Positions 1-64,000 of a stretch of 64,000 nucleotides of DNA are shown here, one piece after another (the first letter of the stretch is position 1; each line of letters begins with the position of its first letter). Source of the stretch: Planctomycetales bacterium. GTDB lineage: Bacteria > Planctomycetota > Phycisphaerae > SM23-33. The DNA is taken from positions 64,542 to 128,541 of the forward strand of contig JAUWNJ010000002.1 of the NCBI GenBank assembly GCA_030612725.1. The letters run 5' to 3'. A program made the position numbers and the translations under genes. The notes under the pieces were generated by a model, which worked only from the letters and a program-made list of their open reading frames with translations, was not told the origin of the DNA and ran no database searches.

Positions 1-1318
1 CATTGTCGCATCTGACATTGCGGACATATCCACACCCTGTTCAACCAGCCAGGTTTTTCGCCCGACGAGAATTTCCTGCCCATCGACGTTTCCGCTGACG
101 CCCTTACCGGCGAATTCCTGGAAATCCGTCGGCTCCGCCGGTGCGATTCTGGCCTTCTGCGCGATTTTCACGATTGCCTTGGCGACGGGGTGTTTCGACA
201 TCTGTTCGAGAGCCGATGCCGTTTTGAGCAGTTCTTCCGGGTCGATTCCAGGCCCCGGCTGGAGGCGGGTAACCGCCAGTTCGCCGGTTGTCAGCGTTCC
301 GGTCTTGTCGAAAATCACAGATGTGAGGTTTCTCGCCACTTCCAGCGTGGAGACATCTTTGATGAGAATCCCAAGCCTGGCGGCGCATGACAGTGCAGCG
401 ACCATTGCCGTCGGAACCGCCAGAATCAGCGCGCACGGACAGGCTACGATAAGCATGGTAATTGCCCGCTCGATCCCGCCGCTGTTGCGTGTGAAGAACA
501 GTACAATTCCGGTAATCATAATTATTGTCGGCGTGTACCACCCGGCATATCGGTCGATTAACCGCATGATGGGCGTCCGCGTCTGCTGGGCCTGGAGAAT
601 GAGGTGGCGGACCTTGCCCAGCGTGGTATCGTCGCCGGCACGCGTAACTTTCACATCGACGACGCCGGTCTGGTTGTTCGTACCGGAGAAAACCTCGTCT
701 TCGACAGCCTTATCCACCGGCAGAGATTCGCCGGTAATGTTTGCCTGGTTGATGGATGTTTGTCCCGATACGATTATTCCGTCTGCTGGGACGTTGTCGC
801 CGGGGCGCACGCGGACTATGTCGCCGGCTGACAGGTCGGTCGGATTGACGAGTTCCTCGCTACCGTCGTCGGCGAGACGGTGGGCCTTGGTTGGTGAGAT
901 GCGGATGAGCGATTCGATACTGGCCTTTGCGCCCAGTGCGGTTCGCGTCTCCACCAGGTTCGCCAGCAGCAGGAAGAAGGCTACGATCCCCGCCGTTCGG
1001 TAATCCGCCGCCGTCAATGCGGCGATGACAGCCAGGGCGACCAGTTCGTCCATGTGTGCCTCATGGCGAAAGATGCCCTTAATCGCGTGGATGATGATGG
1101 GAAACCCCAGCAGGATTGCTCCGGCCAGCGCCAGGATGTCGGCGAAGGAATTCAGTTCTCGCCGCCCGTCGGAAAAGGTTACACGCGAAAAAATCGGGAT
1201 CATCGGAACTATATACGAACAAAGCACCAGTACGCCGCCCAGAAGTATCCCTACGATAAGTACGCTCGCGCGGACGGTCTGTGCCTCGACCGAATCCTTC
1301 AGAATGTCATGAGCCATA
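1..1318 (-). CDS. heavy-metal translocating P-type ATPase (P1B-type); N-terminal part only, C-terminus runs past the window start
   Basis: Reverse-strand translation from the ATG at 1316-1318 gives TM helices, a CPC motif (IVACPCALILAVP) and the DKTGTLT phosphorylation motif. The frame stays open to position 1. Confidence 0.85.
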
Positions 1319-1571
1319 TAATTCTCCGCTTTTTTTTCCGGGGAAACAGGTTGTCATTGATACGCCGCTGTTACACCGGCGGTTCTGATGATTTACGATT
1401 AATTCAGGAAAGGCAAACGCTATCGACAAAGACGCGATAATGCAACGTTTTTTGTGTCGGAGCTTCGGGGATTACTTCATTGAGGGGTAGGCCGGGCCGG
1501 AGCGACACATAGTGTCCTGCCGTAGGCATCCCTATGGGCCTACGGGAAGAGACCCACCTGGATAAGGCGGG

Positions 1572-1853
1572 CTACCCACTATGTGCCGGTTCCAGAGCCT
1601 GTAGGATTCTCTGTCGTGTCTTTGCGGGAAAATGAAGCATTGTAAAAAGGTCTTTGGGAAATACAACGAAACAATCGGCTGGGTATAGATAATCTTCCCC
1701 GGATTCGTCGATGACCCTGATCATGTCGATGTCTTCTTCTCCTTCATCGGGCAGCATCAGATAGAGTTTGTTCGCTTCAAGGGAAGCGGAATATTCTTCG
1801 TTGTTAACGCACAGGCATAATTGTGTTTTTCGTTTGGCCATTTTATCGCTCAC
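1572..1853 (-). CDS. hypothetical small protein (93 aa), second gene of an overlapping pair
   Basis: ORF whose first 4 nt overlap the upstream small ORF (1850-1853). No recognisable domain. Confidence 0.4.
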   Translation of the reverse strand: MSDKMAKRKTQLCLCVNNEEYSASLEANKLYLMLPDEGEEDIDMIRVIDESGEDYLYPADCFVVFPKDLFTMLHFPAKTRQRILQALEPAHSG

Positions 1854-2083
1854 AGTATTCGCTTGATTTTGAATTCCACTTGCCCGATTCCATGTGCTTC
1901 GTACCAGTGAATCTCCGCCTCAAATACCTTTCCTTGCCGACGGACTTTTGCATAACCCTTTCTCTTCCGCCAGCGACCTTTTCCGTATATCTTCTCCAAT
2001 CGCGGAAACTCGCGAATTTGCTTTCCGGTTACAAAAGTTTTTGGATTCCGAATATCGCTGATAATTTCGAAACTTGGTTTCAT
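1850..2083 (-). CDS. hypothetical small basic protein (77 aa), first gene of an overlapping pair (TA-like architecture)
   Basis: ORF MKPSFEIISDIRNP...HWYEAHGIGQVEFKIKRIL, 4-nt overlap with the downstream ORF. No family recognised. Confidence 0.4.
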   Translation of the reverse strand: MKPSFEIISDIRNPKTFVTGKQIREFPRLEKIYGKGRWRKRKGYAKVRRQGKVFEAEIHWYEAHGIGQVEFKIKRIL

Positions 2084-2129
2084 TCAATTCACTTTATTAT
2101 AGCAGACTAATGTTGTTTCCGAAAAGAAT

Positions 2130-3311
2130 TCATTTTTTCGAGATTGTCTCCAGGATTCGGAGGTAACTCTGGTATCGTCGCAGCGGGATTTTACCGGCTT
2201 CGGCTGCGGCGATAACGGCGCAGTCCGGCTCGTGAGTGTGCGTGCAATCGTTGAATTTGCACTGCGGCGCGAATTCGACCAGTTCCGGGAAATACCAGGT
2301 CAACTCAGCGGCGTCCATTTCGACGGCCAATTCGCGCACGCCGGGCGTATCGACCAGCAACCCGCCGCCCGGAAGTTCGTGCAGTGTAGCAGCCGAGGTA
2401 ACGTGCCGACCTCGCTGATCCTTCATGCGAATCTGCCTGACTGCCAGGTCCGCGCCCGGAACCAGGGCGTTAATCAGCGTGGATTTTCCGACGCCCGAAG
2501 CGCCGGCAAGTACGCTCCGCCTGTCCCGAAGGGCCTTACGCAGTTTCCGTAGCCCCTTGCCCGTCTCGGCGGAGCAGAGAAACACCTCGATATCGCCGGA
2601 TGAAAGTTCCTTCAGCAGTTTTTTATCCGGTTTGTCCAGGTCGATTTTGTTGATTACGATCACCGGCTTCATCTCGCCACGTTCGGCGACGATGCAGAAC
2701 CGGTCGATCAGTCCGGGTCTGAACGCAGGCTGGCGGACCGACGCGATAATCAACAGCGTGTCCATATTCGCGGCTACGACTTTTACGAACATTTCATTAT
2801 CGTATCGCCCGCGTCGTTTTCCGCTGGTCGGTTGCGGTCGTGCAAGGGCGGACCGCCTGGGTCGTCGGGAGAGAATCACTCCGTCGGTTCGCTGGCTGTC
2901 GGTTGTCGTATCCCCCGAAACGTGCTGTGCCTCCGTCAGCGACACAGACACCTCGTCTCCGACTGCCAGTGCGGTTGTATCCTTCGGCGGGCGGAACGTG
3001 CCTGCCAATCGGCAGAGTAATTCATCTTCGCCCAACCGCACAATCGCCCCGCCTGGAAACAGTCCCGTTACAATTGCGATTGCTTCTGACTCATGCGATG
3101 GTTCGTCGGTTTCGCCGGCCTTGGCGATTGGCTGATTGCGTGAGGCCGGGAGTTTGACGCGTAGAGGTTGGAGTGTCTCTGCTGAATCGGCGTCGAGCGA
3201 ATCTGTTTCCGCTTCGCGGAAGCGTCGCTCCCAGTCTTTTATCCGCCGTTGCGATTTACCTTTGCGTCTGGGCATGACGGACATTGTTACCGGCATGAGG
3301 CGAATCCGCAA
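2130..3311 (-). CDS. rsgA: ribosome small-subunit-dependent GTPase A (RsgA/YjeQ)
   Basis: G4-G1-G3 circularly permuted GTPase motifs (NKIDL, GASGVGKSTLINAL, DTPG) and a C-terminal zinc-finger CxxC...HxxC (CKFNDCTHTHEPDC). The annotated N-terminus may be over-extended. Confidence 0.9.
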   Translation of the reverse strand: MRIRLMPVTMSVMPRRKGKSQRRIKDWERRFREAETDSLDADSAETLQPLRVKLPASRNQPIAKAGETDEPSHESEAIAIVTGLFPGGAIVRLGEDELLCRLAGTFRPPKDTTALAVGDEVSVSLTEAQHVSGDTTTDSQRTDGVILSRRPRRSALARPQPTSGKRRGRYDNEMFVKVVAANMDTLLIIASVRQPAFRPGLIDRFCIVAERGEMKPVIVINKIDLDKPDKKLLKELSSGDIEVFLCSAETGKGLRKLRKALRDRRSVLAGASGVGKSTLINALVPGADLAVRQIRMKDQRGRHVTSAATLHELPGGGLLVDTPGVRELAVEMDAAELTWYFPELVEFAPQCKFNDCTHTHEPDCAVIAAAEAGKIPLRRYQSYLRILETISKK

Positions 3312-3415
3312 CCAATCCGCGGATTATTAAAAAACGAAGGGATGTCTCCTTCGCCTGACTCGACGAAAGAAACATCCCTTTTTTCTAATCCGTTAAAGCG
3401 TTACTGAACTACCGC

Positions 3416-4210
3416 CTATGCTCTTTTCCTGCGGAGGATAACGCCAACCAGACCAACACCCAGAAGCGTCAGGGTCATCGGTTCGGGAACGACCTTGGCC
3501 ACAATGCTGCCACCAACGCCGTCGGTCCTTGTCAACTGCCAATCAGAGGTCTTACCACCGACAACTGTGAAGTCTGTGAAAAGCGTGGTGTCAAGAGTAC
3601 CAACCACGGACATTATCACGATTTCTGCATTTAGCACTTCGGCGTAACCACTAGCATCCAGCACGAGTCCACCGGCCAGGGTGGCATCACCGGCGACAGT
3701 AATCGTCGAAAGCTTGCTGCCATCATTGTCCGGCTTAACCCTCAGTGTTCCTGCTCCACTCCACTTGATGATCCAGTTACCGGCTACGTCAACCGTGCAG
3801 TTGGAACCAACTACTGTGAGTCCCCAATCGCCTGCACCCTCGAAGCCCCATGTCCCGGTATGATAGATACCGGTTCCGGACACCGTGACGCCGCCGGGAT
3901 TGACGGCGTTGCCGGCATTGTAGAGCTGGCTTTTCTTTGCAGTCAGCACGCCGCCTGAAGTAATCCTCACGCCCATTCCACCAAACAAATAACTGACTGT
4001 GCCTGCGTCCGCAGTAATAAGGGGATCCAGGGCGGTGAAACCATCGATTTGGGCGGCATCAGCCGCTCCCGGCACCATGCCGTTAGACCAATTATTAGGA
4101 TCGCCCCAATCTTCGCTGACATCGCCGGTCCAAATTTCATTACCAAACGCCGGTGCCGACAAAGCAACCACCGCCAGTACTGCCAATAAAATCGTTACAT
4201 TTCTCATCAT
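3416..4210 (-). CDS. PEP-CTERM sorting domain-containing secreted protein
   Basis: Signal peptide MMRNVTILLAVLAVVALSAPAFG and a C-terminal VPEPMTLTLLGVGLVGVILRRKRA (PEP motif, TM helix, Arg cluster). GGAGAG RBS upstream of the ATG at 4210. Confidence 0.75.
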   Translation of the reverse strand: MMRNVTILLAVLAVVALSAPAFGNEIWTGDVSEDWGDPNNWSNGMVPGAADAAQIDGFTALDPLITADAGTVSYLFGGMGVRITSGGVLTAKKSQLYNAGNAVNPGGVTVSGTGIYHTGTWGFEGAGDWGLTVVGSNCTVDVAGNWIIKWSGAGTLRVKPDNDGSKLSTITVAGDATLAGGLVLDASGYAEVLNAEIVIMSVVGTLDTTLFTDFTVVGGKTSDWQLTRTDGVGGSIVAKVVPEPMTLTLLGVGLVGVILRRKRA

Positions 4211-4665
4211 TTCTCTCCTCACTTCTCCCAGCGCCGGTTTTCCAACGGCACGCCCGTTAGTTGCCGGCACCATAACTAAAAAACCTTTCTTTACAAAATT
4301 ACAACCACAAAATCACAACCAGACTTGCGTTGCACCCTGCCTCCTTTCTTAAAAAGGCTCCAAAGAAACCAAACTTCAGGATATTAACTAGACTAGACTT
4401 GCGTTCTGTCTCCGCATTACCTTCCTTCGACAACTCACATGCCAAACAAGAAATGTGCTCCAATTCTCTTACGCCAGCCAGATCAACTGGCATAGGAACC
4501 GTAATCCTCATCTCAATCAACCGCGATTCTATCACGGTATGCCGAGATTGTCAAGGGATAAAACCATTTTTTTTACAATTTTTTGCGGGATTCAAAATGA
4601 ACTGAAGAGAAGAGGGAGAAAGGGGCGGGCGCTTTATGCCTTTCAGGGTCAGGCGTCTTATTTGG

Positions 4666-5484
4666 TCAGCGGCGTCGTCTGTGGTTCACTATCGCGGCGA
4701 CGCCGACGAGGACAGACGAGACGATAACGATCATCGCACCTGTCGGCAGGTCGGCAACGGCGGCAACAAGGAAGCCTCCCAGCCCGCTGACAGCCCCCAG
4801 CCCCATCGCAACACCCAATGCCCGGCCATGTCCTTTGACCAGCAGGAAGGCAGCGGCTGCGGGATTCGCCATGAGGCTGTAGATCATCAGCCCGCCGATG
4901 GTCTGAAAATTCACCGTCAGCACAGCCGCAGTGAGGACAAGGAATATCGTCCAGATGAGCGTTACGTGCACGCCGGCAGCGGCAGCGTGAAGCCGACTGA
5001 ACATTATCGCGCGCATCTCCTTGTAGAACAGCACAACGAAGGCGACCTGAACCGCCGCCACTGCCGACATCAACTTCACGTGATCCCACCGGCAGTAGAT
5101 CAGGCTGCCCCAGAGCAGGTTGCGAACGTCGTTGTCGGAGATGCCGTATTTCGGGAACAACCCGATTCCCAGAAACGCCAGTCCCATCGAGAGCGTGAAC
5201 AGCAGCCCCATCAGGACGTTAATGTTAATATGCGTAGTTTCCGGTTCCAGCAGCCCCAGGAGCATGGCTGTTACAATCGCGCCGATAAGGGCGGGGATAA
5301 GCAGCATAGGCCCGGACAGGCCGAACAAGGAGCCGAAGACAGCGCCGGCCAGGGCGGCGTGCGAGACGCAGACGCCCAGAAACGGTATCTGCATCCCGAC
5401 GACGTACACGCCGAGCATCCCCGTCGATGCTCCTGCTACCGCGCCACCGACCATTACGGGCGCCCAGAAGGTCAGGTCAATCAT
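4666..5484 (-). CDS. metal (Zn/Mn) ABC transporter permease, ABC-3 family
   Basis: Multi-TM protein typical of ZnuB/MntB. 4-nt overlap with the upstream ATPase gene. Confidence 0.85.
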   Translation of the reverse strand: MIDLTFWAPVMVGGAVAGASTGMLGVYVVGMQIPFLGVCVSHAALAGAVFGSLFGLSGPMLLIPALIGAIVTAMLLGLLEPETTHININVLMGLLFTLSMGLAFLGIGLFPKYGISDNDVRNLLWGSLIYCRWDHVKLMSAVAAVQVAFVVLFYKEMRAIMFSRLHAAAAGVHVTLIWTIFLVLTAAVLTVNFQTIGGLMIYSLMANPAAAAFLLVKGHGRALGVAMGLGAVSGLGGFLVAAVADLPTGAMIVIVSSVLVGVAAIVNHRRRR

Positions 5485-6275
5485 GCCCAGGCCCTCCCCG
5501 ATGGGATTACGGCGTGCCGACCGGTCTCGTGCACTACCACAAGGGAACTGCCGTAAAGAGAAGCGATTCGCTCATTCGTCAGCACCTCTTCAGGCGTTCC
5601 GTCGGCGGTGATTCGTCCCGCCTCCAAAAGCACCACCCGCCGGCAGCAGGGGGGGATGACCTCCAGTTCATGGCAGACAAGAACGACGGTCATGTGCATT
5701 TGGCGGTAAAGTTCTTCCATGACGGCGACGATCTGCTCACGCCAGAATAAATCGAGATTGGCTGTCGGTTCGTCGAGAATGAGCATCTCCGGCTGCTGGA
5801 CCATCGCCCGCGCGATGAGCGCCTTTCGCTGCTCACCGCCGGATAAGTCGCTGTATGCGCTACCGGTAAGTCCGCGAAGCCCGAGCCGGTCGATCCACTC
5901 ATCGACGATTCGCCAATCATCCCGGCCCAGGGGTCGGCCAAGTCCGGCGATACCGCATCGACCTATGGCGACGACCTCGCGGAGCGTCAGCGGCATCTCG
6001 CTGTGAGCGGCGAGGATTTGCGGAACGTACCCGACTCGCCGGCGAAGCCGGCTCAAACCCGCCCGGCGTACGCATTGCCCCAGCAGCCTCACCTCGCCCG
6101 CAACGCCGCGTTGAAAACCCAGGCAGCATTTCAGCAGCGTACTTTTGCCCGCGCCGTTCGGGCCAAGGATCGTAACAACTTCGCCGGCGAATACATCCAG
6201 ATGCTCGACCGAAAGGATCGTCCGCCCACCGGCGCGAACGTGCAGATTATCGATTTGTATCACCGAATCGGTCAT
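5481..6275 (-). CDS. metal ABC transporter ATP-binding protein (ZnuC-like)
   Basis: Walker A GPNGAGKST, ABC signature LSGGEQ, Walker B LILDEP. Confidence 0.9.
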   Translation of the reverse strand: MTDSVIQIDNLHVRAGGRTILSVEHLDVFAGEVVTILGPNGAGKSTLLKCCLGFQRGVAGEVRLLGQCVRRAGLSRLRRRVGYVPQILAAHSEMPLTLREVVAIGRCGIAGLGRPLGRDDWRIVDEWIDRLGLRGLTGSAYSDLSGGEQRKALIARAMVQQPEMLILDEPTANLDLFWREQIVAVMEELYRQMHMTVVLVCHELEVIPPCCRRVVLLEAGRITADGTPEEVLTNERIASLYGSSLVVVHETGRHAVIPSGRAWA

Positions 6276-7102
6276 TATCGATTTTCCGCGACGAGTTCGG
6301 TAACATTATCGTGGACGAGTTTGTCGAACCCGTCGCCGGTCGGAAAATTCCCGAAGACAACCACCTTTGCCCCAAGCCGCTCGGCCAGCGCATCCGCAAG
6401 CCGCCTGCCAGCCGGCAGATTTGCGACGACAATCTTCACCCCTGCCGACCTTGCCGAGCGGACGGCGGCGTCAATCTCGCTGATACCGGCGGTGTCGGAA
6501 CTTTTGAACGTAGCGACTACGTTCAGGCCAAGTCGCCGGCAAAAGGCGGCCTGATGCCTGCTGGCGAGCACCGGCGAACCCTTGAGGTTCGCCGATTCTA
6601 TCCGCCCCTTCGCCCACTCGCCCAGCGACGCCATTCTCCCTGCTACCTTTTCCAGCCTGGCGTCGGCGTCGGCGCGGTCGAGCAGACCGGCGGCTACGAA
6701 GGCCTCGGCAGTCTGCCGGCAGGCGGAGAGGTAACTTTCCGGCTCGCACAGCCCGCCGCCAATTTTTATCGAGGCGATTTGCAGACCGGCGGCTTTGAGG
6801 TCCGACAGTTTCGCCTCCAGCGATTCCTGGAAGTCCTGTCGCAGCAGCAACCGGCAGGTGCGGAGTTGCTCAATCTGCGAGGGGCGGATGTCGAAATGTC
6901 CGGGGCACATCCCAGGCCCGGCCAGGCGGAGGACGGGTTCGCCGTCTTCGAGGAACTCCCGCGCGGCGCATTCCAGATACGACGTACTCGCCGCCACTTC
7001 AGACGGTTCATCCTTACTGCAACCTGTGATTGCGATCGTCGCCGATACGCAAAACGCCAGAATCACTCGATAACGTTTCAATGTGCATACCCTTTCATTC
7101 AT
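6275..7102 (-). CDS. metal ABC transporter substrate-binding lipoprotein (ZnuA/TroA family)
   Basis: Lipobox ITGCS after a signal peptide and a TroA-like body. The start is set at internal MNERV; the longer ORF to 7267 is probably an over-extension. Its stop overlaps the ATPase start by 1 nt. Confidence 0.75.
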   Translation of the reverse strand: MNERVCTLKRYRVILAFCVSATIAITGCSKDEPSEVAASTSYLECAAREFLEDGEPVLRLAGPGMCPGHFDIRPSQIEQLRTCRLLLRQDFQESLEAKLSDLKAAGLQIASIKIGGGLCEPESYLSACRQTAEAFVAAGLLDRADADARLEKVAGRMASLGEWAKGRIESANLKGSPVLASRHQAAFCRRLGLNVVATFKSSDTAGISEIDAAVRSARSAGVKIVVANLPAGRRLADALAERLGAKVVVFGNFPTGDGFDKLVHDNVTELVAENR

Positions 7103-7110
7103 TACGCGCG

Positions 7111-7812
7111 TTACAGGCCCGTATGCATCTGTCCGTCCGTGGTTCGCACCCGGGAAATCACGCCTTGAGTGCCGAGGCCACGATACCACGAGCATCGAGC
7201 CACCGGCGCACGCGGCGGCACGCCAACGTCCTTGTCGTATCTCGGCCCGACACTCCAGATGACCCAACTAATCGGGCACGGAATTATTTTGCCGTTCACG
7301 TCGGTGGGTCTCCAGACATTATCATAAGATTGCCCAGCCAGTGTCTGCGGATCGGCGTCAGGATCATCACGGGGGAAATCATCAGGCACCCAGACGCTCT
7401 TGGGGACCGCGCCGTTGTTGTGAAGACCCCAGCCGGGTGCCTTGTACTTATAAGTATGTCCGGGGTTGAAGACGTCCTCCATGTTGGCCGACATCTTCGT
7501 ATCGGGTTGGCCCGCTGCCAGCCATTGCCTCTGAACCAACTCGATCGGCAACTCGCAGAAATGCTCCCACTTTTCGGTCTCGCAGTACGTTCGCATGGGT
7601 GGGTAGGTCTGCTTGTTCTGCGAGGCGTAGCATTCCAGTGCGGTGGCGATGCCCCGCAGTTCCGCCATTGCTTTGGTTACCTTCGCCATCTCTTTTGCCG
7701 CCGAAAGGCTCGGCAGCAGGATCGACACCAGCAGAGCAAGGATTGCGACAACCACAAGTAACTCTACAAGCGTAAAACCCGCGAGATGATCATTGTTTCG
7801 AAGCATAATCAC
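7111..7812 (-). CDS. prepilin-type N-terminal cleavage/methylation domain protein (planctomycete pseudopilin-like)
   Basis: N-terminus MIMLRNNDHLAGFTLVELLVVVAILALL matches the G|FTLVE prepilin signal. Confidence 0.75.
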   Translation of the reverse strand: MIMLRNNDHLAGFTLVELLVVVAILALLVSILLPSLSAAKEMAKVTKAMAELRGIATALECYASQNKQTYPPMRTYCETEKWEHFCELPIELVQRQWLAAGQPDTKMSANMEDVFNPGHTYKYKAPGWGLHNNGAVPKSVWVPDDFPRDDPDADPQTLAGQSYDNVWRPTDVNGKIIPCPISWVIWSVGPRYDKDVGVPPRAPVARCSWYRGLGTQGVISRVRTTDGQMHTGL

Positions 7813-7872
7813 CGACCACGGCCAAGTCTTCGACTTGACCGTGCCACCCTGAAATTATCATGCTATAGTCCA

Positions 7873-8826
7873 CTACCGACTTCTGCGGCGGCGTCTGAAT
7901 ATCGCCAGGCTGCCGAGGGTCAGCAACAACAGCGAGGCAGGTTCGGGAACGATGCCCAGCATATCGCTGCCGCCGTCGTAACCCATCACCCACATCCGGT
8001 ATCCGGTGGTGTATCCCTCTTCCTGGTTGAATATACCGACCACGTCAAACGTGCCACCAAGATTGCTGGGGTCGCTAAAGACATCGGACATTCCCAGACG
8101 GCAAGGCAACGTCAGGCCGGTGCCGTCAGTGATCTCCATCTCTACGTCAGGACCCCACAGATTCGCATCGACGAAACTGACGTCGTTGATGCGGACCAGC
8201 CTCGCCTGGTAATACTCCCCACCGATTAAGCGTGTGTCGTCGAAGATGTCATTGTTCGAGGCGTCCTTGACATCCGCCAGCGTAATCACTTCCGGCGCGG
8301 GCAGCCCCGGCGTGCTGTCCAGCCATTCGACGGTGAAGTCCATTCCCGAAGCGGAACAGTGTCGCTCGTTGACGTTGGTCTTGCCGTTGTACCCCTTGAT
8401 GTAGCCGGTAACGCGCACCCTGTCGCCCATGCGGATGCGGTGAGCGTCGTCGTAGTTCAGACGGTTCAACTCGTCGTTCCACTCCGTTTCCGTATAGTCC
8501 ACGTCGCCCATCCTGCTGTATTTTTGTCCCATCCAGCAGGCGGTCCCGGCGTGGTCGCCACCTTCGCCCTGAACGTAAATCTGCCACTGGCCGCCCATCC
8601 ATGCAGGGGCGTCGTAGGCCGGGTCGAGCATATCCTCGGGGTTGTTCAGCACGACCCCCTCCAACACAACCGTCAGCGTTGCACCCTCCTTCAGGTGCGT
8701 GGCGTGACCGGTGTTATCGACAGCCTGAATTTCCCAGTGAGTTTCAGCCTGTACCATCGCTGCGACGAGCAGCAGTGCAACTGTTCCAATAACGAGACTT
8801 TTTGTAACTTTTGCGAGCATGAGCAT
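7873..8826 (-). CDS. PEP-CTERM sorting domain-containing secreted protein
   Basis: Signal peptide MLMLAKVTKSLVIGTVALLLVAAMVQA and a C-terminal IVPEPASLLLLTLGSLAIFRRRRRSR. Confidence 0.75.
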   Translation of the reverse strand: MLMLAKVTKSLVIGTVALLLVAAMVQAETHWEIQAVDNTGHATHLKEGATLTVVLEGVVLNNPEDMLDPAYDAPAWMGGQWQIYVQGEGGDHAGTACWMGQKYSRMGDVDYTETEWNDELNRLNYDDAHRIRMGDRVRVTGYIKGYNGKTNVNERHCSASGMDFTVEWLDSTPGLPAPEVITLADVKDASNNDIFDDTRLIGGEYYQARLVRINDVSFVDANLWGPDVEMEITDGTGLTLPCRLGMSDVFSDPSNLGGTFDVVGIFNQEEGYTTGYRMWVMGYDGGSDMLGIVPEPASLLLLTLGSLAIFRRRRRSR

Positions 8827-9095
8827 TCTCCTTTCCTCTGACTTCGAGCACATAACAAAAAGAACTTCATCGCAGTCCGTAGGACTCTTCGAGAGCACGC
8901 AGAGAGAGCAGAGAAAAGAAACAAAAAAGTTTTTTTATTTGTTCTCTGCGTTTTCTGCGTTCTCTGCGTTCATCTTAATTATGGTCTCCTGATCGCCATT
9001 CGGGTTGAGCATTGACACAATCAAGCCACGGCGGTATTAACTATCTCTGGAAAGTTAATACTTCCGACGGCGATATTAAGAAAGAAAAAAATCGT

Positions 9096-9719
9096 ATGAA
9101 CGAGAAAATTTCTGAATCAACCTTCACCGACCCACGGGTCGCCTTCTTCAACCGCCACGCCGACTCGTGGGACGAAGACGTTTCGGCCATTGATTCGAAC
9201 ATCCGTCGCCTGGGGGAATTGCGCGACGCTATGGGTCTGCACGCCGGGATGGACCTTCTCGAAGTCGGATGCGGGACGGGACAGATTACGGGATGGCTTT
9301 GCGAGGCCGTTGCGCCGGGGAAGGTAACAGCAGTCGATTTTTCCGAGGTCATGCTCGCGACGGCGCGGGCCAAGGATATTGACGCCGATTTTTGCCTGAT
9401 GGATATTTGCGCCGACAGACCTGTGGGGGAGTTTGATGTGGTATTGTGTTTCCATTGTTTTCCGCATTTCCGCGACCAGCCTGCTGCGTTGCGCAACCTG
9501 TCGTCAGCCCTGAAACCCGGCGGGTCGTTGGTCGTGATGCACCTTGTCGGAAGTAAGGCGATTAACGCCTTTCACAACGGCGTCGGTGGGGCGGTAGCCG
9601 ACGACATTCTCCCAACCGGCGGGGAATGGGACGACCTTCTAAGCCACGCCAACCTGAAATTCACCGAACTTACCGACCGCGACGACCTGTTCATCCTCCG
9701 CGCCGTCGGCAATTCTTGA
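9096..9719 (+). CDS. class I SAM-dependent methyltransferase
   Basis: Motif I LLEVGCGTGQIT and a UbiE/COQ5-like fold. The start is placed at MNEKIS; the ORF opens at 9012. Confidence 0.8.
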   Translation: MNEKISESTFTDPRVAFFNRHADSWDEDVSAIDSNIRRLGELRDAMGLHAGMDLLEVGCGTGQITGWLCEAVAPGKVTAVDFSEVMLATARAKDIDADFCLMDICADRPVGEFDVVLCFHCFPHFRDQPAALRNLSSALKPGGSLVVMHLVGSKAINAFHNGVGGAVADDILPTGGEWDDLLSHANLKFTELTDRDDLFILRAVGNS

Positions 9720-9858
9720 ACCCTGGCGCGCAAGATGGTAAAAGAAAACCTATAAGCAGGCTGGGGCAAAGTCCCACCCTTCTCCTGATTTTGATATACC
9801 GCATGAGCAGAAAAAATTGGGACTTCGTCTAAAGCCTGCAATTAGGGAGGTAACATAA

Positions 9859-11784
9859 ATGTATATGCGGCGCGGACTGTTGTGTGCATTTTCGGTTGCG
9901 GTTTTCATCGGCCCGACGGGGGGCCAGACGTCCGCCGTGCCAGGGACGACCAGACCCGCCAAACCGGTCGATAAGAAATTCGACGACTCCTGGCTTGGCG
10001 AAATCGCATTGGAACAGTTGAAACAGGTCGTCGAGGCCCAGCCTGAATCTCTGGGAACCGGCGAAAAGTACCTCGAATTGTCCAAGTCTATGGAAAAGGC
10101 GATGCTCGCCCGCCTGACATGCGGACACGCCGACAAACTCAAAGCCCTCAACGACATGGTCTTCGTGATGCGGGCGTGCAGGCACCTGCCGCTGACTTAC
10201 GAAATCACCGGCGACGGTAAATTCGCAAAGTGGCTGATAGAGCATCGAGCGGTTTCGCGCCGGCTGTTCCGGGCAGTCGAGGAAATCAGACTCCCCGAAG
10301 ATGCGCTGAAAAAACTCCATGAACTGGTCAAAGCCGAGGAAAAGAAGGTCATCGAATATCCGGACCTTGCCGTCGCTTTCGCCACCTCGATTCCGATGAA
10401 GCACTATCGCGATCAGCCCGAAGCGTCCTCGATGCTGGATTCCTTCCGATGGTACACAGACCCCAAAGCCAAATTCTTCCGTTACGACCTGAAGAAAATG
10501 CCGTACGAGGTTTCGCGTTATCTCGCCACCAGCCGACTCAGTACCAAGGAGCGTAAATGGGCGGTTGCGAAGTACCGCAAATCGAGAAAGCCCGCCAAGA
10601 GTTACTTTGATTTGAAATATGATTATGACCATTACCGCAAGGGCGTCCCGAAGAAAATCGCCAAAGTCGCATACACCTTGCCCAATCTCCGTAAAGTCGG
10701 CGGGGGCTGTATTGAACAGGCCTACTATGCCGGTGAGGTTTGCAGGGCGTTGGGCATCCCGGCGACAATTGTGCTTGGACGGGGCGGAAGCGGCGAGACG
10801 CACGCATGGGTCGCCTGTCTGAAACTTACTCGCGGAGGTTCCGAGGCTGCATGGGACAGCCGGACGGGTCGGCATGAATCGCAACTTTATTACATCGGTA
10901 TTTTACGGGAACCTGCCGGCGGAAAGGAAATCCTCGATTGCGAACTTGCCCTTCTTTGTGCGGCTACGCATCTTCCGTTGCGACGACGCGAACAGGCCGA
11001 TACCGCGACTGAACTGGCGAAAATCGTCGAAAAAGCCATGGGTAAAATCGCTCAAGGCGACTTGTCCGTGTTAAAAAATCTCGCCCAACAGTACAATCAG
11101 GAACTCGCCAAAAATAATCGCCAGGCCCGAACCGGCTGGATAAAGGCCCAAAGAAAAATCGACATGTCGCTGGTCGAATACCTTATCGACACAGCCATTG
11201 CTCGCAACCTGGCCCATGGTCCGGTTTGGGAACTCATCATCGAACTGGCCAAAGCGGATCGCCTTCCGATTGATCATCTCTATCGTTTTTTTGATATTCT
11301 TGTCGTTCGCACCGCCAAGCAGTATCCGGATTACAGTTGTCGTCTGATTATGCGTATTGTCCCGACCATTAATGACCCTGAACGACGGAAGAAAGCGTAT
11401 AAAAACGCGGTTGGCATTTACTCGAAGCGTCCGGATTTGCAGGGATGGATTCTTATCGCGCTCGGCGAAGATTATCAGAAGCAGGGTAAGAATAGAAAGG
11501 CGGTTAAGGCTTATGAACAGGCGGCTTCGCGGTGCTCGAATCTCACCGAGATCGTTCTGGAGGCATCAGGACGGGCAGAGGCAATGTTCATCGAGAGAAA
11601 AAGAAGGAACCTGGCGATAAAGATGTATAGCCGGCTTTTCGCCAAGGCAAAAAAGGCGAAAAACGTACACTCAAGTTTCCGCCAACAGACAGCGCATTAC
11701 CTTCTCGGCAAGAGGCTGATTCAATTACTGATAGATGAAGAAAAAATGTCGGCGGCCAAACGTATCGAGGCGCAGATCAGGTGA
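9859..11784 (+). CDS. secreted transglutaminase-like cysteine protease domain protein with C-terminal TPR-like region
   Basis: Signal peptide, then GGGCIEQAYYAGEVCRALGIPATIVLGRGGSGETHAWVACL (Cys...His-A-W, the transglutaminase-like core). AGGGAGG RBS. Confidence 0.65.
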   Translation: MYMRRGLLCAFSVAVFIGPTGGQTSAVPGTTRPAKPVDKKFDDSWLGEIALEQLKQVVEAQPESLGTGEKYLELSKSMEKAMLARLTCGHADKLKALNDMVFVMRACRHLPLTYEITGDGKFAKWLIEHRAVSRRLFRAVEEIRLPEDALKKLHELVKAEEKKVIEYPDLAVAFATSIPMKHYRDQPEASSMLDSFRWYTDPKAKFFRYDLKKMPYEVSRYLATSRLSTKERKWAVAKYRKSRKPAKSYFDLKYDYDHYRKGVPKKIAKVAYTLPNLRKVGGGCIEQAYYAGEVCRALGIPATIVLGRGGSGETHAWVACLKLTRGGSEAAWDSRTGRHESQLYYIGILREPAGGKEILDCELALLCAATHLPLRRREQADTATELAKIVEKAMGKIAQGDLSVLKNLAQQYNQELAKNNRQARTGWIKAQRKIDMSLVEYLIDTAIARNLAHGPVWELIIELAKADRLPIDHLYRFFDILVVRTAKQYPDYSCRLIMRIVPTINDPERRKKAYKNAVGIYSKRPDLQGWILIALGEDYQKQGKNRKAVKAYEQAASRCSNLTEIVLEASGRAEAMFIERKRRNLAIKMYSRLFAKAKKAKNVHSSFRQQTAHYLLGKRLIQLLIDEEKMSAAKRIEAQIR

Positions 11785-11791
11785 GACACGA

Positions 11792-12847
11792 TCACAGTTT
11801 TCCATTTTCCCAAATTGTTTCGTACATCGTTGTGATATTTTCGGTCGGCGAAACTGCCTGGAGGTTGTGGCAGGGGGCGCAGAACCATCGGGCCGACGCG
11901 AAGATGCGGATGTTGTCCAGCACTTCCCGGCGAACGTCGTCGGCCGAACCGAACGCGAGCGTCTGCTGGTTGTCCACCGCGCCGTGGAAGGCGATTTTGT
12001 CGCCGAAATCTCGCACCAGTTCTTCACGCTCCATGCCCGCGCAGCGCCACTGGATGGGGTTGAGCACTTCAATGCCGGTTACTTCAATCAAATCCGGGAT
12101 TACTTCCCGAACGGCTCCGTCCGTATGGTAGAAAACGTGGATGCCGTGACTTCTGGCAAGGTCGGCCATTTTCTTCTGGTTCGGGAGGATGAATTTGCGA
12201 ATCTGCTTCAGACCCATCAGCAGCCCGGTCTGACTACCCAAATCCTCTGCTACGTATGTCAGGTCAACCCGCCCGTCGGCAATGTCCCACATCCGCTCGT
12301 TGAGACCATAGTGGAAGTCGAACAGGTGCGTGAAGATCGCCTCTGCGATTTCCGGCTCGACGAGCAGGTCCATCATCGCCTGTTCCATACCTCGCATCTG
12401 GCAGTAGATGAGGTATGGTTCATAACAGCCACAGCGGATAGCCCTGTAGCCTGGAATGTCGGCGACCTGCGCTGTAAATTTTTCCCAGTCGTGGTCGTCG
12501 GGGTTCGGCCATTTGAATTCGTGGACCTGCTCGACCGTCGTTACGTCGGCCAGCGGGTGGTTGATTACCTCGTCGTACTCGCCCTCGCCGTAACTGACCG
12601 CCCTGAACCGCCGTCCCCACATATCGGCTTGGGGATCGTCGGGATAATGAGATACTGTCCGCTCCGCGTCGATTAGATGCACGCCGTCGATGTGCAGTTT
12701 GTTGTAAAGGGCCTCAATGTCGTTGCATTTGAGGTCTTTGAAAAGGCGCTCGGTTACTTCATCGGTAGCCCAGTAGTCTGTGGGTATTCGGTCCGGCTTC
12801 TCGCTGTTAAGCAATGCAAGCCATCGCTCTCGCGGTGTCATTGACAT
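11792..12847 (-). CDS. uroporphyrinogen decarboxylase (URO-D) family protein
   Basis: URO-D/MtaA-like sequence over the full length. Convergent with the upstream gene across a 7-nt gap. Confidence 0.75.
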   Translation of the reverse strand: MSMTPRERWLALLNSEKPDRIPTDYWATDEVTERLFKDLKCNDIEALYNKLHIDGVHLIDAERTVSHYPDDPQADMWGRRFRAVSYGEGEYDEVINHPLADVTTVEQVHEFKWPNPDDHDWEKFTAQVADIPGYRAIRCGCYEPYLIYCQMRGMEQAMMDLLVEPEIAEAIFTHLFDFHYGLNERMWDIADGRVDLTYVAEDLGSQTGLLMGLKQIRKFILPNQKKMADLARSHGIHVFYHTDGAVREVIPDLIEVTGIEVLNPIQWRCAGMEREELVRDFGDKIAFHGAVDNQQTLAFGSADDVRREVLDNIRIFASARWFCAPCHNLQAVSPTENITTMYETIWENGKL

Positions 12848-12875
12848 AAAGTTGGTCCTTTTTTAAAGTCAGATA

Positions 12876-13037
12876 TCAGCCTACAATCTGCTTCGATTTG
12901 AGCGTAACCACCTTTTGTCCGCTTTCGTCCTGTTTTTTTTTCATCGCAGCAAGTAATTTGTGGGCGTCATAACCATAATTTGCTGCGATTCGATCCTTCG
13001 TCTCGCGCAGTTCTTTAAGCACCGAGTCCTCGTACAT
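12876..13037 (-). CDS. hypothetical small protein (53 aa) trailing the PIN gene by 2 nt
   Basis: ORF MYEDSVLKELRETKDRIAANYGYDAHKLLAAMKKKQDESGQKVVTLKSKQIVG starts 2 nt after the PIN stop. No domain. Confidence 0.35.
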   Translation of the reverse strand: MYEDSVLKELRETKDRIAANYGYDAHKLLAAMKKKQDESGQKVVTLKSKQIVG

Positions 13038-13039
13038 GA

Positions 13040-13513
13040 CTATTCTCCCATTAATGTGTCAGGCGTACAAACAACAGGTGGCTTGTAACCCTTTGCCCAA
13101 ATCAACTTATCGACGGACTCCGTCATTTCCGAGTTGGCCAGATGCTTGCAATTCCACGTCAACAGCAAGTCTATGCCGTGAATAGTCGCCGTGGCAAGAT
13201 GCGTTGCATCGTCAACGGCCTTTTTCGGTAATGGTCCCTCAACGATTAAGGCCTTGGAAAGATCGGCAATCTCGTTTGTCAAGGCCAATAGTGGAAGGTT
13301 GCGGAGAATCGCCAATCGCTTTTGGGCGGCTTCCTGATCTCCACCGGCGGCTTCTTCCAAAGTAAGTTCAGAGGTGTACAGGTCGAACTCCACCCGCCGC
13401 CGATTCCACCATTCCAAAGTAATCTCCTGACGGGCTGCCTTTATCAAATCGCGACTTGGCCATGCCGTCAAGTAGCTCACGATTGAGGTCTCGATATATA
13501 CGCGCTGCTTCAA
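13040..13513 (-). CDS. PIN domain nuclease (VapC-like toxin family)
   Basis: N-terminal VYIETSIVSYL (acidic residue in the first strand) and C-terminal LLTWNCKHLAN, both typical PIN motifs. Confidence 0.7.
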   Translation of the reverse strand: MKQRVYIETSIVSYLTAWPSRDLIKAARQEITLEWWNRRRVEFDLYTSELTLEEAAGGDQEAAQKRLAILRNLPLLALTNEIADLSKALIVEGPLPKKAVDDATHLATATIHGIDLLLTWNCKHLANSEMTESVDKLIWAKGYKPPVVCTPDTLMGE

Positions 13514-13579
13514 TATGGAATCTCCTATTGTCGGCTACGCTGCATAACTGCGGCGACAAGTTCATATCAATCAGGACGT

Positions 13580-13813
13580 TCATGCGAGGTGGGCCAGTGG
13601 AATATCAACTTCTTCGGATCGCCATGCGGCGTAGGCTAACGCTTTCTGAAGGTCCGCCTCCTCCAAGTGCGGATATGCTTCAAGCACCTCATCCCTGGAG
13701 CGCCCTGCCGCCAGAAGACCTACGATTGTGCCTACCGTTACTCGCATCCCGCGGATACAGGGCTTACCACCCATGACCTGTGCGTCGAAGGTAATCCTTT
13801 TCAATTCATTCAT
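13580..13813 (-). CDS. DUF433 domain protein (antitoxin-like partner of PIN-like DUF5615 genes)
   Basis: IRGMRVTVGTIVGLLAAGRSRDEVLEAYPHLEEADLQKALAYA is the DUF433 signature. Confidence 0.75.
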   Translation of the reverse strand: MNELKRITFDAQVMGGKPCIRGMRVTVGTIVGLLAAGRSRDEVLEAYPHLEEADLQKALAYAAWRSEEVDIPLAHLA

Positions 13814-13878
13814 ATTGCTCTCCTTCGAGATATTATAGCATATTGCGAGAAGAAAAAGACTCCCGTCCCCTTTTTCTT

Positions 13879-15936
13879 TTATCTTTTCAATATCTGGAAC
13901 AGGTTAATATGTTCGTCGGTCCACAGGTCGATGCGGTCGAAATCGCTTCGCGGGGCAGTCGCGGATGCCTGGATTGCCTTTTGATTTATAAAACTCCCGT
14001 CTCGCGTCAGGATTATCCAATCAGACGCGAAAATACCCTCTGCCTCGTCTTCGTCGTTCTGAATCCAGGCGGTTTTCAGATTCAGGTGCCGAGCCATTTT
14101 CCATATTACCGATTGCAAGTCAAGATGTACGGTCGAGACGTGCATTGCGATAACGCCGTCGGATTTGAGATGCCGCAGGAATATCTCGAAAGCCTCTACC
14201 GTCAGAAGGTGGACCGGAACGGCGTCGCTGCTGAAGGCGTCGAGGATAAGCAGGTCGAAATTTTGCGCCGGTTCCGCCTCCATCGACAGCCGTGCATCGC
14301 CCATAATCACGTCCACGTCGGCTTGGCAATCGTTCAGGTACGAGAACCGCGTGCGTGCGATGCGTTCGACGTCGGGATTGATTTCATAGAACCGGATGCG
14401 GTCGCCTTTTTTTCCGTAAGCAGCGATTGTTCCGACGCCAAGCCCGACGACGCCGATATGCCTGTTTTCCTTTCGGCGGAAAAATCGTATCGCCAGTCCC
14501 GCACCACTGTTTTTACCGAAGTAGGCCACAGGCTGAGAGTGTTTTCCCGGATCGACAAACTGCAGCCCGTGAAATGTCGTTCCGTGCTGGAGGACGTAAC
14601 GGTGCATAGCCGGGTCGGCGCGGTCGTTCTCCCAGACGGTCAGTACGCCGAAAAAATTGCGGGTGTTCGAGACCGCGATCTTATTGGCGTCGCCGCGATG
14701 CCCTTCGGCGAAAACCGCTACGACGCCGACGGCGACAATCAGCCCTGTCCACACCCATCTGCGAGAGCCTCGGCGGAGCACGGATTTTTCATCTGCCAGC
14801 AGCACGAACAGGCAGCACGCCAGCAGTCCCAGGTGCAGTTCGAGGTAAGTGTTGAACACCAGCGGTGCGATAACCGCGACGAAAACTCCGCCGATCGCTC
14901 CACCGGTCGCAATCATAAGATAGTAACCCGTCAGGCGTTGCGGAGCGGGCCTGAGGCGGTACAATTCGCCGTGGCAGACCATGCAGCAGGCGAACAGAAC
15001 GGCAGAGTACATCACTATCTGCTGAATAACGGACAAATCCACGTTCCATGCCCGCACAAAAGCCACGGCAATGATGGACAAAATAAACACGCCGAGAAAA
15101 ACCGGGCGGACGTACCACCTTTCATGATGGAAGCAGATGATAAACGACAGCAGGTAAATGCACAGCGGCAGTATCCAGAGGAAAGGAATAACGGCTACGT
15201 CCTGGCAGATTTTATTGGTTACCGCCAATAATTCGACCGACGCGCCGGCAGGTAAGGCCAACCAGAGCAGGCGGGTTCCAAGTTTCGGAGATTGTTTCGA
15301 CAGATTCGCTTCGCTCATCTGTCGGTTTTTGAGGGGGTTGCTTTTCCAAAGTCGAACCGCGCAGACGCCGGCGAAGATAGCGAACGCGCCGAGGCTCCAG
15401 GACCATATATTCGCCTGCGTCGCACGCGAAAAGGCCGGTTCTATGAGAAATGGATAACTAATCAGCGCCAGAAGCGATCCGGCATTGGAGAGCGAGTAAA
15501 GACGGTACGGCGATGCGGTCGGATTCGTCCTGTGGAACCAGTTTTGCATCAAAGGCCCGGTGGCTGAAAGGACGAAGTAGGGCAGGCCTATGCAGGCTGA
15601 CAGGAGCAGCAGGATTCGAAGCGTCGGTAAATCCGCGCCTTGGGGCTTCCACCCAGCCGACGGTATAATCGGAAGCATAGCCAGTGCGGCGACGATAAAA
15701 ACAACGTGAACAACCGCCTGTGTGCGAGGCTTAAGATAACGGGCGATAAAATGAGCATAGGCGTACCCGCCCAGCAGGAAAACCTGGAAGAACAACATGC
15801 AGGTCGTCCAGACCTCCGGACTTCCGCCGAACCAGGGAAGGATGTACTTGCCGATTAATGGCTGGACCTGAAAGAGCAGGAACGCTCCGAGGAACACAGC
15901 CGGTGCGAAAATCAACAATGAATCTCGTTTGTTCAT
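13879..15936 (-). CDS. fused polytopic membrane domain / spermidine synthase-like (aminopropyltransferase fold) protein
   Basis: About 12 TM helices followed by a spermidine-synthase-like domain (VVGLGVGTIAAY...LLILDAFSSD). Confidence 0.8.
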   Translation of the reverse strand: MNKRDSLLIFAPAVFLGAFLLFQVQPLIGKYILPWFGGSPEVWTTCMLFFQVFLLGGYAYAHFIARYLKPRTQAVVHVVFIVAALAMLPIIPSAGWKPQGADLPTLRILLLLSACIGLPYFVLSATGPLMQNWFHRTNPTASPYRLYSLSNAGSLLALISYPFLIEPAFSRATQANIWSWSLGAFAIFAGVCAVRLWKSNPLKNRQMSEANLSKQSPKLGTRLLWLALPAGASVELLAVTNKICQDVAVIPFLWILPLCIYLLSFIICFHHERWYVRPVFLGVFILSIIAVAFVRAWNVDLSVIQQIVMYSAVLFACCMVCHGELYRLRPAPQRLTGYYLMIATGGAIGGVFVAVIAPLVFNTYLELHLGLLACCLFVLLADEKSVLRRGSRRWVWTGLIVAVGVVAVFAEGHRGDANKIAVSNTRNFFGVLTVWENDRADPAMHRYVLQHGTTFHGLQFVDPGKHSQPVAYFGKNSGAGLAIRFFRRKENRHIGVVGLGVGTIAAYGKKGDRIRFYEINPDVERIARTRFSYLNDCQADVDVIMGDARLSMEAEPAQNFDLLILDAFSSDAVPVHLLTVEAFEIFLRHLKSDGVIAMHVSTVHLDLQSVIWKMARHLNLKTAWIQNDEDEAEGIFASDWIILTRDGSFINQKAIQASATAPRSDFDRIDLWTDEHINLFQILKR

Positions 15937-15990
15937 AGTCGGGCAATAATATCAGGTGAACGGCGAAAAAGGAAGTTCCGTATTTCCGCG

Positions 15991-17406
15991 TTAGGGGAGT
16001 TGTTCGACCAGCATTTTGAGCAGGGTTTTTGTGGGCATGGTTTTTGGTCCCGCCGGCGTCATCCATCGGCAGGAGTGGTGGTTTTCGGCGAGCATTTTTT
16101 CAACCCGTTGCACGGCAAGGACTACTGAAGAATGGTTCTTACCCGTGAATTGCCCTATTTCAGGAAAACTCATTCTCGTGTGTCGTCGGGTCAGGTACAT
16201 CGTGATGGCGCGGGCGAGGCTGACGGTGTGCGTTCGTCGCGATGAGTGGATGTCCGCCGGTGTGATTCCGAAGAATGCCGACGTAACCGTTTCGATCTCG
16301 CCGAGCGTTACGGCGCTGTCGGTTCTAACGAGGTGGTCGGCAAGTACGTCGCGGGTCAGGTCGAGCGTTACGGGTTCGCCTGCGAGTTTCGCCAGGGCAG
16401 AGAGTTTCACCAGCGCGCCTTCCAGTTCGCGGACCGAGCCGTGAATGTGCATGGCAATGTATTCCACCACGTCGCGCGGCGCGGGAAGTTTCATCTTCAA
16501 AGCGAGCCTGCGGAGAATTTTGATTCTCGTTGTCCGGTCGGGCGGGTCGATCCTGACGACCATTCCCGAAAGGAATCGGCTGACGAGTTGTTCTGTGAGT
16601 TTCCCAAGCAGACGCGGATGAGCGTCCGAAGCCATCACAATCTGCTTATCTGCGCCGTGGATGGTGTTGAAGGTGTGAAGAAACTCCTCCTGCGTAGCCT
16701 TCTTGGCGGCGAGAAAGTGAACGTCGTCGATGACCAGCAGGTCAAGCCGACGGTAGGTTTTCCGAAAGGCATCCGTTTTTTTATACCTTATGCCCTGGAC
16801 GAAATCGTTCGTGAACCGCTCTGCGGTGATGTATTTCCATGTGAGTTTTCTACCGTTGTTGTTTTGGGCGACGGCGTTGCAGATTCCCTGAAGAAGGTGA
16901 GTTTTTCCCACGCCGCAGGTTCCGTGGATGAACAGCGGGTTGAATGTTACCTTGCTGTTCTGAGCGACGGAAAGCGCCGCCGAGTATGCCAGTTTATTCG
17001 ATGTCCCGGTTACGAAATCCTCTAATTTATATCGCAGTTTGGACGCCGGCGCTAATTTTCGTCGGGCAGTTCCAGCCGTTCCACGATTCACAAGGTTTGC
17101 CTGAACGTCCAGTTGGCGTCCGCGAAGACGTCCGCTCAACGTCGGGTCCACGGAGACTGTTACGCGCCTTTGCCGACCGGTAACTTCCCTGCTTGCAGCC
17201 GCTAAGTCTTCCGCGAAGTGGCTTTCGATCCACCCGGCGATAAACGGATTGGCCGCATCGACCTTGACGTCCTCGTTTTCGACGGAGACCTGCGCAGCGT
17301 TCTTGAACCAGGCGTTAAATTTCTGTGTACCGATTCGCCTATGAACAACCTCAAGGACTGCGTCTGTCGGGTCCGTTCGGGCACATGCACCTATTTCGGC
17401 GGACAT
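15991..17406 (-). CDS. dnaA: chromosomal replication initiator protein DnaA
   Basis: AAA+ Walker A GTCGVGKTHLL, the sensor motif, and a C-terminal DNA-binding domain (...ITMYLTRRHTRMSFPEIGQFTGKNHSSVV). Confidence 0.95.
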   Translation of the reverse strand: MSAEIGACARTDPTDAVLEVVHRRIGTQKFNAWFKNAAQVSVENEDVKVDAANPFIAGWIESHFAEDLAAASREVTGRQRRVTVSVDPTLSGRLRGRQLDVQANLVNRGTAGTARRKLAPASKLRYKLEDFVTGTSNKLAYSAALSVAQNSKVTFNPLFIHGTCGVGKTHLLQGICNAVAQNNNGRKLTWKYITAERFTNDFVQGIRYKKTDAFRKTYRRLDLLVIDDVHFLAAKKATQEEFLHTFNTIHGADKQIVMASDAHPRLLGKLTEQLVSRFLSGMVVRIDPPDRTTRIKILRRLALKMKLPAPRDVVEYIAMHIHGSVRELEGALVKLSALAKLAGEPVTLDLTRDVLADHLVRTDSAVTLGEIETVTSAFFGITPADIHSSRRTHTVSLARAITMYLTRRHTRMSFPEIGQFTGKNHSSVVLAVQRVEKMLAENHHSCRWMTPAGPKTMPTKTLLKMLVEQLP

Positions 17407-17908
17407 TTTCTATTCCTTTTTCGACCGGGCAGTAATACCGCCGGAAACACACCAGTTCTTGCGGTATCGATAAAATCTGATCTGAAATCCTGTTTTATGA
17501 AACTCAACCAACGCATACGAATTTATCATCGACTCGACTACTGTCAAAGTGGTAATTGTCGCTTTTCTTATCCACATCAAGTCAAGCCTCGCTTGCAGAG
17601 AAACTTCCGAAGCAAAGTTTTTTTTCATTCACCGGTTATGCACAAAATTTCCACGAAGCGCGACCGTGAAAAGAAAAATTAGCAGGGATGCAGGGGATAA
17701 AGAGGATAAAACATCTTTTCAAAATTCAAACAGGTGCTTTTCTTCTTATTGAAATTCGCTTTTTATCCCGTGCATCCCCTGCATCCCTGCTAATTCTTTT
17801 CCCTGTATTCCTGCTGGTTCTTGAAAATTTGTTGTTTGACAATCGCCGTTCGAAAATCGACAATTGGCAATCGACAATCGGCAATTGGCAATTGAAGGAG
17901 TTTTTACA
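17407..17908. promoter_or_regulatory. putative oriC and dnaA promoter region
   Basis: Perfect DnaA box TTATCCACA at 17568-17576 and TTATGCACA at 17636-17644, plus 7/9 variants (TTATCCTCT rc near 17702, TTATCCCGT near 17766). A perfect 22-bp inverted repeat (17677-17698 / 17774-17795) flanks the AT-rich tract. Confidence 0.6.
17838..17895. repeat. tandem CAATYGRCAAT array in the 5' leader of the 17909 gene (family also at 19125-19160 and 46461-46504)
   Basis: gacaatcgccgttcgaaaatcgacaattggcaatcgacaatcggcaattggcaattg. Confidence 0.7.
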
Positions 17909-18571
17909 GTGAGATACTTCGTAGCGATTCCGGCATTGTGTCTGGTTTTTGCGTTGTTGACGGCCTCGGCTGAGCCGGTTCCCAAACCCGGCGTGGTGGC
18001 GAGAAGCTGGGAATTGGAATTCGAGTACACAACGCCCCAGCCATTTGAGATCCAGTTGCCCGGATGGAAGGAAAAGCGAACCTTCTGGTACATGCTTTAC
18101 ACTATAAGCAATCGAAGCGGCACTGATCGCATCTTCGTACCGGAGTTCTGCCTCTACACCGACACCGGTGATGTCCGCCGGGGCGGTGATCGGGTCTCCG
18201 CCGGGGTATTCCGAGCCATTAAAAAACGCCACAATAATCCGCTATTGACGGATATGGCCTTTATTACCGGGAAGGTACTCCAGGGTGCCGATAACGCCAG
18301 GGACGGCGTGGCGATATGGACGGATTTTGACCACAAAGCACGTGGTTTCAACGTATTTGTGGGAGGGCTTAGCGGCGAGCGGAAAAAGGTAAAACTGCCT
18401 AAACCCATCACCGTTACTGTTGCCGACGAGAACGGAAAAGAGAAAAAGGCAACCAAGACCGAAGTCGTTCTCTCTAAAACGCTGAGCCTGCGGTACTTCC
18501 TTCCCGGCGACGCATCCGCCAGATCGGCTGACACGCCCCAACTCCGGAAAAAGCAGTGGGTGATGCGGTAA
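17909..18571 (+). CDS. hypothetical secreted protein
   Basis: GTG start 7 nt after an AAGGAG RBS. Signal peptide VRYFVAIPALCLVFALLTASA. No known domain. Confidence 0.55.
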   Translation: MRYFVAIPALCLVFALLTASAEPVPKPGVVARSWELEFEYTTPQPFEIQLPGWKEKRTFWYMLYTISNRSGTDRIFVPEFCLYTDTGDVRRGGDRVSAGVFRAIKKRHNNPLLTDMAFITGKVLQGADNARDGVAIWTDFDHKARGFNVFVGGLSGERKKVKLPKPITVTVADENGKEKKATKTEVVLSKTLSLRYFLPGDASARSADTPQLRKKQWVMR

Positions 18572-18573
18572 TT

Positions 18574-18648
18574 ATTGCGGATTGTGGATTGTGGATTGCG
18601 GATTGCACACACTCGCTGATTTGTTGGAATCCGCAATCCACAATCCGA
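18574..18648. repeat. inverted repeat built of GGATTGTGGATT units (terminator-like hairpin)
   Basis: Left arm tgcggattgtggattgtggattgcggattgc, right arm gaatccgcaatccacaatccg, about 20-nt loop. Starts 3 nt after the stop of the 17909 gene. Confidence 0.75.
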
Positions 18649-18813
18649 AATTGGTAAAAAATCGGCTCAAACCTTACACAACATTCGTGCCGAAATGCAG
18701 TGCTGGAAAAATTAGTCAGACACGATTGACTCCGTATCGTTATGATTGTAGAATACGTGCGGTTAGATGAGGGATTTGTCAGCGATTTGGTTAGATGATT
18801 ATTGAGGTAGGAA

Positions 18814-19047
18814 ATGGCACATAAAAAGGGACAAGGTTCTTCTCGTAACGGTAGAGACTCAAACGCCCAGAATCGTGGCGTCAAGCGGTTCGGTGGTCAG
18901 ACGGTATTGGCCGGTACGATTATCGTTCGTCAATGCGGTACTCCCAAGAAACCCGGGGTCAACGTCGGAATTGGACGCGATAACACGCTCTTCGCCAAAA
19001 GCGACGGATGCGTACGCTTTCGCGGGCGCTTCGTGGACATCATCTAA
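18814..19047 (+). CDS. rpmA: 50S ribosomal protein L27
   Basis: [28 protein letters not shown] is the canonical bL27 N-terminus. Confidence 0.9.
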
Positions 19048-19184
19048 TTTCCAGTTTCCGATTTTCAATTGCGGTTGGATTCTGTGCTATCTTGACCGAC
19101 ATCAACACCCAGCGGAGAATTCCTGCGGATTGACAATCGACAATTGACAATCGGCAATCCCATAGGGATGCCTACGGCATTGAA

Positions 19185-20954
19185 ATGTTTTTGGACGAAG
19201 TGAACATTATGGTAATCGCCGGTAACGGCGGGGATGGGTGCGTAAGTTTCCGGCGAGAGAAATTCATCCCCCACGGCGGCCCGGACGGGGGAGACGGGGG
19301 AAACGGCGGGAGCGTTTATTGCCTGGCTGACCCTACCGTCAACACACTCTACCACATTGCCGGCAAACACCACTGGAAAGCCACTCACGGCGGCAGGGGA
19401 ATGGGTAAAAAATGCCATGGCCGCAACGGTGTTGATGTTGTCGTTCGCGTCCCGCCCGGAACGATTATCCACGATGCCGAGCACGGCATAGTGCTCAAAG
19501 ACCTCGCCGAAGAGGGCCAAAAGGTTTGCGTCGCACAAGGCGGCCACGGCGGCAAGGGCAACGTCCATTTCGCCACTTCAACCCATCAGACCCCGCGCGA
19601 AGCCATACCGGGTAAGTCAGGACAGACCCGCCGGCTTCACATGGAACTCAAACTCGTCGCCGACGTAGGGCTTGCAGGACTTCCGAACGCCGGTAAAAGC
19701 ACGCTCCTGCGACGACTGTCCGCCGCCAGACCCAAAGTGGCTGATTATCCGTTCACTACGCTTGAGCCGGTTCTCGGAATCGTGGAACTATCAGGGCATC
19801 GACGGTTCGTCATGGTTGATATTCCGGGGCTTATTGAAGGCGCGCATCGTGGCGTGGGGCTGGGCGAGGAGTTTCTCAGGCATGTCCAGCGGGCTTCGAT
19901 TCTCGTCCATATCGTCGATATCTGCCCGCAGACCGGCGATGCCGTCGAAAATTACCACACGATCAATGACGAACTGCGACAGTATTCGTCGGAATTGGCC
20001 GAAAAACCGCAGATCGTCGTCGCAAACAAAATGGACCTGACCGACAGCGACGAAAACCTCGCCCGATTCACCCAAGCCGTCGAATGCGATGTCATCGCCA
20101 TATCAGCAGTTACCGGAAAAGGGCTCGATAAACTGACCGAACGGATATGGAAAGTGCTGAAGGACAGGGACTTGGGACTAGGGATTAGGGAAAAGAAGAA
20201 ACATATGAACAAGACCGAATCCATTCTTGCTTGTGATGTCGGAAATTCTCGGATTGCGGTGGGATGCGTGGTCGATGAGGAAGTTTCGCACGTCCGGCAA
20301 GTTTCCCCCGACAATCTCGGCGATGCGCTGGCGGATTTATGGTCCGAGTGTCCCAAGCCGGCGATAATCGCAGCCTGTTCGGTCCAGGCTGAATATCTGG
20401 CGGAACTTGAAAAGGCGTCCAAACATATCGACCAGAAGGTTCTCGTGGTTGGGCGCGACCTTCCGCTGCCGATAGAGACGAATCTGTCCGAACCGGAAAG
20501 TATCGGAACCGACCGTCTTTGCGCAGCGGCGATGGCGTATCACCGCCTCGGCAGTGCCTGCGTCGTAGCCGATTTCGGTACAGCCATTACCATCGACTGC
20601 GTTAATGACGAGGGCGTCTTCCTCGGCGGAGCGATCCTGCCGGGGCTTGGTCTGTCCGCCGAGGCGTTGGCTAACGGTACGTCGGCCCTGCCTGCTGTGG
20701 AGTTGACCAAACCTGATTGGGTTTTCGGAGCCGACACACGCCAGGCAATTATCGGCGGGATAGTTACCGGCGCACGTGGCGCGATGAGGGAACTTGTCGA
20801 ATCCTACGCAACAGAATTAGGCGCTTGGCCCGAAGTAATCCTCACCGGCGGCGACGCCGAGATTGTCGGAGCAGGCTGCGACATAGTCAACGCCATCATC
20901 CCGGACTTGACGCTGTTGGGGGTTGCGCTATCGGCCCGGAATGTTCAGAAATGA
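19185..20954 (+). CDS. obg: GTPase Obg fused in frame to a type III pantothenate kinase (CoaX) domain
   Basis: Residues 1-320: Obg glycine-rich N-domain and G domain (GLPNAGKST, DIPGLIEGA, NKMD). Linker KDRDLGLGIREKKKH, then MNKTESILACDVGNSRIAVG..., a CoaX/Bvg-accessory fold, to the stop at 20954. No stop codon between the two parts. Confidence 0.8.
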   Translation: MFLDEVNIMVIAGNGGDGCVSFRREKFIPHGGPDGGDGGNGGSVYCLADPTVNTLYHIAGKHHWKATHGGRGMGKKCHGRNGVDVVVRVPPGTIIHDAEHGIVLKDLAEEGQKVCVAQGGHGGKGNVHFATSTHQTPREAIPGKSGQTRRLHMELKLVADVGLAGLPNAGKSTLLRRLSAARPKVADYPFTTLEPVLGIVELSGHRRFVMVDIPGLIEGAHRGVGLGEEFLRHVQRASILVHIVDICPQTGDAVENYHTINDELRQYSSELAEKPQIVVANKMDLTDSDENLARFTQAVECDVIAISAVTGKGLDKLTERIWKVLKDRDLGLGIREKKKHMNKTESILACDVGNSRIAVGCVVDEEVSHVRQVSPDNLGDALADLWSECPKPAIIAACSVQAEYLAELEKASKHIDQKVLVVGRDLPLPIETNLSEPESIGTDRLCAAAMAYHRLGSACVVADFGTAITIDCVNDEGVFLGGAILPGLGLSAEALANGTSALPAVELTKPDWVFGADTRQAIIGGIVTGARGAMRELVESYATELGAWPEVILTGGDAEIVGAGCDIVNAIIPDLTLLGVALSARNVQK

Positions 20955-22078
20955 ACTCGCCGACGATAACATCGGCATCGCTGGTTACTTCGCCCGCTCG
21001 CGGCGGAATCGCCGTCATTATCCTGACAGGCCCGGAAACCAAACGAATCATCGGCGAAATCTTCCGACCAGTATCGCAGACCGGCGGGCAGGGGAGCTTG
21101 GCATTGGGGCGAATTGTCCGTGATGGCGAGGTGCTCGACGAGGCGATTGTCTCAACACTCGCCGACGATTGTTGCGAGATTAACATCCACGGCGGGCCTC
21201 ACGTTGCGAGAAAAGTCCTTTCGCTATTGTCTGAACGAGGCGTACATATTGTTTCTGATTGCCAAGCCGATTCGACGCTGACGCTGTCTGCGCCGGGGCT
21301 GGGAAATTCCGCAATTACGGAAGAATTTCTCTCGGCATTACGCAAGGTATCTACGCCGCTTGGGGCATCGGCATTGAGTTGCCAATGGTCGGGCGGATTG
21401 TCGGTGTTGGCGAATCGGACGAAAGTCGATGCCGCTGCTCTCCGCGCTGCCGCCGATGCGATTCCGATAATGCGCCGATTACTGGAACCGGCTGAGATCG
21501 TCATCGCCGGACCCCCCAATGCCGGAAAAAGCGCCCTGGCTAACGCGCTGGTCGGGCGAAATGTCGCCATAGTGTCCGAAACGCCGGGCACGACGCGGGA
21601 CTGGGTACGCACTCTTACCGACGCCGACGGCGTACCAATCTGGTTGACCGACACTGCCGGACTTTGGGAAGAAGCCGAAGGTATCGACGCCGAAGCCGTC
21701 CGGCGAGCATGGGAACGGATCGAATCAGCCGACCTGGTTATCTGTGTTACCGTCGGCGACGATGACGGATATGACGGCCTGGTCGCACATCTCCACACGC
21801 TGACGAATGTCATTAATGTCGTCGGAAAATGCGATATTACCCGCCCGGAAGAATGTAAGGGGAAACTGGCAGTCTCTGCCAAGACATTTACCGGAATTAC
21901 CGATCTTCGACGGGCCATTTGCGAGGATTTGGGGTTTGGTGGCTTCGATCCGTCTTCAGCGATGGCATTCACCGAGCGCCAGGTCGAATGGCTTGGTATC
22001 GCTGCCGAGGCGATTGACCGGGGCGATCAGGCAGGAGCACGATTGGCATTGGAGAATCTGCTCCAAGCCGACGGATAG
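20951..22078 (+). CDS. mnmE: tRNA modification GTPase MnmE-like (shortened C-terminus)
   Basis: MnmE N-domain, then G domain GPPNAGKSALAN...TPGTTRD...DTAG. The ATG overlaps the coaX-part stop (ATGA). The protein ends ...LENLLQADG and lacks the usual C-terminal CxGK tail. Confidence 0.75.
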   Translation: MNSPTITSASLVTSPARGGIAVIILTGPETKRIIGEIFRPVSQTGGQGSLALGRIVRDGEVLDEAIVSTLADDCCEINIHGGPHVARKVLSLLSERGVHIVSDCQADSTLTLSAPGLGNSAITEEFLSALRKVSTPLGASALSCQWSGGLSVLANRTKVDAAALRAAADAIPIMRRLLEPAEIVIAGPPNAGKSALANALVGRNVAIVSETPGTTRDWVRTLTDADGVPIWLTDTAGLWEEAEGIDAEAVRRAWERIESADLVICVTVGDDDGYDGLVAHLHTLTNVINVVGKCDITRPEECKGKLAVSAKTFTGITDLRRAICEDLGFGGFDPSSAMAFTERQVEWLGIAAEAIDRGDQAGARLALENLLQADG

Positions 22079-22338
22079 CTATCCGTCGGCTTGGACATCT
22101 ACCGGTTGTGCAATGTGTAGCGTTTGGGTAAAATAGACAAGGTTGCAGAGAATTCCCGATGCTTCTAAAATTTATTAAAAATTTGTATTGAAACTGTCTG
22201 GTCCTGTGCTGTAAGATAGAGTGGTCATTTCGAGCGGTGAAGGTGCGGTTGATAATTGGGGTCAAACCACCATGCCTGCTCAATTCCAGTCATATGTGCT
22301 TTTCGGAATGTTCGAGATTTTATCGGAAATCGTGAGGC

Positions 22339-22551
22339 GTGGAGCGTACAGTGAAACTATGGATAAAAGTACGGCGTAACGACGGGGGCGGATTCACCGC
22401 TATCTGTCCGTCGCTTCCGGGGTGTGTCTCTGCCGGCCTGACCGCTCAACAGGCCAGAGAGAATCTGGAAGAGGCCATTCGTGGATACCTTGCCAGCGTA
22501 AATAACTTTGTACCGGCCCATCTCCACGAAATGCTGGTGTATCAGTCCTGA
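22339..22551 (+). CDS. HicB-like antitoxin / UPF0150 family protein (solitary)
   Basis: GGFTAICPSLPGCVSAGLTAQQARENLEEAIRGYL matches the UPF0150/HicB N-domain. No HicA-like gene adjacent. Confidence 0.55.
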   Translation: MERTVKLWIKVRRNDGGGFTAICPSLPGCVSAGLTAQQARENLEEAIRGYLASVNNFVPAHLHEMLVYQS

Positions 22552-22661
22552 AATAATTTCGCACCAGGGAGGGTGTGCGTAAAGGGGGAATATATTGTCT
22601 TATAACACCATCAAATGATTACCACTATCCCGAAACTGGTCGAAGACTTTTCTGAAACCGT

Positions 22662-25600
22662 TTAGCGTATCTTGACAGTCTTGATCTCAAACGCCCGGAA
22701 GTTGAGAGTTATCGCGCCGTCTTTACTCACGCGCAATTTCCGAAACGGCGTTTCCAGCATGTCGCACTCGGAGGCCGTTTTTACCGGTGTCGCAACATTC
22801 AGGCGAACTTTCGCCGCACTACCGGCGGATTCGTACAGCCGGAGGATTAAGTCGCCGCCGTCTTCGGCAATCTTTACCGTTTCGACAACAACCGAATTTC
22901 CCGAAACCTGAAGGAAGGAGAACTCCCCGCCGGACTTCGACGAGCTCAGTCGAGTCGCGTATTGCCCCGGCTCGACGGAGGCGGGGACGTTGAGTTCGTA
23001 GGCGGCGCGGACGACGTCGCTTTCGGTAAATCCGCCGTTGTGCGGCAGCAGGGCGTAGGTAAAGACGTGTTCGCCCTTATCTGCCTGTCCGTCCGGCGCA
23101 ACGGGCGCACGCAGCAGACTCAGACGCAACACACCGTCCAAAATGTCGTAGCCGTATTTGCAATCGTTCAAAACGGCGATGCCATAGTGTGCCTCGCTCA
23201 GGTCGGCCCATTTCTGCGCAGGCCATTCGAACCGTGCCTTTTCAAATTCCGTATTGCGGTGGGTGGGGCGGACGACGTGCCCGAACTGTATCTCCCCGCG
23301 CAGCGTGGATGAAGACAAATCGGCTGGGAAGGCGACCTTCAGCAGGCGATGCGTCTCCCGCCAATCGACGCGCGTTTCAAAATCTATTCGGCGCGAACCG
23401 GCGCGAAGGACTATCTCCTGCTGCAGGCTCGACCGACTCACCTTACGGGTTACCGCTATGCGAGCCTCCAGAGGTCCGTCCGCGATGATTTCGACCCGTT
23501 GGGCAGGGCCGATCCGAACAGGCGTGGTCCTGTAAGGCTCGTCGATGTCCCACGCGTCGAACTTTGCGGGGTTGTCGCGGTACAGTTCCAGGCGATTCAT
23601 AACCTCGCCTGTCTTTACCAATCGTCGACCGGCGGCCTTGTCCAGCAATTGGGCGATCTGACCTCGCTTGTCGATTAGCAGGCGAAGGTGTTCGTTTTCC
23701 ATGACGATTCCGCCTCGCGACGCCTTCGCCGTTACGGGCGACGGACAGTCGGCGGGTTTTCCGGGAAGGACTTTTATCGTCTTGCATCCAACCGAGGGGA
23801 TATTCGGCACAGCCACCAGGAGCCGGCGATTCCGTACCCGCCCGACAATCCGGCTCGGAAGGGGAGTACCGTCGCAATCGACGACTTGGCCGACTTTACC
23901 CTCAACCGGCAGACTTACCACGGCGTCTCGCCGCCAGGACAGCGTGTTCCATACGGTCCAACCGGACCGACCGGTGGTTAGGACCTTTTGGGCCGACGAT
24001 GTGATTTCTTCACATTCCGCCAGGATTTTCCCGTACAACGCTTCGGCCTCTTCGTTCACACGTTGGATGGACGAGCCGGGAAGTATGTCGTGGAACTGGT
24101 TCAGCAGCAGACCTTTCCATGCCTTTTCCAATCGTTCGCGCGGAACCTTTCGTCCTCGCGTTACCGAAGCAATGGCCGAGAAGATTTCGGCTTCGCGCAG
24201 CGCGAATTCGCACTTTCGATTACCACGCTTGATGCGTGCCTGGCTGGTGTAAGTACCGCGATGAAATTCATAATATAGTTCGCCGACATAGCGGTCCTGC
24301 GGCGGGCCTGACTTTTCCAACTCGGCGAAGAACTCCCTCGGAGATGCTATGCGGGTGCGGGGCAGACCTTCCAGGTCGCCCTCGCGCCGGAGGTATTCAA
24401 GGTGGTCGCGCGTCGGTCCGCCGCCACCGTCGCCCCATCCGAACGGATAGAGCAACTTGTCGGTTTCGTCCTTGTGTACGCAATCGCCCCATCGTTTGGC
24501 GACAGATTCAGGGTCCGTTCGGGCATTGTAGTCGCGGTGAAAATGGGCGAGGACGCCGCTGCCATCGATACCTTCCCAGGTGAATGTCTCGTATGGGAAG
24601 GTCGTCCCGCCGTGGAGATTCCAGAATATCTTGGCAGTGGTGAAGTATTTTACGCCACACCCGAGGAGAATCTGCGGCAGGCTGCCGCTGTAGCCAAACA
24701 CGTCCGGCAACCAGCATACCTCGCTGTCGATGCCGAAGTGCTCCTTGAAGTAACGTTTTCCGTAGAGGAGTTGGCGGATGATCGCCTCGCCGCCTGATAT
24801 GTTGGTGTCCGGTTCGACCCACATTGCTCCGTCGGGAATCCACTGCCCGCGTCGCACAGCCCGGCGAATATCCTCGAAAATATCCGGATAGTCCCGACTT
24901 GCGTACTCGTACAACTGCGGCTGGCTCTGGAGAAAGCGGTATTCGGGATATTGTTTCATCAGCGCCAATGCGGTGGAAAAAGTAGCGCCGACCTTGCGAT
25001 AACTCTGCGCCAGAGGCCAGCGCCAGGCTACGTCTATATGGGCATGTCCGAAGCAGAACATCTCCGGCATTGTCGGCCCGTTGCGGGAGGACAGCAGGTC
25101 GGACAGAATTGCTTTGGCTGCGGCGAGTGAACTATCGAAAACTACCGCATCGGCCTCCGGATCGATCAGGGCGGTAACCTTTTTGATTGCCTTTTCCAGG
25201 CGATGGCGGCGGAGCGAATCGTCCGGTAAAGCCTCGGCCAATCCCCAGACGGTCGTCGCGTCGAGCCATAACTGATAGGTCTGCTCGTTCCATTCGGCCA
25301 GCCACAGTCCTTTGAATGTCTGCTGGGCATGGGGGGTCGGTGGAATCGGGTCCGTACCGGGTAAAACATATGGCCTGTGAGAAGGAGTGGGGCCGTGCCC
25401 GGCATAGGTCTCGATAAGGATTTTCAGTGTACCGGCGCCTTTGACCAGGCGAGACAAGTCCACTTCGCGGTGGTATTTATTCAGGCCTCCGACGGCCCGA
25501 CCGGCAACGAAAACGACTGACTCGGCGTCGATGTTACCCGTCAGGACAATGGTTTTGCTTTTCGTCGCGCGTGGAACGTCCGCCTTGCATCGAAACCAGG

Positions 25601-25796
25601 CATACTGCCATTTCCGTCCCCACTTCCTGCCCCGGCGGATCGGGCGATATCGCAGGCGGGAAGATTGGGACGGTGTGAGATGCTCCGATGTTACGGCAAA
25701 TTCAGCCGGTAACTCCACAACCGGCGAAACGACTCGATTGCGAATCGCCTCCAGCCAATGCTCTATACGAGCCTTCCAGACAGTCGGTATCGTCAT
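22662..25796 (-). CDS. glycoside hydrolase family 38 alpha-mannosidase
   Basis: GH38 N-terminal catalytic region (HAHIDVAWRW, WLPDVFGYSG) and C-terminal beta-rich domains. The start is set at MTIPTVWKAR. Confidence 0.85.
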   Translation of the reverse strand: MTIPTVWKARIEHWLEAIRNRVVSPVVELPAEFAVTSEHLTPSQSSRLRYRPIRRGRKWGRKWQYAWFRCKADVPRATKSKTIVLTGNIDAESVVFVAGRAVGGLNKYHREVDLSRLVKGAGTLKILIETYAGHGPTPSHRPYVLPGTDPIPPTPHAQQTFKGLWLAEWNEQTYQLWLDATTVWGLAEALPDDSLRRHRLEKAIKKVTALIDPEADAVVFDSSLAAAKAILSDLLSSRNGPTMPEMFCFGHAHIDVAWRWPLAQSYRKVGATFSTALALMKQYPEYRFLQSQPQLYEYASRDYPDIFEDIRRAVRRGQWIPDGAMWVEPDTNISGGEAIIRQLLYGKRYFKEHFGIDSEVCWLPDVFGYSGSLPQILLGCGVKYFTTAKIFWNLHGGTTFPYETFTWEGIDGSGVLAHFHRDYNARTDPESVAKRWGDCVHKDETDKLLYPFGWGDGGGGPTRDHLEYLRREGDLEGLPRTRIASPREFFAELEKSGPPQDRYVGELYYEFHRGTYTSQARIKRGNRKCEFALREAEIFSAIASVTRGRKVPRERLEKAWKGLLLNQFHDILPGSSIQRVNEEAEALYGKILAECEEITSSAQKVLTTGRSGWTVWNTLSWRRDAVVSLPVEGKVGQVVDCDGTPLPSRIVGRVRNRRLLVAVPNIPSVGCKTIKVLPGKPADCPSPVTAKASRGGIVMENEHLRLLIDKRGQIAQLLDKAAGRRLVKTGEVMNRLELYRDNPAKFDAWDIDEPYRTTPVRIGPAQRVEIIADGPLEARIAVTRKVSRSSLQQEIVLRAGSRRIDFETRVDWRETHRLLKVAFPADLSSSTLRGEIQFGHVVRPTHRNTEFEKARFEWPAQKWADLSEAHYGIAVLNDCKYGYDILDGVLRLSLLRAPVAPDGQADKGEHVFTYALLPHNGGFTESDVVRAAYELNVPASVEPGQYATRLSSSKSGGEFSFLQVSGNSVVVETVKIAEDGGDLILRLYESAGSAAKVRLNVATPVKTASECDMLETPFRKLRVSKDGAITLNFRAFEIKTVKIR

Positions 25797-25951
25797 TGCA
25801 GAAAATCCTTTCCGAAGAAAAAGAGGACGGGGTCTCTTTCCCGCATCATTCACAAGATTTCTTCTTATACTCTCTCCTGCCGGCAAAAAAAAGACTCCCG
25901 CCCCCTTTTCCCTTGTGGTATCCTTACCGCTCAACAGTGAAAGGAAGAAGT

Positions 25952-27205
25952 ATGTTCAAAAATGTGAACGACTTGACCGACGCCGTACGAAAGGCCGTTG
26001 AGACGACCGTTGTTACCGATGTCCACACGCACCTGTTCCCGCCGAGTTATGACGAGGCGTTGCTCTGGGGCGCAGACGAGATATTAACCTATCATTACCT
26101 GGTAACGGAACTGTTCACCGTCGCGCCACACAGCCTGACGTGTGAAAAATTCTTTTCCCTTCCGAAATCCGCACAGGCCGACCTGGTTTGGGAGCATATT
26201 TTCCTCAAGGGCGGCGCGCTGTCCGAAGCCGCTCGCGGCGTAATCACAACCTTCAACCATCTCGGTCTGGACGTAGCCGGACGCGACCTCGCCGGGATAC
26301 GGAAATGGTTCGCCGAACAGAATATCGACGAATACCTCGCCAAAGTCTTCGAAATGGCGAATATCGATTACGCCGTGATGACCAACAGCGCCTTCAGCGC
26401 CGCCGAAGCCGATTTCTGGCGGCAGGACCTGCCGGTACCAGATTGTCTCAAGACATCGCTGCGAATTGATACGCTGTTCGACGACGGTTGGGAAAAGGCA
26501 GTCGAAGTCATGTCCGATGCCGGTTACGACGTCAAGATCGAGCCGGATGATAAGACCTACGACGAAGTCCGCCGTTTTCTTGTCGATTGGTCGGAGCGGA
26601 TTAAACCGGTGTACTTCGCCGCTTCGATCGGACCTGATGAATTCGCCTATGGCGACGATAATCCGTTCACCCATGTGATTGATCGGGCGGTCATGCCGGC
26701 AGCGGTCGAGGTCGGCGTGCCTTTCGCGTTGATGATAGGCGCGCGCGGGGCAGTGAACCCGAACCTTCGCGCCGGCGGCGCAGGTGTAGGGGTCGCCGAC
26801 GTAATGTCCCTGACGAGAATGCTCCAGAACCACGCCGATGGAAAATTCCTCGTTACGATGCTCTCACGCGACAACCAGCACGAACTGACCGTCCTTGCCC
26901 GGAAATTCGGTAATCTGCACCTGTTCGGATGCTGGTGGTACTGCAATAACCCGAGCATCATCGACGAAATGACGCGCCAGAGGCTCGAACTGCTGGGAAC
27001 GGCCTTTACTTCCCAGCACTCCGACGCCCGCGTACTGGACCAGTTAATCTATAAATGGAGCCATACGCGGAAGATCGTCGCCGACATCCTCGTCGAGAAG
27101 TACAGCGACCTGTTCGCTGCCGGGTGGAGGCCGACTCAGGAGGAAATCACCCGCGACGTCCGCGCCATCTTTGGCGGGTCGTTTGAGGCGTTCCTGGAAA
27201 AATGA
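25952..27205 (+). CDS. uxaC: glucuronate isomerase family protein
   Basis: DVHTHL metal-binding N-terminus and a C-terminal GCWWYCNNPSIIDEMTRQ...SQHSDARVLDQLIYKW pattern like the UxaC C-terminal region. AAGGAAG RBS. Confidence 0.75.
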   Translation: MFKNVNDLTDAVRKAVETTVVTDVHTHLFPPSYDEALLWGADEILTYHYLVTELFTVAPHSLTCEKFFSLPKSAQADLVWEHIFLKGGALSEAARGVITTFNHLGLDVAGRDLAGIRKWFAEQNIDEYLAKVFEMANIDYAVMTNSAFSAAEADFWRQDLPVPDCLKTSLRIDTLFDDGWEKAVEVMSDAGYDVKIEPDDKTYDEVRRFLVDWSERIKPVYFAASIGPDEFAYGDDNPFTHVIDRAVMPAAVEVGVPFALMIGARGAVNPNLRAGGAGVGVADVMSLTRMLQNHADGKFLVTMLSRDNQHELTVLARKFGNLHLFGCWWYCNNPSIIDEMTRQRLELLGTAFTSQHSDARVLDQLIYKWSHTRKIVADILVEKYSDLFAAGWRPTQEEITRDVRAIFGGSFEAFLEK

Positions 27206-27242
27206 AACCCGCATCCGACACTAAAATGACAAGACAGCAGAT

Positions 27243-28097
27243 ATGAGTAAAGATTTGTCTCATCCGAAGTTTCCGTTGATTCCCGGCATCGCCGGCGGGC
27301 TTGGGCCTTTTGCGCATGTCGGGTTCGAGAAGCGCCTTCTGGAACTGTCGGCTGAACGTTTCGGCGCAGACGGCGACGCCGATTTCCCCGAATGGATTGT
27401 ATCGAGCGTTCCGCAGGTTCCCGTCCGGTCCGAAGCGCTTCTCGGAAAGGCATCCGACCCCAAGCCGTTCCTGCTCCGGTCGTTTCGCCGACTCGAGCGG
27501 GCCGGCGCCGATTTCCTGTGCGTTACATGCAACACAGCCCACGCCTTCCTTCCGGCAATCGCCGACGAGATACCGCTGCCACTTATTCACGTTGCTATCG
27601 AGACGGTCGATTATGTGCTTCGGCATTATCCGTCGGTAAAGCGTGTGGGGCTTTTGGCGACGACGGGGATATGCCGGTTCGGACTGTTCAGCCAAATCTT
27701 CGCCGGTAGGGGAGTCGAGTTGGTTTATCCGCCCGACAGCGAGGATGAATCCGACCCGTCGAATCTAATGGAAAGACTCGTCATGCAGGCGATTTATGGT
27801 CCTTATGTCGATGGTAAACGCTCCGGCGGGATCAAAACCGGGCTGATCGATGAGGGCGACCCTTCGCCGAAGGAGTTGCTGCGGGAGGCAGCCAGGGGGC
27901 TGGTCGAGCAGCAGGGGGCGGAAGTTGTCATTGTCGCCTGTTCGGAAATTTCGCTGGCCATGGGTCCGGAAGATGCTTCGGTTCCGGTCGTCGATACAAT
28001 GGACGTTCTGGCATTGGCTGTACTGGACCTGGCCCGGGGCGAGCGTTCGCTGCAAGACCTGCCTGACCCCGACGCCTGGCCTGATCCGAAACAGTAA
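27243..28097 (+). CDS. aspartate/glutamate/hydantoin racemase family protein
   Basis: Two-domain racemase pattern with Cys-containing motifs (CVTCNTAH, VIVACSE). Confidence 0.8.
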   Translation: MSKDLSHPKFPLIPGIAGGLGPFAHVGFEKRLLELSAERFGADGDADFPEWIVSSVPQVPVRSEALLGKASDPKPFLLRSFRRLERAGADFLCVTCNTAHAFLPAIADEIPLPLIHVAIETVDYVLRHYPSVKRVGLLATTGICRFGLFSQIFAGRGVELVYPPDSEDESDPSNLMERLVMQAIYGPYVDGKRSGGIKTGLIDEGDPSPKELLREAARGLVEQQGAEVVIVACSEISLAMGPEDASVPVVDTMDVLALAVLDLARGERSLQDLPDPDAWPDPKQ

Positions 28098-28175
28098 CCC
28101 GGCTGGGAATATACACAATATTACGATATAGTACCGATTACGTTGGTTTTGCCCTTTTGGGCAGGACAGTGTTGA

Positions 28176-28877
28176 ATGGTTATTTCCGGTTCTAATCCGT
28201 GGGGGCGGTTGAACAGCGGGCCTTTGATTGCGCCGTCGCTGCTGGCGTGTGATTTCGCGCGTGTCGGCGAGCAGGTTGACGCTGTCGTCGCCGCCGGGGC
28301 AGAGGTTCTGCACGTCGATATAATGGACGGGCATTTTGTACCGAATCTGTCGATGGGGCCTGGGTTCGTCAAGAGCATCCGCGCCTTTACCGATTGCCCG
28401 CTCGACGTGCATATTATGGTGTCCGACCCGCTTTATTTCGCCGAACGGTTCGCCGATGCCGGTGCTGATTCGGTTACTTTCCACATCGAAGCCGCCGATA
28501 AACCACGCGAAATAATAGATTTGCTTCGATGCCGAGGTTTGGGGGTGGGCGTGTCCGTAAAACCCACTACACAGGCCGGGGCGATTGACGGTATAATACA
28601 GGACGTCGATCTGGTATTGGTGATGACGGTCGAGCCTGGTTATGGTGGGCAGAAGTTTATGGAAGATCAGTTACCGAAGATCGAGCGGATTCGCTCCGTA
28701 CTTCGTCCTGAGCAGCGTCTCCAGGTCGATGGCGGGATTAATCCGATTACTGCCGCCCGTTGCGCATCCGCCGGTGCGGACGTATTCGTAGCAGGCGCAA
28801 ACATCTTTGGCAGCAGCAATATCGCCGAAGCAATAACTCTTTTACAGAATGTAGTTACAGAGAAAATAGATAAATAA
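28176..28877 (+). CDS. rpe: ribulose-phosphate 3-epimerase
   Basis: LIAPSLLACDFARVGE, HVDIMDGHFVPNLS, MTVEPGYGGQKF. Confidence 0.9.
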   Translation: MVISGSNPWGRLNSGPLIAPSLLACDFARVGEQVDAVVAAGAEVLHVDIMDGHFVPNLSMGPGFVKSIRAFTDCPLDVHIMVSDPLYFAERFADAGADSVTFHIEAADKPREIIDLLRCRGLGVGVSVKPTTQAGAIDGIIQDVDLVLVMTVEPGYGGQKFMEDQLPKIERIRSVLRPEQRLQVDGGINPITAARCASAGADVFVAGANIFGSSNIAEAITLLQNVVTEKIDK

Positions 28878-29152
28878 AAATCCAAAATACGAATATCGAA
28901 ATACGAAACAAATTCGAATGACCGAATTCTCAAAATCCGAAACGAACTTGGACAACCAAAATCCAAAACGAAAGCACTATGACCTTGAAGATCGAACCTT
29001 TGAGAAAACGAGCGTGTCGCTTTGGTTCAGGAAAGCACTGAACTGATGAACATTTTCGGTTCCATCCTTCGCAAGAGCGAATGATATTTTGAACATTTGA
29101 ATTTCGTATTTCGAATTTGTTTCGTATTTCGGATTTCGATATTCGGATTTAT
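28876..29152. repeat. MITE-like palindromic element, AATCCGAAA/ATACGAAA family, copy 1 (rpe|accD)
   Basis: Left arm aatccaaaatacgaatatcgaaatacgaaacaaattcgaatgaccgaattctcaaaatccgaaacg and right arm ...ttgaatttcgtatttcgaatttgtttcgtatttcggatttcgatattcggattt are imperfect reverse complements. About 150 bp core. No ORF. Confidence 0.8.
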
Positions 29153-29162
29153 TTGAGAAACC

Positions 29163-30029
29163 ATGGCTGATCAAGACACATTTACACCGTTTCAATACGT
29201 TCCGATGCCGGACGGCCCTCCGGTCCGCAAAAAGCGCGACATGCCCGACGGACTTTGGATGCGCTGCGGCGAGTGCGAGACGATGCTGTACCGCAAGGTC
29301 GTTGCCGAAAACCTCGAAGTCTGCCCGGAGTGCGGGTGGCATTTCCGTGTCGGTGCAGCCAAACGTATCCGTCAGTTGTCCGACCCCGACACATTCGAGG
29401 AACTCTTCGACGATATCGCTCCCGATGACCCGTTGGCGTTCAAGTGGTGTGGGCAGACTTACGCCCAGCGGCTTCGCGACGAACAGGACAAGACGCAATC
29501 GACCGACGCGGTTATTACCGGAATATCCTACATCAAGGGTCGGCGAGTAGCGCTGGGCGTGATGAACGGGGATTTCCTGATGGGGTCAATGGCGTCGGTT
29601 GTCGGAGAGAAGATAACGCTGCTGATAGAACATGCCACGGATGAACGCGTCCCCCTGGTGATTGTCGGCACTTCCGGCGGGGCGAGGATGCACGAAGGAG
29701 CGCTGTCGCTTATGCAGATGGGCAAAACCAGCGCCGCTCTGGCCCGATACGACGAAGTCGGCGGGTTGTTTATCTCACTCCTGGCAGACCCGACAACAGG
29801 CGGAACAACCGCCTCATTCGCCATGCTCGGCGACATCATCATAGCCGAACCGAACGCTCTTATCGGATTCGCCGGTCAACGCGTCATCGCAAATACCATC
29901 AAGACCGAGTTGCCCGCCGGTTTCCAGCGGGCAGAATTCCTGCTCGACCACGGATTCATAGACCGCATCGTCCCGCGACATGAACTTCGCAGCGAAATCG
30001 CCCGCCTGATCGACTACTGCAAAGCATAA
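29163..30029 (+). CDS. accD: acetyl-CoA carboxylase carboxyltransferase subunit beta
   Basis: N-terminal Zn-ribbon [26 protein letters not shown] and a carboxyltransferase domain. Confidence 0.9.
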
Positions 30030-30090
30030 TTCGATTGCGGATTGTGGATTTCCAATTTGTTTAGAGAAGCCGTCGAACATTCTTCCAGTT

Positions 30091-30732
30091 TCAATTAAAA
30101 ATACCTACCCACCACGGCGCGGACGTCAGATCGCCGTAGGTTATAACATCGAAGGTCGCGTGGGCCAGAACGGGGAACAGCACGCTGCCGAAGGCCTCTC
30201 TCATCAGCCCAAAAACGATACCGAAAACTATCGTCCCCGCCCCCAGCCACAGCAGATCCGCCCGAACAGCCACATCCGGCAGGACAAACAGACTGCACTT
30301 GTAAGCCGCATGAGCAACCGCTCCGCCAACGCACGCTACCCACAGACCATACCTCCGCAAACAGCCCTGCACGAAACCTCGATACGCGACCTCCTCACAG
30401 ATGCCGATGCCCGCCGCGATGAGACAAAACCATTCCAGACGTTCGGGCAGCAGCGTTTGATGTTGTGTGCCGCGATAGTACACCGCCAGCCCAATTCCCA
30501 AAGCAACCGCCGGCAGGATATATATCAGGCGATACCTCGCAAAACCGGTTATGCCCAACAGCCCCCACGGTTGAGGTGATTTGGCGATTCCACGCGCCAG
30601 AGCCAGACCCGCTATCAAAAGCCCAGCCAGCCGAGGTAGTATCAGAGCTTCCCGATGGGCACACAGCGCAAAGACCGCCATGCCCACCGCGAACATCAGC
30701 GCCTCCACGGGCCGACCGGACCGCTGGCTCAT
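30091..30732 (-). CDS. CPBP family intramembrane glutamic endopeptidase (CAAX protease-like)
   Basis: EEVAYRG (the EExxxR motif), then FxxxH-like and HATFD motifs in TM helices. The start is set at MSQRSG, whose ATG overlaps the upstream LRR gene's stop by 1 nt. Confidence 0.65.
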   Translation of the reverse strand: MSQRSGRPVEALMFAVGMAVFALCAHREALILPRLAGLLIAGLALARGIAKSPQPWGLLGITGFARYRLIYILPAVALGIGLAVYYRGTQHQTLLPERLEWFCLIAAGIGICEEVAYRGFVQGCLRRYGLWVACVGGAVAHAAYKCSLFVLPDVAVRADLLWLGAGTIVFGIVFGLMREAFGSVLFPVLAHATFDVITYGDLTSAPWWVGIFN

Positions 30733-32076
30733 CACGCAGCCTTCCCCGTCGCAGACCGCCGACGCCACCAGACGCCCAACCCCACCGCTACGGGAACGAC
30801 CAGAAGAATCCAGGCCGAACCCATGCAGAAACCCACAATCTTACATTCCGGCAAGGCCTTGCGAATCTCGTCGTATTCCTCTTGGCGTTTCTCCAAGCCG
30901 TCGTCATCGACCACAAGCATCTTGAGATTCTTCAATTTCTTCAGAGGAGAGAGGTCCTTGACGGTCGGCGGTATTGGAACAATGGCGAGTTCCGTAAGGT
31001 TCGTCAATTTCCCGATTGGGGCGATGTTTTTGATTTTGGCATCGGTGTCCGGCCCCAGGGTCAGGCTTCGCAGTTCCCGCATATCAGTTAAGAAGTCGAG
31101 GTCGGTGAGTCCATCGGCTTCTCCAAGATGGAGAGTCTGAAGATGCTTGAGGTTCCGCAGTGCCATGAAGTCTTTAACGTAACTGCAATCCGCTATTACA
31201 AGTCCTTGCAGGTGTGTCAGTTTGGACAGCGGAGCCAGGTTCGTAACATTACCCAAGCCCAAGAATCGAAGTTTTTTCAGTTTCGTCAAGTCGGGTATTT
31301 TTTCGCCTGATATCACAAGGTGCGTAAGGTCTGACAGTTGAACAATCACATCCTCGTCGATTTTCATCCCCTTAGCAAAAAGGCAGGCTGGTTGAGCAGC
31401 GATTAGTGCTTTGCGGACGTCGGCTTCGATTGTCAGTTTCAATTCGACTGTTGGCTTCGACGTGGCGGATTTGATCTCGCTACCGCCAAAGACAACAGTG
31501 ATACCTGCCCCTGCCATGCGAGTCAGTGCCGCCGTATCGGTCGCCGCATCGCCGCTGAGTAGAAGCGTGCGAATCGTCTTTAGTTTCGCGTCAGGCTGCT
31601 GTGCAAACCATTGAGCGCCGGCTTTGTTGCTCAAATCGACGCAGATTACCTTGTCGTTCAGCAGCGCCAAGCCGGGCTGGCGGGAAAAAACCAGCGGCAT
31701 TTTCTCGTCGCCACGGAATATGTACCGGAAACTTATTTTGTCCATTGACTTGTCGGCCTTGCGATACAGTTGAATCATCAGTAGCTCTCCATCGAACGCG
31801 AGAAACTCATAATGGTCCTTGCCGGCATCTTCGGCCTCTTCCGCCCTGCCCCTACCAAATATTCCCCCCCGCTGAAAACTCCCGCACTGGACATCCTGCA
31901 CTCCTGCTCCGCCGGTAAGTTTGACCGAAACCAGACGCTCCTGTTTGGGACGCTCCTTCTCGGTGCGATCCTTCCCATCTCCGCAGGCCAGCGGCAGGAA
32001 ACATCCGATCAGCAAGAATAATTGCACGAAATGACGTAACCTCGGCCGAACACATCGGTAAATGATATGAAGCATC
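30732..32076 (-). CDS. leucine-rich repeat lipoprotein with C-terminal TM anchor
   Basis: Lipobox LLIGCFLPLACG, multiple LxxLxLxxN LRR units, and a C-terminal GSAWILLVVPVAVGLGVWWRRR. Confidence 0.65.
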
Positions 32077-32115
32077 GCTTTTCTCCCTGATTTATAGCCT
32101 ACGAAGGAGTATCTG

Positions 32116-34023
32116 CTATTCTCCGGCTGCATTTTCCTGGGTGTTCTCGCTTTCGGAGGTTGTTTTTTTCTTCCTGCTTCGTCGTCTTCGTCGCGGTTTC
32201 TTTTTTGCTTTTGCCTGTTCGGGTTCGGGTTCGGGTTCTTTTTCGCTTTCTTTTACTTCTTCTTTTGCCTCGACTTTTGTCTCATCGGTTGTCTCATCGG
32301 GCTCTGTTGCGGGTTTTTTCTTTCGTCGTCGCCGGCGCGATTTTTTCTTTTTCTTCGGGACGTCGGATTCGGCGTCGGTTGTTTCGTCGGCTGGCGTTTC
32401 GGCCGCTTCTTCAAGTTGTTGTTTCTGGAAGGCTGACAGCTCAGCGAGGGTGATTTCCCTTGTGGGCGCTTTTTCGATTTTACCGGGGGCGGACGAATCC
32501 GTTTCACATTGAACCGTTGCTCCTCGTGTATCGGTACATGTCAGTCTGGTTTCGCTGACCGGCAGATCGGCGTTAGCGTGAATGAGGATTTGTGTCTGTG
32601 AAACCTTTTCCAGTTCTGTAATGTCATTTCGGTGATGGTTGAAGAGATGTTCTGCCACAGTGGTCGCGACAGTCAGTTCGATTTTCGCGATGCCTTCATC
32701 GCTTGTAGCGAGTTGCAACGCGCGTAACGTTGCCAGTGTTTGCGATTTGACGGACCTGATTCGCCCGGCCCCGCCGCAGTGCGGACATGGACGCGAGATA
32801 GCGCTTGCCAGCGACGGTTTGATTCGCTGGCGGGTCATTTCAACGATACCGAACCGGCTCATTCGCAGTATTTTTGTCTTGGCGCGGTCTTTTTTGGTCT
32901 CTTCGCGGAGGATTCGTTCGATTTCCCGGCAGTGTTTTCCATCGATCATGTCGATGAAGTCGATGACGATTACGCCGCCGAGGTCGCGGAGTCGCAGTTG
33001 TCGTGGAATTTCGTGGGCGGCTTCACTGTTCATCCGAAACGCCATTGTTTCGGCATTGTCTGTGTCGCGGAACCGTCCGGAGTTGATGTCAATGGCGACC
33101 AATGCCTCTGCCTGGTCGATTATCAACGACCCGCCGGAGTCGAGGGACACTCGCGGAGAGGTAATGGCTTCGATTTCCCGCTCCAGTCCGAAGGCGTAGA
33201 ACAGGCCGGCCTGTCCGGTGTACAGTTCAACCCGATTGCTTGTTCGCGGCATGTTCAGGTGGAGGAATTCTTTTACCTTGCAGGCGACTGTTTCGTTGTC
33301 GCAGATAATTCGCTTGATGTCGGAGTTATATATGTCTCGGATAGTGCGTATGACCAGGTCGGATTCCTGATATATTTCCGCAGGTGCGCCGGTTTTTTTC
33401 TCTCGCTGTTCGATAGACTTCCATAGTCTCGTGAGGTAATTCAAGTCTCGCTGGAGGTCGTGTTTCGACCTGCCCATTCCGGCGGTTCGGACGATGAAAC
33501 CGAGATCGGACGGAGGTTCGAGTTCTTCCAGTATGGCGCGCATCTTGGTTCTTGCGTCTTCATCTTCTATCTTTCGTGAAATACCGAGCCTTTGCATTCC
33601 CGGCATCAGCACGAGGTATCGTCCCGGAATTGAGATATAGGTCGTCAGTGTCGAACCCTTCGTTCCGATACCGTCCTTGATAACCTGGACGGTAACTTCC
33701 TGCCCTCGGCGGAGGCACTTCTGGATGGGGGGACGTTCTTTGCGAGTGCGCTTTTTACCGACGTCTTCGGGGCGATTCTCACCTTCGGGAAAATATTCCG
33801 GGTGCAAATCGGAGATGTGGAGGAAACCGTTCTTAACTATACCAAAATCCACAAAGGCCGCCTGAATCGAAGGCTCGACGTTGGTTACGCGCCCCTTGTA
33901 AATGTTGCCGACATGCGAGAGGCTAGATGCCTGCTCAATGTAAAGTTCGGTAAGATTGTTATCGCTTACAATGGCGATCCGGCACTCGTCCGGCTGGGCG
34001 TTTATCAGCATTTCCTTTGTCAT
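32116..34023 (-). CDS. rng: ribonuclease E/G family endoribonuclease
   Basis: S1 domain and RNase E/G catalytic core (DNase I-like region, Zn-link CPHCGG) plus a Lys/Glu-rich low-complexity C-terminal tail. Confidence 0.85.
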   Translation of the reverse strand: MTKEMLINAQPDECRIAIVSDNNLTELYIEQASSLSHVGNIYKGRVTNVEPSIQAAFVDFGIVKNGFLHISDLHPEYFPEGENRPEDVGKKRTRKERPPIQKCLRRGQEVTVQVIKDGIGTKGSTLTTYISIPGRYLVLMPGMQRLGISRKIEDEDARTKMRAILEELEPPSDLGFIVRTAGMGRSKHDLQRDLNYLTRLWKSIEQREKKTGAPAEIYQESDLVIRTIRDIYNSDIKRIICDNETVACKVKEFLHLNMPRTSNRVELYTGQAGLFYAFGLEREIEAITSPRVSLDSGGSLIIDQAEALVAIDINSGRFRDTDNAETMAFRMNSEAAHEIPRQLRLRDLGGVIVIDFIDMIDGKHCREIERILREETKKDRAKTKILRMSRFGIVEMTRQRIKPSLASAISRPCPHCGGAGRIRSVKSQTLATLRALQLATSDEGIAKIELTVATTVAEHLFNHHRNDITELEKVSQTQILIHANADLPVSETRLTCTDTRGATVQCETDSSAPGKIEKAPTREITLAELSAFQKQQLEEAAETPADETTDAESDVPKKKKKSRRRRRKKKPATEPDETTDETKVEAKEEVKESEKEPEPEPEQAKAKKKPRRRRRSRKKKTTSESENTQENAAGE

Positions 34024-34101
34024 ACTTTCACGTTCCTTCGTTGACGCATCAATTTCGTATTTTTACAGGCAGGGCCATCGTGGCGAAGCCTTTTTCGTCA
34101 G

Positions 34102-34800
34102 TTAGAATTCGCACTCGAGGGCTGTTTTTTCCAGCCTGGCGAGTGTTTCGTTAACATCGGCGACTTCCAGCAGTCTTAACACCCGTTCGGGTCCGATGGG
34201 TCCGTCCGGTGGTTCAGGCGCAAGCGTGAAGGATAGTTTTCCGTCGTTCCCGCCTGACGACGATATGCCGATGCCGCCTATTTGTCCCTTGATGTCTATA
34301 AGTTTGTTTGGTTTATCATCGCCGGGGTTGCGACGGCGGGCGACTTCCCACTTTGCGGTCTGTTTCAGCGCCTCCAGACGGGCCTCTATTTGCTTCCGTT
34401 CGCAATCGGTCAATGATAATTCGTACGTTACCGCCTTGATTTTCGCCTTGGTCTTGTTCGGTAGCGGTTCGGTTTTTATCAGTTTCATTCCTTCGGGAAA
34501 CTGCTCGCCGAGGTGCAGACCCGGGTCTGACGCAGGTGAATCGGTTTTCAACTCGATTACCATCAATTCGCATCGGCTGCTTACGCCCACCGGGCGGGGC
34601 AGCGGCAGGGACAGTTTGGGACGGGGATTGAATCCTTCGGAGAATTTTATCGGTAGTCCGGCCCGAGCGGCTGAACGTTCGCACAGGCTCATCATGTTGC
34701 GGTGCGAGAGGAACCGCAAATCCCCCCCGACGGTGAACCACACCGCCCATTGCATTTTTGATTTTCGATTTTCGATTTTCGATTTTACCAGGGCGGACAT
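34102..34800 (-). CDS. DUF2344 (TIGR03936, radical-SAM-linked) family protein
   Basis: FTVGGDLRFLSHRNMMSLCERSAARAGLPIKFSEGFNPRPKLSL is the DUF2344 signature. The start may instead be the internal MQWAV at 34755; the first 15 codons run through a gattttc x4 tandem repeat. Confidence 0.65.
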   Translation of the reverse strand: MSALVKSKIENRKSKMQWAVWFTVGGDLRFLSHRNMMSLCERSAARAGLPIKFSEGFNPRPKLSLPLPRPVGVSSRCELMVIELKTDSPASDPGLHLGEQFPEGMKLIKTEPLPNKTKAKIKAVTYELSLTDCERKQIEARLEALKQTAKWEVARRRNPGDDKPNKLIDIKGQIGGIGISSSGGNDGKLSFTLAPEPPDGPIGPERVLRLLEVADVNETLARLEKTALECEF

Positions 34801-34851
34801 ACGGTATTCCGTTTTTTCAGTCCCTAATCCCTAGCCCCAAGTCCCTGTCTT

Positions 34852-36588
34852 TTAGTACGCTTCCGGCATCACTTCACGAATCTGGTTGCGCAGATAGGAG
34901 ACTATTTGTTTGTCTATATTTAATGTCGCCACATGCCGGGCGACCCGGCGGGCGTGTTCGATTGTTATTGAACGAATGACCTTCTTCAGTTCCGGTACAC
35001 TCGGCGGGGCCACCGAAAAAGTTCGCAGACCCATTCCCAGCAACAGAAGGATGTATTTCGGGTCGCTTCCCATCTCCCCGCAGAGCGAAACTCCTACATC
35101 ATATCGCTGTCCGGCGCGGATGACTTCCTTTATCAATCGCAGCACAGCCGGGTTGGCGGCAGTGAACAGCGGCGCGACCCGCTCATTGGTTCTATCGACC
35201 GCCAACGTGTACTGGATCAGGTCGTTGGTCCCGATTGAGAAGAAATCCACTTCCTGCGCGAACTGGTTGCACTGAAGCGCCGCCGAGGGGACTTCCATCA
35301 TCATCCCTACGGGCACGTCTGTGCGGACCTCGACGCCTTCTTCCTCCAGGTCTTCCATCACATCTCGCAGAATCATCTTTGCCTGGCGGAGTTCCATCAC
35401 CGTGGTAATCAGCGGGAACATGACTGATACCTCGCCTTTCATCGACGCCCGCAGAATTGCCCGCAACTGCGTCTTGAATAATTGCAGGTGCTGGAAGCAG
35501 AAGCGAATGCTTCGCAAGCCCAGGAACGGGTTTCGCTCCTGTATGAGCAAATGCGCCTGCGTGTACTTATCAGCGCCCAGATCGAGCGTGCGTATGCACA
35601 CGGGACGACCATCCATAGCCTCGATTACTTTGCAATACGCCTCGTAATGGTCCTCTTCGGTCGGTTCGGTTTCCTTTTCGAGGTAGAGAAATTCGGTTCG
35701 GTACAGCCCGACGCCCTGCCCGCCCCTGGCAAGGACATTCTCCGCTTCACTCGGAAATTCGATATTTCCCAGAAGCGTTATTTCATGCCCGTCCATCGTA
35801 ATGGCGGGTAAATCCCGCAGGCGATCCAGTTCGCGGGTGAATTCGACCTGGCGACGCAGGAATTGGCGATTTTCCTCTATGGTGGCTTCGTCAGGTTCGA
35901 TGATGACAAGGCCACGGTTACCGTCGATGATTACTATGTCTCCGGCGTTGACGGAAACGCTCACATCATTAAGCCCGACAACGGCGGGGATACCCAGAGC
36001 ACGGGCGACAATGGCGGTATGACTGGTCCGACCGCCGGCGTCGATTGCCAGACCCAGGATATGTTTGCGGTCCATGCTGGCCGTCTGGGAGGGCGTAAGG
36101 TCGTGGGCGAGCACGACTACGTCTTCGGTCAGGTGCCCAAGACCTTCCCTGCTTTCGCCGATTAATCGGCGGAGGATACGCTTCTCGACGTCATAGACGT
36201 CCTTGACTCTCTCTGCGAGATACTCCGGCATCTGGAGGAATTCCTTGGCGTACTCGCGCAGGACGGTGGCGACGGCGAATTCAGCCGTTACGCTTTCGGT
36301 TTTGATTTTGTCCCTGACTTTTTCCAGCAGGGCTTCATCGCCCAGCAGCGCAAGGTGGAAGTCGAAGATTGCTCCCGTTTCCTTTCCAAGCCGCTTGGCG
36401 GTGTTGTCGCGCAGTTCGGTCAGTTCTTCGCGTGCCCCAGTCAGGGCGTATTCGAGGCGTTCAGCCTCTTCGCCGGCGCGGTCGGCGCTTATATGCCGCT
36501 CGGGAATGCGATATTCCTCGGCATCCAGGACAACAGCCTGGCAGATCACCACGCCGGGTGAAACTCCGATGCCTTTCTTGATTTCCAT
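34852..36588 (-). CDS. ptsI: phosphoenolpyruvate-protein phosphotransferase (PTS enzyme I)
   Basis: Active-site His region GGRTSHTAIVARALGIPAVVG and a PEP-utilizing C-domain. Confidence 0.9.
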   Translation of the reverse strand: MEIKKGIGVSPGVVICQAVVLDAEEYRIPERHISADRAGEEAERLEYALTGAREELTELRDNTAKRLGKETGAIFDFHLALLGDEALLEKVRDKIKTESVTAEFAVATVLREYAKEFLQMPEYLAERVKDVYDVEKRILRRLIGESREGLGHLTEDVVVLAHDLTPSQTASMDRKHILGLAIDAGGRTSHTAIVARALGIPAVVGLNDVSVSVNAGDIVIIDGNRGLVIIEPDEATIEENRQFLRRQVEFTRELDRLRDLPAITMDGHEITLLGNIEFPSEAENVLARGGQGVGLYRTEFLYLEKETEPTEEDHYEAYCKVIEAMDGRPVCIRTLDLGADKYTQAHLLIQERNPFLGLRSIRFCFQHLQLFKTQLRAILRASMKGEVSVMFPLITTVMELRQAKMILRDVMEDLEEEGVEVRTDVPVGMMMEVPSAALQCNQFAQEVDFFSIGTNDLIQYTLAVDRTNERVAPLFTAANPAVLRLIKEVIRAGQRYDVGVSLCGEMGSDPKYILLLLGMGLRTFSVAPPSVPELKKVIRSITIEHARRVARHVATLNIDKQIVSYLRNQIREVMPEAY

Positions 36589-36598
36589 AATTAATTAG

Positions 36599-36682
36599 CG
36601 GTCAGCAATCAGCGTTCAGCAGTCAGCAATTAAGTGTGTTACTTTTTCTTTTACTGACCGCTGATTGCTGACTGCTGATTGC
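36599..36682. repeat. inverted repeat built of CAGCAATCAG units between ptsH and ptsI
   Basis: Left arm gcggtcagcaatcagcgttcagcagtcagcaat, right arm actgaccgctgattgctgactgctgattgc. The same unit family recurs at 60586-60709. Confidence 0.75.
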
Positions 36683-36690
36683 TCTTCTTC

Positions 36691-36963
36691 TCATTCTTCG
36701 CCGAATTTATCTTTGATCAGCCCCGACAGTTTGCCGATGGCTTTGTCGGCATCCTGTCCATCCGCCCTGATTCGCAGTAGAGTGCCTTTCTCTGCCCCGA
36801 GAGTCAACATCGAGGTAACACTCTTTCCATCCACTACAAGGTCATTCTTGATGACCTCTATTTTAGATTCATATTTATTGGCCAATTGCACGAACTGCGT
36901 CGCCGGACGGGCATGCAGGCCATGTTTATTGATTAATGTTATTTCTACTTCGTGTTTGCTCAA
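36691..36963 (-). CDS. ptsH: phosphocarrier protein HPr
   Basis: HGLHARPAT active-site His15 motif. 90 aa. Confidence 0.9.
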   Translation of the reverse strand: MSKHEVEITLINKHGLHARPATQFVQLANKYESKIEVIKNDLVVDGKSVTSMLTLGAEKGTLLRIRADGQDADKAIGKLSGLIKDKFGEE

Positions 36964-37022
36964 TTGTTTTTTATCGCTTCACAAAAAAGGAACAATCTTT
37001 TTAACCACAGGCAACATCCCAT

Positions 37023-37490
37023 TTACGCCATCTCATCGGCTTCGACGATGAGTTCGGCGATTGCCTTGGGTGTTTCGCTCTGACGGAGGAATTTTCTGAA
37101 AATGTCCCGTTGCACGTGCTTGAAGATAGTTTCCATTGCCTGAAGGTGCTCATCGGGATTGTCGGGGTTGGACAACAGTAAAATAACTATATAGACGGGT
37201 TTGGAGTCCAATGCGCCGAACTCGACACCGGTAGCCGAGCGTCCTATTGCACCGACGGCCTGCTTGACGGTTTTAACCTTGGCGTGGGGAAGGGCGACGC
37301 CCTTTCCGATACCGGTAGTTGCTTGCTTTTCCCTGGCAAGAACCGCGGTAGTTGCGTCCTTTACGCTCCGTGCCGAAATCGCGCCGGAATCGGCCAATAC
37401 CGACATCAACCGCTTGATGGCTTCGTCACGCGTAACGTCGTTCAGGTCGGCAATAACGGCGTCCGAAGCGATTATGTCCGATAATTTCAT
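37023..37490 (-). CDS. ptsN: PTS IIA-like nitrogen regulatory protein (EIIA-Ntr family)
   Basis: Fructose-family EIIA fold with the GIGKGVALPHAK active-site His. Confidence 0.85.
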   Translation of the reverse strand: MKLSDIIASDAVIADLNDVTRDEAIKRLMSVLADSGAISARSVKDATTAVLAREKQATTGIGKGVALPHAKVKTVKQAVGAIGRSATGVEFGALDSKPVYIVILLLSNPDNPDEHLQAMETIFKHVQRDIFRKFLRQSETPKAIAELIVEADEMA

Positions 37491-37506
37491 GCTTCTGCTC
37501 CTGTTT

Positions 37507-37549
37507 GGTAATTGGTAATTGGTAATCAGTAATTGGTAATTGGTAATCC
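37507..37549. repeat. tandem heptamer array (GGTAATT x6) in the ptsN 5' leader
   Basis: ggtaattggtaattggtaatcagtaattggtaattggtaatcc, 17 nt upstream of the ptsN ATG. Related arrays at 42240-42319 and 55186-55225. Confidence 0.75.
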
Positions 37550-37569
37550 GGCATCGAACACTTTACTGA

Positions 37570-37908
37570 TTACTCGTTTCCTGCCACTGAATCATTAATC
37601 TGTTCATGTGTCGGTCCATGTCGGTCGCGGATTTTGTCCTTATGGCGTCGCAGCTGCTCTTCCATTTTATGGATGCACTGATCCACGCATGCGTACATAT
37701 CCCGTCCACGATGGTGGGCGACGAAGGTGCTTTTACGTTTTCCTGACGCGACGATCTCGACGTAATGCTCTCCGGCATCGACGGCGAATGTTATATCGAC
37801 GGACTGCAAACCGTTATAAAAATGCGGCAGCCCGTTCACCTTTTCCCGGGCATACTCTTTCATTGCGTCTGTCAGTTCCACGTGTCTGGCCACAACGGAT
37901 ACATTCAC
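37570..37908 (-). CDS. hpf: ribosome hibernation promoting factor
   Basis: Short HPF/RaiA (112 aa): MNVSVVARHVELTDAMKEYAREKV... Confidence 0.9.
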   Translation of the reverse strand: MNVSVVARHVELTDAMKEYAREKVNGLPHFYNGLQSVDITFAVDAGEHYVEIVASGKRKSTFVAHHRGRDMYACVDQCIHKMEEQLRRHKDKIRDRHGPTHEQINDSVAGNE

Positions 37909-37947
37909 GATAGATTTCTCCAGTATTAGGGTCCAATGAACCTGATG

Positions 37948-38718
37948 TCATTCGTTTTCCTGATTTTTCGTCCCGGCTAATGCTTTCGCAGCGATCATCC
38001 CGGTGGCGCTTCCCGGTTTTTGCTGACCTGGGGGGATAAGTACACCGCCGCTGACAGTGAAACGCAATGCCTCATCTATACTCAACGGCAGATCGATTAC
38101 CTCGTCGCGCCGCACCATTATTGTGTATCCTGTAACGGGCGTCGGGGAAGAGGGGATAAATACAGTCAGCATATCCGAACCAACCTTTTCATTTACCGTT
38201 CGCATTCCCTCGCCGGTCATCAGGCCCAGCGAGAAAATTCCTTTACGGGGATATTCAACCGCCACTACATGGGAATATTCCGCCTTTCGTTCGGTGAGCA
38301 GGAAATCGGTTACCTGTTTCGCGCCCGGATAAATCCGTTTGATAACCGGCACTCTTCCAATCGCATGCTCGAGGGTGGCCCATAAACCTCGCCCGATGAA
38401 ACTCGCCACGAATCGCCCAATGACGTAAATGGCTACAAACGCCAGAAAGAACCCGATCCATTCGAGGTGATACTGCTCCCATACGTCTTTTACCGGGGTC
38501 CAATAGACGGACCCTTTCCACGTAAGCGGAACGTGGTCAAGGATGCAGTAAAACTGCACCACGACCCATCGGGCGGCGATGTTAATATACTGGCCGATGT
38601 ACTTCTGGATTAACGTGAATATCCAAACAAGAATGGCCACGGTCAGGACCGCAGGCAGCACTGCTGCGAGACCTCGCACAAAAAACCGCCTGAAATCTTT
38701 CCTGAAACTACCGGCCAC
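37948..38718 (-). CDS. DUF502 family membrane protein
   Basis: Two N-terminal TM helices followed by a conserved soluble domain. Confidence 0.7.
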   Translation of the reverse strand: MAGSFRKDFRRFFVRGLAAVLPAVLTVAILVWIFTLIQKYIGQYINIAARWVVVQFYCILDHVPLTWKGSVYWTPVKDVWEQYHLEWIGFFLAFVAIYVIGRFVASFIGRGLWATLEHAIGRVPVIKRIYPGAKQVTDFLLTERKAEYSHVVAVEYPRKGIFSLGLMTGEGMRTVNEKVGSDMLTVFIPSSPTPVTGYTIMVRRDEVIDLPLSIDEALRFTVSGGVLIPPGQQKPGSATGMIAAKALAGTKNQENE

Positions 38719-38824
38719 TAATGACTCCTGTTATCACAGGGATGTTAATCCGTTACCGACAATACCAACACCCACCCCTGATCAGATTTTAGTTTATAGA
38801 CCAACTCCCCGCGCGTCAAGCATT

Positions 38825-39253
38825 CTAGCCGACTCGCTCCAGCGTGAATTGCCGCGATGCCTGACCGGTCGGCTTTATCGCTATGCGCCAGTAGGGCTTG
38901 GGAAGGGCGTTTTCGGCGCGGTCGGCCCATTCAATGACGACGATACCGTCAGAGAGCATCTCGTCGAGACCCAGATTGTCCAGTTCGTCTTCAGCAGCCG
39001 GCAACCTGTAAAGGTCCACGTGATAAAGCCTGATGCGCCCGACATATTCCTGCACCAGGACGTACGTCGGAGAAGAGACCATTCGCTCATCGACTATGCC
39101 AAGTCCGACAGCCAGCCCCCGAACAAAGGCAGTCTTGCCCGAACCCAAATCGCCGACCATTGCGATGCAATCACCAATAGCAAAACGCCCAGCCAATCGC
39201 TTACCCAACGCGACGGTCTCTTCGACGCTGTTTGTCTGAAACTGCTCACTCAT
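38825..39253 (-). CDS. tsaE: tRNA threonylcarbamoyladenosine biosynthesis ATPase TsaE
   Basis: Walker A GDLGSGKTAF and the YjeE fold. 142 aa. Confidence 0.85.
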   Translation of the reverse strand: MSEQFQTNSVEETVALGKRLAGRFAIGDCIAMVGDLGSGKTAFVRGLAVGLGIVDERMVSSPTYVLVQEYVGRIRLYHVDLYRLPAAEDELDNLGLDEMLSDGIVVIEWADRAENALPKPYWRIAIKPTGQASRQFTLERVG

Positions 39254-40168
39254 TTACGTTTCATGTTCCCATCCGCGTGGTTCGAGTTTTTCACGTTTTC
39301 CATCGCGGAGCAGCGTCATACCGCTGCCCGCGACAATCCCGCCAATTCGAGTTATTTTTGCTTCCAGTGGTTGATTTTCGATGAGTTCATCGGCTTCGGT
39401 TTCCGGCAGCGTGAACAGCAATTCGTAATCTTCCCCGTCGAACAATGCCGCTTCCAGCGGGTCTTTTCGCCCGGCGGCATCGTCGTGGATGGGAATGGTA
39501 ATGGTATCCAGTTCGGCAGCAACACTGCTTGCGTCAACGACATGCCCCAGATCGCCGGCCAGACCGTCGGATATGTCAATCATCGCGCTGACGGCGAATC
39601 GCCTGGCCAGTGTGCGGGCGTCGGCGATTCTGGGACTGAATTCCAGATGGCGCCGAGTGGCCCACGCGCCGCCGAGTTTTCCTGTAACGCAGATGGCGTC
39701 GCCGACCTGTGCGCCGCTGCGGAGAACCGGCTCGATACCGTCGCATTTGCCAAGGATTGTAACGCTGATTTGCAGAGGTCCCGGCGATTCGCCCCATGCC
39801 GCCAGGTCCCCGCCGACCAGCGGGCAGGCGAATTCGTCGCCGCACACTCGCAGGCCAAGGTATATCGCTTCAGCATCGGCCTGCGAAAAGCCCTTCGGCG
39901 CTGCCACAGTCGCTACCATTGCTACCGGAACGCCCGCCATTGCGGCGATGTCGGAAAGTGCGCGCACAGCCGACTTTCGACCGGCAGCTTCCGGCCCGTG
40001 CTCTACCAGCGAAAAATGCACGCCGTCGAGAACCTGGTCGGTGGTCAACAGCAGTTTCTCACCCCCGACGTTCAACACCGCGCAATCATCCCCGGGCCCG
40101 ACAGCCACGACTTCCGGGTCAAACTCGCCTTGCCGGCGTATCCACTCAATGAATTCAAATTCACGCAT
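39254..40168 (-). CDS. thiL: thiamine-monophosphate kinase
   Basis: AIR-synthase-related fold: GPGDDCAV, TTD, ISDGL. Confidence 0.85.
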   Translation of the reverse strand: MREFEFIEWIRRQGEFDPEVVAVGPGDDCAVLNVGGEKLLLTTDQVLDGVHFSLVEHGPEAAGRKSAVRALSDIAAMAGVPVAMVATVAAPKGFSQADAEAIYLGLRVCGDEFACPLVGGDLAAWGESPGPLQISVTILGKCDGIEPVLRSGAQVGDAICVTGKLGGAWATRRHLEFSPRIADARTLARRFAVSAMIDISDGLAGDLGHVVDASSVAAELDTITIPIHDDAAGRKDPLEAALFDGEDYELLFTLPETEADELIENQPLEAKITRIGGIVAGSGMTLLRDGKREKLEPRGWEHET

Positions 40169-40215
40169 CTGGTTATTACGAACACTTCGCAGGGTGCCGT
40201 GGCCGCGGCACCCAA

Positions 40216-41610
40216 CTACCCCAGTTTTCTTTTCCAGAAATTCAGTTGTTTTCGCAGTTGTTTCGCCCCGGCAGCGCCTTCGGGTTTGTAGTGTTTGACT
40301 ACGTTGTCTGCGCCGAGGTGGTCGGCAACGTCCGGGCCTATGGCCTTGTCGGCAGCACGGATGACGACCTCCGGCAGGCTCGCGAGCGTGTTGCCCGTCC
40401 GGGCTGCGTTGGCGACAAGTTCGCCGACGATTCCGTGGGCAGTGCGGAACGGCACGCCTTTATTGACCAGATATTCCGCCAGGCTCGTCGCATCGAGGAA
40501 ACCGGCGTCCAGGTCGGCGGCGATTCGCCCCGGGCAGAACCGTACCGTCGAGACGACCTTCGACGCAACGACCAAGGCTGACTTCATCGTCGAAACCGTC
40601 GCAAAGGCGAAGCGTTTGTCGTCCTGCAAGTCCCGGCTATAGCCCGACGGCAGCGATTTCATCAGCGTCAGCATCCCGCACAGGTTCCCGATTGCGCCGG
40701 CTGATTTGCCTCGGATAAGTTCCAGCGTGTCGGCGTTTTTCTTCTGCGGCATCATCGAGGACGACGTGCAGACCGAATCGTCCAGTTCGATGAAGCCGAA
40801 CTCGGTGGTCGAGTAGATAATCCAGTCTTCAGCCCATCGGCTCAGATGTACGCCGACCGTAGCCAGGCAGAAGCACAGTTCCGCCAGGAAGTCGCGGCTT
40901 GATGTCGCGTCGATGCTGTTTCGCGTTATGGCTGGAAAGCCGAGTAGTTCGGCGACGCGTTTTCGCTCCAGCGGGATGGACGTACCGGCCACAGCCCCGC
41001 TTCCGAGCGGGCAGACATTGACGCGTTTTCGGCAATCGGCCAGGCGTTCCGCGTCGCGGTCGAGCATCTCGACGTACGCAAGCATCGCGTGTCCTGCCAG
41101 GATTGGCTGGGCGCGCTGAAGGTGCGTGTAGGCGGGCATGACAATCTGCCCGTATTTATCAGCCCCGGCGACGAAGGACGTTTGCAACTGCCGGATGAGG
41201 TCTCTCATGTCGTCGATGGCGTCGCGTGCCCATAGTCGCAGATCCAGAGCGATCTGGTCGTTTCGGCTCCGTCCGGTGTGGAGTTTCCGCCCCGGTTCGC
41301 CGATGCGTTTTATCAAGGCCGATTCGATGACCATGTGGATGTCTTCGAGGGCGGGGTCGAGTTTGACCTTCCCGGCTTCGATGTCCTCGGCGATTGTCGA
41401 GAGGCCTTTTTTGATGCGGGTCAATTCCCTGCCTGTGAGGATACCGATCTCGCGGAGCATCGTCGCGTGGGCGAGCGACCCGGCGATGTCGTACTTGTAC
41501 AGGCCCGCATCCACGTCGATCGACGCCAATAGTTCGCTGGTGGCCTGGTCCGCTTCGCCGCTCAGTCGGCCATGCCATGATTTGGTTGATTTTGTCGTTT
41601 TCTTTGCCAT
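40216..41610 (-). CDS. argH: argininosuccinate lyase
   Basis: Fumarate-lyase signature GSSMMPQKKNAD and the TGRSRNDQ motif. The start is set at MAKKTTKSTKSWHGRLSG. Confidence 0.9.
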   Translation of the reverse strand: MAKKTTKSTKSWHGRLSGEADQATSELLASIDVDAGLYKYDIAGSLAHATMLREIGILTGRELTRIKKGLSTIAEDIEAGKVKLDPALEDIHMVIESALIKRIGEPGRKLHTGRSRNDQIALDLRLWARDAIDDMRDLIRQLQTSFVAGADKYGQIVMPAYTHLQRAQPILAGHAMLAYVEMLDRDAERLADCRKRVNVCPLGSGAVAGTSIPLERKRVAELLGFPAITRNSIDATSSRDFLAELCFCLATVGVHLSRWAEDWIIYSTTEFGFIELDDSVCTSSSMMPQKKNADTLELIRGKSAGAIGNLCGMLTLMKSLPSGYSRDLQDDKRFAFATVSTMKSALVVASKVVSTVRFCPGRIAADLDAGFLDATSLAEYLVNKGVPFRTAHGIVGELVANAARTGNTLASLPEVVIRAADKAIGPDVADHLGADNVVKHYKPEGAAGAKQLRKQLNFWKRKLG

Positions 41611-41747
41611 TGGATATTTCCCGCTGGAACAGTATTGTCGAAGCGCGAATGATAGCATATCCCACGTGTATCTTCCAGCCTGAAGAGAAGTTGCGAAATC
41701 GTCGCCGATGACCTATAGTATTACGCTACAAATAAGGAGCACAGACA

Positions 41748-42239
41748 ATGAGCGTGAACGAATATCAAGGCAAGTTGATCGCGCCGGCCGGTGCGAAGTT
41801 CGCCGTTATCGTCAGCCGGTTCAACGAGTTCATTACATCGAAACTGATGTCGGGTGCAATTGACGCGCTGACCCGTCACGGTGCAGGCGACAGCGACATT
41901 GACGTGGTATGGTCGCCGGGATGTTTCGAGATTCCGCTGTTATGCCGGCGTCTGGCAGAATCCGGAAAGTATGCCGGAGTGATTTGCCTGGGGGCGGTGA
42001 TTCGCGGCGGGACGGAGCATCACCGATACATCGCGTCGGAAGTTACCAAGGGAATAGCAGCCACATCTCTGGCAACCGGCCTGCCGTGCATCTTCGGCAT
42101 CCTGACCTGCGACACCATCGAGCAGGCGGTAGAGCGGGCAGGAACCAAGAGCGGAAACAAAGGCGCCGACGCAGCCATTGCCGCTATCGAAATGACTAAC
42201 CTGATGGGGCAACTGCCTGCCACGAATTCCACGAAGTAA
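41748..42239 (+). CDS. ribH: 6,7-dimethyl-8-ribityllumazine synthase
   Basis: [20 protein letters not shown]...[10 protein letters not shown]. Confidence 0.9.
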
Positions 42240-42319
42240 GTAATTCGTAATTGGTAATTCGTAATTCGTAAAAAAACCGATGCTCTGTTACCAATTACGA
42301 ATTACCAATTACGAATTAC
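42240..42319. repeat. 27-bp near-perfect inverted repeat of TAATTCGTAATTGG units between ribH and nusB
   Basis: Left arm gtaattcgtaattggtaattcgtaattcgta, loop aaaaaaaccgatgctctg, right arm ttaccaattacgaattaccaattacgaattac. Confidence 0.8.
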
Positions 42320-42346
42320 AAAATTCATGGAACGGAGTTTTTCGGA

Positions 42347-42763
42347 GTGATTGAGCACCACAAAGCAAGGCTGATGGCGATGCAGGGTCTTTGTTGCCTG
42401 GACGTTCAGGGCGATGACGGCATGGATGCAACGCTGGGATTTTTCCGCGACGGTAAGGAAAGCCTCGAAACCACCGACGAGGCGGAATGCATGATTCGCG
42501 GCGTTCTTGCCGAAAGGAACGAAATCGACGAACTCCTCAGCGGGCAAAGCCGGCACTGGAAAGTCGCTCGCATGGGGCTTCTGGAGCGAAATATCCTGCG
42601 GCTGGCTGTTTGGGAACTACTGACAACCCACACGCCGAAAAAAGTCGTCATCAACGAAGCAATTCGCCTGGCGAAGGAATTCGCCTCGGCTGAATCGTCA
42701 AAGTTCGTCAACGGCGTACTCGATGCAACAGCGGAAAGAATCACAGAGAATAGTAGTCAGTAG
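42347..42763 (+). CDS. nusB: transcription antitermination factor NusB
   Basis: NusB fold: ARLMAMQGLCCLDVQ...ERNILRLAVWEL. Confidence 0.9.
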   Translation: MIEHHKARLMAMQGLCCLDVQGDDGMDATLGFFRDGKESLETTDEAECMIRGVLAERNEIDELLSGQSRHWKVARMGLLERNILRLAVWELLTTHTPKKVVINEAIRLAKEFASAESSKFVNGVLDATAERITENSSQ

Positions 42764-42932
42764 TAAAATCCGAATATCGAAATCCGAAATCCGAAACAAT
42801 ATCGAAATACGAATGGCCAAAATTAGAAACACCATTTTCAAGTTGTCGTATAGTTTGAAACATTTGAAAATTCGGATTTTGAATTTGTTTCGGATTTCGG
42901 ATTTCGGATTTCAATATTCGGATTTAAGTACC
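42764..42932. repeat. MITE-like palindromic element, AATCCGAAA/ATACGAAA family, copy 2 (nusB|ftsY)
   Basis: Left arm aaaatccgaatatcgaaatccgaaatccgaaacaatatcgaaatacgaatggccaaaat, right arm aaaattcggattttgaatttgtttcggatttcggatttcggatttcaatattcggattt. Starts immediately after the nusB stop. Confidence 0.8.
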
Positions 42933-42965
42933 ACCTATTAAACACCACACGCGGAGCGTGAATAA

Positions 42966-43886
42966 ATGGCGTTATTCAGGAAAACAATACAGCACCTTAC
43001 CGGCGGGTTGGCGCGGACGCGGAAGAAACTTATCGGTTCGTTGCGGTCGCTGCTGGTGGGGCGAAAAATAGACGACGATCTTCTCGATGAACTTGAAGAG
43101 CAGTTAATCCTCGCCGACATCGGCGTAACCACAGCGATGAGGATACGCGAGGACCTCCAGAACGCTTACAAAGAGAAAAAACTCCAAAGCGGCGACGAGG
43201 TGATAGACTTTCTCAAGTCCGAGATGAAGCAATACTGGCCTGAGGCCGACCGGAGCATTCATTTCGCCGAAACCGGGCTGACGGTGATCCTGGTAGCCGG
43301 GGTCAACGGTACCGGAAAGACGACCTCGGTAGCCAAACTGGCGCATTTGTTCAAGTCCGAGGGTAAAAAAGTCTGTCTCGCCGCTGCCGATACGTTTCGA
43401 GCGGCGGCTGTGGAACAACTGACTATCTGGGCTGAACGCATCGGCGTCGATATAATCAAGGGTTCTCGCGGTTCCGATCCCGCTGCCGTCGCTTTCGACG
43501 CCTGCGACGCCGCCATTGCCCGCGGCGCCGACGTCCTGCTGGTCGATACTGCCGGTCGGCTTCATACGCAGGACAACCTCATGCGCGAACTGGGCAAGAT
43601 TCGCAATGTAGTCGCCCGCAAAATCTCCAACGCTCCGCACGAAGTCCTGCTGGTTCTCGACGCGACCACAGGCCAAAACGCCATCAGCCAGGCGAAAGTC
43701 TTCACCGATACGATTGACGTTACGGGTATCTTCCTGGCCAAACTTGACGGCACCGCCAGGGGGGGAATCGTCGTCGCCATTCGGGACGAACTGTCCCTGC
43801 CGGTGAAATTCGTCGGTATCGGCGAAAAATACGAAGACGTCGAACCGTTCGACCCGGAATCATTCGTCGAAGCGCTGTTTAGTTAA
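42966..43886 (+). CDS. ftsY: signal recognition particle receptor FtsY
   Basis: NG domain: [31 protein letters not shown]. Confidence 0.9.
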
Positions 43887-43914
43887 AGGAAGGGTGTAGG
43901 GCGTAGGGCGTAGG

Positions 43915-44877
43915 ATGAGTAACAAAGTCGCGTTTATTTCTGATCCGGCGTATCTCGAACACCATACCGGTCTGGGGCATCCCGAATCGCCGCAACGTCT
44001 GGCGGCAATATGGGGAAAACTCGACGACGAGGGGCTTTGGGATGAACTGACACACATCGAACCGGTTCCCGCGAGCGTTGACGACTTGCTGATGGTGCAC
44101 GGGGGCGATTACATCGAACAAGTCCGGCAGGATGTCGAAGACGGGCGAACGATGCTTTCAACCGGTGATACGAATATCTGTCCGAAATCGTACGAAATCG
44201 CGATTCTGGCTGTCGGTGGGGCGATACGGGCTGTCGATACCGTTTGCAACGGCAAAGTCAATTCGGCCTTCTGTGCGGTCCGCCCGCCGGGGCATCATGC
44301 AACTGCCAACGCCGGCATGGGATTCTGCATCTTCAACAACGCTGCAATCGCCGCTCGATATGCACAGAAAAACTGCGGCATTGAGCGGGTTCTCATAGTT
44401 GATTGGGACGTCCACCACGGAAACGGGACGCAGGAGATTTTCTATGACGATCCGTCCGTTTTCTACTTCTCGACGCATCAGTTCGGTACCTATCCAATGC
44501 CGATGACAGGTTTGGGCTACGACGGTCAGAGAGGCAGCCACAGTGGCGGGGGGGCCAATATCAATTGTCCGCTCCCGATGGGGGCGGGAGATGATGAAAT
44601 CATCGCAGCCTTTACAGAGCGTCTCGTCCCAGCCATGGCGGAATTCTCGCCGGAACTGGTGATTATCTCTGCCGGTTTCGATTGCATCGCCAGCGACCCG
44701 ATCGGCGGCTTGGGTGTTACGGACGACGGTATCGCAGCCTTGACGAAAATCGTCATGGAAATCGCCGCCGCTTCAGCCAACGGGCGAATTGTCTCACTTC
44801 TGGAAGGCGGATACGACCTGTCCGGCCTGGCGTCGGCGGTGAACACGCATATACGAACGATGATGAAAGAGAGGTGA
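43915..44877 (+). CDS. histone deacetylase family protein (acetoin utilization AcuC-like)
   Basis: HDAC motifs: RPPGHHA, DWDVHHGNGTQ, GGYDL. Confidence 0.85.
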   Translation: MSNKVAFISDPAYLEHHTGLGHPESPQRLAAIWGKLDDEGLWDELTHIEPVPASVDDLLMVHGGDYIEQVRQDVEDGRTMLSTGDTNICPKSYEIAILAVGGAIRAVDTVCNGKVNSAFCAVRPPGHHATANAGMGFCIFNNAAIAARYAQKNCGIERVLIVDWDVHHGNGTQEIFYDDPSVFYFSTHQFGTYPMPMTGLGYDGQRGSHSGGGANINCPLPMGAGDDEIIAAFTERLVPAMAEFSPELVIISAGFDCIASDPIGGLGVTDDGIAALTKIVMEIAAASANGRIVSLLEGGYDLSGLASAVNTHIRTMMKER

Positions 44878-45005
44878 TGCATTATTTTTTTAATTGGCGG
44901 GAACTTTCCGGACAGTTATGTGCCAAAATACAAAAGAAGGAGTGTTTAATGCTAATTGGCTTAGTTGCTCCATAACCGTCAGGATTTTTTGAAGGAGGCA
45001 TCACC

Positions 45006-45965
45006 ATGCTCGCAAAAAAGCAAATTTCACTTGGTAGGATTTTCGGACTCGCTCTGTCGGCGGCGGTCTTGTTGGGCTCGGTGGACGCCGCGTTTGCATT
45101 CCGATTCGGCACGATGTGTGACAGCCGCGGCAACCCCGTCAATGTGGCCGTTCTCAGCCAACTTATTACCGACATGAATGCACATGACCCTGCCTTCTGC
45201 CTTTTCCCCGGCGACCTTGTTGCAGGCTTCACAAGTGACGCTGAAGAGATGGAGCGTCAATTGGGCATATGGATAGATGCAACCAGCCACTTCACGGGAA
45301 CGATGTACGTGACTCCGGGCAACCACGACATAATCAATTATGGGAATTCGGCTACATGGCGGAAGATGTTTCCGGACATGCCCCAAAACGGCCCCGATAA
45401 ACCCGATTCTCTGTTTAACGAAAAAGGCCTCACGTATTACTTTGATCATGGTAACAGCCGGTTCATCAGCATTACTTCCGACCATGAATTAATCCCGTCA
45501 GGGTGGGTCGATTGTTCGTGGCCGGATGATATCCTCAGCGAAAGCACGGGTTTCGAGCACGTATTCGTGACAACCCATCATCCATGCTCTGACCTGGGCG
45601 GAGCGTCGGGCGATTACTGGCAGACGCTCGTGAGCCACGGCGTTGATGCCGTTTTCTGTGGCCATCACCATAAATACAGCCACAGTCAGCCGAGTGGGCC
45701 GGACACGACGTGGGATGTCATTGTGGGCACGGCAGGCGCCCCGCTTTGGGGAGGGCAGAAATACGGATACCTGATTGTGGATGTTACCGGCCCCTACGTC
45801 GAGGCCAGGTTCTACGCAGATCTCGATCACGATGGTCATTACGACGATCTCAGCGACACTTTCGTCATCGCCGTTCCGGAGCCGGGCACTATGGCACTGC
45901 TGACCCTCGGCGCGGTTGGCGTCCTGTTTAAGCGGAGGCGGAAAAGGCGCACGTCCGGGCGCTGA
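45006..45965 (+). CDS. calcineurin-like metallophosphoesterase with PEP-CTERM anchor
   Basis: Signal peptide, phosphoesterase motifs GDLV, GNHD, GHHH, and a C-terminal VPEPGTMALLTLGAVGVLFKRRRKRR. Confidence 0.7.
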   Translation: MLAKKQISLGRIFGLALSAAVLLGSVDAAFAFRFGTMCDSRGNPVNVAVLSQLITDMNAHDPAFCLFPGDLVAGFTSDAEEMERQLGIWIDATSHFTGTMYVTPGNHDIINYGNSATWRKMFPDMPQNGPDKPDSLFNEKGLTYYFDHGNSRFISITSDHELIPSGWVDCSWPDDILSESTGFEHVFVTTHHPCSDLGGASGDYWQTLVSHGVDAVFCGHHHKYSHSQPSGPDTTWDVIVGTAGAPLWGGQKYGYLIVDVTGPYVEARFYADLDHDGHYDDLSDTFVIAVPEPGTMALLTLGAVGVLFKRRRKRRTSGR

Positions 45966-46029
45966 TGGGAACCAAAGCGGCGCACAAGGTTGCTTAGGAA
46001 GCCCAGTCATTCGAATGGCTGGGCTTTTT

Positions 46030-46455
46030 CTAATCCTCGGACGGTGAAACCGCTCCGCGCGTGCGTTTGGTATCGCTCCGGCGGTGCTTGGTTTCCAGAC
46101 GGCGTTTCTTCGATGCGAGTGTCGGCTTGGTCTTTCGGCGGGGTTTGGGCTTTTTGACGGCCTTGCGGATAAGTTCAATCAATCGACCGCGTGCATCCTG
46201 GCGATTGCGTTGCTGTGTGCGGTATCGCCGGGCCTCGATAATCAATACGCCGTCGGTTGTCATCCGCCGACCTGCAAGGCGAATCAGTCGCTCGCGTACA
46301 TCGTCGGGCAGGGAGGCCGAGTTGGTTACGTCGAAGCGGAGTTGCACTGCCGTTGCGACCTTGTTGACATTCTGCCCCCCAGGCCCGGAAGCGCGAATAA
46401 ACTCCTCCCGAATCTCCCCCTCGTCAATCGAAATGGTGCGTGTTATGTGAATCAT
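46030..46455 (-). CDS. arfB: alternative ribosome rescue factor ArfB (peptidyl-tRNA hydrolase)
   Basis: GGQ motif (SGPGGQNVNKV) and a basic C-terminal tail. Confidence 0.85.
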   Translation of the reverse strand: MIHITRTISIDEGEIREEFIRASGPGGQNVNKVATAVQLRFDVTNSASLPDDVRERLIRLAGRRMTTDGVLIIEARRYRTQQRNRQDARGRLIELIRKAVKKPKPRRKTKPTLASKKRRLETKHRRSDTKRTRGAVSPSED

Positions 46456-46504
46456 GTCTTCAATTTCTTTTCAATTGGCAATTGAAAATCGGCAATTGGC
46501 AATC

Positions 46505-47644
46505 TCATATGTTTTCTCCGTATAAAAACGCTTTTGCGAAGCGGGCGGTCATTGCTTTGTTTGTCAGGGCCATGGGTAGCATCATCTGGATTGACGTTCC
46601 GGGCGGGCGGATGTTGCCGGCGAGCGTGTCGCGCCATTGGTCCTTGAACTCGGAGAGGGTTTCCTGAAAGCGGTCGCTTTTCAGTGCCCTGCCGGCGACG
46701 TCGGCGGCCACCAGCGCGCTGCGGATGGAGGCGTCCAGCGTCGCGCCGGTCATTGCCGAGGCGAACCCCCCGGCAGTTCCGATTAGCAGCGTCCGCTTGG
46801 CGGTGTGCGTTTCCATATCGAGCGCTTCGCCGCCGGGCGGACGCCAGGCCAAAGCCGTTGACCTGGAAAGGTCCAGATTCGCATCCACCAGTTCCGCCTG
46901 CTGCAAGTCCCGGATAAACCGGACGAGTTCCTCGCCACCGTTTGATGCGGCTCCGGCGAGATAGACGATGCGAACGTGCAAAACGCTACCGGCCCGGAAA
47001 AACATTCCAAACCTCTGGCCCCCGGAAATCGCAGCCACATGCAGGGCACCCGGCGTTTTCCGGGCTGATGACGGCAGCGGAACGTCAAGCCCGCATACGG
47101 TCATCCGTTCTTTCGGAGCAGACTGCATCGATATTCCCGCCTCGGCGATTGCATCGGCCGGCGAGCCTTGGGCAATCAGCAGCACGGATGCGCGAAATTC
47201 CTTCCCGGACGGCGATTTTTCGCTCAATACAACGGCTGATTCCTGAAGGTCGATCCCGACGGGGCGTTTAAGTCCGACAATTCGCACGCCCGCCCGCCGG
47301 GCCGATGCCGCAAGAGTTTTGAGGAATTTTTCCGGTTTCAGCGTGAAGCCTATCGCGGATTTGCTGCTATGGACGGCTTGGCGCGCGAGGTCCGCCGAGT
47401 AGAAGTGCATTGACCGGAAGGCTGAATCCGTCGCGGATGTTTTAATCTTTCGCAGGAACGGGCAGGCTTTGAACGTATCGGTCGGTATCCAGTCGGTCAG
47501 GGGCGACTCGGCTTGGAATTGACTCACCCGGGCCTGCGGCGATTGAAGAAGAACCACCTCATGCCCCATTTTCGCCAGCGTGGCCGATGCGACGTATCCC
47601 GCCGCCGTCGCGCCAAGAACGGCAATGTCGTAAGTCTTCGCCAT
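46505..47644 (-). CDS. FAD-dependent oxidoreductase (geranylgeranyl reductase-like)
   Basis: N-terminal dinucleotide-binding DIAVLGATAAGYVAS. Start set at MAKTYD. The 5' leader holds a ggacacaaag x3 tandem repeat (47651-47690). Confidence 0.65.
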   Translation of the reverse strand: MAKTYDIAVLGATAAGYVASATLAKMGHEVVLLQSPQARVSQFQAESPLTDWIPTDTFKACPFLRKIKTSATDSAFRSMHFYSADLARQAVHSSKSAIGFTLKPEKFLKTLAASARRAGVRIVGLKRPVGIDLQESAVVLSEKSPSGKEFRASVLLIAQGSPADAIAEAGISMQSAPKERMTVCGLDVPLPSSARKTPGALHVAAISGGQRFGMFFRAGSVLHVRIVYLAGAASNGGEELVRFIRDLQQAELVDANLDLSRSTALAWRPPGGEALDMETHTAKRTLLIGTAGGFASAMTGATLDASIRSALVAADVAGRALKSDRFQETLSEFKDQWRDTLAGNIRPPGTSIQMMLPMALTNKAMTARFAKAFLYGENI

Positions 47645-47854
47645 AGCGTATCTGAAAGAATGAACCACAAAGGACACAAAGGACACAAAGAAAAACTTTT
47701 TTTCCACAGCAATGCAGGCTGGGCCGACCTGTCTGCCGACAGGCAGGTAGGCCCACCTTGATCCTACTATTTTTTTATAATTCGTGCAATTCGTGGATTA
47801 AATTCGTGTAACCTGTCCCTTCGGGATTCGTGGTACGAAGCAGGAGATAAACCA

Positions 47855-48433
47855 ATGCAATCGGACATTCCCACACGTGAAGAGGCCTTCGCACTCCTGA
47901 AGCAGTACAACAGCAGCGAGCGTGCGATAAGGCACGCCCTGGCCGTTGAGGCTGTGATGAGATACTTCGCCCGAAAGATGGATCAGGATGAAGATGCCTG
48001 GGGCGTCGTCGGGCTGATTCACGACGTTGATTACGAGCAGTTCCCCGACCAGCATTGCCAGAAGGCCCGCGAGATTTTGAGCGAAAACGGTTGGCCCGAG
48101 GAATTAATCCGCGCGGTTGTTTCGCACGGGTGGGGGCTTTGCTCGGACGTCGAGCCGGCCAGTGATATGGAGAAGGTTCTTTACGCCGTCGATGAACTCA
48201 CCGGACTGGTCGCAGCCACTGCCCTGGTCCGCCCGTCAAAGAGCGTAATGGACCTGACAGCCAAGTCCGTAAAGAAGAAGTGGAAGAACAAATCTTTCGC
48301 CGCCGGCGTTGACCGGTCCGTTATCGACAAGGGCGCTGGGATGCTTGGTATGGAGCGGAGCGACCTGATAACCGACGTAATAATGGCAATGCGCGAAGTA
48401 GCCGAGGCAATCGGCCTGGCGGGAAATGTCTGA
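47855..48433 (+). CDS. HD-domain phosphohydrolase
   Basis: H...HD metal-binding pattern (RHALAVEAV...GLIHDVDY) in a 192-aa protein. Confidence 0.7.
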   Translation: MQSDIPTREEAFALLKQYNSSERAIRHALAVEAVMRYFARKMDQDEDAWGVVGLIHDVDYEQFPDQHCQKAREILSENGWPEELIRAVVSHGWGLCSDVEPASDMEKVLYAVDELTGLVAATALVRPSKSVMDLTAKSVKKKWKNKSFAAGVDRSVIDKGAGMLGMERSDLITDVIMAMREVAEAIGLAGNV

Positions 48434-49217
48434 CATACTTGAAATACCGGATCAGCCGACAATTCTTCCGCTTGATCCGATGCCGACTGCGCTACCTGAG
48501 ATTGCAGCAGCGTGGATGGAGAGGATGGGTAAGGGGGCTTTACTGGGACTGCTGATGTTGCCCCTTGGCACTTGCTTATGCCTGATTCTCGTTTTTGGGG
48601 TGATACCCGCCTATCATATGGAAGTCTTTGTTTTTCCGGTCTTTTCGGTGATTGGCGTAATCGTCTTGTGGCTAACTACCTCGCCTGAACCGGGAAATCC
48701 ATATTGGCTTATCTATTTACGCTGGGCTACCAGAGCGGGGATATTGATGGGGCTGGCTTGGCAAATCGTTCGCATAGGAGTTCTTCACTCGCCCCTGATG
48801 ACGGCGGAAGACTTTGCTGCCCCTTACGGGCTATTGATACTTGCGGGTTCGGCTGGAAGTGCTGCGGATATGTGGTATTGTTCTCGCCTTGGACGTCGGC
48901 TTGGTGATCGGATACTGCGGATTAGTTTCGGTATACTCAAGTGGATTTTTGGCTTGTTCTTCGTTTTGACGGCGTTCAGTGCGGCGTACGACTGGGAGAA
49001 ATTCTGTGGAGATCAGGCTTACTTCTTGACGCACGCCGGACAGTATTGGGCAACTGCTTATCGGACATGGACTTTTTTACTCGTCTGGACAGGTATTTAC
49101 CTTTTTCTTGGGCTTTTATTCGGCTGGTTGCAATGGCGTCTCTGGCGTCGGTTGCGAACGACGGCCAACAGTTTGCGCGAGATGGGTGAGGGCTTATCTG
49201 GGGAAAAATTGCAATGA
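48426..49217 (+). CDS. hypothetical polytopic membrane protein
   Basis: 6-7 predicted TM helices. 8-nt overlap with the HD gene and 4-nt overlap with the next gene. Confidence 0.5.
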   Translation: MSDILEIPDQPTILPLDPMPTALPEIAAAWMERMGKGALLGLLMLPLGTCLCLILVFGVIPAYHMEVFVFPVFSVIGVIVLWLTTSPEPGNPYWLIYLRWATRAGILMGLAWQIVRIGVLHSPLMTAEDFAAPYGLLILAGSAGSAADMWYCSRLGRRLGDRILRISFGILKWIFGLFFVLTAFSAAYDWEKFCGDQAYFLTHAGQYWATAYRTWTFLLVWTGIYLFLGLLFGWLQWRLWRRLRTTANSLREMGEGLSGEKLQ

Positions 49218-50050
49218 ACACATCCATTTTCGGCGACAAGATAATCGTGCTCTGGCAGGTGCTGCTGGCCGGTGGGGCCGTTGTTTTCTCGGTTACGTTC
49301 GGGGCGTGGCTGATGGGGCGGAAATGGCGTAAAAAAGGCGAACAACCGCCCAGCCGCGCTCGTCGAGTAGCGGTCTGTACCGCTGTTGCAATCGCGTCGC
49401 TTCTGGGGCTGCCCGTTGTTGTTGGGTTTATGATTACTCTTATTCATATGGAGATGCCTTGCGTTACCTTGCCGGGCGTGGCGATTTTTATCGGATGCAT
49501 CGTAACGTCCAGGCGAATCAGGAGAAACTGGACCAGGAGCATCAAGCCTCAGTTATGGATGATCGGACTTATTTGCGGAATTACCGGCGTTATGTGTTTT
49601 GCTGGGACGCTTGGACGATTTAGAGTATTGGCAAAGCGGCCGATAGATGGAGGCAATCTCAGCGGCATTGGCCACGTACTTGCGCATTATCACGAAGAGC
49701 ACGGCAAGTATCCGGACGATCTTCGCCGTTTGGTAGATGATGGGCGGGACGCACAACTGTTGTTATCAAGATATGGTACTGGGAGTAAAGAAATACCTGA
49801 TCCTCGCCCTGTGCCTTACGATGGCCCTTGTGATCATATTTACATCCGCCTGCCGGAAGATGCGCCGGATGATCTTGTCTGGGTCTGGCAGCCGGTGAAA
49901 TATCACGATAACGAGGGGGGGTTCGTGCTATTCAAAGACGGCCGAGTTCGTTGGTTGACGCCGGAGCGACTCAAGGCGGAAGTCGCCAGAACGCACAAAT
50001 GGCTTGAGACGCACCCGACAACCCAGCCGGCGACAGCGCCTGCGGGATAA
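49214..50050 (+). CDS. hypothetical membrane protein with C-terminal H-X9-DG-like domain
   Basis: About 4 N-terminal TM helices. The C-terminus YHDNEGGFVLFKDGRVRWL resembles the H-X9-DG motif of planctomycete DUF1559 proteins. Confidence 0.5.
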   Translation: MNTSIFGDKIIVLWQVLLAGGAVVFSVTFGAWLMGRKWRKKGEQPPSRARRVAVCTAVAIASLLGLPVVVGFMITLIHMEMPCVTLPGVAIFIGCIVTSRRIRRNWTRSIKPQLWMIGLICGITGVMCFAGTLGRFRVLAKRPIDGGNLSGIGHVLAHYHEEHGKYPDDLRRLVDDGRDAQLLLSRYGTGSKEIPDPRPVPYDGPCDHIYIRLPEDAPDDLVWVWQPVKYHDNEGGFVLFKDGRVRWLTPERLKAEVARTHKWLETHPTTQPATAPAG

Positions 50051-50065
50051 CAACGAGGTAACGAA

Positions 50066-51568
50066 ATGACAAAAGTTGATTTTTCCAAACTTCCCAAGCC
50101 GGTTTTGGGCGAGCATCCTGAATGGGTGGAACTTTATTACAAGGCGTGGGAACTGGCGGCTACGCATATCAGGACCGACAAGTCCGGCAGGGCGTACATG
50201 GACGCAGCCTTCGAGCCGTGGGACAATCGCCAATGGGTCTGGGATACGTGCTTTATGAGCCTGTACTGCCGATACGCGCCCGAGCAGTACCCCGGCGTCG
50301 AAAGTCTGGATAACTTCTACGACCGCCAGAGCGACGACGGCTTCATCTCAATGACCTACGACATGGACACGGGTACCGAACCCTGGCCGGGCTATATCAA
50401 TCCTCCGCTGTTCGCCTGGGTCGAATGGGAATACTATCTCAGCACGGGCGACGGTTCGCGTTTCGAGCGCGTCGCGGGCCACATCGAGCGGCTTATGGAC
50501 TGGATCGACGCCAACCGACGCACCGTTCCGCACAGGCGGCGGGCCAGCCGGGATACGAATATCCACGACGTCGGCGAATCGGCCGAGAACTATCAACTGT
50601 ACTACTTCTCCGACTGCGGCGCATCGGGTATGGACGATTCACCGCGCACGCCGCGCATACCAGAGGCCGGTCGATTTTACGACTGGATCGACCTGTCCAG
50701 CCAGATGGCGCTTTCGTTCCGAATGTTGGGGCGGATGCACAATGTGCTCGGCAATTCCGAACGCGCCTCGCACTGGGAAAAACGCGCCGTCGAACTGGGA
50801 GGCCTGATTAACGCCGAATTGTGGTGCGACAGGACGCGGTTCTATCACGACCGGATGCTGCCGAGGAATTTCGTCGCCTCCAAAACGACTGCGGGGTTCT
50901 GGCCGATGCTGGCCTGTATCTGCGACGACGACCGCCTCGACGCACTCGTCGAACACCTGCTCGACGAACATCAGTTCAATCGCCCCACGCCGGTTCCGAC
51001 ACTATCGGCTGACGACCCGAACTACACCCCGAAGGGTGTCTATTGGTGCGGCGGGGTGTGGGCGCCGACGAACTATATGATTGCGCGAGGCCTGATGAAG
51101 GCGGGGCGACCCGACGTGGCGCACGAAATCGCAATGAAATACGTCGGCGCTATCGCGCGAACTTACGCTGACTACCAGCCTAATACATTATGGGAGTGTT
51201 ATTCGCCCGAAGAGGACTTACCCGGTCTGACCGCTTACAGCGGCGAGGCCGTCAAGGGCGATTTCGTCGGGTGGACCGGGTTAGGACCGATCGCCATGCT
51301 TATCGAAAACATCATCGGTATCGACATCGACGTTCCTGACCGGCGGGTCAACTGGGACATTCGCCTGACCGAAGCCCACGGCGTCCGCAGCCTGGGTCTT
51401 GGTGGTCTTGGTCGGGCGGATTTGCTCTGCAAGGCGAGAAAATCCGCGGACGCCCCGGCGGAGGTTGAACTTTCCTGCCATAGCGATTTGACCGTTCGCA
51501 TTACCCGCGGCAGCGTTAGTAAAACCATTGAAGTGCAGAAAGGAGCCGTCGTGTCGGCAACGGTGTGA
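50066..51568 (+). CDS. six-hairpin glycoside hydrolase (GH63/GH37-like) family protein
   Basis: Cytoplasmic 500-aa protein with an (alpha/alpha)6 glycosidase-like sequence pattern. Family assignment is tentative. Confidence 0.5.
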   Translation: MTKVDFSKLPKPVLGEHPEWVELYYKAWELAATHIRTDKSGRAYMDAAFEPWDNRQWVWDTCFMSLYCRYAPEQYPGVESLDNFYDRQSDDGFISMTYDMDTGTEPWPGYINPPLFAWVEWEYYLSTGDGSRFERVAGHIERLMDWIDANRRTVPHRRRASRDTNIHDVGESAENYQLYYFSDCGASGMDDSPRTPRIPEAGRFYDWIDLSSQMALSFRMLGRMHNVLGNSERASHWEKRAVELGGLINAELWCDRTRFYHDRMLPRNFVASKTTAGFWPMLACICDDDRLDALVEHLLDEHQFNRPTPVPTLSADDPNYTPKGVYWCGGVWAPTNYMIARGLMKAGRPDVAHEIAMKYVGAIARTYADYQPNTLWECYSPEEDLPGLTAYSGEAVKGDFVGWTGLGPIAMLIENIIGIDIDVPDRRVNWDIRLTEAHGVRSLGLGGLGRADLLCKARKSADAPAEVELSCHSDLTVRITRGSVSKTIEVQKGAVVSATV

Positions 51569-51733
51569 ACTCCGTGCTGTAAAATCGCCCGCAAATGTAA
51601 AAAAAAGCGAAAAATCCGGATTTCCCCCTTGACAAAAACAAGATTTTCGGATATATTTATAGTATCAGCAGCATCGGGGATGCGCTTGGCGATGCTCGAA
51701 GTGCTAACTTTGCCTCGTGAGGAATAAGAAGGA

Positions 51734-52357
51734 GTGTGGGAAATGCTTAGATCAAGGATTCTGGTTGTTCTGTCGGTGGGATTGTTCATTTCTGCAACGG
51801 CTTCGGCTTCACCCGTTACTTTTGATGGGAATATCGACGTCAACGACTCGTATTTTGCTACGTTGACCGATGGCGACGAGGCCACTGTTCAGAACGATCT
51901 GGACATCAAGTCTGTCGGTTTTGACCTCTATGGCGGATATTTCTGGATGGGTCTGGAAGTCTATACCGGCCCGATGGCGACCGACGGTGGTCCCACGTCG
52001 ATAGCGAATATGACGCTCTTTTACGGAGTTTTTCAGGTCGCGGGTTCCGACGACGTCAATCTTATCGTTATCCTGGACGAAGGTGCGGTATCCAGTGTCC
52101 TCCTCGACGGTACGGAGTTGGTTTCCGGGACGCACTATGAGGCAGTGCTCGGTTTGGGTAACCCCACCGGCGGACTGGAGATAAAGATTGACGACAACCT
52201 CCTGTCGCCGATGAGTTTCACTTTCTTCGGGCAGTTGGATGGTACCGGTTGGGACAACGACGACCAGATCGCCGGTTTCGTAGAGGTTCCCGAACCTGTA
52301 ACGCTGGCGCTGATAGCGATTGGTCTTCCCCTGGTGTTGATTCGTCGCCGACGGTAA
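51734..52357 (+). CDS. PEP-CTERM sorting domain-containing secreted protein
   Basis: Signal peptide and a C-terminal VEVPEPVTLALIAIGLPLVLIRRRR. Confidence 0.7.
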   Translation: MWEMLRSRILVVLSVGLFISATASASPVTFDGNIDVNDSYFATLTDGDEATVQNDLDIKSVGFDLYGGYFWMGLEVYTGPMATDGGPTSIANMTLFYGVFQVAGSDDVNLIVILDEGAVSSVLLDGTELVSGTHYEAVLGLGNPTGGLEIKIDDNLLSPMSFTFFGQLDGTGWDNDDQIAGFVEVPEPVTLALIAIGLPLVLIRRRR

Positions 52358-52386
52358 GCGTTGCAACAATACGTAACACGGGCGAG

Positions 52387-53256
52387 TTACCTCGAAAAGG
52401 TGGCTCGCCCTTTTTCTGCGCCGTGATTCTTTCGCCCGGGTCGAAGTATCAGCGTAAAGCCGCCGACAGTGATGATAACCAGCGTCCCCGGTTCGGGAAT
52501 CTGCTGCATTATCCATCCTGAATACGCGCTGACCCTGACGTCGTACCCCCTGTCGCCGTATTCAGGGTAAATTGAGTCGCCGTCAAAGTTCGTGATTCCG
52601 ACGTGGATTCCGACGATCTTCAGCCCGCCTGCTTCGGCGACAAAAGAAGGTCCGCCGGAATCGCCTTTCGCTATCATGGACTCGGTTGTTCCTTCGGGCG
52701 GACTTCCCCCTCCGTCGGCGGGTTCGTCGAAATCGAACATAAGGAAGCCGGAGATGGTACTGTCAATCCGATTTCCACCATAGCGTCCGGTTCCCCTTGG
52801 GTATTGACCCGGTTCGGGCATACCGGTTCCACTCTCGCCGAATCCGACGATAATGATCTCGCTGCCAAGTTCGTTCGTCCGGGAATTAACCTGGTATCCG
52901 GGCAGGCCGGTGCTCCTGTCCAGACGGACGACGGCAAGGTCTTTATAGGGGTGAACATATTTCTCGACCAGGCTGAACGTTTCGGAGCCGGAGGCGGTGT
53001 ACAACGTGAAGGTATGTCCGGAAATATTTTCAACGGCATGTTTCGCGGTCAGAATGTGAACCGGACTGATCAGTACGCCGGTCGTTCCCCCAGCCGAGGA
53101 AAGATACCCGACGCCTTCCAGCCCGGGCATCAAGTCGTACCGGTGATAGGCAGGGTCGTCGCAAACTACAATGGCCGACGAATGAGCGGGAAATGCACAA
53201 ATCACCGCGAGGAACGCCAGGGTTCCGCAAATCCATGGGTATAAATCGCTTCTCAT
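52387..53256 (-). CDS. trypsin-like (S1) serine protease with PEP-CTERM anchor
   Basis: Catalytic triad context TAKHAV (His), GDSGGP (Ser), and a C-terminal IPEPGTLVIITVGGFTLIL. Confidence 0.8.
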   Translation of the reverse strand: MRSDLYPWICGTLAFLAVICAFPAHSSAIVVCDDPAYHRYDLMPGLEGVGYLSSAGGTTGVLISPVHILTAKHAVENISGHTFTLYTASGSETFSLVEKYVHPYKDLAVVRLDRSTGLPGYQVNSRTNELGSEIIIVGFGESGTGMPEPGQYPRGTGRYGGNRIDSTISGFLMFDFDEPADGGGSPPEGTTESMIAKGDSGGPSFVAEAGGLKIVGIHVGITNFDGDSIYPEYGDRGYDVRVSAYSGWIMQQIPEPGTLVIITVGGFTLILRPGRKNHGAEKGRATFSR

Positions 53257-53387
53257 TTTCTAAACCTCCGGGGGCCTTGAAGCCTGATTACTCCGACAGT
53301 ACCGGGCTTATGGGTATATCGGCAGTAGAGGAGGGTCAGTTTGCTAACAGTTGGTACATAAAATGGGGGCAGGCCACCTTGATCGCG

Positions 53388-53531
53388 CTGTGTTCGCGTT
53401 TGCGCGCGCAAACGCGAACGTAAAAATCGGAGGAAATGAAAATTCCAAAAAAACTTTTCCCAAGGCCACCAAGGACTTATGGCGTCGCTATCCGTTTTGT
53501 GTTCGCGTTTGCGCGCGCAAACGCGAACGCA
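53388..53531. promoter_or_regulatory. two copies of a 33-bp direct repeat, each containing a perfect 28-bp palindrome, upstream of the PEP-CTERM protease gene
   Basis: gttcgcgtttgcgcgcgcaaacgcgaac at 53392-53419 and 53501-53528, 109 bp apart. They lie 136 and 245 nt upstream of the protease start. Confidence 0.6.
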
Positions 53532-53711
53532 AAAGTTAATACGGAGAGAATAGGGACTAGGGACTTGGGACTAGGGACTTGGAAAAAAGAAACAGATGGG
53601 CCGTTTAGGCAAGATGGGCAAAATAGGCAATGGCGGATTTTTTAAAATGGGCGTAAAAATGACACTAAAATACGCAAATCTATGCACGCCAAGGAGTTAT
53701 GGGTTTTGCAA

Positions 53712-53820
53712 TTTTTCCCAATTGTTCCGAATCGTTCCCAATCGTTCCGAATCGTTCCCAATCGTTCCCAATCGTTCCCAATTGTTCCGAATTGTTCCGT
53801 TTCGTTCCGTTTCGTTCCAC
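53712..53820. repeat. tandem array of about 11 copies of the 10-mer ATCGTTCCCA (variants ATTGTTCCGA, TTCGTTCCGT)
   Basis: Unit boundaries were read directly from the sequence. No spacers, so this is not CRISPR-like. Confidence 0.85.
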
Positions 53821-53892
53821 AACGGCGTGGCCCGATTCCGGTATCCGCCTGTGTGCGGCTCGAAAGAAGCGAGGGCCAGCCTGTCGCCAAAG

Positions 53893-54354
53893 TTACATAT
53901 CTTCGTGGTCAATAAGCATGAAGCCGCGTTTTGTCAATATCTGAGCGGACAGGACGTGGTCGTCGGTGTGAAAGACCAGCACCGGATAATCGTTGTGCCG
54001 GAGGAACAGCGGATAGGCAAACTGGATGTTCAGTTCGGCGGCAACGAGCGCCTTGCAGACCTGGCTGAGCGTGTCGATATCGTGCAATGCGACGGCCAGT
54101 ACGTCGGATTCGGTGAATGCCGCACCGGCGTCGATGAGTTTCACACGCGCCTTACCGACGTCGGTGAAGATCATGCGCACCACAGCCCAGTCTGCGGAAT
54201 CCACCACGGACAGACCTGCAATTTCAACGTCGGCTTCGTCCAGAGTAGTAAGCATCTTGCTCAATCTTCCGACGCGGTTGGGCATGAAGATATTGAACTG
54301 GCGGATGGACGGGGTTTCGTACGCTCGCTCGATTTGAGGTCCGGACATGGCCAT
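53893..54354 (-). CDS. ACT domain-containing protein (tandem ACT-like repeats)
   Basis: Two beta-alpha-beta-beta-alpha-beta-like halves, e.g. QFNIFMPNRVGRLSKMLTTLDEADVEI. Confidence 0.5.
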   Translation of the reverse strand: MAMSGPQIERAYETPSIRQFNIFMPNRVGRLSKMLTTLDEADVEIAGLSVVDSADWAVVRMIFTDVGKARVKLIDAGAAFTESDVLAVALHDIDTLSQVCKALVAAELNIQFAYPLFLRHNDYPVLVFHTDDHVLSAQILTKRGFMLIDHEDM

Positions 54355-54432
54355 AACGAGAGATACTATAACCTCAAAAGGTCTGAAAGCAAAGACAGCA
54401 AGAGATTTTTCTTTCAGCGGGTGATGGTTTTT

Positions 54433-55098
54433 TTAATGTATAAGCGCTTTTACGCCCAGCGCGATACCCATGACGGTTACTGCTACTCCGCATAGACCGT
54501 TGGCGATTCTGAAAAATGTCGGTCCGATTTTCTGCGGCCTGAGGCGGACAAGCACAGTAATGAAAGCGAACCAACATGTCATTCCACATGAAACGGCGGC
54601 TACTCCGAGCCACATTCCCACGCTTCCCGCTGATACATCGGCTCCCTGGAGCCAGGCCGGTCCGACTCCCACCCACCAGAGAAACGTGGCAGGATTCAGG
54701 AACGTCAGAATAGCGCCGGTCAAGAGGTCTCCCCCGACACCTGTGCGTCGATGTCGCATTCGTTCGGCGCGGATGGCGGCCTGGACTCGTCGGGACGGAA
54801 CAACCGCCTTGCGAAGGATGAACAGTCCAAGAAGCAGGATGATACAGGCAGCGGGCAGCTCCACGTACTGCCGGATCGAATCGACGTCCGTGTATTTCAA
54901 GAGCGTGCTTCCGCCCCACATCACCAGGACCACTTCGCAGGTTTCGAAGGCTACCGATCCGATACCGACCCACATGGTCCTCGTCCAGTGCATCACCAGT
55001 CCGCGACGAATGGCGATCATATTGACCGGACCGACGACGGGCGCCGCCGCCATCAGACCCAATCCGAACGCCCATGCTAGAACTAAAATACTCGGCAC
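54433..55098 (-). CDS. LysE/RhtB family amino-acid exporter
   Basis: Six TM helices and a LysE-type N-terminal motif. The overlapping 264-aa ORF in another frame is judged spurious. Confidence 0.8.
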   Translation of the reverse strand: MPSILVLAWAFGLGLMAAAPVVGPVNMIAIRRGLVMHWTRTMWVGIGSVAFETCEVVLVMWGGSTLLKYTDVDSIRQYVELPAACIILLLGLFILRKAVVPSRRVQAAIRAERMRHRRTGVGGDLLTGAILTFLNPATFLWWVGVGPAWLQGADVSAGSVGMWLGVAAVSCGMTCWFAFITVLVRLRPQKIGPTFFRIANGLCGVAVTVMGIALGVKALIH

Positions 55099-55294
55099 GT
55101 CTTTTTCGCTCCTGAAAAGTTCCGGCTATGCTAACCGCTGACGACACAATAAAAAAGAGCGAGTCCACGAATTACCCAAATTTTGTAAATCAGTAATTCA
55201 CGATTCCGTTACCAATTACCAACCCGCAGACTGTTTTTTCGATTTCGGAGGCGTTATGATGTCGGTACTGAAGTTTTGTGAGCAGCAGGGATGA

Positions 55295-56284
55295 ATGAGC
55301 GTGAAACTGTCTGGTAAGTATCAGAAGAGATGGGTTCTTGTCGGCTTGTGCCTTTTCGGTGTGGTGCTGATGCTTCCACCGGCGGGAAGTGTGCGGGGGT
55401 TTTGTCGTCGTGCTGCCCGTCCCGTTCTGGTTCCGATGAGTATCTTCGGCTCGCATGTTACCGTTCATCTTCGTTCGCGTATGGACGAAATGACGGTATC
55501 GTCGTCGTCCGACGCCGATGAGCGGGCCCAGGCCTTTCGCGGGCAGATACTACTGATGCGGCAGATGATCGAAGACCAGCGCCGAGAAATTCGGACGCTC
55601 ACTAATTGGAACGGTACACTTGAAGGATTCAGGTGCCGTCTGCTTCCCGCGCGCGTTATCGCCGCCGATCCTTTGTCGCTGCGCAACCGCCGACTTATCG
55701 GCGTCGGCAGTCGCAAGAGCGTCGGGCCTGGTGACCTTGTAACCACACGTCGGATAATTCACGAATCCGCCGCGCCGCTGCCGGACAAACTCACCGTCCT
55801 GGGACGAAATTACGTCGTCGGGTGCGTCAGTAACTCGTCAGTCTGTTCGGCGACGCTGACGCTTGTAACGGATCCGCATTTTAAGGCTTCAGCCAAACTT
55901 TGGCGCATGGTCGAGCCGGGCAGGCAGCGAACTATTTTTCTGACCGTCAAGACCGGCGGGGTGGAGAAGCGGACCTTCAAGCACAGCCGAACTACTCCCG
56001 GACCTGAACCTGTTGGGAATCCCATTCCCGTCGAGGCAATCGGTAACGGGCGTGAGGTCGTGCTGGAGCACGTGCCTTCCAATCACAACGTGCGAGCCGG
56101 GGACATCCTTACGTCGGCCGGTTCGTCGGGTCTGTTTCCCCTTGGTCTGACCATAGGCCGAGTCAGTCGGGTTGAACGGGACAAAAACGACGCCCATTTC
56201 GTTATGGTGTTTGTGGAACCCCTTGGAGATTTGCGGCGACTTCAAAATGTGTATATTGTTCTTCCTGATCGAGGTACGGATTGA
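55295..56284 (+). CDS. mreC: rod shape-determining protein MreC
   Basis: N-terminal TM helix, a coiled coil, and beta-barrel domains. It sits immediately upstream of mreD. Confidence 0.8.
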   Translation: MSVKLSGKYQKRWVLVGLCLFGVVLMLPPAGSVRGFCRRAARPVLVPMSIFGSHVTVHLRSRMDEMTVSSSSDADERAQAFRGQILLMRQMIEDQRREIRTLTNWNGTLEGFRCRLLPARVIAADPLSLRNRRLIGVGSRKSVGPGDLVTTRRIIHESAAPLPDKLTVLGRNYVVGCVSNSSVCSATLTLVTDPHFKASAKLWRMVEPGRQRTIFLTVKTGGVEKRTFKHSRTTPGPEPVGNPIPVEAIGNGREVVLEHVPSNHNVRAGDILTSAGSSGLFPLGLTIGRVSRVERDKNDAHFVMVFVEPLGDLRRLQNVYIVLPDRGTD

Positions 56285-56325
56285 TACTGCAACACAACTT
56301 TGTTTTTATGGAACAACAGGGATAT

Positions 56326-56456
56326 GCGAAATACGAATATCGAAATCCGAATGTTCAAAACATCTACGGTAAGACCTGCCGGACGGTGTTTTGGAGATTC
56401 AAATTTGGGTCATTTGATATTGTTTTGAATTTCGAGATTCGGATTTCGGATTTAAA
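56326..56456. repeat. MITE-like palindromic element, AATCCGAAA/ATACGAAA family, copy 3 (mreC|mreD)
   Basis: Left arm gcgaaatacgaatatcgaaatccgaatgttcaaaacat, right arm atattgttttgaatttcgagattcggatttcggattt. Confidence 0.75.
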
Positions 56457-56534
56457 AAACTTGCACAAGGCAATTGATTACAGCGTTTTACAGACAAAAT
56501 CCTTTGCCAAGTTGCATCGTGGGATTAAATAACA

Positions 56535-57074
56535 ATGAGATGGTATCATTTTATAATTCTGGTGTTTGTCGCTGTGGTTGGCGTTGTCGTGCAATCGACG
56601 GCGGGGCAGTTGTTGTGGTTTCGCACGGAGTTAGGATGGGTCGGCCCTGAACTGCTCGCAGCGGTGGCAGTGTTCATAGCATTGTATGCCACAAGCGCTA
56701 CTGATGCGGCATTGTCCGGGTGGATACTGGGATTCGCGGTGGACCTGAGCGTCGGTGGATCGAGCATGGGATTGTTGGCGTTGCTGTACGCTGCCGGTTG
56801 CTGGGGGATATTCCGCATTCGGGAGGTCTTTTTCCGCGACCGGATGATGACACAGATAATCATTGGGTTTATTTTTTGCGTGTTTGTTTATGAATTGTGG
56901 ACGGTCTATGACATCATGGTCGGCGGAAGGGCGTCTGGTGAGTATTTCCGACCGGCCCTTCAGGCATTGGGATTGTCGATTTATACTGCGGTGTTGACTC
57001 CTCCGGTATGTGCGCTGTTAAAACGCCTGCGAGGATTTGTGCTTCCCATGCCGCCGATTCGTGAAAGAAGATAA
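56535..57074 (+). CDS. mreD: rod shape-determining protein MreD
   Basis: Five-TM small membrane protein between mreC and mrdA. Confidence 0.75.
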   Translation: MRWYHFIILVFVAVVGVVVQSTAGQLLWFRTELGWVGPELLAAVAVFIALYATSATDAALSGWILGFAVDLSVGGSSMGLLALLYAAGCWGIFRIREVFFRDRMMTQIIIGFIFCVFVYELWTVYDIMVGGRASGEYFRPALQALGLSIYTAVLTPPVCALLKRLRGFVLPMPPIRERR

Positions 57075-57077
57075 TTA

Positions 57078-59018
57078 ATGTATGAGCGCCGCCTGAAAAT
57101 ATTTCTGATAGTGGTGGTGGTCGCCATATTTGTAATCGTAGGCCGGCTCGCCCATTTACAGTTGATCCAGGGTGAGCAATACCGCCGCCGGGCGGGTGAA
57201 CTGCTGATTTACGGTAATTTGCTTCCGACGGTTCGGGGAAAGATACTGGACCGCATGGGGCGGGTGTTGGCTTACGACAAACCTTGCTTTGATTTTTGCC
57301 TGGACTATCGCATGTTGAAGGGCCCTGGTTCGACCGCCGCTGAGCGCAGGGCCTACAAGCGTTGGGTCCGTGGCCGGGTTCGTGAAATACGCAAGCGCGA
57401 GAAGGTTTCCAGGCAGCGGGCGGAGGAGATTTTCGAGCGTCGCTACGAGCAGACGTGGGAACTGTCAGCCGAACTGACCGGGGCGACGCGAAACGAGATA
57501 TTCCGCAAAGCCGAGAATGCCGTTCGCCGCATCGAGGCGATTCGACGCGGCGTCGGCGGACCGATTCGAGAGGAGAACCTCGCCCATGCCGTGGTTCCGG
57601 GTCTGAATGAAGCCACAGCAGTGAAGGTCAGGGCGCGTCTCGACGAGATGATCGGCGCTTCGGTTCACCCGTCGCATCAACGATGGTATCCACGCGGACA
57701 TGATGCCTGTCACATCGTCGGGCGGCTCAGGCCGTTGAAGGCCGAAGAGGTCCGCCAGGCCCGCGCAATATGGAAAACCGATGTCCCCATAGAGGCGAAA
57801 TTGGCCGGTAATCTCTCCGGCGACCTTGTCGGTTCCGTCGGTATCGAGAGGCTTTGCGAGGGTTTGCTTCGAGGAAGCAGGGGATATCGTCGTGGCCGGC
57901 GAACCGGTCGGATGCTCAATGAAGTTCATGCCCGCTTCGGTTCGGACGTGCATCTTACGATTGATATTGAACTTCAACAGGCATTGGCCGGTCTCCTCGG
58001 CAGGCCCGGCGCGATCGTGGTACTGGACGTTCCGACCGGAGAGGTGCTGGCGATGGTGTCGCTTCCGACCTATGACGTGAACACCTACCGGCGCGAGTAT
58101 GACCGGCTTAGCAGGGACCAGGTTCGTCTGCCGTTGTGGGATCGGACAGTGGCGATTCGTTATCCGCCCGGTTCGACGGTCAAGCCCCTGGCTGCACTGG
58201 CAGGTCTTGAGACCGGCGTAATTACGCCGGAGAAAACATTTCACTGCAAGGGATACCTTCACAACCCCCATGCCTTCCGCTGCTGGATATGGAAGTATCA
58301 CCGGGGGCACGGCGATTTGAACGTGGTAGGCGCTCTTGAGCAGAGTTGCAACGTATTTTTCTACAATGTTGGTGAACGCCTTGGTGTTCGGCGTCAGGTT
58401 GAGTGGTTGGGTAAGTTCGGTTTTGCCGACAGGCCGGGAACGCTGCTGCCGGGGGAGCGCAAAGGGCTATTGCCCGATCCCCGTCGCGTTCGTAACGTCG
58501 GCGAGGCCCGTCAACTTGCCATTGGTCAGGGGCAGGCAGAAGTAACGCCCATGCACGTAGCCAACGCCATGGCGACTATCGCCCGCGACGGGGAGTTTCG
58601 CTCGCCGCTGCTGGTGCGAGAGTTGAAGAGCAAGCAGCAAGTCCGTCGCATTCCGGTATCGGCTGAACACTTCAGACTGGTGAAGGAGGGGTTATATAAG
58701 GTTGTCAATTCCCCTCATGGCACTGCCTATAAGCATGCACGTGATACTGATATTGAGATTTGCGGTAAGACGGGCACAGCCGAGACGCCTGACCGGCGGA
58801 TCAGGATTGATTCCGACGGCGACGGGAAACTCGACCGCTGGGGGCCGGCTGTTTGCACCGGCGACACCGCGTGGTTCGCCGGTTTCGCGCCGTATCGAAA
58901 TCCGCGAATCGCTTTCGTGGTGATGATCGAATACTCCGACACCGGCGGCGGGCAGACTTGCGGACCGATTGGGAGACAGGTCGTAAGACTATGCCGGGCC
59001 TTCGGGTATCTGAAATGA
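57078..59018 (+). CDS. mrdA: penicillin-binding protein 2 (peptidoglycan D,D-transpeptidase)
   Basis: Transpeptidase motifs STVKP, SCN (EQSCNVFF) and KTGTA, with an N-terminal TM anchor. Confidence 0.9.
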   Translation: MYERRLKIFLIVVVVAIFVIVGRLAHLQLIQGEQYRRRAGELLIYGNLLPTVRGKILDRMGRVLAYDKPCFDFCLDYRMLKGPGSTAAERRAYKRWVRGRVREIRKREKVSRQRAEEIFERRYEQTWELSAELTGATRNEIFRKAENAVRRIEAIRRGVGGPIREENLAHAVVPGLNEATAVKVRARLDEMIGASVHPSHQRWYPRGHDACHIVGRLRPLKAEEVRQARAIWKTDVPIEAKLAGNLSGDLVGSVGIERLCEGLLRGSRGYRRGRRTGRMLNEVHARFGSDVHLTIDIELQQALAGLLGRPGAIVVLDVPTGEVLAMVSLPTYDVNTYRREYDRLSRDQVRLPLWDRTVAIRYPPGSTVKPLAALAGLETGVITPEKTFHCKGYLHNPHAFRCWIWKYHRGHGDLNVVGALEQSCNVFFYNVGERLGVRRQVEWLGKFGFADRPGTLLPGERKGLLPDPRRVRNVGEARQLAIGQGQAEVTPMHVANAMATIARDGEFRSPLLVRELKSKQQVRRIPVSAEHFRLVKEGLYKVVNSPHGTAYKHARDTDIEICGKTGTAETPDRRIRIDSDGDGKLDRWGPAVCTGDTAWFAGFAPYRNPRIAFVVMIEYSDTGGGQTCGPIGRQVVRLCRAFGYLK

Positions 59019-59036
59019 ATGAAATCATTACGCAAA

Positions 59037-59200
59037 ATTCGAATATCGAAATCCGAAATTCGAAACAATATCGAAATACAAATGACCAAAATCCGAAACA
59101 TAAATACACAAACATTTTCAATGTTCTGTGTTTGGGACATTAGAAAATTCGGATTTTGAATTTGTTTCGTATTTCGAGATTCGTATTTCGGATTTAAAAA
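59037..59200. repeat. MITE-like palindromic element, AATCCGAAA/ATACGAAA family, copy 4 (mrdA|rodA)
   Basis: Left arm aaattcgaatatcgaaatccgaaattcgaaacaatatcgaaatacaaatgaccaaaatccgaaac, right arm aaaattcggattttgaatttgtttcgtatttcgagattcgtatttcggattt. Internal hairpin aacatt-ttc-aatgtt. Confidence 0.8.
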
Positions 59201-59263
59201 AGTGGTTAATGTAATTGGCTATGATGATTTATACATGAGAAACCTTTGTAAAGTTGTGCTGTC

Positions 59264-60580
59264 ATGTTCGGATGGTTGAAGACATATTTTCGCGGAATTA
59301 GTTGGCCTATCATTGTGGCGATGGGCGCTCTGATGGTTATCAGTGTCCTTTCCGTCAGGGTGGCTGAACAGGCCGATCCGTCTGATGCGCTGTTGCGAGG
59401 AAGCACGGTCCGGCAGATGGTTTATGTCTCGGTGGGCGTTGCCGGCTTTATTATCGCGACGGTCATCCCATACCAGCGAATCGGGCGGAGCGCGTATTTC
59501 TTCTTCGCGCTGAACCTGGCGTTGCTGGTTCTTGTATTGTTTCTGCCGGCGATTCGGAACAGCCACAGGTGGATTAATCTGAAGTTCTTCAAGGTCCAGC
59601 CAAGCGAATTGGCCAAGTTGACCTACATCCTTGCCCTGGCGTGGTACCTGCGATACAGGGATAATTATCGCCGATTCTTCGGGTTTCTCCCCCCGTTTAT
59701 ACTAACGTTGGTGCCTGCGGTGTTGATCCTGGTTGAGCCGGACCTGGGCACGACGCTTCTGTTGTTTCCCACGTTATTTTTCATGCTCTTCATGGCCGGT
59801 GCGAAACTCCGCCATCTGCTGCTGGTCGTCGCTATCGCCGGCGTTGTGATATTCTTCCCCGTACCCCGAAACGTTACAGACCAAAATCCTTCGGTTATCG
59901 CTGAGCGGAATGTTCTGGCGTACTGGCATGGTAAGATCGGCGGGCGGGAGTATGTTATCTCGGCTGCTCCGTTGACGATTATGAAACACCATCAACTTTC
60001 CCGCATCGAAGGTTGGCTATTGCAGCCTGACCCGCTTGTGGAAGTGAGCAGAAGCAAAGGGTTCCAACTCCAGAACTCGATAATCATTCTCGGCTCCGGC
60101 GGGTGGAGAGGTCAAAACGTGCTGGAGCAGAAAAACCTCTATTTCCGCATGTTACCGGACGACCACACCGACTTTATATACGCAATCATCGGCGGCGAAT
60201 GGGGGTTTCTGGGATGCGCGGGTGTGATGCTGATTTATATGGCGATTTTCTTCTGCGGCACCGAAATCGCCGGAACGACCGACGACCCCTTTGGCCGACT
60301 TCTGGTGGGGGGGGGGTTGGGGCTGTTGCTGGCGCAGGTACTGATTAACGTCGGTATGACAATGGGACTGGCGCCTATTACCGGTATGACTCTTCCTATG
60401 ATCAGTTACGGCGGTTCAAGTATGCTGGTCAACTGTGTCGCGATGGGGCTGTTGATAAACGTCGCTCAACGAAGACCTGTTCTTCTAGGCCCAAAACCGT
60501 TTGAATACGGCAGCCGAGCCGGCGGCGAATCTATGTCCTACGGACCTTTGTTCGAATGGGGACGAAGGCGAAAAAGGTAG
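59264..60580 (+). CDS. rodA: SEDS-family peptidoglycan glycosyltransferase RodA (with extended periplasmic loop)
   Basis: FtsW/RodA 10-TM pattern. About 70 extra residues lie in the large loop compared with typical RodA. Confidence 0.85.
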   Translation: MFGWLKTYFRGISWPIIVAMGALMVISVLSVRVAEQADPSDALLRGSTVRQMVYVSVGVAGFIIATVIPYQRIGRSAYFFFALNLALLVLVLFLPAIRNSHRWINLKFFKVQPSELAKLTYILALAWYLRYRDNYRRFFGFLPPFILTLVPAVLILVEPDLGTTLLLFPTLFFMLFMAGAKLRHLLLVVAIAGVVIFFPVPRNVTDQNPSVIAERNVLAYWHGKIGGREYVISAAPLTIMKHHQLSRIEGWLLQPDPLVEVSRSKGFQLQNSIIILGSGGWRGQNVLEQKNLYFRMLPDDHTDFIYAIIGGEWGFLGCAGVMLIYMAIFFCGTEIAGTTDDPFGRLLVGGGLGLLLAQVLINVGMTMGLAPITGMTLPMISYGGSSMLVNCVAMGLLINVAQRRPVLLGPKPFEYGSRAGGESMSYGPLFEWGRRRKR

Positions 60581-60585
60581 AAAAA

Positions 60586-60709
60586 GCGATCAGCGATCAG
60601 CAGTCAGCAAAAGATGAAAAAGACCGCTGTGCGTCACGTAGTGATGCTACGCATAGCACCGCGTAGCGATACTACGTACCACTACGTGGAACGCTGATTG
60701 CTGATTGCT
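60586..60709. repeat. nested hairpin element (outer CAGCAATCAG-unit stem, inner cacgtagtg/cactacgtg and gctacgc/gcgtagc stems) between convergent rodA and the downstream gene
   Basis: Left arm agcgatcagcgatcagcagtcagcaaaag, right arm gaacgctgattgctgattgct. Inner palindromes were read directly from the sequence. Confidence 0.75.
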
Positions 60710-60714
60710 AAATG

Positions 60715-61134
60715 TTAATGATGTTGAAAATAATAAATCCACCATATTGCTGAAACCAACGTGTAGGTCAGGAATAGACCCCAGCATCCGATTTCGGTGA
60801 ACAGGCGTTTGCGAAATTTGAGAATGATTATCGAAGCCATGGCTACAACGAGAATCTTGAAGATTACAAGCAGGGCAACATCGTTCATTAGAGGAGCGGC
60901 GATTGGATTGGCCTCTATGAACCCGCCGGCCTTGACAGCCATCAGGGTGAATACCAGGTCGAAGACGTTGACTATCCATAGCATCACGAGTATGAGAGTT
61001 ACTCGTCTGGAACGCCGCGCGTACGGATCTTCACGGGCCTGTTTGAACCACCTCCACAATCGCGCGAACAGCGACCCTCTCCGGGCGGGACCAATTCGTA
61101 TAATGGTTTGGTCTCGTTCCATAGAATCACGCAT
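60715..61134 (-). CDS. small membrane protein (DUF5658-like)
   Basis: TM helices with a D-L-x-x-T...GG-x-E-x-NP-like motif (FDLVFTLMAVKAGGFIEANP). Confidence 0.45.
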   Translation of the reverse strand: MRDSMERDQTIIRIGPARRGSLFARLWRWFKQAREDPYARRSRRVTLILVMLWIVNVFDLVFTLMAVKAGGFIEANPIAAPLMNDVALLVIFKILVVAMASIIILKFRKRLFTEIGCWGLFLTYTLVSAIWWIYYFQHH

Positions 61135-61181
61135 CGGCGGTGTACCTTATAGGGTTTAACTCTAATTATATGGATTAATAG

Positions 61182-62069
61182 GTGTCTGATTCAAAAAAAA
61201 TAACATTTGCGAACCGACTTGCCGACGACGTGCGTGTAACGCACGAAATGCTGAAACTACCGGACGGGCAGGAGACGCCGGTGTTGCATCATCATCCTTC
61301 ACAGAAGGTAGGCGTTCCGGTTTTGTACGTTCATGGTATCCAGTCTCATCCCGGATGGTTCACCGGTTCCGCCCAGATGCTGGCACGCGCCGGCAGCGAG
61401 GTTTTTCAGGTAACACGCCGAGGAAACGGAACATCGCCAACCCGAAGGGGCGATGCCGCCTCGGCTGAACAACTCCTCGGCGACGTCAATGCCGCGGTAA
61501 AGTATGTTCTGGAACAAACGGGGAATAAACGCCTCGCACTTCTGGGCATCAGTTGGGGCGGGAAACTGCTGACGGCATACGCCCTGCGGGCCGACGTGGA
61601 TAATATTGATTCACTGACGCTTGTCGCTCCGGGCCTGAAACCGCTGGTGGATGTCTCGATAGCGACCAAACTGGCCGTACTGTTGGCCTTGATTTTCAGG
61701 CCCGGGACGTATTTCAAAATTCCGCTCAATGACGTGTCTCTTTTTACGGACAATCCTGAAATGCGTGAGTATTTGCGTAACGACCCACACCGTCTTCATC
61801 GCGCCACTGCGCGATTTCTGTTCGCGTCAGCCATGATTGACCGGATTATTGCTCGCGCGGACGAACGGACGCTGAAGGTTCCGACGACGTTAATCCTGGC
61901 CGGTCGGGACCGCATCATCGACAACGAATCCACCTGCGATCTGATGGAATGGTTGGCTGACAGACCGGTGCGAGTTCGCCTGCTTGATGCTACTCATACC
62001 ATAGAGTTCGAGCGGGAAAAGGGGGCCTTCTACGAGATACTTTGTCAGGCCGTTGGGGAAGAAAGATAG
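61182..62069 (+). CDS. alpha/beta hydrolase (lysophospholipase-like)
   Basis: Nucleophile elbow GISWGG and an HG oxyanion motif (VLYVHGIQSH). Confidence 0.8.
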   Translation: MSDSKKITFANRLADDVRVTHEMLKLPDGQETPVLHHHPSQKVGVPVLYVHGIQSHPGWFTGSAQMLARAGSEVFQVTRRGNGTSPTRRGDAASAEQLLGDVNAAVKYVLEQTGNKRLALLGISWGGKLLTAYALRADVDNIDSLTLVAPGLKPLVDVSIATKLAVLLALIFRPGTYFKIPLNDVSLFTDNPEMREYLRNDPHRLHRATARFLFASAMIDRIIARADERTLKVPTTLILAGRDRIIDNESTCDLMEWLADRPVRVRLLDATHTIEFEREKGAFYEILCQAVGEER

Positions 62070-62088
62070 CGGGATTGTAATCCTGCTT

Positions 62089-62700
62089 AAAGAAGAAGAA
62101 AAGGAATAGCAGGATTACAGGGATTACCGGATTACAGGGATTTTTATTTTTGCTGAAAAAAGAAGAGGAAAAAGAAAGGCAGGGGGATTGCAGGGATTGG
62201 TTTTAATTCTCAAATCTTCTTACTTGCAAAGAAGACGAGCCGAAATTTATCAGCAGCGCAACCAGCAACCTGGAGGCTTTTAAGTAACTGATAGTCTGTG
62301 CTCGGTGCTCCTTAATCGTATCGACAACGGCCTTCAGTTCGACAATAACCTTTCCTTCAACAACCATGTCAGGCCTGTATGTACCACAAAGCATTCCCTC
62401 GTAAAAAACTTCGAATTCACGCTGTGACTCAAATGAAATTCCTGTGAGCATCAATTCCTTGGAAAGCGCTTTGTGATATGTCGATTCGGTGAAACCGGCG
62501 CCAAGCGTTCCGTGAACTTCATGAGCGGCCCCGATAATGTTATAAGTAAGTGCGTTAATGGGATCGTCAGCGTCCAAACCACCCCGAACACCAACAACAC
62601 CCCCGACTTCTTTTTCTGTTTCTTTTGTTCCTTTTAACAAAATAAAAATCCCTGTAATCCGGTAATCCCTGTAATCCTGCTATTCCTTTTCTTCTTCTTT
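62089..62700. mobile_element. cassette: GxxExxY gene bounded by a perfect 62-bp inverted repeat, abutting the 3' end of tRNA-Ser
   Basis: IR-L at 62089-62150 is exactly the reverse complement of IR-R at 62639-62700 (aaagaagaagaaaaggaatagcaggattacagggattaccggattacagggatttttatttt). Extra GGGATTG/CAGGGATTGG motifs at 62071-62086 and 62180-62199. Confidence 0.7.
62203..62640 (-). CDS. GxxExxY family protein (PD-(D/E)XK-like)
   Basis: YNIIGAAHEVHGTLGAGFTESTYHKAL (the GxxExxY motif), then ...VELKAV...LINFG. TTG start immediately adjacent to IR-R. Confidence 0.85.
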   Translation of the reverse strand: MLKGTKETEKEVGGVVGVRGGLDADDPINALTYNIIGAAHEVHGTLGAGFTESTYHKALSKELMLTGISFESQREFEVFYEGMLCGTYRPDMVVEGKVIVELKAVVDTIKEHRAQTISYLKASRLLVALLINFGSSSLQVRRFEN

Positions 62701-62707
62701 TCTTTAA

Positions 62708-62792
<85 letters not shown>

Positions 62793-62963
62793 ATAGGCTC
62801 CGATTTTACCAAAGCCTTTTCCGTGTTGCACGCGTTGATTTGACGCTTGTGGGGATATTCAACTTGTCGGCCTTGCTGTGCCGATGTAAGATTATACCGT
62901 AAAGTCGGAAAATGCGTAACTTTACGTCGTGTACGGCGTTTAAATTAAAGAACGAACCGGCAG

Positions 62964-64000
62964 TGCAGTTCCGGATGCCTTGGAGTTTTTTTCGAGGGTG
63001 GTGTTACCGTGGCTCGAACCGATATATTTTCCGTTACGATTAATCATTTTCTCGCTCCCGTTTTGTCGTTTCTGAACGACCCGACGGTGTCGGAAATTAT
63101 GATTAACACCTTCGATGAGATATACATCGAGAAGGACGGCGCACTGACCAGGACCGACGCGAAATTCGACAACGAAGAGTCTTTTACCGCTGCCGTCAAT
63201 AACATCCTCCAATTCACGGGCAAACGCATGAGCCTGGAGCATCCGCTTCAGGATTCCCGCCTGCCGGACGGCTCGCGCGTGCATGTTGTCCTTTCACCGC
63301 TGAGCCGGCGCGGAACCACCATGACCATCCGAAAATTCGCCAAGGTCATGTTCGATGCCGAAAACCTGGTCAAACTCGGCTCCTGGACCCACCAGGCGAT
63401 GGAATATCTGCGAATGTCCGTGCTTGGCGAGAAGAACCTTCTGGTGGCAGGCGGAACGTCGTCGGGCAAAACCTGCCTGTTGAATGTTCTGAGCACGTTT
63501 ATCCCCAATCACCAGCGGATAGTGGTAATCGAGGATTCAGCCGAACTCGCCCTTCAGCAGGGCCACCTGATTACGCTGGAATCCCGCAGCGCCGACCGCT
63601 ACGGGCGCGGCGAAGTAACGATCCGCGACCTGTTCCGCTCGTCGCTTCGGCTTCGACCCGACCGGATAATCATCGGCGAATGTCGAGGCGGCGAAGCGCT
63701 GGAAATTATCCAGGCGATGACGTCAGGCCACGCCGGTTCGATGAGCACACTGCACGCCGACAGCCCCCTCGATACGCTAAGCCGGATGGAGACGCTGTGC
63801 ATGATGTCGAATGTGAACCTTCCGCTGTACGCGCTTCGGGCGCAGGTGGCTTCGGCGATAGACGTGGTTGTCCAGGTAACGCGGTTCAGCGACGGGCGAC
63901 GCGCGATTACAAGTATCGCCGAAGTCCTTCCGCTGGACGATAAGGGGCAATATCGCATTGCGGAGATGTTCACGTATCAATTGGACGAAAAGTCCGATTC
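62964..64000 (+). CDS. cpaF: CpaF/TadA-family secretion ATPase (type IV / Tad pilus), 3' end beyond the window
   Basis: Walker A GGTSSGKTCLLN, Asp box, Walker B RIIIGECRG, His box TLHADSP. GTG start candidates at 62964 and 63009. No stop before the window end. Confidence 0.8.

Follow-up and report, generated by a model that had tools for sequence, protein, structure and literature searches.

A conserved DnaA-box module and a gene-less hairpin repeat in the intergenic region upstream of dnaA in an uncultured planctomycete

The dnaA locus

The window (the whole 64,000-nucleotide stretch of DNA that was analysed) encodes a bona fide dnaA on its minus strand: the 471-residue product carries the Pfam domains DnaA_N, Bac_DnaA and Bac_DnaA_C and scores 417 bits against the NCBIfam equivalog TIGR00362 (cut-off 344). 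The gene that follows dnaA on its 3' side is not dnaN; it encodes a fused MFS/spermidine-synthase protein (NF037959, 61 bits, cut-off 40), much as the initial annotation had read it. On the other side of the 17407-17908 interval lies a divergently oriented gene for a 220-residue protein, and beyond that rpmA and an Obg ORF fused to type III pantothenate kinase. The genes annotated in the window do not include dnaN, gyrB, parAB, rpmH or yidC (the only approach to this set is a weak MnmE-like GTPase), and the parS consensus, allowing up to 3 mismatches, has 0 matches in the window. The features of the locus are the following.

15991-17406, minus strand: dnaA coding sequence, 471 aa, with its ATG at 17406
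17520-17547, minus strand: predicted σ70-type dnaA promoter; -35 TTGACA (17542-17547), 16-nt spacer, TG-extended -10 TAAATT (17520-17525)
17568-17576, plus strand: box d, consensus TTATCCACA (TGTGGATAA in the sense direction of dnaA), placed 20 bp upstream of the -35
17601-17620, no strand: palindromic core between the boxes, AAACTT (17601-17606)-N8-AAGTTT (17615-17620)
17614-17625, no strand: AT-only run AAAGTTTTTTTT, A8 on the dnaA strand, abutting box c
17625-17633, plus strand: box c TCATTCACC, 6/9 match
17636-17644, plus strand: box b TTATGCACA, 8/9 match
17647-17655, plus strand: box a ATTTCCACG, 6/9 match
17674-17798, no strand: gene-less hairpin repeat, with extended 38-nt arms (17674-17711 and 17761-17798) that are 87% complementary
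17777-17822, no strand: tandem duplication of the outer hairpin arm, period 24, 1.9 copies (Tandem Repeats Finder; alignment with relatives L001, L003 and L004)
17836-17864, plus strand: promoter-like site for the divergent gene; -35 TTGACA, 17-nt spacer, GACAAT
17838-17896, plus strand: heptamer array of AATYGRC units, period 7/14/21, overlapping the divergent gene's promoter and 5' leader
17909-18571, plus strand: divergent gene; 220-aa protein with a hydrophobic N-terminus, without family match
18572-18660, plus strand: inverted heptamer arrays of GYGGATT units that form a hairpin; starts one base past the stop codon

We think it probable that interval 17407-17908 brings together three unrelated things: a DnaA module with the dnaA promoter, a gene-less copy of a dispersed hairpin, and heptamer arrays of a kind found genome-wide. 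The first is an ordinary kind of feature, well conserved; the family relationship of the second is the unexpected part.

A DnaA-box module of fixed geometry

The consensus box TTATCCACA at 17568-17576 and the variant TTATGCACA at 17636-17644 (both on the plus strand) had been pointed out from sequence inspection and are there. Three further boxes that match at 7 of 9 positions are also present, all on the minus strand, at 17465 (TTATCGATA), 17692 (TTATCCCCT) and 17701 (TTATCCTCT); the latter two sit at the inner end of the left hairpin arm. Judged by sequence comparison, the true conserved unit of the interval is a module of ~135 bp (17520-17655), not the inverted repeat. Read in the orientation of dnaA, this module starts with box a (CGTGGAAAT), box b (TGTGCATAA) and box c (GGTGAATGA), each separated from the next by 2 nt, and the A8 run; continues with CTTT-N-CAAGTTT and, after ~25 nt, CTTG-N7-TGTGGATAAGAAA (box d); and ends, 20 nt after box d, with TTGACA, 16 nt and TG-TAAATT. 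Boxes a, b and c share one orientation and their starts are 11 bp apart. The TTGACA/TAAATT pair was picked independently by a consensus promoter scan (10/12 matches), and the dnaA leader from this predicted promoter would extend ~105-110 nt before the ATG.

In a scan of the 64 kb for DnaA boxes, 17406-17705 is the best 300-bp cluster, with a score of 9 (next best, 4); no cluster competes with it in the window. A score of 9 was reached by 1 of 100 block shuffles. Taken alone, the cluster score is modest evidence; it becomes strong when conservation in relatives is added. Two of the four boxes of the window module are strong.

Relatives were gathered as 80 loci from a DnaA-based scan, one genome per species. 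They all belong to uncultured Planctomycetota, with labels such as Phycisphaerae or Sedimentisphaerales, and their DnaA identity runs from 95% down to 44%. The comparison was made on DNA upstream of dnaA, with an alignment of 31 sequences. The module is common to the window and L001-L031, in fixed geometry, down to ~56% DnaA identity. Invariant among the 31 sequences are the TGT/GTG cores of boxes a-c, TGTG.ATAA of box d, the AA of CAAG and TTGA of the -35; the -10 of the dnaA promoter is nearly so. In every relative with strong boxes b and d, the two are spaced 67-68 bp apart. Box c is directly followed by 7-10 A or T in nearly all 31 aligned sequences (A8-CTTT among close relatives and GAAAG-T9 among distant ones). 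In more distant relatives the order is still box, T-run, CAAG, TGTGGATAAGAAA, promoter; the upstream part is swapped there for two inward-facing boxes of opposite orientation, 11 bp apart. Over the 80 relatives, boxes with at most one mismatch occur at 6.1 per kb between -400 and -200, against a background of ~0.15 per kb, an approximately 40-fold enrichment upstream of dnaA. No second box cluster occurs in these 80 relatives within 4 kb on either side, including downstream of dnaA.

Origin or dnaA promoter?

On the basis of this conserved geometry, the promoter and the box enrichment in relatives, we infer that the module is a DnaA-binding region of fixed geometry on the dnaA promoter. DnaA would occupy the consensus box d and, cooperatively and on one face of the helix, boxes a-c with their 11-bp phasing. 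Since box d lies 20 bp upstream of the -35, transcription of dnaA should respond in a feedback loop to occupancy of the boxes, and it is very likely that the module puts dnaA under DnaA control. A conserved promoter directly upstream of dnaA with a consensus box nearby is what an autoregulated dnaA promoter should look like.

Whether the module also does something for replication is a separate question. The interval upstream of dnaA had been put forward as oriC, and part of this proposal stands: the box cluster is genuine, adjoins a bona fide dnaA, is the only one in the window and has fixed spacing clade-wide, so that an oriC, or at the least a DnaA-assembly region, is a reasonable reading of it. 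(The part that does not stand, the inverted repeat as a component of the origin, is dealt with below.) The elaborate geometry that is kept throughout the clade makes the module the strongest contender for the part of oriC that holds the DnaA boxes, and we lean slightly toward the view that replication starts in this intergenic region.

The chief alternative is that the region is an autoregulated dnaA promoter and nothing else, with the chromosome origin at another place on the replicon (the oriC of E. coli, for example, is 42 kb away from dnaA). We regard this as a serious possibility that falls somewhat short of even. The position of box d suits transcriptional control; strong boxes are few (the median relative has 2 with at most one mismatch); and dnaN and other typical neighbours of origins are missing from the annotated genes. 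The GC skew of the window, taken over its whole length and at third codon positions gene by gene, tracks gene orientation, and there is no switch of skew or of gene strand at the dnaA locus once this coding-strand effect is accounted for. In relatives, likewise, pooled skew is +0.013 on both sides of dnaA, without a switch (67-68 relatives; 4 kb per side), and in 55 of 67 loci the gene upstream of dnaA points the same way as dnaA. At this scale, skew does not discriminate between the two readings. On the other hand, four to five boxes with 11-bp phasing, a rigid 67-68-bp spacing and an A/T run that is invariant across the class exceed what autoregulation usually involves; neither the 64 kb nor the 4 kb on either side of dnaA in the 80 relatives contains a competing box cluster; and most bacterial origins lie next to dnaA.

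Evidence on where an origin at this site might open also enters into the choice between these readings. At the module there is no conserved AT-rich unwinding element longer than ~13 bp; its only conserved AT-rich piece is the 12-14-bp A/T run. In E. coli, the geometry of R1 and the DUE is such that box orientation sets the side of unwinding. Trio orientation was taken from this geometry together with PMC8287927 ("5'-tail encoding DnaA-trios"). Under the rules of PMC8287927, the conserved boxes b, c and d yield no match to a box-spacer-DnaA-trio module in canonical orientation, and for the trio rule the A-run would have to be on the other side of boxes a-c. The promoter-only reading gains from this shortage of a conserved unwinding element or trio module. 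If there is an origin here, its first opening would be expected at the A/T run 17614-17625, the only conserved candidate; such a compact origin may use a homopolymer run in place of box-oriented trios.

The module can be compared with several known systems. Like E. coli dnaAp and B. subtilis incA/incB, it is a cluster of TTATCCACA-type boxes directly upstream of dnaA in which a high-affinity box near a σ70 promoter is combined with helically phased low-affinity boxes. Unlike systems in which oriC adjoins dnaA, it has ~4 boxes and no long AT-rich unwinding element, with no dnaN downstream or rpmH upstream, and its centre is an 8-10-nt homopolymer A/T run whose strand varies by subclade. It resembles the basal unwinding system (Richardson 2016, Pelliciari 2021, PMC8287927) in placing tandem boxes ~11 bp apart beside an A- or T-rich run; in the window's clade, however, neither the side nor the strand of the run fits the orientation of the boxes. 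The searchable literature yielded no characterised origin for this class of planctomycetes and nothing specific on planctomycete oriC. The box array offers a candidate, open to test, for the DnaA-binding core of either the origin or the dnaA control region in an uncultured planctomycete class.

The inverted repeat is probably dispensable at dnaA

The most conspicuous feature of the interval is the perfect 22-nt inverted repeat singled out in the initial annotation: aattagcagggatgcaggggat at 17677-17698 recurs as its exact reverse complement at 17774-17795, 75 nt away. The stems are built of tandem 9-mers, GCAGGGAT-GCAGGGGAT-(GCACGGGAT), and no stretch of the region is richer in AT than the loop (30-33% GC). 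Folded as single-stranded DNA, the repeat reaches -34.3 kcal/mol, compared with -13.0 ± 2.6 for shuffles (z = -8.25; 0 of 200 as good). A degenerate second copy of the outer arm follows at ~17801-17822. Direct (target-site) duplications flanking 17674-17798 are absent from the sequence. A search of 17300-18900 against Rfam returned nothing above threshold; the sub-threshold matches to plant miRNAs reflect a generic hairpin.

The state of the repeat varies among the relatives. In L001 (95% DnaA identity), 16 nt of one arm are left and the sequence then runs straight into the module. In L002, the repeat is disrupted and rearranged, and a different hairpin takes its place. L003 keeps a perfect repeat by way of compensatory G>A and C>T changes, around an unrelated loop of ~30 nt. 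L004 and L005 have imperfect versions. From L006 onwards the hairpin is absent, and the module is intact in L001, L002 and L006-L031; in L007-L013, the end of a GNAT gene lies 20-40 bp from box a. On the far side of the hairpin, the promoter-like TTGACAATCG of the divergent gene and the coding sequence for the N-terminus of its product are kept in L001, L003 and L004. The states seen across L001-L031 show the hairpin upstream of dnaA to be ancestral to a small subclade, dispensable and fast-changing. It is dispensable, in particular, for whatever the DnaA module does. The arms themselves, on the other hand, are almost perfectly retained at the dnaA locus between lineages with 80-82% DnaA identity, which hints at a constraint that is local or family-wide, and so perhaps at some role here.

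The proposal that this cruciform-capable repeat is a DNA-unwinding element, or a regulatory site integral to oriC, has several things to recommend it. Its loop is AT-rich; it lies on that side of boxes a-c on which the canonical E. coli R1/DUE orientation predicts opening; its arms are conserved, with the compensatory change in L003; and there is a formal box-spacer-trio match at 17668-17709 (4 of 300 shuffles do as well). Against it stand the deletion in L001, the disruption in L002 and the absence from L006 on. The boxes in the repeat, moreover, decay to 3-4 mismatches in L003 and L004, and the arms, the purine-rich flank and the GGGGATAA "boxes" are generic to a repeat family that is found in at least 120 stretches of metagenome DNA, with DnaA in 0 of the 80 examined. 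The repeat lies outside the module, and its dispersed copies in the 80 loci examined are without dnaA. By these sequence comparisons the proposal is largely refuted by L001, and we consider it very improbable. The box variants said to be enclosed by the repeat do exist; they are, however, just the last GCAGGGGAT unit plus AA, a combination common in the family. The formal trio match at 17668-17709, which lies inside the hairpin and is absent in L001, was likewise rejected as a by-product of repeat composition.

There is a caution here for origin prediction. The most striking feature beside dnaA, a perfect cruciform-capable repeat with near-boxes, is a passenger; what is informative is the 135-bp box array, plain to the eye and deeply conserved.

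A dispersed family of hairpins

A scan of metagenome contigs places the arm 17-mer GCAGGGATRCAGGGGAT in at least 120 stretches, of which 80 were fetched and examined. Among the matches listed, a third GCAGGGGAT unit follows in 52 of 87 distinct copies (chance, 0.13%). An inverted partner is found within 600 nt in 26 of the 80 loci examined, usually 50-150 nt away, and paired copies fold to between -35 and -124 kcal/mol; other tandem units often form a second hairpin inside. DnaA is encoded in none of these 80 loci. GGGGATAA ends and purine-rich flanks are common among the copies, and it is to these generic ends and flanks that the 7/9 "boxes" of the window and its formal box-trio match are attributed. 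The window itself has only one copy with the exact GCAGGGGAT unit in its 64 kb. Many members start 0-20 nt past the end of an ORF (distances were taken from upstream stop codons only, the ORF caller over-extending starts).

These are many dispersed, mostly intergenic elements with inverted pairs that form hairpins, as in REP and MITE families. REP/REPIN elements with RAYT, and MITEs, are likewise short dispersed intergenic inverted repeats that form hairpins, and there too gene-less copies outnumber those that flank a small nuclease-type gene. The differences are that stems of the present family consist of tandem 7-10-nt units (CAGGGGAT, CAGGATT and CGCAGAT types) in place of a single palindrome; that no target-site duplication, such as MITEs have, is seen; and that the associated gene, described below, is of another kind. 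The arm repeat sequence had no match in the literature.

Such hairpins might instead be DNA or RNA elements that serve the host as an operator bound by some global DNA-binding protein, as a supercoiling or transcription insulator between divergent promoters, or as a REP-like terminator or mRNA stabiliser. The many copies that lie 0-20 nt after ORF ends would fit this, as would the heptamer hairpins of the window that follow stop codons at 18572 and 42227, and the maintenance of arm sequences across divergent lineages and unrelated contigs. At dnaA, however, no gene reads into the hairpin, which is upstream of both predicted promoters; close relatives lose it; no Rfam family matches at threshold; and a link with a nuclease gene cassette that holds in 12 of 12 cases points to a selfish origin. 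We consider a host function of this sort unlikely.

GxxExxY nuclease genes between hairpin arms

In L108, a metagenome locus, the arms on both sides of a PDDEXK_3 GxxExxY homologue match the dnaA-upstream arm TAGCAGGGATGCAGGGGAT exactly. In the window, a 94-nt inverted repeat (62089-62182 and 62607-62700) of GGATTACAG-type units encloses a 145-residue ORF adjoining tRNA-Ser, and this ORF is also PDDEXK_3/GxxExxY (128 and 132 bits). (An alternative assignment of the ORF at 62.2 kb to a RAYT/REP system was rejected on these matches, which are to PDDEXK_3/GxxExxY and not to a Y1 transposase.) GxxExxY homologues were then sampled from several phyla, and in all 12 loci in which both flanks are present the gene is bracketed by inverted arms of 18-94 nt. 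The arms are tandem units of 7-10 nt with the core CAG(G)(G)AT, CACGGATT or CGCAGAT. The cassettes sit between oppD and oppF, ruvA and ruvB, cas4 and cas1, nuoD and nuoE, or the genes of an ABC ATPase and its permease, or after carA, and nearly all point the same way as the genes around them.

Given the likeness of the arms, the most fitting reading of the repeat upstream of dnaA is that it belongs to this GxxExxY hairpin cassette family but carries no gene. A copy would have entered the intergenic region, or lost its cargo there, in the ancestor of the window and L001-L005, some descendants then losing the hairpin. More broadly, GxxExxY genes may, in several phyla, ride in the loops of CAG(G)GAT-type stems that are inserted between housekeeping operon genes, and may be spread or kept up through gene-less hairpins with the same arms, as a counterpart of REP/RAYT with a different nuclease fold. 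Mobility of the cassettes, and action of the GxxExxY protein on the arms, are suggested by association. The cassettes might move by nuclease-induced recombination with the arms as homology, or they might be excised at the RNA level like the intervening sequences of rRNA. The boldest reading, in which the dnaA-upstream repeat is a non-autonomous member of such a cassette system, is tentative and less likely than not; a second and separate one would make the DnaA module a compact non-canonical oriC.

Two comparisons help to place the cassettes. The gene of the family encodes a PD-(D/E)XK GxxExxY protein, unlike that of REP/RAYT (no IS200-like Y1 transposase was seen), and GxxExxY cassettes, again unlike REP elements and MITEs, sit between operon genes in operon orientation. 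The intervening sequences of 23S rRNA are similar in having a small ORF within a long complementary stem, inserted in a host transcription unit; the hosts of the cassettes, in contrast, are protein-coding operons and intergenic regions, not rRNA, and the ORF is of another family.

GxxExxY proteins are, to our knowledge, a large family of unknown function, and their association with hairpins is not described in the accessible literature. The tandem-unit arms at 12 of 12 loci, together with the many gene-less hairpins that have the same arms, point to a selfish cassette, and the association of gene and arm suggests a substrate for the nuclease. This side result may matter more than the one on the origin.

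Heptamer arrays

Two repeat arrays had been noted as flanking the divergent gene, and both are real. The upstream one (17838-17896) covers that gene's promoter-like site and leader. The downstream one (18574-18646, period 7) belongs to the inverted pair 18572-18607 and 18625-18660. At the position orthologous to the upstream array, L003 and L004 have different heptamer arrays. In the window, Tandem Repeats Finder detects ~20 arrays of period 7 or 14 between genes, many of them inverted pairs right after stop codons (18572-18660, 36593-36683, 42227-42332, 42751-42940, 59035-59195), and the AATYSRC dimer is observed 20 times where 2.2 are expected. Because period-7 arrays occupy most intergenic regions of the window, the two flanking arrays are not origin-specific; heptamer arrays are a genome-wide intergenic class, not features of an origin.

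Intergenic heptamer arrays are known from cyanobacteria, Beggiatoaceae and others (PMC4679880, PMC6749651). The cyanobacterial STRR and the TAACTGA repeats of Beggiatoaceae (PMC4679880) have the same period of 7 and are similarly intergenic and near start codons. The arrays of the window differ from these in having many different units, mostly with a GATT/GGATT core, and in being typically arranged as inverted pairs that form hairpins.

Arm-flanked nuclease genes

Inverted arms of 18-94 nt, built of tandem units of 7-10 nt, tightly flank GxxExxY / PDDEXK_3 nuclease genes at all 12 loci, which come from several phyla (the window copy; L108, the metagenome locus whose arms are identical to those upstream of dnaA; and the homologue contigs L201, L203, L204, L206, L209, L210, L211, L213, L215 and L216). 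The arm-flanked genes split operon gene pairs, namely oppD/oppF, ruvA/ruvB, cas4/cas1, nuoD/nuoE and ABC-transporter pairs.

62089-62700, arm-flanked GxxExxY / PDDEXK_3 gene of the window, adjoining tRNA-Ser (62707-62793)

The region upstream of dnaA

Box layout in the region 200-450 bp upstream of dnaA was compared in L032-L077 (Sedimentisphaerales-like and other distant relatives). Paired boxes of TTATCCACA orientation, 11 bp apart, face boxes of TGTGGATAA orientation, and an AT-rich stretch and a T run of 8-10 nt lie between or beside the opposed boxes. This inward-facing arrangement looks more origin-like than that of the window.

Within the DnaA-box module of the window there is also an AAACTT-N8-AAGTTT palindrome (17601-17620), with the A-run on one side and box d on the other. 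It is kept at the same position in the relatives L001-L013; distant relatives keep only its CAAG. Some other protein may bind at this palindrome.

In the relative L002 (93% identity), at about 3480-3730 in the sequence upstream of dnaA, most of the hairpin is replaced by a different inverted repeat, of CAGGCGGCTGTTCTCCGTCCCAAGGGGAGG type and in three copies, and the upstream neighbourhood differs too. The intergenic region upstream of dnaA is a hot spot of repeat turnover.

Other repeats and genes of the window

The majority of the window's intergenic regions contain tandem arrays with a period of 7 or 14. Their unit sequences are many and differing, with a GATT/GGATT core common among them, and the arrays often form inverted pairs, making hairpins directly 3' of stop codons.

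4293, 19129, 28878-29150, 34754, 36593-36683, 37505, example period-7/14 arrays
42227-42332, 42751-42940, 46472, 53551, 59035-59195, 60585-60709, further examples
53389-53534 and 53715-53818, palindrome pair with 10-mer array
19185-20954, +, putative Obg / type III pantothenate kinase fusion
20717-22078, +, MnmE-like GTPase
3416-4273, 7873-8898, 45006-45965, three proteins with a C-terminal PEP-CTERM sorting motif

The palindrome pair consists of two copies, separated by about 105 bp, of a 37-nt perfect-palindrome element, TGTGTTCGCGTTTGCGCGCGCAAACGCGAACG; about 10 copies of a 10-mer, TTCCSAATCG, come after it and overlap the start of an annotated-length ORF.

The putative fusion is a single ORF of 589 aa, in which residues 1-345 constitute a complete Obg GTPase and residues 347-583 a type III pantothenate kinase. 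The MnmE-like GTPase scores 147 bits, far short of the equivalog cut-off of 380. Its true start is probably further downstream than that of its longest ORF, because the latter shares 238 nt with the end of the fusion ORF.

Follow-up and report, generated by a model that had tools for sequence, protein, structure and literature searches.

An Obg-CoaX fusion gene in a Phycisphaerae genome, probably arisen by loss of a stop codon within a G-rich heptamer repeat

A single open reading frame (ORF) of 589 codons plus a stop joins the genes for the GTPase Obg and for a type III pantothenate kinase (CoaX) at positions 19185..20954 (+) of the window, the whole 64,000-nucleotide stretch of planctomycete DNA analyzed here. 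Judged from sequence, this obg::coaX ORF represents a genuine gene fusion, though a fairly ordinary one at the level of strain or species. With a probability of about 0.7, a stop codon in a hypervariable G-heptamer array was lost, so that obg would now be read into coaX as a near-neutral by-product.

The frame is open throughout, with no internal stop or frameshift in its translation, and the predicted product (589 aa, about 64 kDa) consists of a short-form Obg (residues 1-329), a linker (330-340) and a type III pantothenate kinase (341-589). This layout is supported by the ORF call, by NCBIfam and by Pfam, which places GTP1_OBG at residues 4-157, MMR_HSR1 at 160-282 and Pan_kinase at 347-539. 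A second assembly contains the same gene: Logan contig SRR12623518_221549 (L048) encodes an identical 589-aa product, with 100% DNA identity over 4329 nt, and an NCBI record (P0134, on a 196,930-nt contig) holds an identical fusion protein. The junction is spanned by the DNA GACAGGGACTTGGGACTAGGGATTAGGGAAAAGAAGAAAC, and its predicted peptides are DLGLGIR and VLKDRDLGLGIR. An initial annotation of the window had proposed a single 589-codon ORF at 19185-20954, an in-frame Obg-CoaX fusion with translated repeat DNA as its linker, and a complete Obg N-domain and G-domain, all of which the ORF and its domains bear out.

The Obg part (codons 1-329; 19185..20171, +) comprises the Obg fold and the G domain without a C-terminal OCT domain. 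PF01018 matches residues 4-157 at 196 bits (cutoff 27) and PF01926 residues 160-282, while the NCBIfam Obg equivalog TIGR02729 and PRK12299 both cover residues 1-326, at 445.6 bits (cutoff 280.25) and 444.6 bits (cutoff 300), respectively. Members of the Obg/CgtA family have an N-terminal, glycine-rich Obg fold and, behind it, a G domain of the TRAFAC type, both of which are present here above curated cutoffs, and the G1-G5 motifs (GLPNAGKS, YPFTT, DIPG, NKMD, SAV) are intact in the translation. The C-terminus at residue 329 agrees with relatives (P0131 and P0002, each 329 aa), and its last residues, KDRD, likewise end the Obg of P0001 and P0131. The closest solved structures are 1LNZ (Bacillus subtilis), 1UDX (Thermus thermophilus) and ObgE 4CSU (Escherichia coli, on the 50S subunit), with 50-55% sequence similarity across the Obg fold and the G domain (E 1e-95 to 1e-101). 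Many members of the Obg family have an extra domain C-terminal to the G domain, which makes a C-terminal appendage plausible; 1UDX, for instance, has 416 aa compared with 329 aa here. However, what follows the G domain here is a kinase of the ASKHA fold, which bears no relation to the OCT or TGS-like C-terminal domains of known Obg proteins.

The CoaX part spans codons 341-589 and the stop (20205..20954, +). PF03309 matches it at 149 bits (cutoff 24.7) over profile positions 1-204 of 205, and TIGR00671 covers residues 348-582 at 138 bits (cutoff 58.2); a full-length match above the family cutoff places it in the type III pantothenate kinase family. Among NCBIfam equivalog-level CoaX models, no match above cutoff was found (best NF009855, 156.6 bits against 233), so the assignment is made at the subfamily level only, which is usual for divergent phyla. 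In an alignment of 46 sequences (A3), PHOSPHATE-1 (D351-x-G353-N354), the catalytic D443-R444 and PHOSPHATE-2 (D463-x-G465-T466-A467) are invariant or at least 90% conserved, and solved relatives include 2H3G, 3DJC, 3BEX and 2F9T. The 120 nearest CoaX clusters are all stand-alone proteins of 231-335 aa, mostly 249-257, lengths that agree with a start at Met 341. AlphaFold2 models this half with confidence (pLDDT >90 over 350-589), places residues 331-342 below pLDDT 50 between a helix (314-327) and a strand (346-352), and gives a poor Obg half (pLDDT 30-60), because only three sequences of alignment A3 covered it. An alignment combining Obg-only, CoaX-only and fused sequences (A2) misaligned the CoaX sequences and was discarded.

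The fused gene lies in a tight, co-directional rpmA-obg-coaX-mnmE cluster whose order is common to L001-L005 and L049-L055. It opens with rpmA, encoding ribosomal protein L27 (18814..19047, +; Pfam Ribosomal_L27, E 5.7e-32), preceded by a promoter-like TTGACT-17-TAGAAT at 18726-18754, which is a consensus match only. It continues with an mnmE/trmE-like GTPase gene of 375 aa (20951..22078, +; Pfam TrmE_N and MMR_HSR1). As had been noted initially, the mnmE start (20951-20953) overlaps the coaX stop (20952-20954) as ATGA, an overlap also called in relatives, and coaX retains its own leader and ATG (20205-20207, codon 341). A motif scan for promoter-like and terminator-like sites came back empty at the obg-coaX junction. 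Because the 24 nt preceding the coaX ATG match exactly the unfused L001, where coaX must be translated alone, internal initiation probably still yields free CoaX. No Shine-Dalgarno role is claimed for AAGAAG or AGGGA, the G-tract lying at least 13 nt from the coaX ATG. Across the window, about 18 of 45 crudely called gene starts carry Shine-Dalgarno-like motifs.

The two halves are connected by the linker LGLGIREKKKH (codons 330-340; 20172..20204, +), made of the former stop and a 30-nt spacer that holds the rest of the array and an A-rich leader. It counts 11 residues (L330-H340) rather than the 15 first described, KDRD being Obg's own end, and it is predicted to be disordered. The array itself (20166..20193, +; TRF period 7, 4.4 copies) is composed of AGGGACT (20166-20172), TGGGACT (20173-20179), AGGGATT (20180-20186) and AGGGAAA (20187-20193), giving four GGG tracts with 4-nt loops (oligonucleotide form AGGGACUUGGGACUAGGGAUUAGGGA). 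With G-quadruplex energy terms, ViennaRNA predicts a 3-layer quadruplex in its minimum free energy (MFE) structure (-9.36 vs. -6.20 kcal/mol). The repeat GACAGGGACTTGGGACTAGGGATTAGGG that the initial annotation had placed at 20164-20191 is real and on the + strand, but lies at 20163-20190, one base away.

How the junction came to be open was traced in seven relatives of the clade (L001, L055, L009, L008, L010, L002 and L006; 76-94% DNA identity), the nearest sharing 88-94%, in a between-species comparison; the search for relatives yielded no genome of the same species. All seven carry the heptamer array at this junction, with varying unit number. An alignment of orthologs had been suggested at the outset as a check; it places an obg stop within or just after the array in all seven, as a TAG inside it in six and, in L008, as a TGA overlapping an ATG beyond the A-rich leader. 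The window junction reads GAC TTG GGA CTA GGG ATT AGG GAA AAG AAG AAA CAT ATG, and that of L001, with the same length and frame, GAT TAG GGA CTT GGG ATT AGG GAA AAG AAG AAA CAT ATG. In the obg frame L001 gives KDRD-TAG-GLGIREKKKH-ATG, the 33 nt equivalent to the linker being a stop followed by GLGIREKKKH. The window has TTG in place of TAG at codon 330 and two further, synonymous-type changes in the array. The stop-loss site is codon 330 (20172..20174, +): L001 and L009 have TAG there and the window TTG (Leu), with A and T, respectively, at base 20173. Since L001 has the same length and frame with TAG where the window has TTG, a stop-loss fusion is indicated, and an indel or frameshift error, an early worry, is not what separates the two alleles. 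The L006 junction is likewise in frame with a single TAG, and L055, L009, L008, L010 and L002 have different unit numbers and different Obg tails. Moreover, L009 and L008 carry a small membrane-protein ORF between obg and coaX that is flanked by arrays, which marks these arrays as sites of rearrangement. Altogether, the comparison indicates that the array is ancestral at the obg-coaX junction and that the event is the loss of a repeat-embedded stop codon, not an insertion.

The proposed mechanism starts from a repeat, WGGGAYT, of about 3-5 units at the 3' end of obg, hypervariable in unit number and at its W and Y positions. In relatives, unit boundaries of the form ...AYTAGGG... supply the obg TAG, followed within 15-37 nt by the A-rich leader and the coaX ATG. 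Because 7 is 1 modulo 3, each TAG of an array falls in a different reading frame; in the window allele the two TAGs left (20178-20180 and 20185-20187) are both outside the obg frame. Between codon 330 and the coaX ATG lie 30 nt, a whole number of codons with no stop among them, so ribosomes initiating at obg would read into coaX, and the read-through product of about 64 kDa would contain Obg, LGLGIREKKKH and CoaX. The C-terminal domains of other Obg proteins and the predicted disorder of the linker suggest that the fusion protein may be made with both activities kept. It would then be no adaptation but a by-product of repeat instability, neutral or nearly so.

The fused form is rare. Fusion is seen at none of 17 loci where species representatives have obg and coaX side by side, in none of 54 members of ten neighboring Obg clusters and in none of the 120 nearest CoaX clusters, and the fused architecture is not common to orthologues across the clade. 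When 1.84 billion 50%-identity representatives were searched with phmmer, none of the best 150 matches covered both halves; the value of this negative is limited, since a fused protein can sit unseen in a cluster whose representative is an unfused Obg, as the window protein does in that of P0001. Metagenome contigs scanned with a conserved 20-mer of the obg 3' end (GAACGGATATGGAAAGTGCT) gave two unrelated chance matches only, and hence no variants at strain level. Fused cases were found in the window genome, in a sub-clade around P0012 (3/9 cluster members) and in P0075 (598 aa), the third fused protein. P0012, P0127 and P0128 (594 aa) belong to a second Phycisphaerae lineage and come from three JGI and NCBI contigs 33-138 kb long; in their sisters the two proteins are separate (333 and 258 aa), and fused and unfused forms share one 90% identity cluster. 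There the unfused junction TGG GGG TGA GCG GCC ATG has become TGG GGG GGA GCG GCC ATG, a T-to-G change within a G-run (GGGGGTGA to GGGGGGGA). This TGA-to-GGA fusion is independent of that in the window. The G-run is, however, a sequence context in which Illumina data are known to carry systematic miscalls, and some of the recurrence could be due to error.

A consensus error in the window itself would mean that codon 330 is really TAG (A at 20173), that the two genes are separate and that a fusion is present only in the assembly. The source is apparently a metagenome-assembled genome (MAG), as are the relatives and cluster members, one base decides between fused and separate genes, and the species-level relatives are all unfused. 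The Logan record is 100% identical over 4.3 kb and may, being fully identical, derive from the same reads as the source assembly. Two different assemblers nevertheless gave the same sequence; as the Logan contig possibly comes from the same sequencing run, an artefact of the assembler is thereby excluded, whereas a consensus error from low coverage is not. Against such an error, the allele differs from L001 at three array positions, not one, A-to-T is not a typical systematic error, and analogous stop-loss fusions occur on three independent contigs of another lineage. We consider an error unlikely. A chimeric assembly of L001-like and L009-like alleles was rejected, the substring CTTGGGACTAGGGATT being absent from both.

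Two other readings are an adaptive, selected bifunctional protein that tethers CoA biosynthesis to a ribosome-assembly, (p)ppGpp-binding GTPase, and phase variation by array slippage between fused and separate forms. Independent fusions in at least two or three Phycisphaerae lineages and persistence of the fused form over sequence-divergent contigs of the P0012 clade would fit such readings. The sequence also implies that deleting or duplicating one unit of the window allele would restore an in-frame TAG, and unit number differs among relatives in the between-species comparison. However, no deep clade has a fixed fusion, and fusions are absent from the 120 nearest CoaX clusters and from the top 150 50%-identity representatives, although clusters can hide them. 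The lack of conservation, with no fusion at the 17 adjacent loci or among the 54 members of neighboring Obg clusters, argues against a selected function, and no link between Obg and pantothenate kinase was found in the literature. Imperfect and only 4 units long, the array does not look like a classical contingency repeat, and a role in phase variation has been judged unlikely for G-rich heptamer repeats (Rehm et al. 2015, PMC4692102). Both readings are regarded as improbable. We hold it to be at least as doubtful, and a long shot, that the array acts as a mutational switch in which unit gain or loss, or a change at W, shifts the TAG frames and yields variable Obg tails and, in Phycisphaerae, recurrent Obg-CoaX fusions, kept by selection in some lineages. 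If this were true, the fusion would physically couple CoA synthesis to a ribosome-assembly, alarmone-sensing GTPase.

Similar repeats occur elsewhere in the window. A second G-heptamer array, 27/28 identical to the first by repeat search, lies at 34822..34849 (-), where the initial annotation had seen a reverse copy near 34819-34849; in shuffled sequence 0 matches to GACAGGGACTTGGGACTAGGGATTAGGG are expected. It begins 2 nt after the TAA of a gene for a PEP-utilizing enzyme (34852-36588, -), with the start codon (ATG) of a DUF2344 gene (34102-34800, -) some 20 nt downstream, and its similarity to the junction extends to 38 nt at 89%. A third array of four TAGGGAC/TTGGGAC units (53551..53582, +; TRF), also recognized initially as related, stands in a repeat-rich, probably non-coding stretch; the ORF after it (53596-54495) has no Pfam match and its translation resembles translated repeats. 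A 3-layer quadruplex is predicted in the MFE structure of all three arrays. A common "start-codon cassette" of array, A-rich leader and ATG was dropped, as it fits coaX and DUF2344 but the third ORF looks non-coding. TRF finds about 24 arrays of period 7, which belong to several unit families and are nearly all intergenic; the junction array is the only one of the 24 within a credible coding ORF. The initial annotation had a dispersed repeat sitting where the obg stop and spacer would be; that a mobile or dispersed 30-bp element was inserted at the obg-coaX boundary, replacing stop and spacer and open in frame by chance, would agree with the 28-mer elsewhere in the window (27/28), with similarity running about 10 nt further 5' and with the array-flanked ORF of L009 and L008, but is hardly credible, since the array is already at the junction in 7/7 relatives with obg ending within or just after it in each, the L001 spacer is identical in length and translation with the stop codon as sole difference, no target duplication or other insertion signature was found at the junction, and 7/10 of the extra matches fall in ancestral obg coding sequence (KVLK) present in relatives with other arrays.

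If a repeat-embedded stop was indeed lost, the locus offers a clean, datable case of the birth of a composite protein, in which a stop in an unstable 7-nt repeat disappears and two essential genes merge, with L001 and L006 capturing the state "one substitution away". G-rich heptamers known from cyanobacteria and xanthomonads are also found in Planctomycetota, where the C-terminal tail of an essential GTPase is hypervariable because of them. For annotation, an Obg-CoaX protein should neither be taken as evidence of a functional pathway link nor be "corrected" as a frameshift. Should the fusion protein be made, it would be a natural test of how well Obg tolerates a 27-kDa dimerizing C-terminal cargo.

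Bifunctional BirA-CoaX proteins of the "Baf" type, in which a type III pantothenate kinase carries an N-terminal biotin protein ligase, are conserved in some lineages. They indicate that this kinase tolerates a foreign N-terminal domain, but the partner here is Obg and the fusion is not conserved; literature searches returned nothing relevant on BirA-CoaX fusions and no description of an Obg-pantothenate kinase architecture. As for the repeat, quadruplex-forming heptamers have been described as GGGGA(C/T)T in Nostoc PCC 7120 and GGGNATC in Xanthomonas, with four units preferred and hence four G-tracts (Rehm et al. 2015, PMC4692102). The window arrays likewise consist of 7-nt units that combine a G-tract and an A(C/T)T tail (WGGGAYT, four times). 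The second of them, and the junction array in the relatives, also resemble those repeats in lying at or next to stop codons, whereas the third stands in a probably non-coding region. Further, 7-nt units, G-tracts of at least 3 and four units are found at 20166-20193, 34822-34849 (-) and 53551-53582, which puts the junction repeat in this class, its quadruplex being predicted. They differ from those repeats (PMC4692102) in their planctomycete host, in a G3 rather than G4 tract and in that one is translated as a linker. Intergenic TAACTGA heptamers in Beggiatoaceae and STRR heptamers in cyanobacteria (MacGregor 2015, PMC4679880) similarly form many arrays of 2-6 units near gene boundaries, several just 5' of starts; the window is comparably array-rich, but its unit sequences differ and many of its arrays are inverted pairs directly after stops. 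Finally, in stop-loss fusions of co-directional operon genes ("Rosetta-stone" fusions), a short in-frame spacer is likewise translated, both domains stay intact, and the fusion is lineage-restricted and recurrent. The difference is that here the lost stop lay within a hypervariable heptamer repeat and not in unique sequence, so the dynamics of the repeat, rather than random point mutation in unique sequence, would have created the fusion.

The ORF at 19185-20954 (+) runs without interruption for 589 codons and, as proposed in the initial annotation, carries the domains of both the GTPase Obg and the type III pantothenate kinase CoaX (PanK-III). The Pfam matches in the fusion protein are GTP1_OBG (residues 4-157), the G domain MMR_HSR1 (residues 160-282) and Pan_kinase (residues 347-539), and the NCBIfam Obg equivalogs (residues 1-326) and PanK-III subfamily model TIGR00671 (residues 348-582) score above their cutoffs. 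In the Obg half, motifs G1-G5 are all legible in the translation; in the CoaX half, PHOSPHATE-1, GxDR and PHOSPHATE-2 are invariant or nearly invariant across an alignment of 46 sequences. The nearest solved structures are Obg of B. subtilis, T. thermophilus and E. coli and several PanK-III enzymes. Only 11 residues (L330-H340) join the halves, fewer than first counted. A structure model gives the CoaX half a pLDDT >90 and residues 331-342, where the final helix of Obg gives way to the initial strand of CoaX, a pLDDT <50, so that disorder is predicted for the linker; the Obg half was poorly modeled. The coaX stop (TGA) and the start codon of a TrmE-like gene share the sequence ATGA, just as had been noted. 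The encoded TrmE/MnmE-like protein (20951-22078) has only 375 aa (375-402 aa in relatives), comprising TrmE_N and a G domain; typical MnmE is longer, at about 450 aa. A 70-codon ORF (22339-22551) with a weak HicB-like antitoxin/UPF0150 match separates mnmE from a convergent gene for a GH38 alpha-mannosidase, and no partner toxin gene was noticed for it.

The linker DNA, GACAGGGACTTGGGACTAGGGATTAGGG, lies at 20163-20190, one base off the coordinates first given. Its second copy (34822-34849, -), which has a single mismatch although chance would produce no match at all, and a related array at 53551-53582 had been recognized before. Tandem repeat analysis (TRF, period 7) resolves four units at 20166-20193, namely AGGGACT, TGGGACT, AGGGATT and AGGGAAA. 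All three window copies contain four GGG tracts with 4-nt loops between them, and a three-layer G-quadruplex (G4) is predicted within the minimum-free-energy RNA structure of each when G-quadruplex energies are included. The array with its A-rich leader was considered as a "start cassette", a pattern broken by the third array, where the downstream ORF looks non-coding. Just upstream of that array are two copies (53389-53425, 53495-53531) of a palindromic 37-nt element, TGTTCGCGTTTGCGCGCGCAAACGCGAACG, 92% complementary and 69 nt apart. Some 10 tandem copies of a 10-nt unit (TTCCSAATCG, 53715-53818) fall within a 299-codon ORF (53596-54495) that is probably no gene, given its repeat-like translation and the absence of a Pfam match; ~53260-54370 as a whole looks repeat-rich and non-coding.

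The window has about 24 period-7 arrays, virtually all of them intergenic; the junction array, one family of this set, is the only one within a credible coding ORF. Many of the arrays begin 1-17 nt past a stop codon. They consist of 4-6 units, from families including GTAATTC, TTTCGGA, AGCAGTC and CAATTGG, and many are paired with their own reverse complement 20-130 nt away, with complementarity up to 89% (18574-18606/18628-18646, 28885-28908/29101-29143, 36597-36628/36660-36683, 42240-42271/42288-42319, 42766-42796/42888-42925, 59035-59065/59165-59195, 60585-60601/60693-60709); such pairs may be hairpin or terminator-like elements. A further G-rich array with four GGG tracts (AGGGCGT x3.4, 43891-43914) takes up the whole 28-nt spacer of the co-directional ORFs 42966-43886 and 43915-44877. 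Upstream of dnaA (15991-17406, -), the region 17674-17900 holds a 38-nt inverted repeat (17674-17711/17761-17798), 9-mer repeats ATCCCCTGC and CAATTGG heptamers, and is possibly the replication origin region. A 94-nt inverted repeat (62089-62182/62607-62700, 84% complementary, enclosing 424 nt) includes 9-mer arrays GGATTACAG and could represent a small element, either mobile or structured.

In a search of 5.8 billion proteins, the nearest Obg proteins were stand-alone (327-345 aa) and came from Phycisphaerae/Planctomycetota MAGs. DNA of the closest relatives was retrieved and obg-coaX junctions were aligned. In each of the seven relatives examined in this clade (L001, L055, L009, L008, L010, L002, L006; nucleotide identity with the window 76-94%), obg has the G-heptamer array at its 3' end, which argues against the proposal that a dispersed repeat had landed on the stop codon. 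The obg stop lies inside or just past the array in all seven: Obg ends KDRD-TAG in L001 and L009, KDRDQGPGTRD-TAG in L055, EKGLGTRD-TAG in L002 and L006, KERE-TAG in L010 and KDRDQGFGTWDQGKEEERNI-TGA, with an overlapping ATG, in L008. Unit count and the variable W/Y positions differ from genome to genome, and the Obg C-terminal tail is therefore hypervariable. The L001 junction is the decisive one: it has exactly the length and frame of the window (KDRD*GLGIREKKKHMNK and KDRDLGLGIREKKKHMNK, respectively), so that substitutions, rather than the indel suspected earlier, set the window allele apart. GAT TAG GGA CTT in L001 corresponds to GAC TTG GGA CTA in the window, which traces the fusion to loss of the in-frame TAG inside the array (A to T at 20173). 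Both TAGs left in the window array are out of frame, and the 30-nt spacer is a multiple of three. L006 is likewise a single substitution short of fusion. An equivalent route would start from a five-unit array of the L009 type and remove one unit. In L009 (5026-5330) and L008 (5040-5370), obg and coaX are separated by an inserted ~93-codon ORF for a predicted membrane protein (MLRIGLRILGVIAVTVLA...), which has G-heptamer arrays and A-rich leader at both flanks; in L008, an IS-like element after this ORF breaks the contig, and coaX of the same MAG is found on contig L012.

The fusion allele could also be a consensus error, which is considered unlikely. A Logan contig (SRR12623518), 100% identical to window 17763-22091, encodes the exact 589-aa protein; an NCBI record places it as well on a contig of 196,930 nt, from which the window probably derives. 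Two assemblers thus agree, but possibly on common reads, which leaves room for such an error; against it, three array positions differ between the window allele and relatives, and the allele is no simple chimera of known ones. A metagenome DNA scan returned chance matches only.

No fused locus was found among 17 species representatives with adjacent obg and coaX, no Obg domain in the 120 nearest CoaX clusters, no protein matching both halves among the top 150 representatives (50% identity), and no member >381 aa among 54 in ten neighboring Obg clusters. A second Phycisphaerae lineage (~48% identical, likewise ordered rpmA-obg-coaX-mnmE) contains 594-aa fusions (P0012, P0127, P0128) on three contigs from different projects, and sisters within their 90% identity cluster have separate proteins (333 and 258 aa). 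The sole relevant difference is TGA in the separate genes versus GGA in the fusions, with 6 nt of in-frame spacer behind it. This polymorphism (L049/L054 versus L050-L053) sits in a G-run, GGGGGTGA versus GGGGGGGA, and could be real or a G-run miscall. In a third fused protein, P0075 (598 aa), the linker is unrelated and contains an internal ERNSFRS/ERNEFRS repeat. Judged from these loci, fused and unfused states would coexist among close relatives, with fusion fixed in no deep clade.

Ribosomes initiating at obg would run on into coaX, yielding a protein of ~64 kDa. Such a C-terminal appendage is plausible, because many Obg proteins naturally continue past the G domain with a further domain (1UDX, for instance, has 416 aa). 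As the 24 nt 5' of the coaX ATG are the same as in unfused L001, CoaX is probably still initiated independently; no promoter-like or terminator-like site was found at the junction. Since the fusion is not conserved, it looks like a neutral or slightly deleterious by-product of an unstable repeat within a densely packed operon, not like a selected bifunctional enzyme.

G-rich heptamer simple sequence repeats are known, such as GGGGA(C/T)T in Nostoc and GGGNATC in Xanthomonas, with four units strongly preferred (Rehm et al., PMC4692102), and the window array matches this class. Stop-loss fusion of adjacent genes is also a well-known process, and a literature search found no description of an Obg-PanK composite. 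What is modestly new is the location of an essential gene's stop codon inside a G4-type heptamer repeat, which renders the Obg tail hypervariable and now and then fuses Obg to CoaX.

Follow-up and report, generated by a model that had tools for sequence, protein, structure and literature searches.

Tandem GGGAYTW heptamer arrays at gene junctions of a Phycisphaerae genome and their possible role behind stop codons

Results

Three G-rich heptamer arrays and their gene context

The DNA analysed here is a stretch of 64,000 nucleotides (64 kb) from a Planctomycetales bacterium, referred to as the window; the nearest homologues of its Obg, DUF2344 and ACT-domain proteins come from sources named as Phycisphaerae or Planctomycetota. 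Three related G-rich elements are found in the window (Table 1). Copy 1 lies at the junction of obg and coaX, and copy 2 lies between ptsI and a gene of the DUF2344 / TIGR03936 family, this pair being located upstream of RNase E/G. Copy 3 is situated in a 636-nt repeat-rich spacer flanked by the genes for an ACT-domain protein and a trypsin-like protease, both on the minus strand. An additional G-rich array of the unit AGGGYGT occupies the entire 28-nt spacer between ftsY and a deacetylase gene. All of the arrays are on one side of the probable replication origin (dnaA at 15991–17406; skew minimum at ~14–16 kb), their G strands fall on both DNA strands, and no replication-strand bias, which had been raised as a possibility, is evident.

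Table 1. Positions of the repeat arrays and associated features in the window.
Feature	Position	Strand	Remark
Open frame obg + coaX	19185..20954	+	Pfam GTP1_OBG and Pan_kinase
Array copy 1: (GACA)GGGACTT GGGACTA GGGATTA GGGA	20163..20191	+	G strand is obg/coaX sense
A-rich spacer AAAGAAGAAACAT and coaX ATG	20192..20207	+	also follows the array, conserved, in L121 and L122
Unrelated array (AAAATCG)x4.7	34754..34786	-	in DUF2344 N-terminal coding region, peptide MSALVKSKIENRKSK
Array copy 2: (GACA)GGGACTT GGGGCTA GGGATTA GGGA	34821..34849	-	G strand is sense
Inverted heptamer pair	36593..36683	-	fills HPr-ptsI spacer; predicted long hairpin, -46.1 kcal/mol, z = -9.0
Inverted pair GTAATTC / GAATTAC	42240..42319	+	0 nt after ribH stop
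Fourth G-rich array, unit AGGGYGT	43887..43914	+	three GGG and two GG tracts; G strand is sense
Array copy 3: (TAGGGAC/TTGGGAC)x4.5, TAGGGACTAGGGACTTGGGACTAGGGACTTGG	53551..53582	+	G strand antisense to both neighbours

The original prediction described these elements as near-identical copies of a 30-bp unit. The three sites exist, at a frequency far beyond chance, and the coordinates proposed for them were about right, deviating by 1–2 nt; the notion of a 30-bp unit, however, does not hold. Each of copies 1–3 is composed of four tandem heptamers with the consensus GGGAYTW; the resulting four GGG tracts are spaced by loops of 4 nt, and TRF called period 7 at all three. The unit variants present are GGGACTT, GGGACTA, GGGATTA and GGGGCTA. 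Copy 1 corresponds to GACAGGGACTTGGGACTAGGGATTAGGGA, copy 2 is the same 29-mer with a single mismatch in its GGGGCTA unit (28/29 identical), and the related tandem form described before is present as copy 3. This layout of four GGG tracts is that of a canonical G-quadruplex motif. The 29-mer GACAGGGACTTGGGACTAGGGATTAGGGA matched twice in the window compared with 0.00 expected matches in 100 shuffles, and the 14-mer GGGAYTWGGGRYTW, allowing at most one mismatch, occurred 10 times compared with 0.38 expected. With three arrays, and a fourth of another unit, in 64 kb compared with 0 expected, the elements are members of a repeat family that is dispersed and over-represented within the window, as had been suggested, and the outcome named as speaking against such a family, no more copies than chance, was not what the window shuffles returned. 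In our assessment the three "30-mers" are, with little doubt, independent local arrays of the heptanucleotide simple-sequence repeat GGGAYTW.

Copies 1 and 2 are preceded by the tetranucleotide GACA, which resembles the remnant of a fifth unit that has decayed, (G/A)GAC-A. We considered GACA as the end of a lineage-specific element and rejected this candidate, as the GACA-anchored 29-mer matches at least 120 metagenome contigs from bogs, soils and guts. The GACA leader was found in 5 of 131 arrays among the matches listed for an unanchored genome sample. Based on its presence in few arrays and the wide occurrence of the anchored 29-mer, we read GACA as a common decayed unit.

The array at obg-coaX lacks an in-frame stop codon

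Copy 1 had been placed inside a single obg-coaX ORF, and our analysis confirmed that one open frame carries both the Obg and the CoaX domains. The same fused ORF is found in an independent assembly of SRR12623518, a data set whose Logan assemblies also contain this sequence. The obg part reaches to about position 20162, and coaX retains its own ATG (20205) with a conserved leader, 13 nt downstream of the end of the array. Translated in frame 0, the array and the A-rich spacer form the linker RDLGLGIREKKKH. Each GGGAYTA unit contains a TAG, and because a heptamer shifts the frame by one (7 = 1 mod 3), a set of three such units leaves no reading frame open, whereas one variant that lacks the TAG opens one frame. 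In copy 1 the TAGs at 20179 and 20186 fall only in frames +1 and +2; with GGGACTT as unit 1, frame 0 has no stop, so obg reads through the array and the 13-nt spacer into coaX.

In relatives, the obg stop codon is a TAG within the array. In L121 (Obg 97% identical) the junction AAAGACAGGGATTAGGGACTTGGGATTAGGGAAAAGAAGAAACATATG reads GGGATTA GGGACTT GGGATTA GGGA, and the TAG of unit 1 terminates Obg after ...KDRD. The array of L122 (Obg 84% identical) has five tracts, and there the TAG of unit 3 terminates Obg after ...GLGTRD. Since the window array is equal in length to that of L121, the difference between them reflects substitution or reshuffling of units and not a length error. At greater distance, the obg/coaX junction of L249 (Obg 80%) contains a different, hairpin-containing 50-nt repeat in place of the array, and that of L250 (Obg 71%) holds no array. 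Of the best 120 Obg homologues, 116 are stand-alone proteins of 327–363 aa, two have 377 aa and two are fused. The proposal that the element occurs in both coding and non-coding contexts is thus correct as far as the open frame is concerned and incorrect in implying a true coding element: judged from the reading frames, it is the loss of its in-frame stop that makes an intercistronic array appear as a "coding" copy.

The location of copy 1 exactly on the obg stop raises the alternative of a phase-variable switch, in which gain or loss of units, or unit variants, would toggle between separate and fused Obg-CoaX. The stop does vary in position, L121 having it in unit 1, L122 in unit 3 and the window in no unit, and fused Obg-CoaX ORFs occur in two distant lineages (P0012 and P0075). 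However, the window and L121 have equal numbers of units and differ by substitutions only, and across both relatives the between-species differences at this site amount to substitutions or one unit. The predominance of stand-alone Obg and the retention of the coaX ATG and leader also argue against a switch, and housekeeping genes would be atypical contingency loci. We regard this alternative as scarcely credible.

The array at ptsI-DUF2344 follows the ptsI stop codon

Copy 2 was originally described as exactly filling the gap between ptsI and the DUF2344 gene. The gap measures 51 nt (34801–34851), and the array begins 2 nt past the ptsI TAA (34852–34854) and ends 20 nt before the DUF2344 ATG (34800), leaving 2 nt and 20 nt over. 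The suggestion that the copies adjoin stop or start codons is borne out for stop codons, since two of the three copies each abut one.

Arrays are present at the same junction in L247 (DUF2344 89% identical; GACAGGGACTAGGGACTAGGGACTTGGGACCAGG) and L248 (DUF2344 69% identical; GATAGGGACTAGGGACTAGGGATTAGGGATTAGGGACTA). Both begin 2 nt after the ptsI TAA, within the shared context TAA-AA-GA(C/T)AGGGACTA. In L251 and L252, which match L248 in the closeness of their ptsI to that of the window, the array has decayed (GACAGCAACTGGGGACCAGGAACTGGGGA) and four GGG tracts are no longer present.

The N-terminal coding region of the DUF2344 gene itself contains an unrelated heptamer array of the unit AAAATCG. 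Between the window, L248 and L251, the codons of this array show third-position changes (CTG/CTT, GTA/GTG). The ATG at 34755 was considered as an alternative start, with the Pfam match beginning from residue 20, and was rejected on the basis of the conserved N-terminal peptide. Given this conservation together with the third-position changes, the start at ATG 34800 stands.

Copy 3 and the ftsY array

Copy 3 lies far from both of its neighbouring genes, for which the sense strand is the C-rich strand; the G-rich strand is thus antisense here, in contrast to its sense orientation in copies 1 and 2 and in the ftsY array. In L253 (ACT-domain protein 96% identical) and L254 (85% identical) the corresponding spacer is occupied by other repeats. 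A 41-nt piece comprising the array and its flanks, matching at 40/41 positions, is located in the ACT-protease spacer in the window and in the LysE-ACT spacer in L253. A real small ORF following copy 3 (ATG 53596, with a coaX-like leader) was considered and rejected, since the frame is not kept in L253 and the 299-aa ORF lacks a Pfam match and overlaps the ACT gene in antisense. The ftsY spacer of L254 contains an array orthologous to that of the window.

Arrays are resident at their junctions and turn over

Identity at 4-fold degenerate sites between the window and the relatives that share arrays is 0.58–0.62. Across this distance the intact orthologous arrays keep at least four GGG tracts and vary at loop positions; four or five tracts are found in L121, L122, L247, L248, L253 and L254. 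At sites 1 and 2, relatives have arrays that differ from those of the window in the order and number of their units, so these two copies were not recently inserted. Together with the decay or absence of arrays farther out, the same-junction arrays in relatives identify resident repeats that are turning over and not transposed copies.

The arrays of one genome are more alike than orthologous arrays, with a loop identity of 0.83 within genomes compared with 0.67 between genomes, from only 7 pairs. In the metagenome Ga0082212, all arrays but one among the matches listed use the ATTA unit throughout. Also, L247 and L254, which derive from the same sampling series and possibly from separate genomes, share the array ends AAAGACAGGG...GGGACCAGGTAAAA at different junctions. 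By a rough hand estimate from clade unit frequencies, two three-unit arrays would match within 1 nt by chance in ~1/10 of cases, so the 28/29 identity of copies 1 and 2 is weak evidence when taken alone.

A small REP-like unit, or the footprint or target of a site-specific process, was proposed for these copies. We took this to mean a short mobile or REP/MITE-like element, or the trace of site-specific recombination or insertion, copied to several places, one of them inside a gene. The near identity of the two window 29-mers and the resemblance of same-genome arrays above that of orthologues are in line with such an element, and the one sign of movement is the 41-mer found relocated in L253. 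However, the chance estimate for matching arrays and the occupancy of sites 1 and 2 in relatives are at odds with it. We found no transposase or RAYT nearby, and no terminal inverted repeat or target site duplication, the hallmarks of a MITE, at the arrays. At the gathering score, Rfam gave no match at the array sites (its only match in the window is a tRNA-Ser at 62708–62792), and a tRNA scan returned nothing at these sites. The simple 7-nt repeat, with no palindrome, terminal inverted repeat or target duplication, thus does not bear out the footprint or target of a site-specific process, and we consider mobility very improbable.

REPs, the repetitive extragenic palindromes of enterobacteria, are imperfect palindromes of 20–40 bp with a GTAG/CGTC head; each can form a hairpin by itself, and they are mobilised by RAYT transposases. 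The "REP-like" designation is appropriate for the window arrays only as an analogy of position, since they are intergenic and lie just past stop codons, as do repeats located just downstream of stops in operons; the likeness may extend to their action. In structure they differ from REP and BIME elements: they are direct tandem repeats without self-complementarity, and only paired arrays form hairpins.

Heptamer arrays of many families occur throughout the window

The G-rich arrays are part of a broader population of heptamer repeats. The window contains 15 period-7 tracts, compared with 0–3 for each other non-multiple period and 0 in shuffles, and a looser TRF pass identified 27 heptamer arrays that fall into about ten unit families. 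These include ATTGCGG, CAATTGG, GATTTTC, TTGGTAA, AAATCCG, AGCGATC and AGGGCGT, and most families share a GATT/AATC core. Dispersed heptamer arrays of this sort are also found in the relatives L122, L248 and L250–L252. Although the window is 86% coding, 24 of the 27 arrays are intergenic, and heptamer arrays account for 9.8% of its intergenic bases. Their length ranges from 4 to 9 units.

Placement relative to genes is skewed towards 3' ends. An array lies within 7 nt of the gene end in 11 of 54 cases at 3' ends and in 2 of 52 cases at 5' ends, and arrays usually begin 0–7 nt past the stop codon, even in spacers of 100–285 nt. The arrays that are not G-rich have the same size (~30 nt) and placement as the G-rich ones, so neither feature needs a quadruplex as its explanation. 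Many of the window arrays are inverted pairs predicted to fold into hairpins of 27–31 bp right behind stop codons. For the GTAATTC / GAATTAC pair the predicted hairpin has 31 pairs with a main stem of 27 bp (-42.4 kcal/mol, z = -8.0). The paired-array hairpins have no U tail and are therefore not canonical terminators.

These observations bear on a neutral reading of the arrays. Here, the arrays would be simple-sequence repeats made by slippage, renewing themselves and surviving where they are harmless, while deletion bias presses them against stop codons; the quadruplex potential and the fused ORF would be incidental. This reading agrees with the many unrelated unit families of the same size and position, and with the unrelated functions of the genes that flank the arrays. 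The tight placement at 0–7 nt even in long spacers is less readily accommodated by it.

G-rich arrays tend to follow stop codons in a sample from many phyla

The arrays persist directly after, or overlapping, the upstream stop codon, mostly between co-directional genes and with the G strand as the mRNA sense strand. We scanned genomes with the unanchored 24-mer GGGRYTWGGGRYTWGGGRYTWGGG and obtained at least 119 loci from many phyla, among the matches listed being Acidobacteriota, Chloroflexota, Planctomycetota, Cyanobacteria, Bacteroidota, Gemmatimonadota and Proteobacteria. The cross-phylum sample consisted of 131 distinct arrays among the matches listed. ORFs of at least 80 codons, which are not validated genes, were used to locate ORF ends, and random positions within the same loci served as the control.

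On the G strand an ORF end coincided with the array in 50% of the 131 listed arrays, and on the C strand in 27%, compared with 17% in the control. An ORF end on one strand only was found for 49 listed arrays on the G strand and 19 on the C strand (p = 0.0004). In many cases the array itself supplies the ORF stop, through its TAGs at offsets 5, 12 and 19. Among the matches listed, the arrays follow the upstream stop codon and not the downstream start. The 49:19 asymmetry in favour of a G-strand sense orientation is a further point against the neutral reading: the arrays carry stops in all three frames on both strands, so harmlessness alone does not predict an asymmetry towards the G strand.

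Relation to known heptanucleotide repeats

Heptanucleotide repeats have been known from cyanobacteria since 1990. The unit of one of these, STRR1 (CCCCAGT), is presumably the complement of GGGGACT and one base off the window unit. As in Calothrix PCC 7601, where STRR (short tandemly repeated repetitive) sequences have been described, several tandem heptamer families are dispersed in the intergenic DNA of the window. In contrast to the STRR repeats, they reside in a non-cyanobacterial host, their units are not those of STRR1-3, and the arrays are short, at 4–9 units.

The closest match is to the repeats described as (GGGANTN)n in Xanthomonas and as GGGGA(C/T)T in Nostoc PCC 7120, in which heptamer positions 1–4 and 6 are conserved, arrays have two or more units and the modal unit number is four (Rehm et al, 2015; PMC4692102). 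Between 68% and 93% of those repeats are intergenic, mostly between aligned ORFs, with the 5' neighbour at a mean distance of 28 nt and some repeats overlapping stop codons; 70–75 inverted pairs are present per Xanthomonas genome, and sister species hold repeats at the same junctions with variable sequence and length (Rehm et al, 2015). The window arrays are alike in their GGGA-N-T-N unit, four tracts, intergenic location near or overlapping the upstream stop, inverted pairs, and occupation of shared junctions in related species by arrays that vary in length and sequence. They differ in their Phycisphaerae host and in having ACTT, ACTA and ATTA in place of AATC, and they represent one of ~ten heptamer families here, most of which are not G-rich. 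Tandem GGGANTN heptamers with four tracts are found at each copy, in positions that abut or overlap the upstream stop for copies 1 and 2, as also for the ftsY array, and in an intergenic position only for copy 3. On the basis of these sequence features, the window arrays are members of the GGGANTN / GGGGAYT heptameric repeat class. This G-rich class is known and widespread; in our literature search, no earlier report of heptamer arrays in Planctomycetota was found.

For (GGGAATC)3GGG, circular dichroism (CD) gave K+-dependent G4 spectra with a T1/2 of 50 C (Rehm et al, 2015). This oligonucleotide shares the geometry of GGG tracts and 4-nt loops with the window sequence, for which the G4 is a prediction only. 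The same study identified no function for the repeats and no link to gene function (Rehm et al, 2015), a lack of functional association that sits well with the neutral reading.

A further comparison can be made with the TAACTGA heptamers of marine Beggiatoaceae, some Cyanobacteria and Bacteroidetes, which are located upstream of start codons and for which binding by S1, Csp or CsrA was proposed (MacGregor, 2015; PMC4679880). Both kinds of repeat are tandem heptamers (2–6 copies in the TAACTGA arrays), intergenic near coding boundaries and occasionally in-frame inside ORFs, and for both a post-transcriptional role has been put forward. Whereas the TAACTGA repeats lie a few nt upstream of starts and are not G-rich, the window arrays are tied to stops.

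Discussion

A model for the origin and action of the arrays

We propose slipped-strand mispairing as the process by which arrays gain, lose and reshuffle their units, and a genome-specific bias or short-patch conversion as the cause of the tendency of arrays within one genome to share unit variants. Such sharing would account for the 28/29 identity of copies 1 and 2. In the transcript, the array RNA, r(GGGACUUGGGACUAGGGAUUAGGGA), could fold its four GGG tracts into a three-tetrad RNA G-quadruplex. This quadruplex from a single array would be the counterpart of the 27–31-bp hairpins predicted from paired arrays elsewhere in this genome. Being compact and lying right behind the stop codon, either structure would need to be unwound by the terminating ribosome. 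It could shield the mRNA segment upstream of it or direct the processing of that segment, or it could determine the coupling of the downstream to the upstream cistron. There is a possible parallel in REPs, for which work by Liang, Rudd and Deutscher in 2015 reportedly showed that terminating ribosomes are stalled by elements located no more than ~15 nt from the stop codon.

Folding predictions are compatible with this model: with quadruplexes allowed, the minimum-energy fold computed by ViennaRNA contained a G4 for 6 of 7 G-strand contexts. Against a role in the transcript, the quadruplex potential is not strictly kept, as the ptsI-DUF2344 array has decayed in L251/L252, the obg/coaX junctions of L249 and L250 are without the array, and copy 3 is replaced in L253; the strand of copy 3 that is sense to the neighbouring genes is, moreover, the C-rich one. 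We therefore put forward the action of the array as a post-stop intercistronic quadruplex structure as a tentative suggestion from modelling, for which the odds are below even. A Shine-Dalgarno role of the array was considered separately and rejected; AGGGA mismatches the anti-SD complement, and 13–20 nt separate the arrays from the ATG.

Tandem sites for an RNA-binding protein would offer a different route to control in the transcript. A CsrA, cold-shock or S1 domain protein might bind the units in a 7-nt register, so that several copies of it gather beside the downstream start codon and control translation from there, along the lines proposed for the TAACTGA arrays (MacGregor, 2015). The A(G)GGA(U/C) of each unit fits the CsrA core ARGGA, each array offers four GGA motifs, and the GGGA is conserved, in contrast to the variable remainder of the loop; 13 and 20 nt lie between the arrays and the coaX and DUF2344 starts, respectively, and the GATT/AATC core is common to most unit families. 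However, a tblastn search detected no csrA within the 64-kb window, the GGA motifs do not lie in hairpin loops, where CsrA target motifs are typically located, and the ~ten unrelated unit families at equivalent positions go beyond what one protein would recognise. The cross-phylum arrays also track the upstream stop and not the downstream start among the matches listed. Taken together, this makes protein sites an unlikely explanation.

The neutral reading is a more substantial alternative. The turnover of the arrays speaks for it: L251/L252 have a decayed array, L249/L250 lack one, and in L253 and L254 other repeats take the place of copy 3. It does not readily explain arrays at the same junctions across 58–62% identity at 4-fold sites, where no intact orthologue has fewer than four GGG tracts, or the strand asymmetry and tight placement described above. 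We view it as a real possibility, though one that we would not expect to prove correct. Our preferred explanation combines the identity of the elements as heptamer repeats, their origin by slippage, their placement behind stop codons and a post-stop RNA quadruplex role, and we assign it a probability of roughly 0.55 as a whole.

Implications

It is doubtful, though conceivable, that heptamer arrays represent a post-stop-codon module that is under selection and general to Phycisphaerae and a wide range of other phyla. If this were true, the module would take the form of a quadruplex when built from a single G-rich array and of a long hairpin when built from two inverted arrays, and conversion between arrays would keep its copies within a genome alike. 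From a position in which the terminating ribosome has to unwind it, it could tune termination, mRNA 3'-end stability and cistron coupling, and would be a functional equivalent of REPs. Its signature would be the G-strand-sense bias at ORF ends combined with at least four GGG tracts at orthologous junctions.

As the obg-coaX junction illustrates, heptamer arrays can create or remove stop codons and thereby fuse neighbouring genes, which is relevant to annotation. The window shows that multi-family heptamer arrays, together with hairpin-forming pairs, also occur in Phycisphaerae (Planctomycetota). Current knowledge of these repeats is not overturned by our analysis, and the window provides concrete, conserved test cases for their function.

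Inverted heptamer arrays and their common core

Within the window, heptamer arrays occur as inverted pairs at eight positions (see table). Four of these pairs were folded, and they yield hairpins of 27-31 bp with folding-energy z-scores of -8 to -9, which start 0-7 nt past stop codons and carry no U tails. Most of the heptamer unit families share a GATT/AATC core, as seen in GGGATTA, GATTTTC, GATTGCG, AATCCAC, AATCAGC, AAATCCG and GACAATC. The same core is also found in the Xanthomonas GGGAATC and Nostoc GGGGATT repeats.

Positions of repeats and associated genes in the window
Feature	Position	Strand	Remarks
Inverted pairs of heptamer arrays	42240-42319, 36593-36683, 18574-18646, 60585-60709, 42766-42925, 59035-59195, 28885-29150, 56322-56453
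dnaA	15991-17406	-
450-nt non-coding region	17407-17900		next after dnaA; heptamer arrays CAATTGG / CAATCGA
AAAATCG array, x4.7	34754-34786	-	within coding N-terminus of DUF2344 gene; peptide MSALVKSKIENRKSK
Perfect palindrome TGTGTTCGCGTTTGCGCGCGCAAACGCGAACG, two copies	53389-53425, 53498-53534		97% identical; 109 nt apart
10-mer TTCCSAATCG, eleven tandem copies	53709-53838		directly downstream of ACT-domain gene
9-mer array, GGATTACAG x3.6, and reverse complement	62112-62142, 62647-62677		inverted pair, ~500 bp apart
PD-(D/E)XK_3 (PF13366) gene	62203-62640	-	flanked on both sides by 9-mer arrays
tRNA-Ser	62707-62793	-	adjoins PD-(D/E)XK_3 gene

Repeats near dnaA

The cumulative GC skew of the window reaches its minimum at ~14-16 kb, and the replication origin probably lies at dnaA or the adjoining non-coding region. 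The AATCCAC/AATCCGC repeats at 18628-18646 are similar to DnaA-box cores.

Candidate mobile units and REP-like palindromes

The inverted 9-mer pair, together with the PD-(D/E)XK_3 gene that it encloses, may represent a selfish or mobile cassette; this gene also occurs in the relative L253. A composite arrangement was seen in the Ga0082212 metagenome, in which four to six copies of GACAGGGATTA are followed by an (AAAGACA)n array and then by the gene start ATGAACTTACAGTTC. This composite is multi-copy, occurring on many Ga0082212 contigs (including L126, L134, L220 and L221), and resembles a gene family, paralogous or mobile, with two heptamer arrays in front of it.

The TGTGTTCGCGTTTGCGCGCGCAAACGCGAACG palindromes, situated immediately upstream of the third G-rich array (GGGAYTW class, between the ACT-domain and protease genes), can form hairpins and resemble REP elements; no run of T follows them.

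Conservation and turnover of repeats in relatives

The peptide MSALVKSKIENRKSK encoded by the AAAATCG array is kept in L248 and L251/L252 with codons changed at the third position, and is missing in L247. The TTCCSAATCG array is likewise kept in L253. In the distant lineage P0075, the linker peptide ERNSFRS...ERNEFRS of the fused Obg-CoaX ORF appears to be a translated repeat of comparable type.

In L248, the HPr-ptsI spacer retains the hairpin, but this is made of a different (9-mer) repeat; thus, structure rather than sequence is conserved at this position. At the obg-coaX spacer of L249 (2960-3140; Obg 80% identical), a 50-nt unit that includes the hairpin CCGGGAC...GTCCCGG is present as two direct copies in place of the G-rich array, so that a different structured repeat stands at this junction. 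The LysE-ACT spacer measures 183 nt in L253 (9818-10000), where it contains an 8-mer array (GGTTGACY x5) and the C-rich heptamer array, versus 78 nt in the window (54355-54432), where it has no array. Based on this difference, ~105 nt of repeat modules were gained or lost between genomes whose ACT proteins are 96% identical.

Follow-up and report, generated by a model that had tools for sequence, protein, structure and literature searches.

What are the short repeats that occupy many gene junctions in this stretch of planctomycete DNA, and do they have a role in the operons in which they lie? In the original prediction, at least four unit types, read as 10, 7, 12 and 11 nt long, were set beside a separate AATCCGAAA family and placed at ten sites. 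The motifs were found at the coordinates of all ten sites, and the gene names attached to them are mostly upheld by Pfam (HPr, EI, EIIA-2, hpf, ribH and nusB, as well as accD, obg, RF-1/arfB and rodA). When tandem 7-nt units were identified by TRF together with our own period scan, every one of these unit lengths resolved into tandem heptamers. The first type parses as CAGCAAT/CAGCAGT/CAGCGAT, the second as GGTAATT/CGTAATT, the third as GGATTGT/GGATTGC and the fourth as CAATTGG/CAATCGA. The AATCCGAAA family is not a separate kind either, being built on the heptamer AAATCCG; the division into several types beside one family is refuted, since all share period 7. Further arrays beyond these sites were found for GGGACTW (20167, 34820 and 53551), AGGGCGT (43891) and AAAATCG (34754).

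In the window, that is, the whole 64-kb stretch analysed, the period scan returned 23 period-7 tandem arrays versus 1.2 in shuffled sequence, and at a stricter score 13 segments versus 0. Periods 5, 6, 8, 10 and 11 gave 0-6 segments each, and period 9 was the exception with 13 segments at the loosest score. Non-coding sequence makes up 14.4% of the window, and it contains 22 of the 23 period-7 arrays (p = 6e-18). Of the 46 spacers that measure at least 25 nt, 15 have a period-7 array, and every one of these falls within 17.4-61 kb. A typical array consists of about 4-6 tandem heptanucleotides, and the window holds 6-8 unit families that are mutually unrelated. Tandem in 7-nt units, over-represented at period 7 and mainly intergenic, the elements of the window constitute a single class, heptanucleotide simple-sequence repeats.

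The DNA comes from a lineage of Planctomycetota MAGs allied to Phycisphaerae. The worry that the window might be atypical is answered by a comparison set of 80 related ptsI loci, throughout which arrays of this kind occur. These loci contain 197 period-7 segments versus 5-26 for each of periods 4, 5, 8, 10 and 11, and their intergenic repeats number 148 at period 7, 15 at period 8, 19 at period 9, 5 at period 6 and 6 at period 10. Consensus units are highly diverse, with 119 different units among 244 arrays, and the unit seen most often in the related loci is CAACTGA, with 12 arrays. When arrays at different junctions were compared in pairs, the unit was identical in 9.2% of those from one locus and in 0.97% of those from different loci; the unit families are particular to a genome, in which they recur at several junctions. 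A 4-nt core common to all units of a genome was considered and found to be weak: GATT occurs in 5 of 12 window units (p = 0.03, spotted post hoc) and most relatives are not significant. The idea that units are chosen to supply stop codons in every frame was rejected for want of enrichment, as a stop triplet on one or both strands is present in 130 of 244 arrays, compared with about 49% of random heptamers.

Hairpin strength was assessed by RNA folding energy and its z-score. The claim that the sites form hairpins holds for four of the ten, which fold strongly (z -6.5 to -11.1), and fails for the other six (37507, 17838, 19125, 46461, 55186 and 30030; z -0.3 to -2.9), which are single arrays, half-hairpins or remnants. 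The four strong sites and three further hairpins of the AAATCCG family are as follows.

36593..36683, minus strand: hairpin of CAGCAAT/CAGCAGT/CAGCGGT units filling the ptsH/ptsI spacer between the HPr and EI genes; arms 36593-36630 and 36654-36683, stem about 29 bp; RNA fold of 36589-36690 with MFE -46.1 kcal/mol and z -9.65 (z -6.9 as DNA).
42236..42322, plus strand: hairpin of GTAATTC/GTAATTG units in the ribH/nusB spacer, stem about 31 bp; the first unit overlaps the ribH stop codon; RNA fold of 42236-42325 with z -11.1.
18572..18651, plus strand: hairpin of GGATTGT/GGATTGC units 3' of gene 17910-18571, directly after its stop codon and upstream of the rpmA promoter; RNA fold of 18570-18652 with z -6.5.
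60585..60709, plus strand: composite element after rodA, with outer heptamer arms (AGCGATC/AGCAGTC and GCTGATT) enclosing an unrelated inner hairpin at 60623-60688; RNA fold of 60582-60712 with MFE -62.2 and z -9.2.
42751..42940, plus strand: long AAATCCG/CGGATTT hairpin in the nusB/ftsY spacer (spacer z -7.2).
59035..59195, plus strand: AAATCCG-family hairpin in the mrdA/rodA spacer (z -7.1).
56322..56453, plus strand: AAATCCG-family hairpin in the spacer 3' of mreC (z -4.0).

Pairing in several registers, as had been expected from the repetitive arms, was recovered in the 36.6-kb and 42.2-kb hairpins, which offer 3-4 registers at a 7-nt offset (three in the former). The stems fold as DNA too (z -6.8 to -10.9). 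Second copies of the loops and inner sequences were not found in about 2.1 Mb of DNA compared, and the inner sequence of the rodA element is single copy over the same amount; the one exception is the pair 42797-42887 and 59066-59164 of the AAATCCG family, which share inner arms of about 27 nt. A MITE or other mobile element was rejected on the ground that, apart from this pair, loops and inner sequences are single-copy in the DNA compared. A scan of the window against Rfam 15, with the gathering score as threshold, matched only a tRNA at 62708-62792 and none of the hairpins.

The remaining sites in the window are single arrays, half-hairpins and remnants.

37505..37573, minus strand: hpf/ptsN spacer with a weak fold (z -1.4); the array ATTACCA x6 survives as the 3' arm, and the 5' arm has shrunk to GTAATCAGTAA, overlapping the hpf stop codon.
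17838..17895, plus strand: direct array CAATCGA/CAATTGG in the leader of gene 17910-18571, in the dnaA-divergent region, with a promoter-like TTGACA-17-GACAAT inside; z -0.3, not a hairpin.
19048..19160, plus strand: rpmA/obg spacer with the 3' arm array GACAATC at 19125-19160 and a decayed 5' arm (TTTCCAG/TTTCCGA/TTTTCAA at 19048-19075); z -2.9.
46461..46504, minus strand: array CAATTGG/CAATTGA exactly filling the 49-nt spacer between an oxidoreductase gene and arfB, the latter lying 3' of the array and carrying an RF-1 domain; fold not significant (z -1.3).
30030..30059, plus strand: three-unit array GATTGCG/GATTGTG after accD; z -0.3, not a hairpin.
55186..55225, plus strand: degenerate remnant GTAATTC ... 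TTACCAATTACCAA; z -1.25, not significant.
20167..20191, plus strand: direct array GGGACTT GGGACTA GGGATTA GGGA between obg and coaX, 15 nt upstream of the coaX ATG.
34754..34848, minus strand: ptsI/DUF2344 spacer, with, on the sense strand, a G-rich array at 34820-34848 (GGGACTT GGGGCTA GGGATTA GGGAC) followed by AAAATCG x4.7 at 34754-34786.
43891..43914, plus strand: direct array AGGGTGT AGGGCGT AGGGCGT AGG filling the ftsY/deacetylase spacer up to the ATG.
53551..53579, plus strand: direct array TAGGGAC x4; the ATG of gene 53596-54495 lies 17 nt downstream.
28885..29150, plus strand: AAATACG and ATTTCGT/ATTTCGG arrays, inverted, in the rpe/accD spacer.

At obg, an array change has removed the stop codon, and obg reads into coaX.

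Paired arrays have a consistent architecture. The window (its four strong sites and the AAATCCG pairs) and the related loci together hold 73 heptamer-armed hairpins, of which 51 lie in co-directional junctions. About half of all arrays are such inverted pairs, whose arms form a stem of 24-31 bp around a unique loop in an element of about 84 nt; over the 73 hairpins the stem has a median length of 28 bp and reaches at least 20 bp in 68. Many other arrays are unpaired or decayed. Within co-directional junctions the 5' arm begins a median of 6 nt past the stop codon, often including the stop, and the median distance from the end of the 3' arm to the next start codon is 14 nt. The G-rich arm is on the 5' side in 61 of 69 hairpins (p = 3e-11), and in the window itself the CAGCAAT and AAATCCG hairpins have the opposite polarity. 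The polarity is the same on both strands and is therefore a feature of the DNA palindrome itself. Unpaired arrays have no overall G/C bias relative to the direction of transcription (28 versus 23), with a tendency to be G-rich beside a stop codon and C/A-rich beside a start codon. A position bias, in the form of location at gene junctions, and a structural polarity, in the form of the 5' G-rich arm, are thus both present, contrary to the concern that the units might be generic low-complexity sequence.

Selection for structure in the RNA would be expected to leave a strand-specific trace. Among the 51 co-directional hairpins, the fold energy was better on the sense strand in 23 and worse in 27, and mismatches on the sense RNA comprised 64 G.U versus 57 A.C (p = 0.59).

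Junctions differ in how often they are filled. Spacers flanking ptsI carry a period-7 array in 48% of cases, whereas elsewhere the figure is 10% for co-directional, 5.5% for convergent and 3.7% for divergent spacers; the differences of co-directional from convergent and from divergent spacers are not statistically significant. In the 65 loci with ptsH upstream of ptsI, the junction holds a heptamer hairpin in at least 20, another hairpin in 22 and almost no spacer in 11. The units of these ptsH/ptsI hairpins vary (CAGCAGT, AAGGATG, AGCCAGG, GGGTTCA, AATGCAG and others), such that some junctions, ptsH/ptsI among them, have been repeatedly re-occupied across the class with unrelated units. In the cultivated Fontivita pretiosa B-254 (L026), the hairpin at this junction is built from AAGGATG.

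Turnover is fast: relatives with 90-97% identity in the flanking genes differ by the presence or absence of whole hairpins. The ribH/nusB hairpin is missing from relative L001, where the two genes abut, and the nusB/ftsY junction of L001 has a 9-mer hairpin in place of the AAATCCG hairpin. At hpf/ptsN the full hairpin is present in L001 and L002, and the 5' arm was lost in the window. The ptsI/DUF2344 arrays are kept in L002-L004 with changes in unit number, and in L001 this spacer has a CCGGAATA 8-mer array instead. The block 18572-18723 is missing entirely from L202, whose Obg is 97% identical, and the rpmA/obg junction has an intact hairpin in L202 and the half-decayed one in the window. 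In a check for strain-level variation in copy number, the one other contig that encodes an identical HPr, L201 (SRR12623518), proved 100% identical and ends inside the ptsH/ptsI hairpin. Such quick gain and loss between near-identical relatives indicates that any single element is dispensable.

Several repeat systems in other bacteria invite comparison. The STRR1-3 units of cyanobacteria are CCCCA(A/G)T, TT(G/T)GTCA and CAACAGT. Like the planctomycete elements, STRRs are 7-bp tandem units with several families per genome, are intergenic and form hairpins between co-transcribed genes; unlike them, they occur in heterocystous cyanobacteria and have other units, and membership of the STRR1-3 families proper was rejected on these differences of unit and host. 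The 7-bp STRR hairpins between hupS and hupL have been suggested to make the transcript more stable or to couple translation (PMC2670836). Paired GGGGAYT repeats are reported to be rare in Nostoc (PMC4692102), whereas about half of the planctomycete arrays are in inverted pairs. In Xanthomonas, each genome has 70-75 pairs of GGGAATC arrays on opposite strands in “convergent orientation” (Rehm et al., 2015; PMC4692102), a description taken here to mean the polarity seen in the planctomycetes (G-rich arm 5'). The position of these pairs is mostly conserved from species to species, their length and sequence are variable and most are transcribed, and both the Xanthomonas and the Nostoc repeats form quadruplexes in vitro (PMC4692102). 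Intergenic heptamer arrays in inverted pairs are common to both systems, but Xanthomonas has one dominant G-rich, quadruplex-forming unit per genome, whereas the planctomycetes have many units, most of them not prone to quadruplexes, and stems that span from stop codon to start codon. TAACTGA repeats occur in marine Beggiatoaceae, cyanobacteria and Bacteroidetes, with 169 direct sets and one indirect set in Beggiatoaceae (PMC4679880). These too are intergenic heptamers near start codons, and CAACTGA matches TAACTGA in all but one base; however, they are a single unit in direct repeats, in contrast to the many units and common inverted pairs seen here. REP/BIME elements resemble the hairpins in position: they too are imperfect palindromes, found downstream of genes and between genes that are co-transcribed. 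An association with RAYT transposases is a further trait of REPs, and REPs close to a stop codon can affect translation. Each REP family has a single conserved consensus with a GTAG or CGTC tag (PMC3733652), and no such tag was evident by eye in the arms. REPs are 20-40 nt long and belong to enterobacteria and pseudomonads, whereas the present elements are about 84 nt long, with heptamer-periodic arms, many unit families and unique loops, and REP/BIME membership was rejected. Heptamer arrays and inverted pairs have therefore already been described in other phyla (PMC4692102; PMC2670836; PMC4679880), and Planctomycetota is a new phylum for them; literature searches found no description of such repeats in Planctomycetota.

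The account that we favor, at a probability of roughly 45% for the whole, combines an origin by slippage and inverted copying with a role as intercistronic RNA stem-loops. The 7-nt arrays would lengthen and shorten through replication slippage; a second arm would be created, and kept matching, by inverted copying or template switching within the quasi-palindrome; and unit families would disperse among junctions by some copying route. Transcribed within an operon, an element would fold so that the upstream cistron carries a long stem of double-stranded RNA at its 3' end, and this stem may act as an exonuclease barrier, an RNase III-type processing site or both. It could thereby uncouple the stability or translation of adjacent cistrons, for example of HPr and enzyme I. 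RNase III requires roughly two helical turns of double-stranded RNA, a length that the predicted stems provide, and REP hairpins stabilize upstream mRNA in E. coli. The suggestion of punctuation by RNA structure fits in location, at gene junctions; an RNA role is plausible, but the tests above gave no RNA-specific signal of selection. The 5' G-rich polarity is not predicted by a transcript-stability model. A stronger version, which we consider unlikely, holds that Phycisphaerae-type planctomycetes possess a structure-defined, lineage-wide operon punctuation, or else that a dedicated mechanism generates and disperses the repeats. In the former case, stems of about 28 bp built from interchangeable heptamers, with a G/T-rich arm after the stop and a C/A-rich arm before the start, would be maintained or regenerated at junctions such as ptsH/ptsI and recognized by the machinery of RNA processing or of translation; the latter would also account for the recurrence of period 7 in unrelated bacteria.

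Since no RNA-specific selection was detected, a non-functional by-product is a serious rival, one that we hold to be possible though rather improbable. Replication or repair that readily slips on 7-nt units and produces inverted copies would fill tolerated spacers with selfish or accidental arrays and palindromes, which later decay and have no role. Presence and absence between relatives with 90-97% identical flanking genes, the numerous half or decayed hairpins, the lack of G.U/A.C or sense/antisense bias, and a lost obg stop codon that looks like collateral damage are all in keeping with this explanation. GTAATTS arrays, moreover, are found in metagenome contigs whose GC ranges from 0.31 to 0.67, and the excess of heptanucleotides in many unrelated bacteria has been put down to polymerase slippage, as Mrazek (2007) is summarized in later papers (PMC4679880; PMC4692102). 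Yet junctions flanking ptsI are about five times fuller than other co-directional ones, with unrelated units, the stems are near-perfect at about 28 bp rather than decaying, and the polarity demands an additional mutational asymmetry; divergent spacers are the least occupied, a difference that is not statistically significant. Termination is a decidedly unlikely role, although strong hairpins directly 3' of stop codons bring it to mind. Under this explanation the elements would be terminators or pause sites of an atypical kind, with no T-tract, that act alone or assist Rho and attenuate read-through downstream. The window has few canonical intrinsic terminators (one convincing site, 52380-52410), terminator- and promoter-like sites are not enriched over shuffles in scans that miss the hairpins, and with the G-rich arm first a C-rich Rho-loading stretch would stay unexposed before the stem closes. 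The absence of T-tracts that had been predicted is borne out, however: none follows any hairpin on the sense strand, none was picked up by the terminator scan, and the single T5 run, at the rodA element, is on the opposite strand. Intrinsic terminators share the stem-loop just past the stop codon, but theirs is a short GC-rich stem of roughly 5-14 bp with a T/U-tract, which the hairpins do not match; stems of 24-31 bp far exceed it, and most are operon-internal, with essential partners downstream (mrdA-rodA, ribH-nusB, ptsH-ptsI). Co-directional occupancy is also higher than convergent occupancy (10% versus 5.5%), not significantly so.

Protein binding was the other function originally suggested, with the units as a target of a DNA- or RNA-binding factor, and it now appears very improbable. 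The units could in principle be tandem sites for, e.g., a cold-shock-domain protein at about 7 nt per monomer, a notion that draws on the genome-specific vocabularies reused at several junctions, on the weak, post hoc GATT core (5 of 12 window units, p = 0.03) and on the proposal of Csp, S1 and CsrA as binders of the TAACTGA repeats in Beggiatoaceae (PMC4679880). The 119 consensus units among 244 arrays, with 6-8 unrelated families in one 64-kb window, and the occupation of the same junction by unrelated units in different genomes stand against it, and the units are base-paired in the hairpin and so unavailable as single strands. The hairpins are likely neither canonical intrinsic terminators nor sites of one sequence-specific protein. 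An action of the DNA itself, through cruciforms or G-quadruplexes that affect supercoiling, replication or recombination, would suit arms that fold as DNA (z -6.8 to -10.9) with an identical polarity on both strands, and the G3N4 pattern of quadruplexes is matched by the GGGACTW and AGGGCGT arrays, which in this respect resemble the repeats of Xanthomonas and Nostoc (PMC4692102). Most units are too G-poor for quadruplexes, however, and placement is tied to stop and start codons, i.e. to gene expression, which leaves this explanation extremely improbable beside the favored account of slippage-born intercistronic stem-loops.

These arrays have practical consequences. They break short-read assemblies, as where contig L201 ends inside the ptsH/ptsI hairpin, and they overlap stop codons and can fuse genes, as with obg into coaX, which calls for caution when planctomycete MAGs are annotated by pipeline. 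Cyanobacterial heptanucleotide repeats have been on record since 1990, and their wider occurrence in bacteria since 2007. This lineage gives an unusually clean view of them, with many families per genome, about half of the arrays paired from stop to start, a strong structural polarity and a ptsH/ptsI junction that is re-occupied time and again. The question of function versus by-product becomes directly testable in the cultivated Fontivita, Tepidisphaera and Humisphaera.

The intergenic elements of the window form a single class, not several. The element in the spacer between ptsH and ptsI consists of GCGGTCAGCAATCAGCGTTCAGCAGTCAGCAAT, a 24-nt loop and ACTGACCGCTGATTGCTGACTGCTGATTGC, and both flanking genes were assigned with Pfam:

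34852-36588, minus strand, enzyme I gene (ptsI)
36691-36963, minus strand, HPr gene (ptsH)

The motifs of the original prediction are present at all ten sites that it named, but the four unit types that it distinguished (10, 7, 12 and 11 nt) are each a tandem heptamer: CAGCAAT/CAGCAGT, GGTAATT/CGTAATT, GGATTGT/GGATTGC and CAATTGG/CAATCGA. The AATCCGAAA family that it set apart is likewise heptameric, with the unit AAATCCG. Heptamer arrays also occur at sites that it did not list:

20167, 34820 and 53551, GGGACTW arrays
34754, AAAATCG array
43891, AGGGCGT array

GTAATTS, CAATYGR, GGGACTW and AAATCCG units are each found at three to four junctions within the window, and TRF detects exact 14-nt and 21-nt super-units within arrays. 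G-rich direct arrays on the sense strand (GGGACTW and AGGGCGT) make up a third sub-class, and a start codon lies 1-17 nt downstream of three of the four.

In the window, obg and coaX (type III pantothenate kinase) are one continuous ORF (19185-20954) that contains the array at 20167-20191. In L202, a relative's contig, the first heptamer of a GGGAYTW array (2200-2300), GGGATTA, provides the in-frame TAG of obg; the window's first unit is GGGACTT, so that the stop is lost and obg runs in frame into coaX. Two obg-coaX fusions occur among the best 120 Obg homologues, and the C-terminus GLGTRD of two Obg entries (P0003 and P0004) appears, from the peptide, to be array-encoded. The periodicity of the TTGACAA/GACAATC array at 17836-17864 yields a sigma-70-like pattern of TTGACA, 17 nt and GACAAT, since 3 x 7 + 2 = 6 + 17; a promoter scan returned one array-derived site, in the leader of gene 17910-18571. 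Directly upstream of a TAGGGAC array, a 37-nt sequence that includes the perfect palindrome GTTCGCGTTTGCGCGCGCAAACGCGAAC occurs twice, 69 nt apart (53389-53534). At 53715-53818, about ten copies of a 10-nt tandem repeat (TTCCCAATCG/TTCCGAATCG) lie within ORF 53596-54495, for which Pfam gives no match.

A simple period scan found 23 period-7 segments in the window and 1.2 in shuffled sequence, and a stricter score in the same scan gave 13 and 0, respectively; periods 5, 6, 8, 10 and 11 gave 0-6 segments each. Non-coding sequence makes up 14.4% of the window and holds 22 of the 23 segments (p = 6e-18). Among the 46 spacers with a length of 25 nt or more, 15 hold a period-7 array; all 15 lie at 17.4-61 kb, and no heptamer array was seen in the first 17 kb. 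The same phenomenon is found in a set of 80 ptsI loci from relatives (1.36 Mb). These contain 197 period-7 segments versus 5-26 for periods 4, 5, 8, 10 and 11; periods 6, 9 and 12 give 71-88 segments, mostly coding. Intergenic segments number 148 for period 7, compared with 5, 15, 19, 6 and 10 for periods 6, 8, 9, 10 and 12. Low-GC members and some others lack heptamer arrays. Heptamer arrays thus extend through the lineage, though patchily. The nearest relatives by enzyme I are uncultured Planctomycetota MAGs, with 93% identity to CSMAG_432 (locus L001), 88% to loci L002-L004, about 75% to a group including Phycisphaerae SM23_33 and about 58% to Tepidisphaerales, including Fontivita pretiosa.

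Among intergenic periods, 9 ranks second, and hairpins with 9-mer arms are also present, of the GCAGAGAAC type at 8892-8969 and of GCAGGGGAT at 17674-17798. Inverted 9-mer arrays (GGATTACAG and its complement; 62112-62142 and 62647-62677), 500 nt apart, flank a low-GC3 ORF with a PD-(D/E)XK nuclease domain (62203-62640, minus strand). This region, which adjoins a tRNA gene (62708-62792), is possibly a small inserted element. The replication origin region is probably covered by the window: the cumulative GC skew is lowest at about 12-14 kb, and segment 15991-17909 comprises dnaA (15991-17406, minus strand) and the divergent region upstream of it, which holds a perfect DnaA box at 17568 and a one-mismatch box at 17636.

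Pairing of neighbouring complementary arrays in the window and its relatives gave 73 heptamer-armed hairpins, of which 51 lie in co-directional junctions. The distance from the upstream stop codon to the 5' arm has a median of 6 nt, and the first unit often includes this stop; the distance from the 3' arm to the next ORF start has a median of 14 nt. Median values are 84 nt for element length and -47 kcal/mol for MFE. The outer helix measures 28 bp at the median and 24-31 bp across the interquartile range, and it reaches at least 20 bp in 68 of 73 hairpins. An unexpected polarity was observed: the 5' arm has more G than C in 61 of 69 hairpins (p = 3e-11). A G-rich 5' arm reads identically on both DNA strands, so this property is independent of transcription direction. 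Within an operon, the order is stop codon, G/T-rich arm, loop, C/A-rich arm and start codon; the CAGCAAT and AAATCCG hairpins of the window itself are reversed in this respect. Loops frequently begin with GAAGA, AAGAA or GTGAA.

Of the ten sites listed in the original prediction, four are strong stem-loops:

18570-18652, z -6.5 for RNA folding energy against shuffled sequence
36589-36690, RNA MFE -46 kcal/mol, z -9.7
42236-42325, z -11.1
60582-60712, z -9.2

These fold just as well with DNA parameters, and, as had been proposed, they can pair in several registers; these lie 7 nt apart. The other six (37507, 17838, 19125, 46461, 55186 and 30030; z -0.3 to -2.9) fold no better than shuffles, and comparison with relatives shows several of them to be half-hairpins. 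At hpf/ptsN the window retains only the 3' arm and 11 nt of the 5' arm of a GTAATTS hairpin that is complete in L001 and L002, and at rpmA/obg the 5' arm has decayed in the window while the hairpin is intact in L202. A role as terminators fits poorly, because the stems are very long, the elements are mainly operon-internal and, as originally noted, a T-tract is missing after every hairpin (sense strand). A terminator scan of the window reported none of the heptamer hairpins; its matches were not enriched over shuffles, and the single convincing canonical terminator lies at 52380-52410. An Rfam search of the window matched only tRNA. Segment 55295-60580 encodes MreC, a 179-aa ORF that is unassigned, a PBP2-type transpeptidase and RodA. 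Gene 55295-56284 matches MreC in Pfam and is therefore not mreB. Heptamer elements follow MreC, separate the transpeptidase gene from rodA and follow rodA; the 179-aa ORF and the transpeptidase gene abut with a gap of 3 nt.

Unit vocabularies are genome-specific. There are 119 different consensus units among 244 arrays, and arrays at different junctions share an identical unit in 9.2% of pairs within a locus versus 0.97% between loci. Within the roughly 2.1 Mb of DNA compared, loops and inner sequences are unique, which argues against dispersal as one mobile element. Hairpins are gained and lost fast. The window's ribH/nusB junction has a 107-nt spacer with a hairpin, and L001 lacks both, its genes abutting (TAATAAGTG). 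An AAATCCG hairpin at nusB/ftsY in the window is replaced in L001 by a 9-mer hairpin built from GCAGGGGAT (3185-3345). Block 18572-18723, including the GGATTGT hairpin, is missing from L202 despite a 97% identical Obg. At ptsH/ptsI, the units are of CAGCAGT type in the window and L002 and of ACGAATT type in L003; the hairpins of L001 and L004 are short and plain. This junction is repeatedly occupied: at least 20 of 65 loci with ptsH upstream carry a heptamer hairpin, with units as varied as AAGGATG, AGCCAGG, GGGTTCA, AATGCAG and CCGTGGT, while 22 have another strong hairpin and 11 nearly no spacer. A period-7 array is present in 48% of ptsI-flanking spacers, versus 10% of other co-directional, 5.5% of convergent and 3.7% of divergent spacers. 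The ftsY/deacetylase junction has an AGGGCGT array alone in the window and about 480 nt of extra DNA in L001 (1785-2259), where two small ORFs look by eye like a HicB/HicA-type toxin-antitoxin pair.

The identity of the elements as heptanucleotide simple-sequence arrays, frequently set as inverted pairs, is established, as are their placement and their fast turnover. Slippage of 7-nt units would lengthen the arrays, and the exact super-units imply duplication of two- or three-unit blocks. Inverted copying or template switching would create the second arm and keep the arms matched; at 42240-42319 the two arms carry their unit variants in mirrored order. Within a genome, unit families would spread. 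Transcribed within an operon, the elements would form long double-stranded RNA stems, located where the upstream cistron ends, and would uncouple the stability or translation of adjoining cistrons. Terminators do not typically have stems of such length, whereas RNase III substrates and exonuclease barriers do. For the 7-bp STRR hairpins that lie between hupS and hupL in cyanobacteria, roles in transcript stability or translational coupling were proposed earlier (PMC2670836).

The placement is punctuation-like, as originally predicted, but a role at the RNA level is putative. Against a functional reading, sense strands fold no better than antisense strands (23 vs 27), and mismatches of the G.U type are no more favoured than A.C mismatches (64 vs 57). 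It also counts against function that any individual element is clearly dispensable on a short evolutionary scale. The strand, mismatch and dispensability evidence therefore keeps a purely mutational by-product a serious rival, although such an origin leaves the ptsI hot spot, the maintained near-perfect stems and the polarity unexplained. A factor binding the units sequence-specifically, also suggested in the original prediction, is unlikely because the units are so diverse.

Heptamer repeats of this kind are already known in other bacteria and are poorly understood. Mrazek et al. (2007), as summarised in PMC4679880 and PMC4692102, reported over-representation of heptanucleotides among bacterial simple-sequence repeats and suggested that the 7-nt length reflects the stretch held by DNA polymerase. 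Cyanobacterial STRR sequences include hairpins between cistrons (PMC2670836), TAACTGA direct repeats occur in Beggiatoaceae, cyanobacteria and Bacteroidetes (PMC4679880), and Geobacter metallireducens has GGGACCG and MTYCTGA elements (PMC2700814). Xanthomonas GGGAATC repeats are conserved in position across species, variable in length and mostly transcribed, with 70-75 cases per genome of two opposite-strand arrays in 'convergent orientation' (PMC4692102). GTAATTS arrays were found in at least 120 metagenome contigs, with GC of 0.31 to 0.67 among the matches listed; other arrays in the 120 listed contigs were of period 7 in 317 cases versus period 8 in 37. An inverted partner was nearby in 15 of these 120, a weak comparison as many contigs are short. 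A literature search found no description of heptamer repeats of this sort in Planctomycetota. Many unit families per genome, a high share of inverted pairs reaching from stop to start codon, a quantified polarity and one recurrently occupied orthologous junction seem particular here. Heptamer hairpins also break assemblies, as illustrated by L201, a short-read Logan contig of SRR12623518 that is 100% identical to the window and ends within the ptsH/ptsI hairpin (3273-3364). This planctomycete lineage is a good test system for heptamer repeats.
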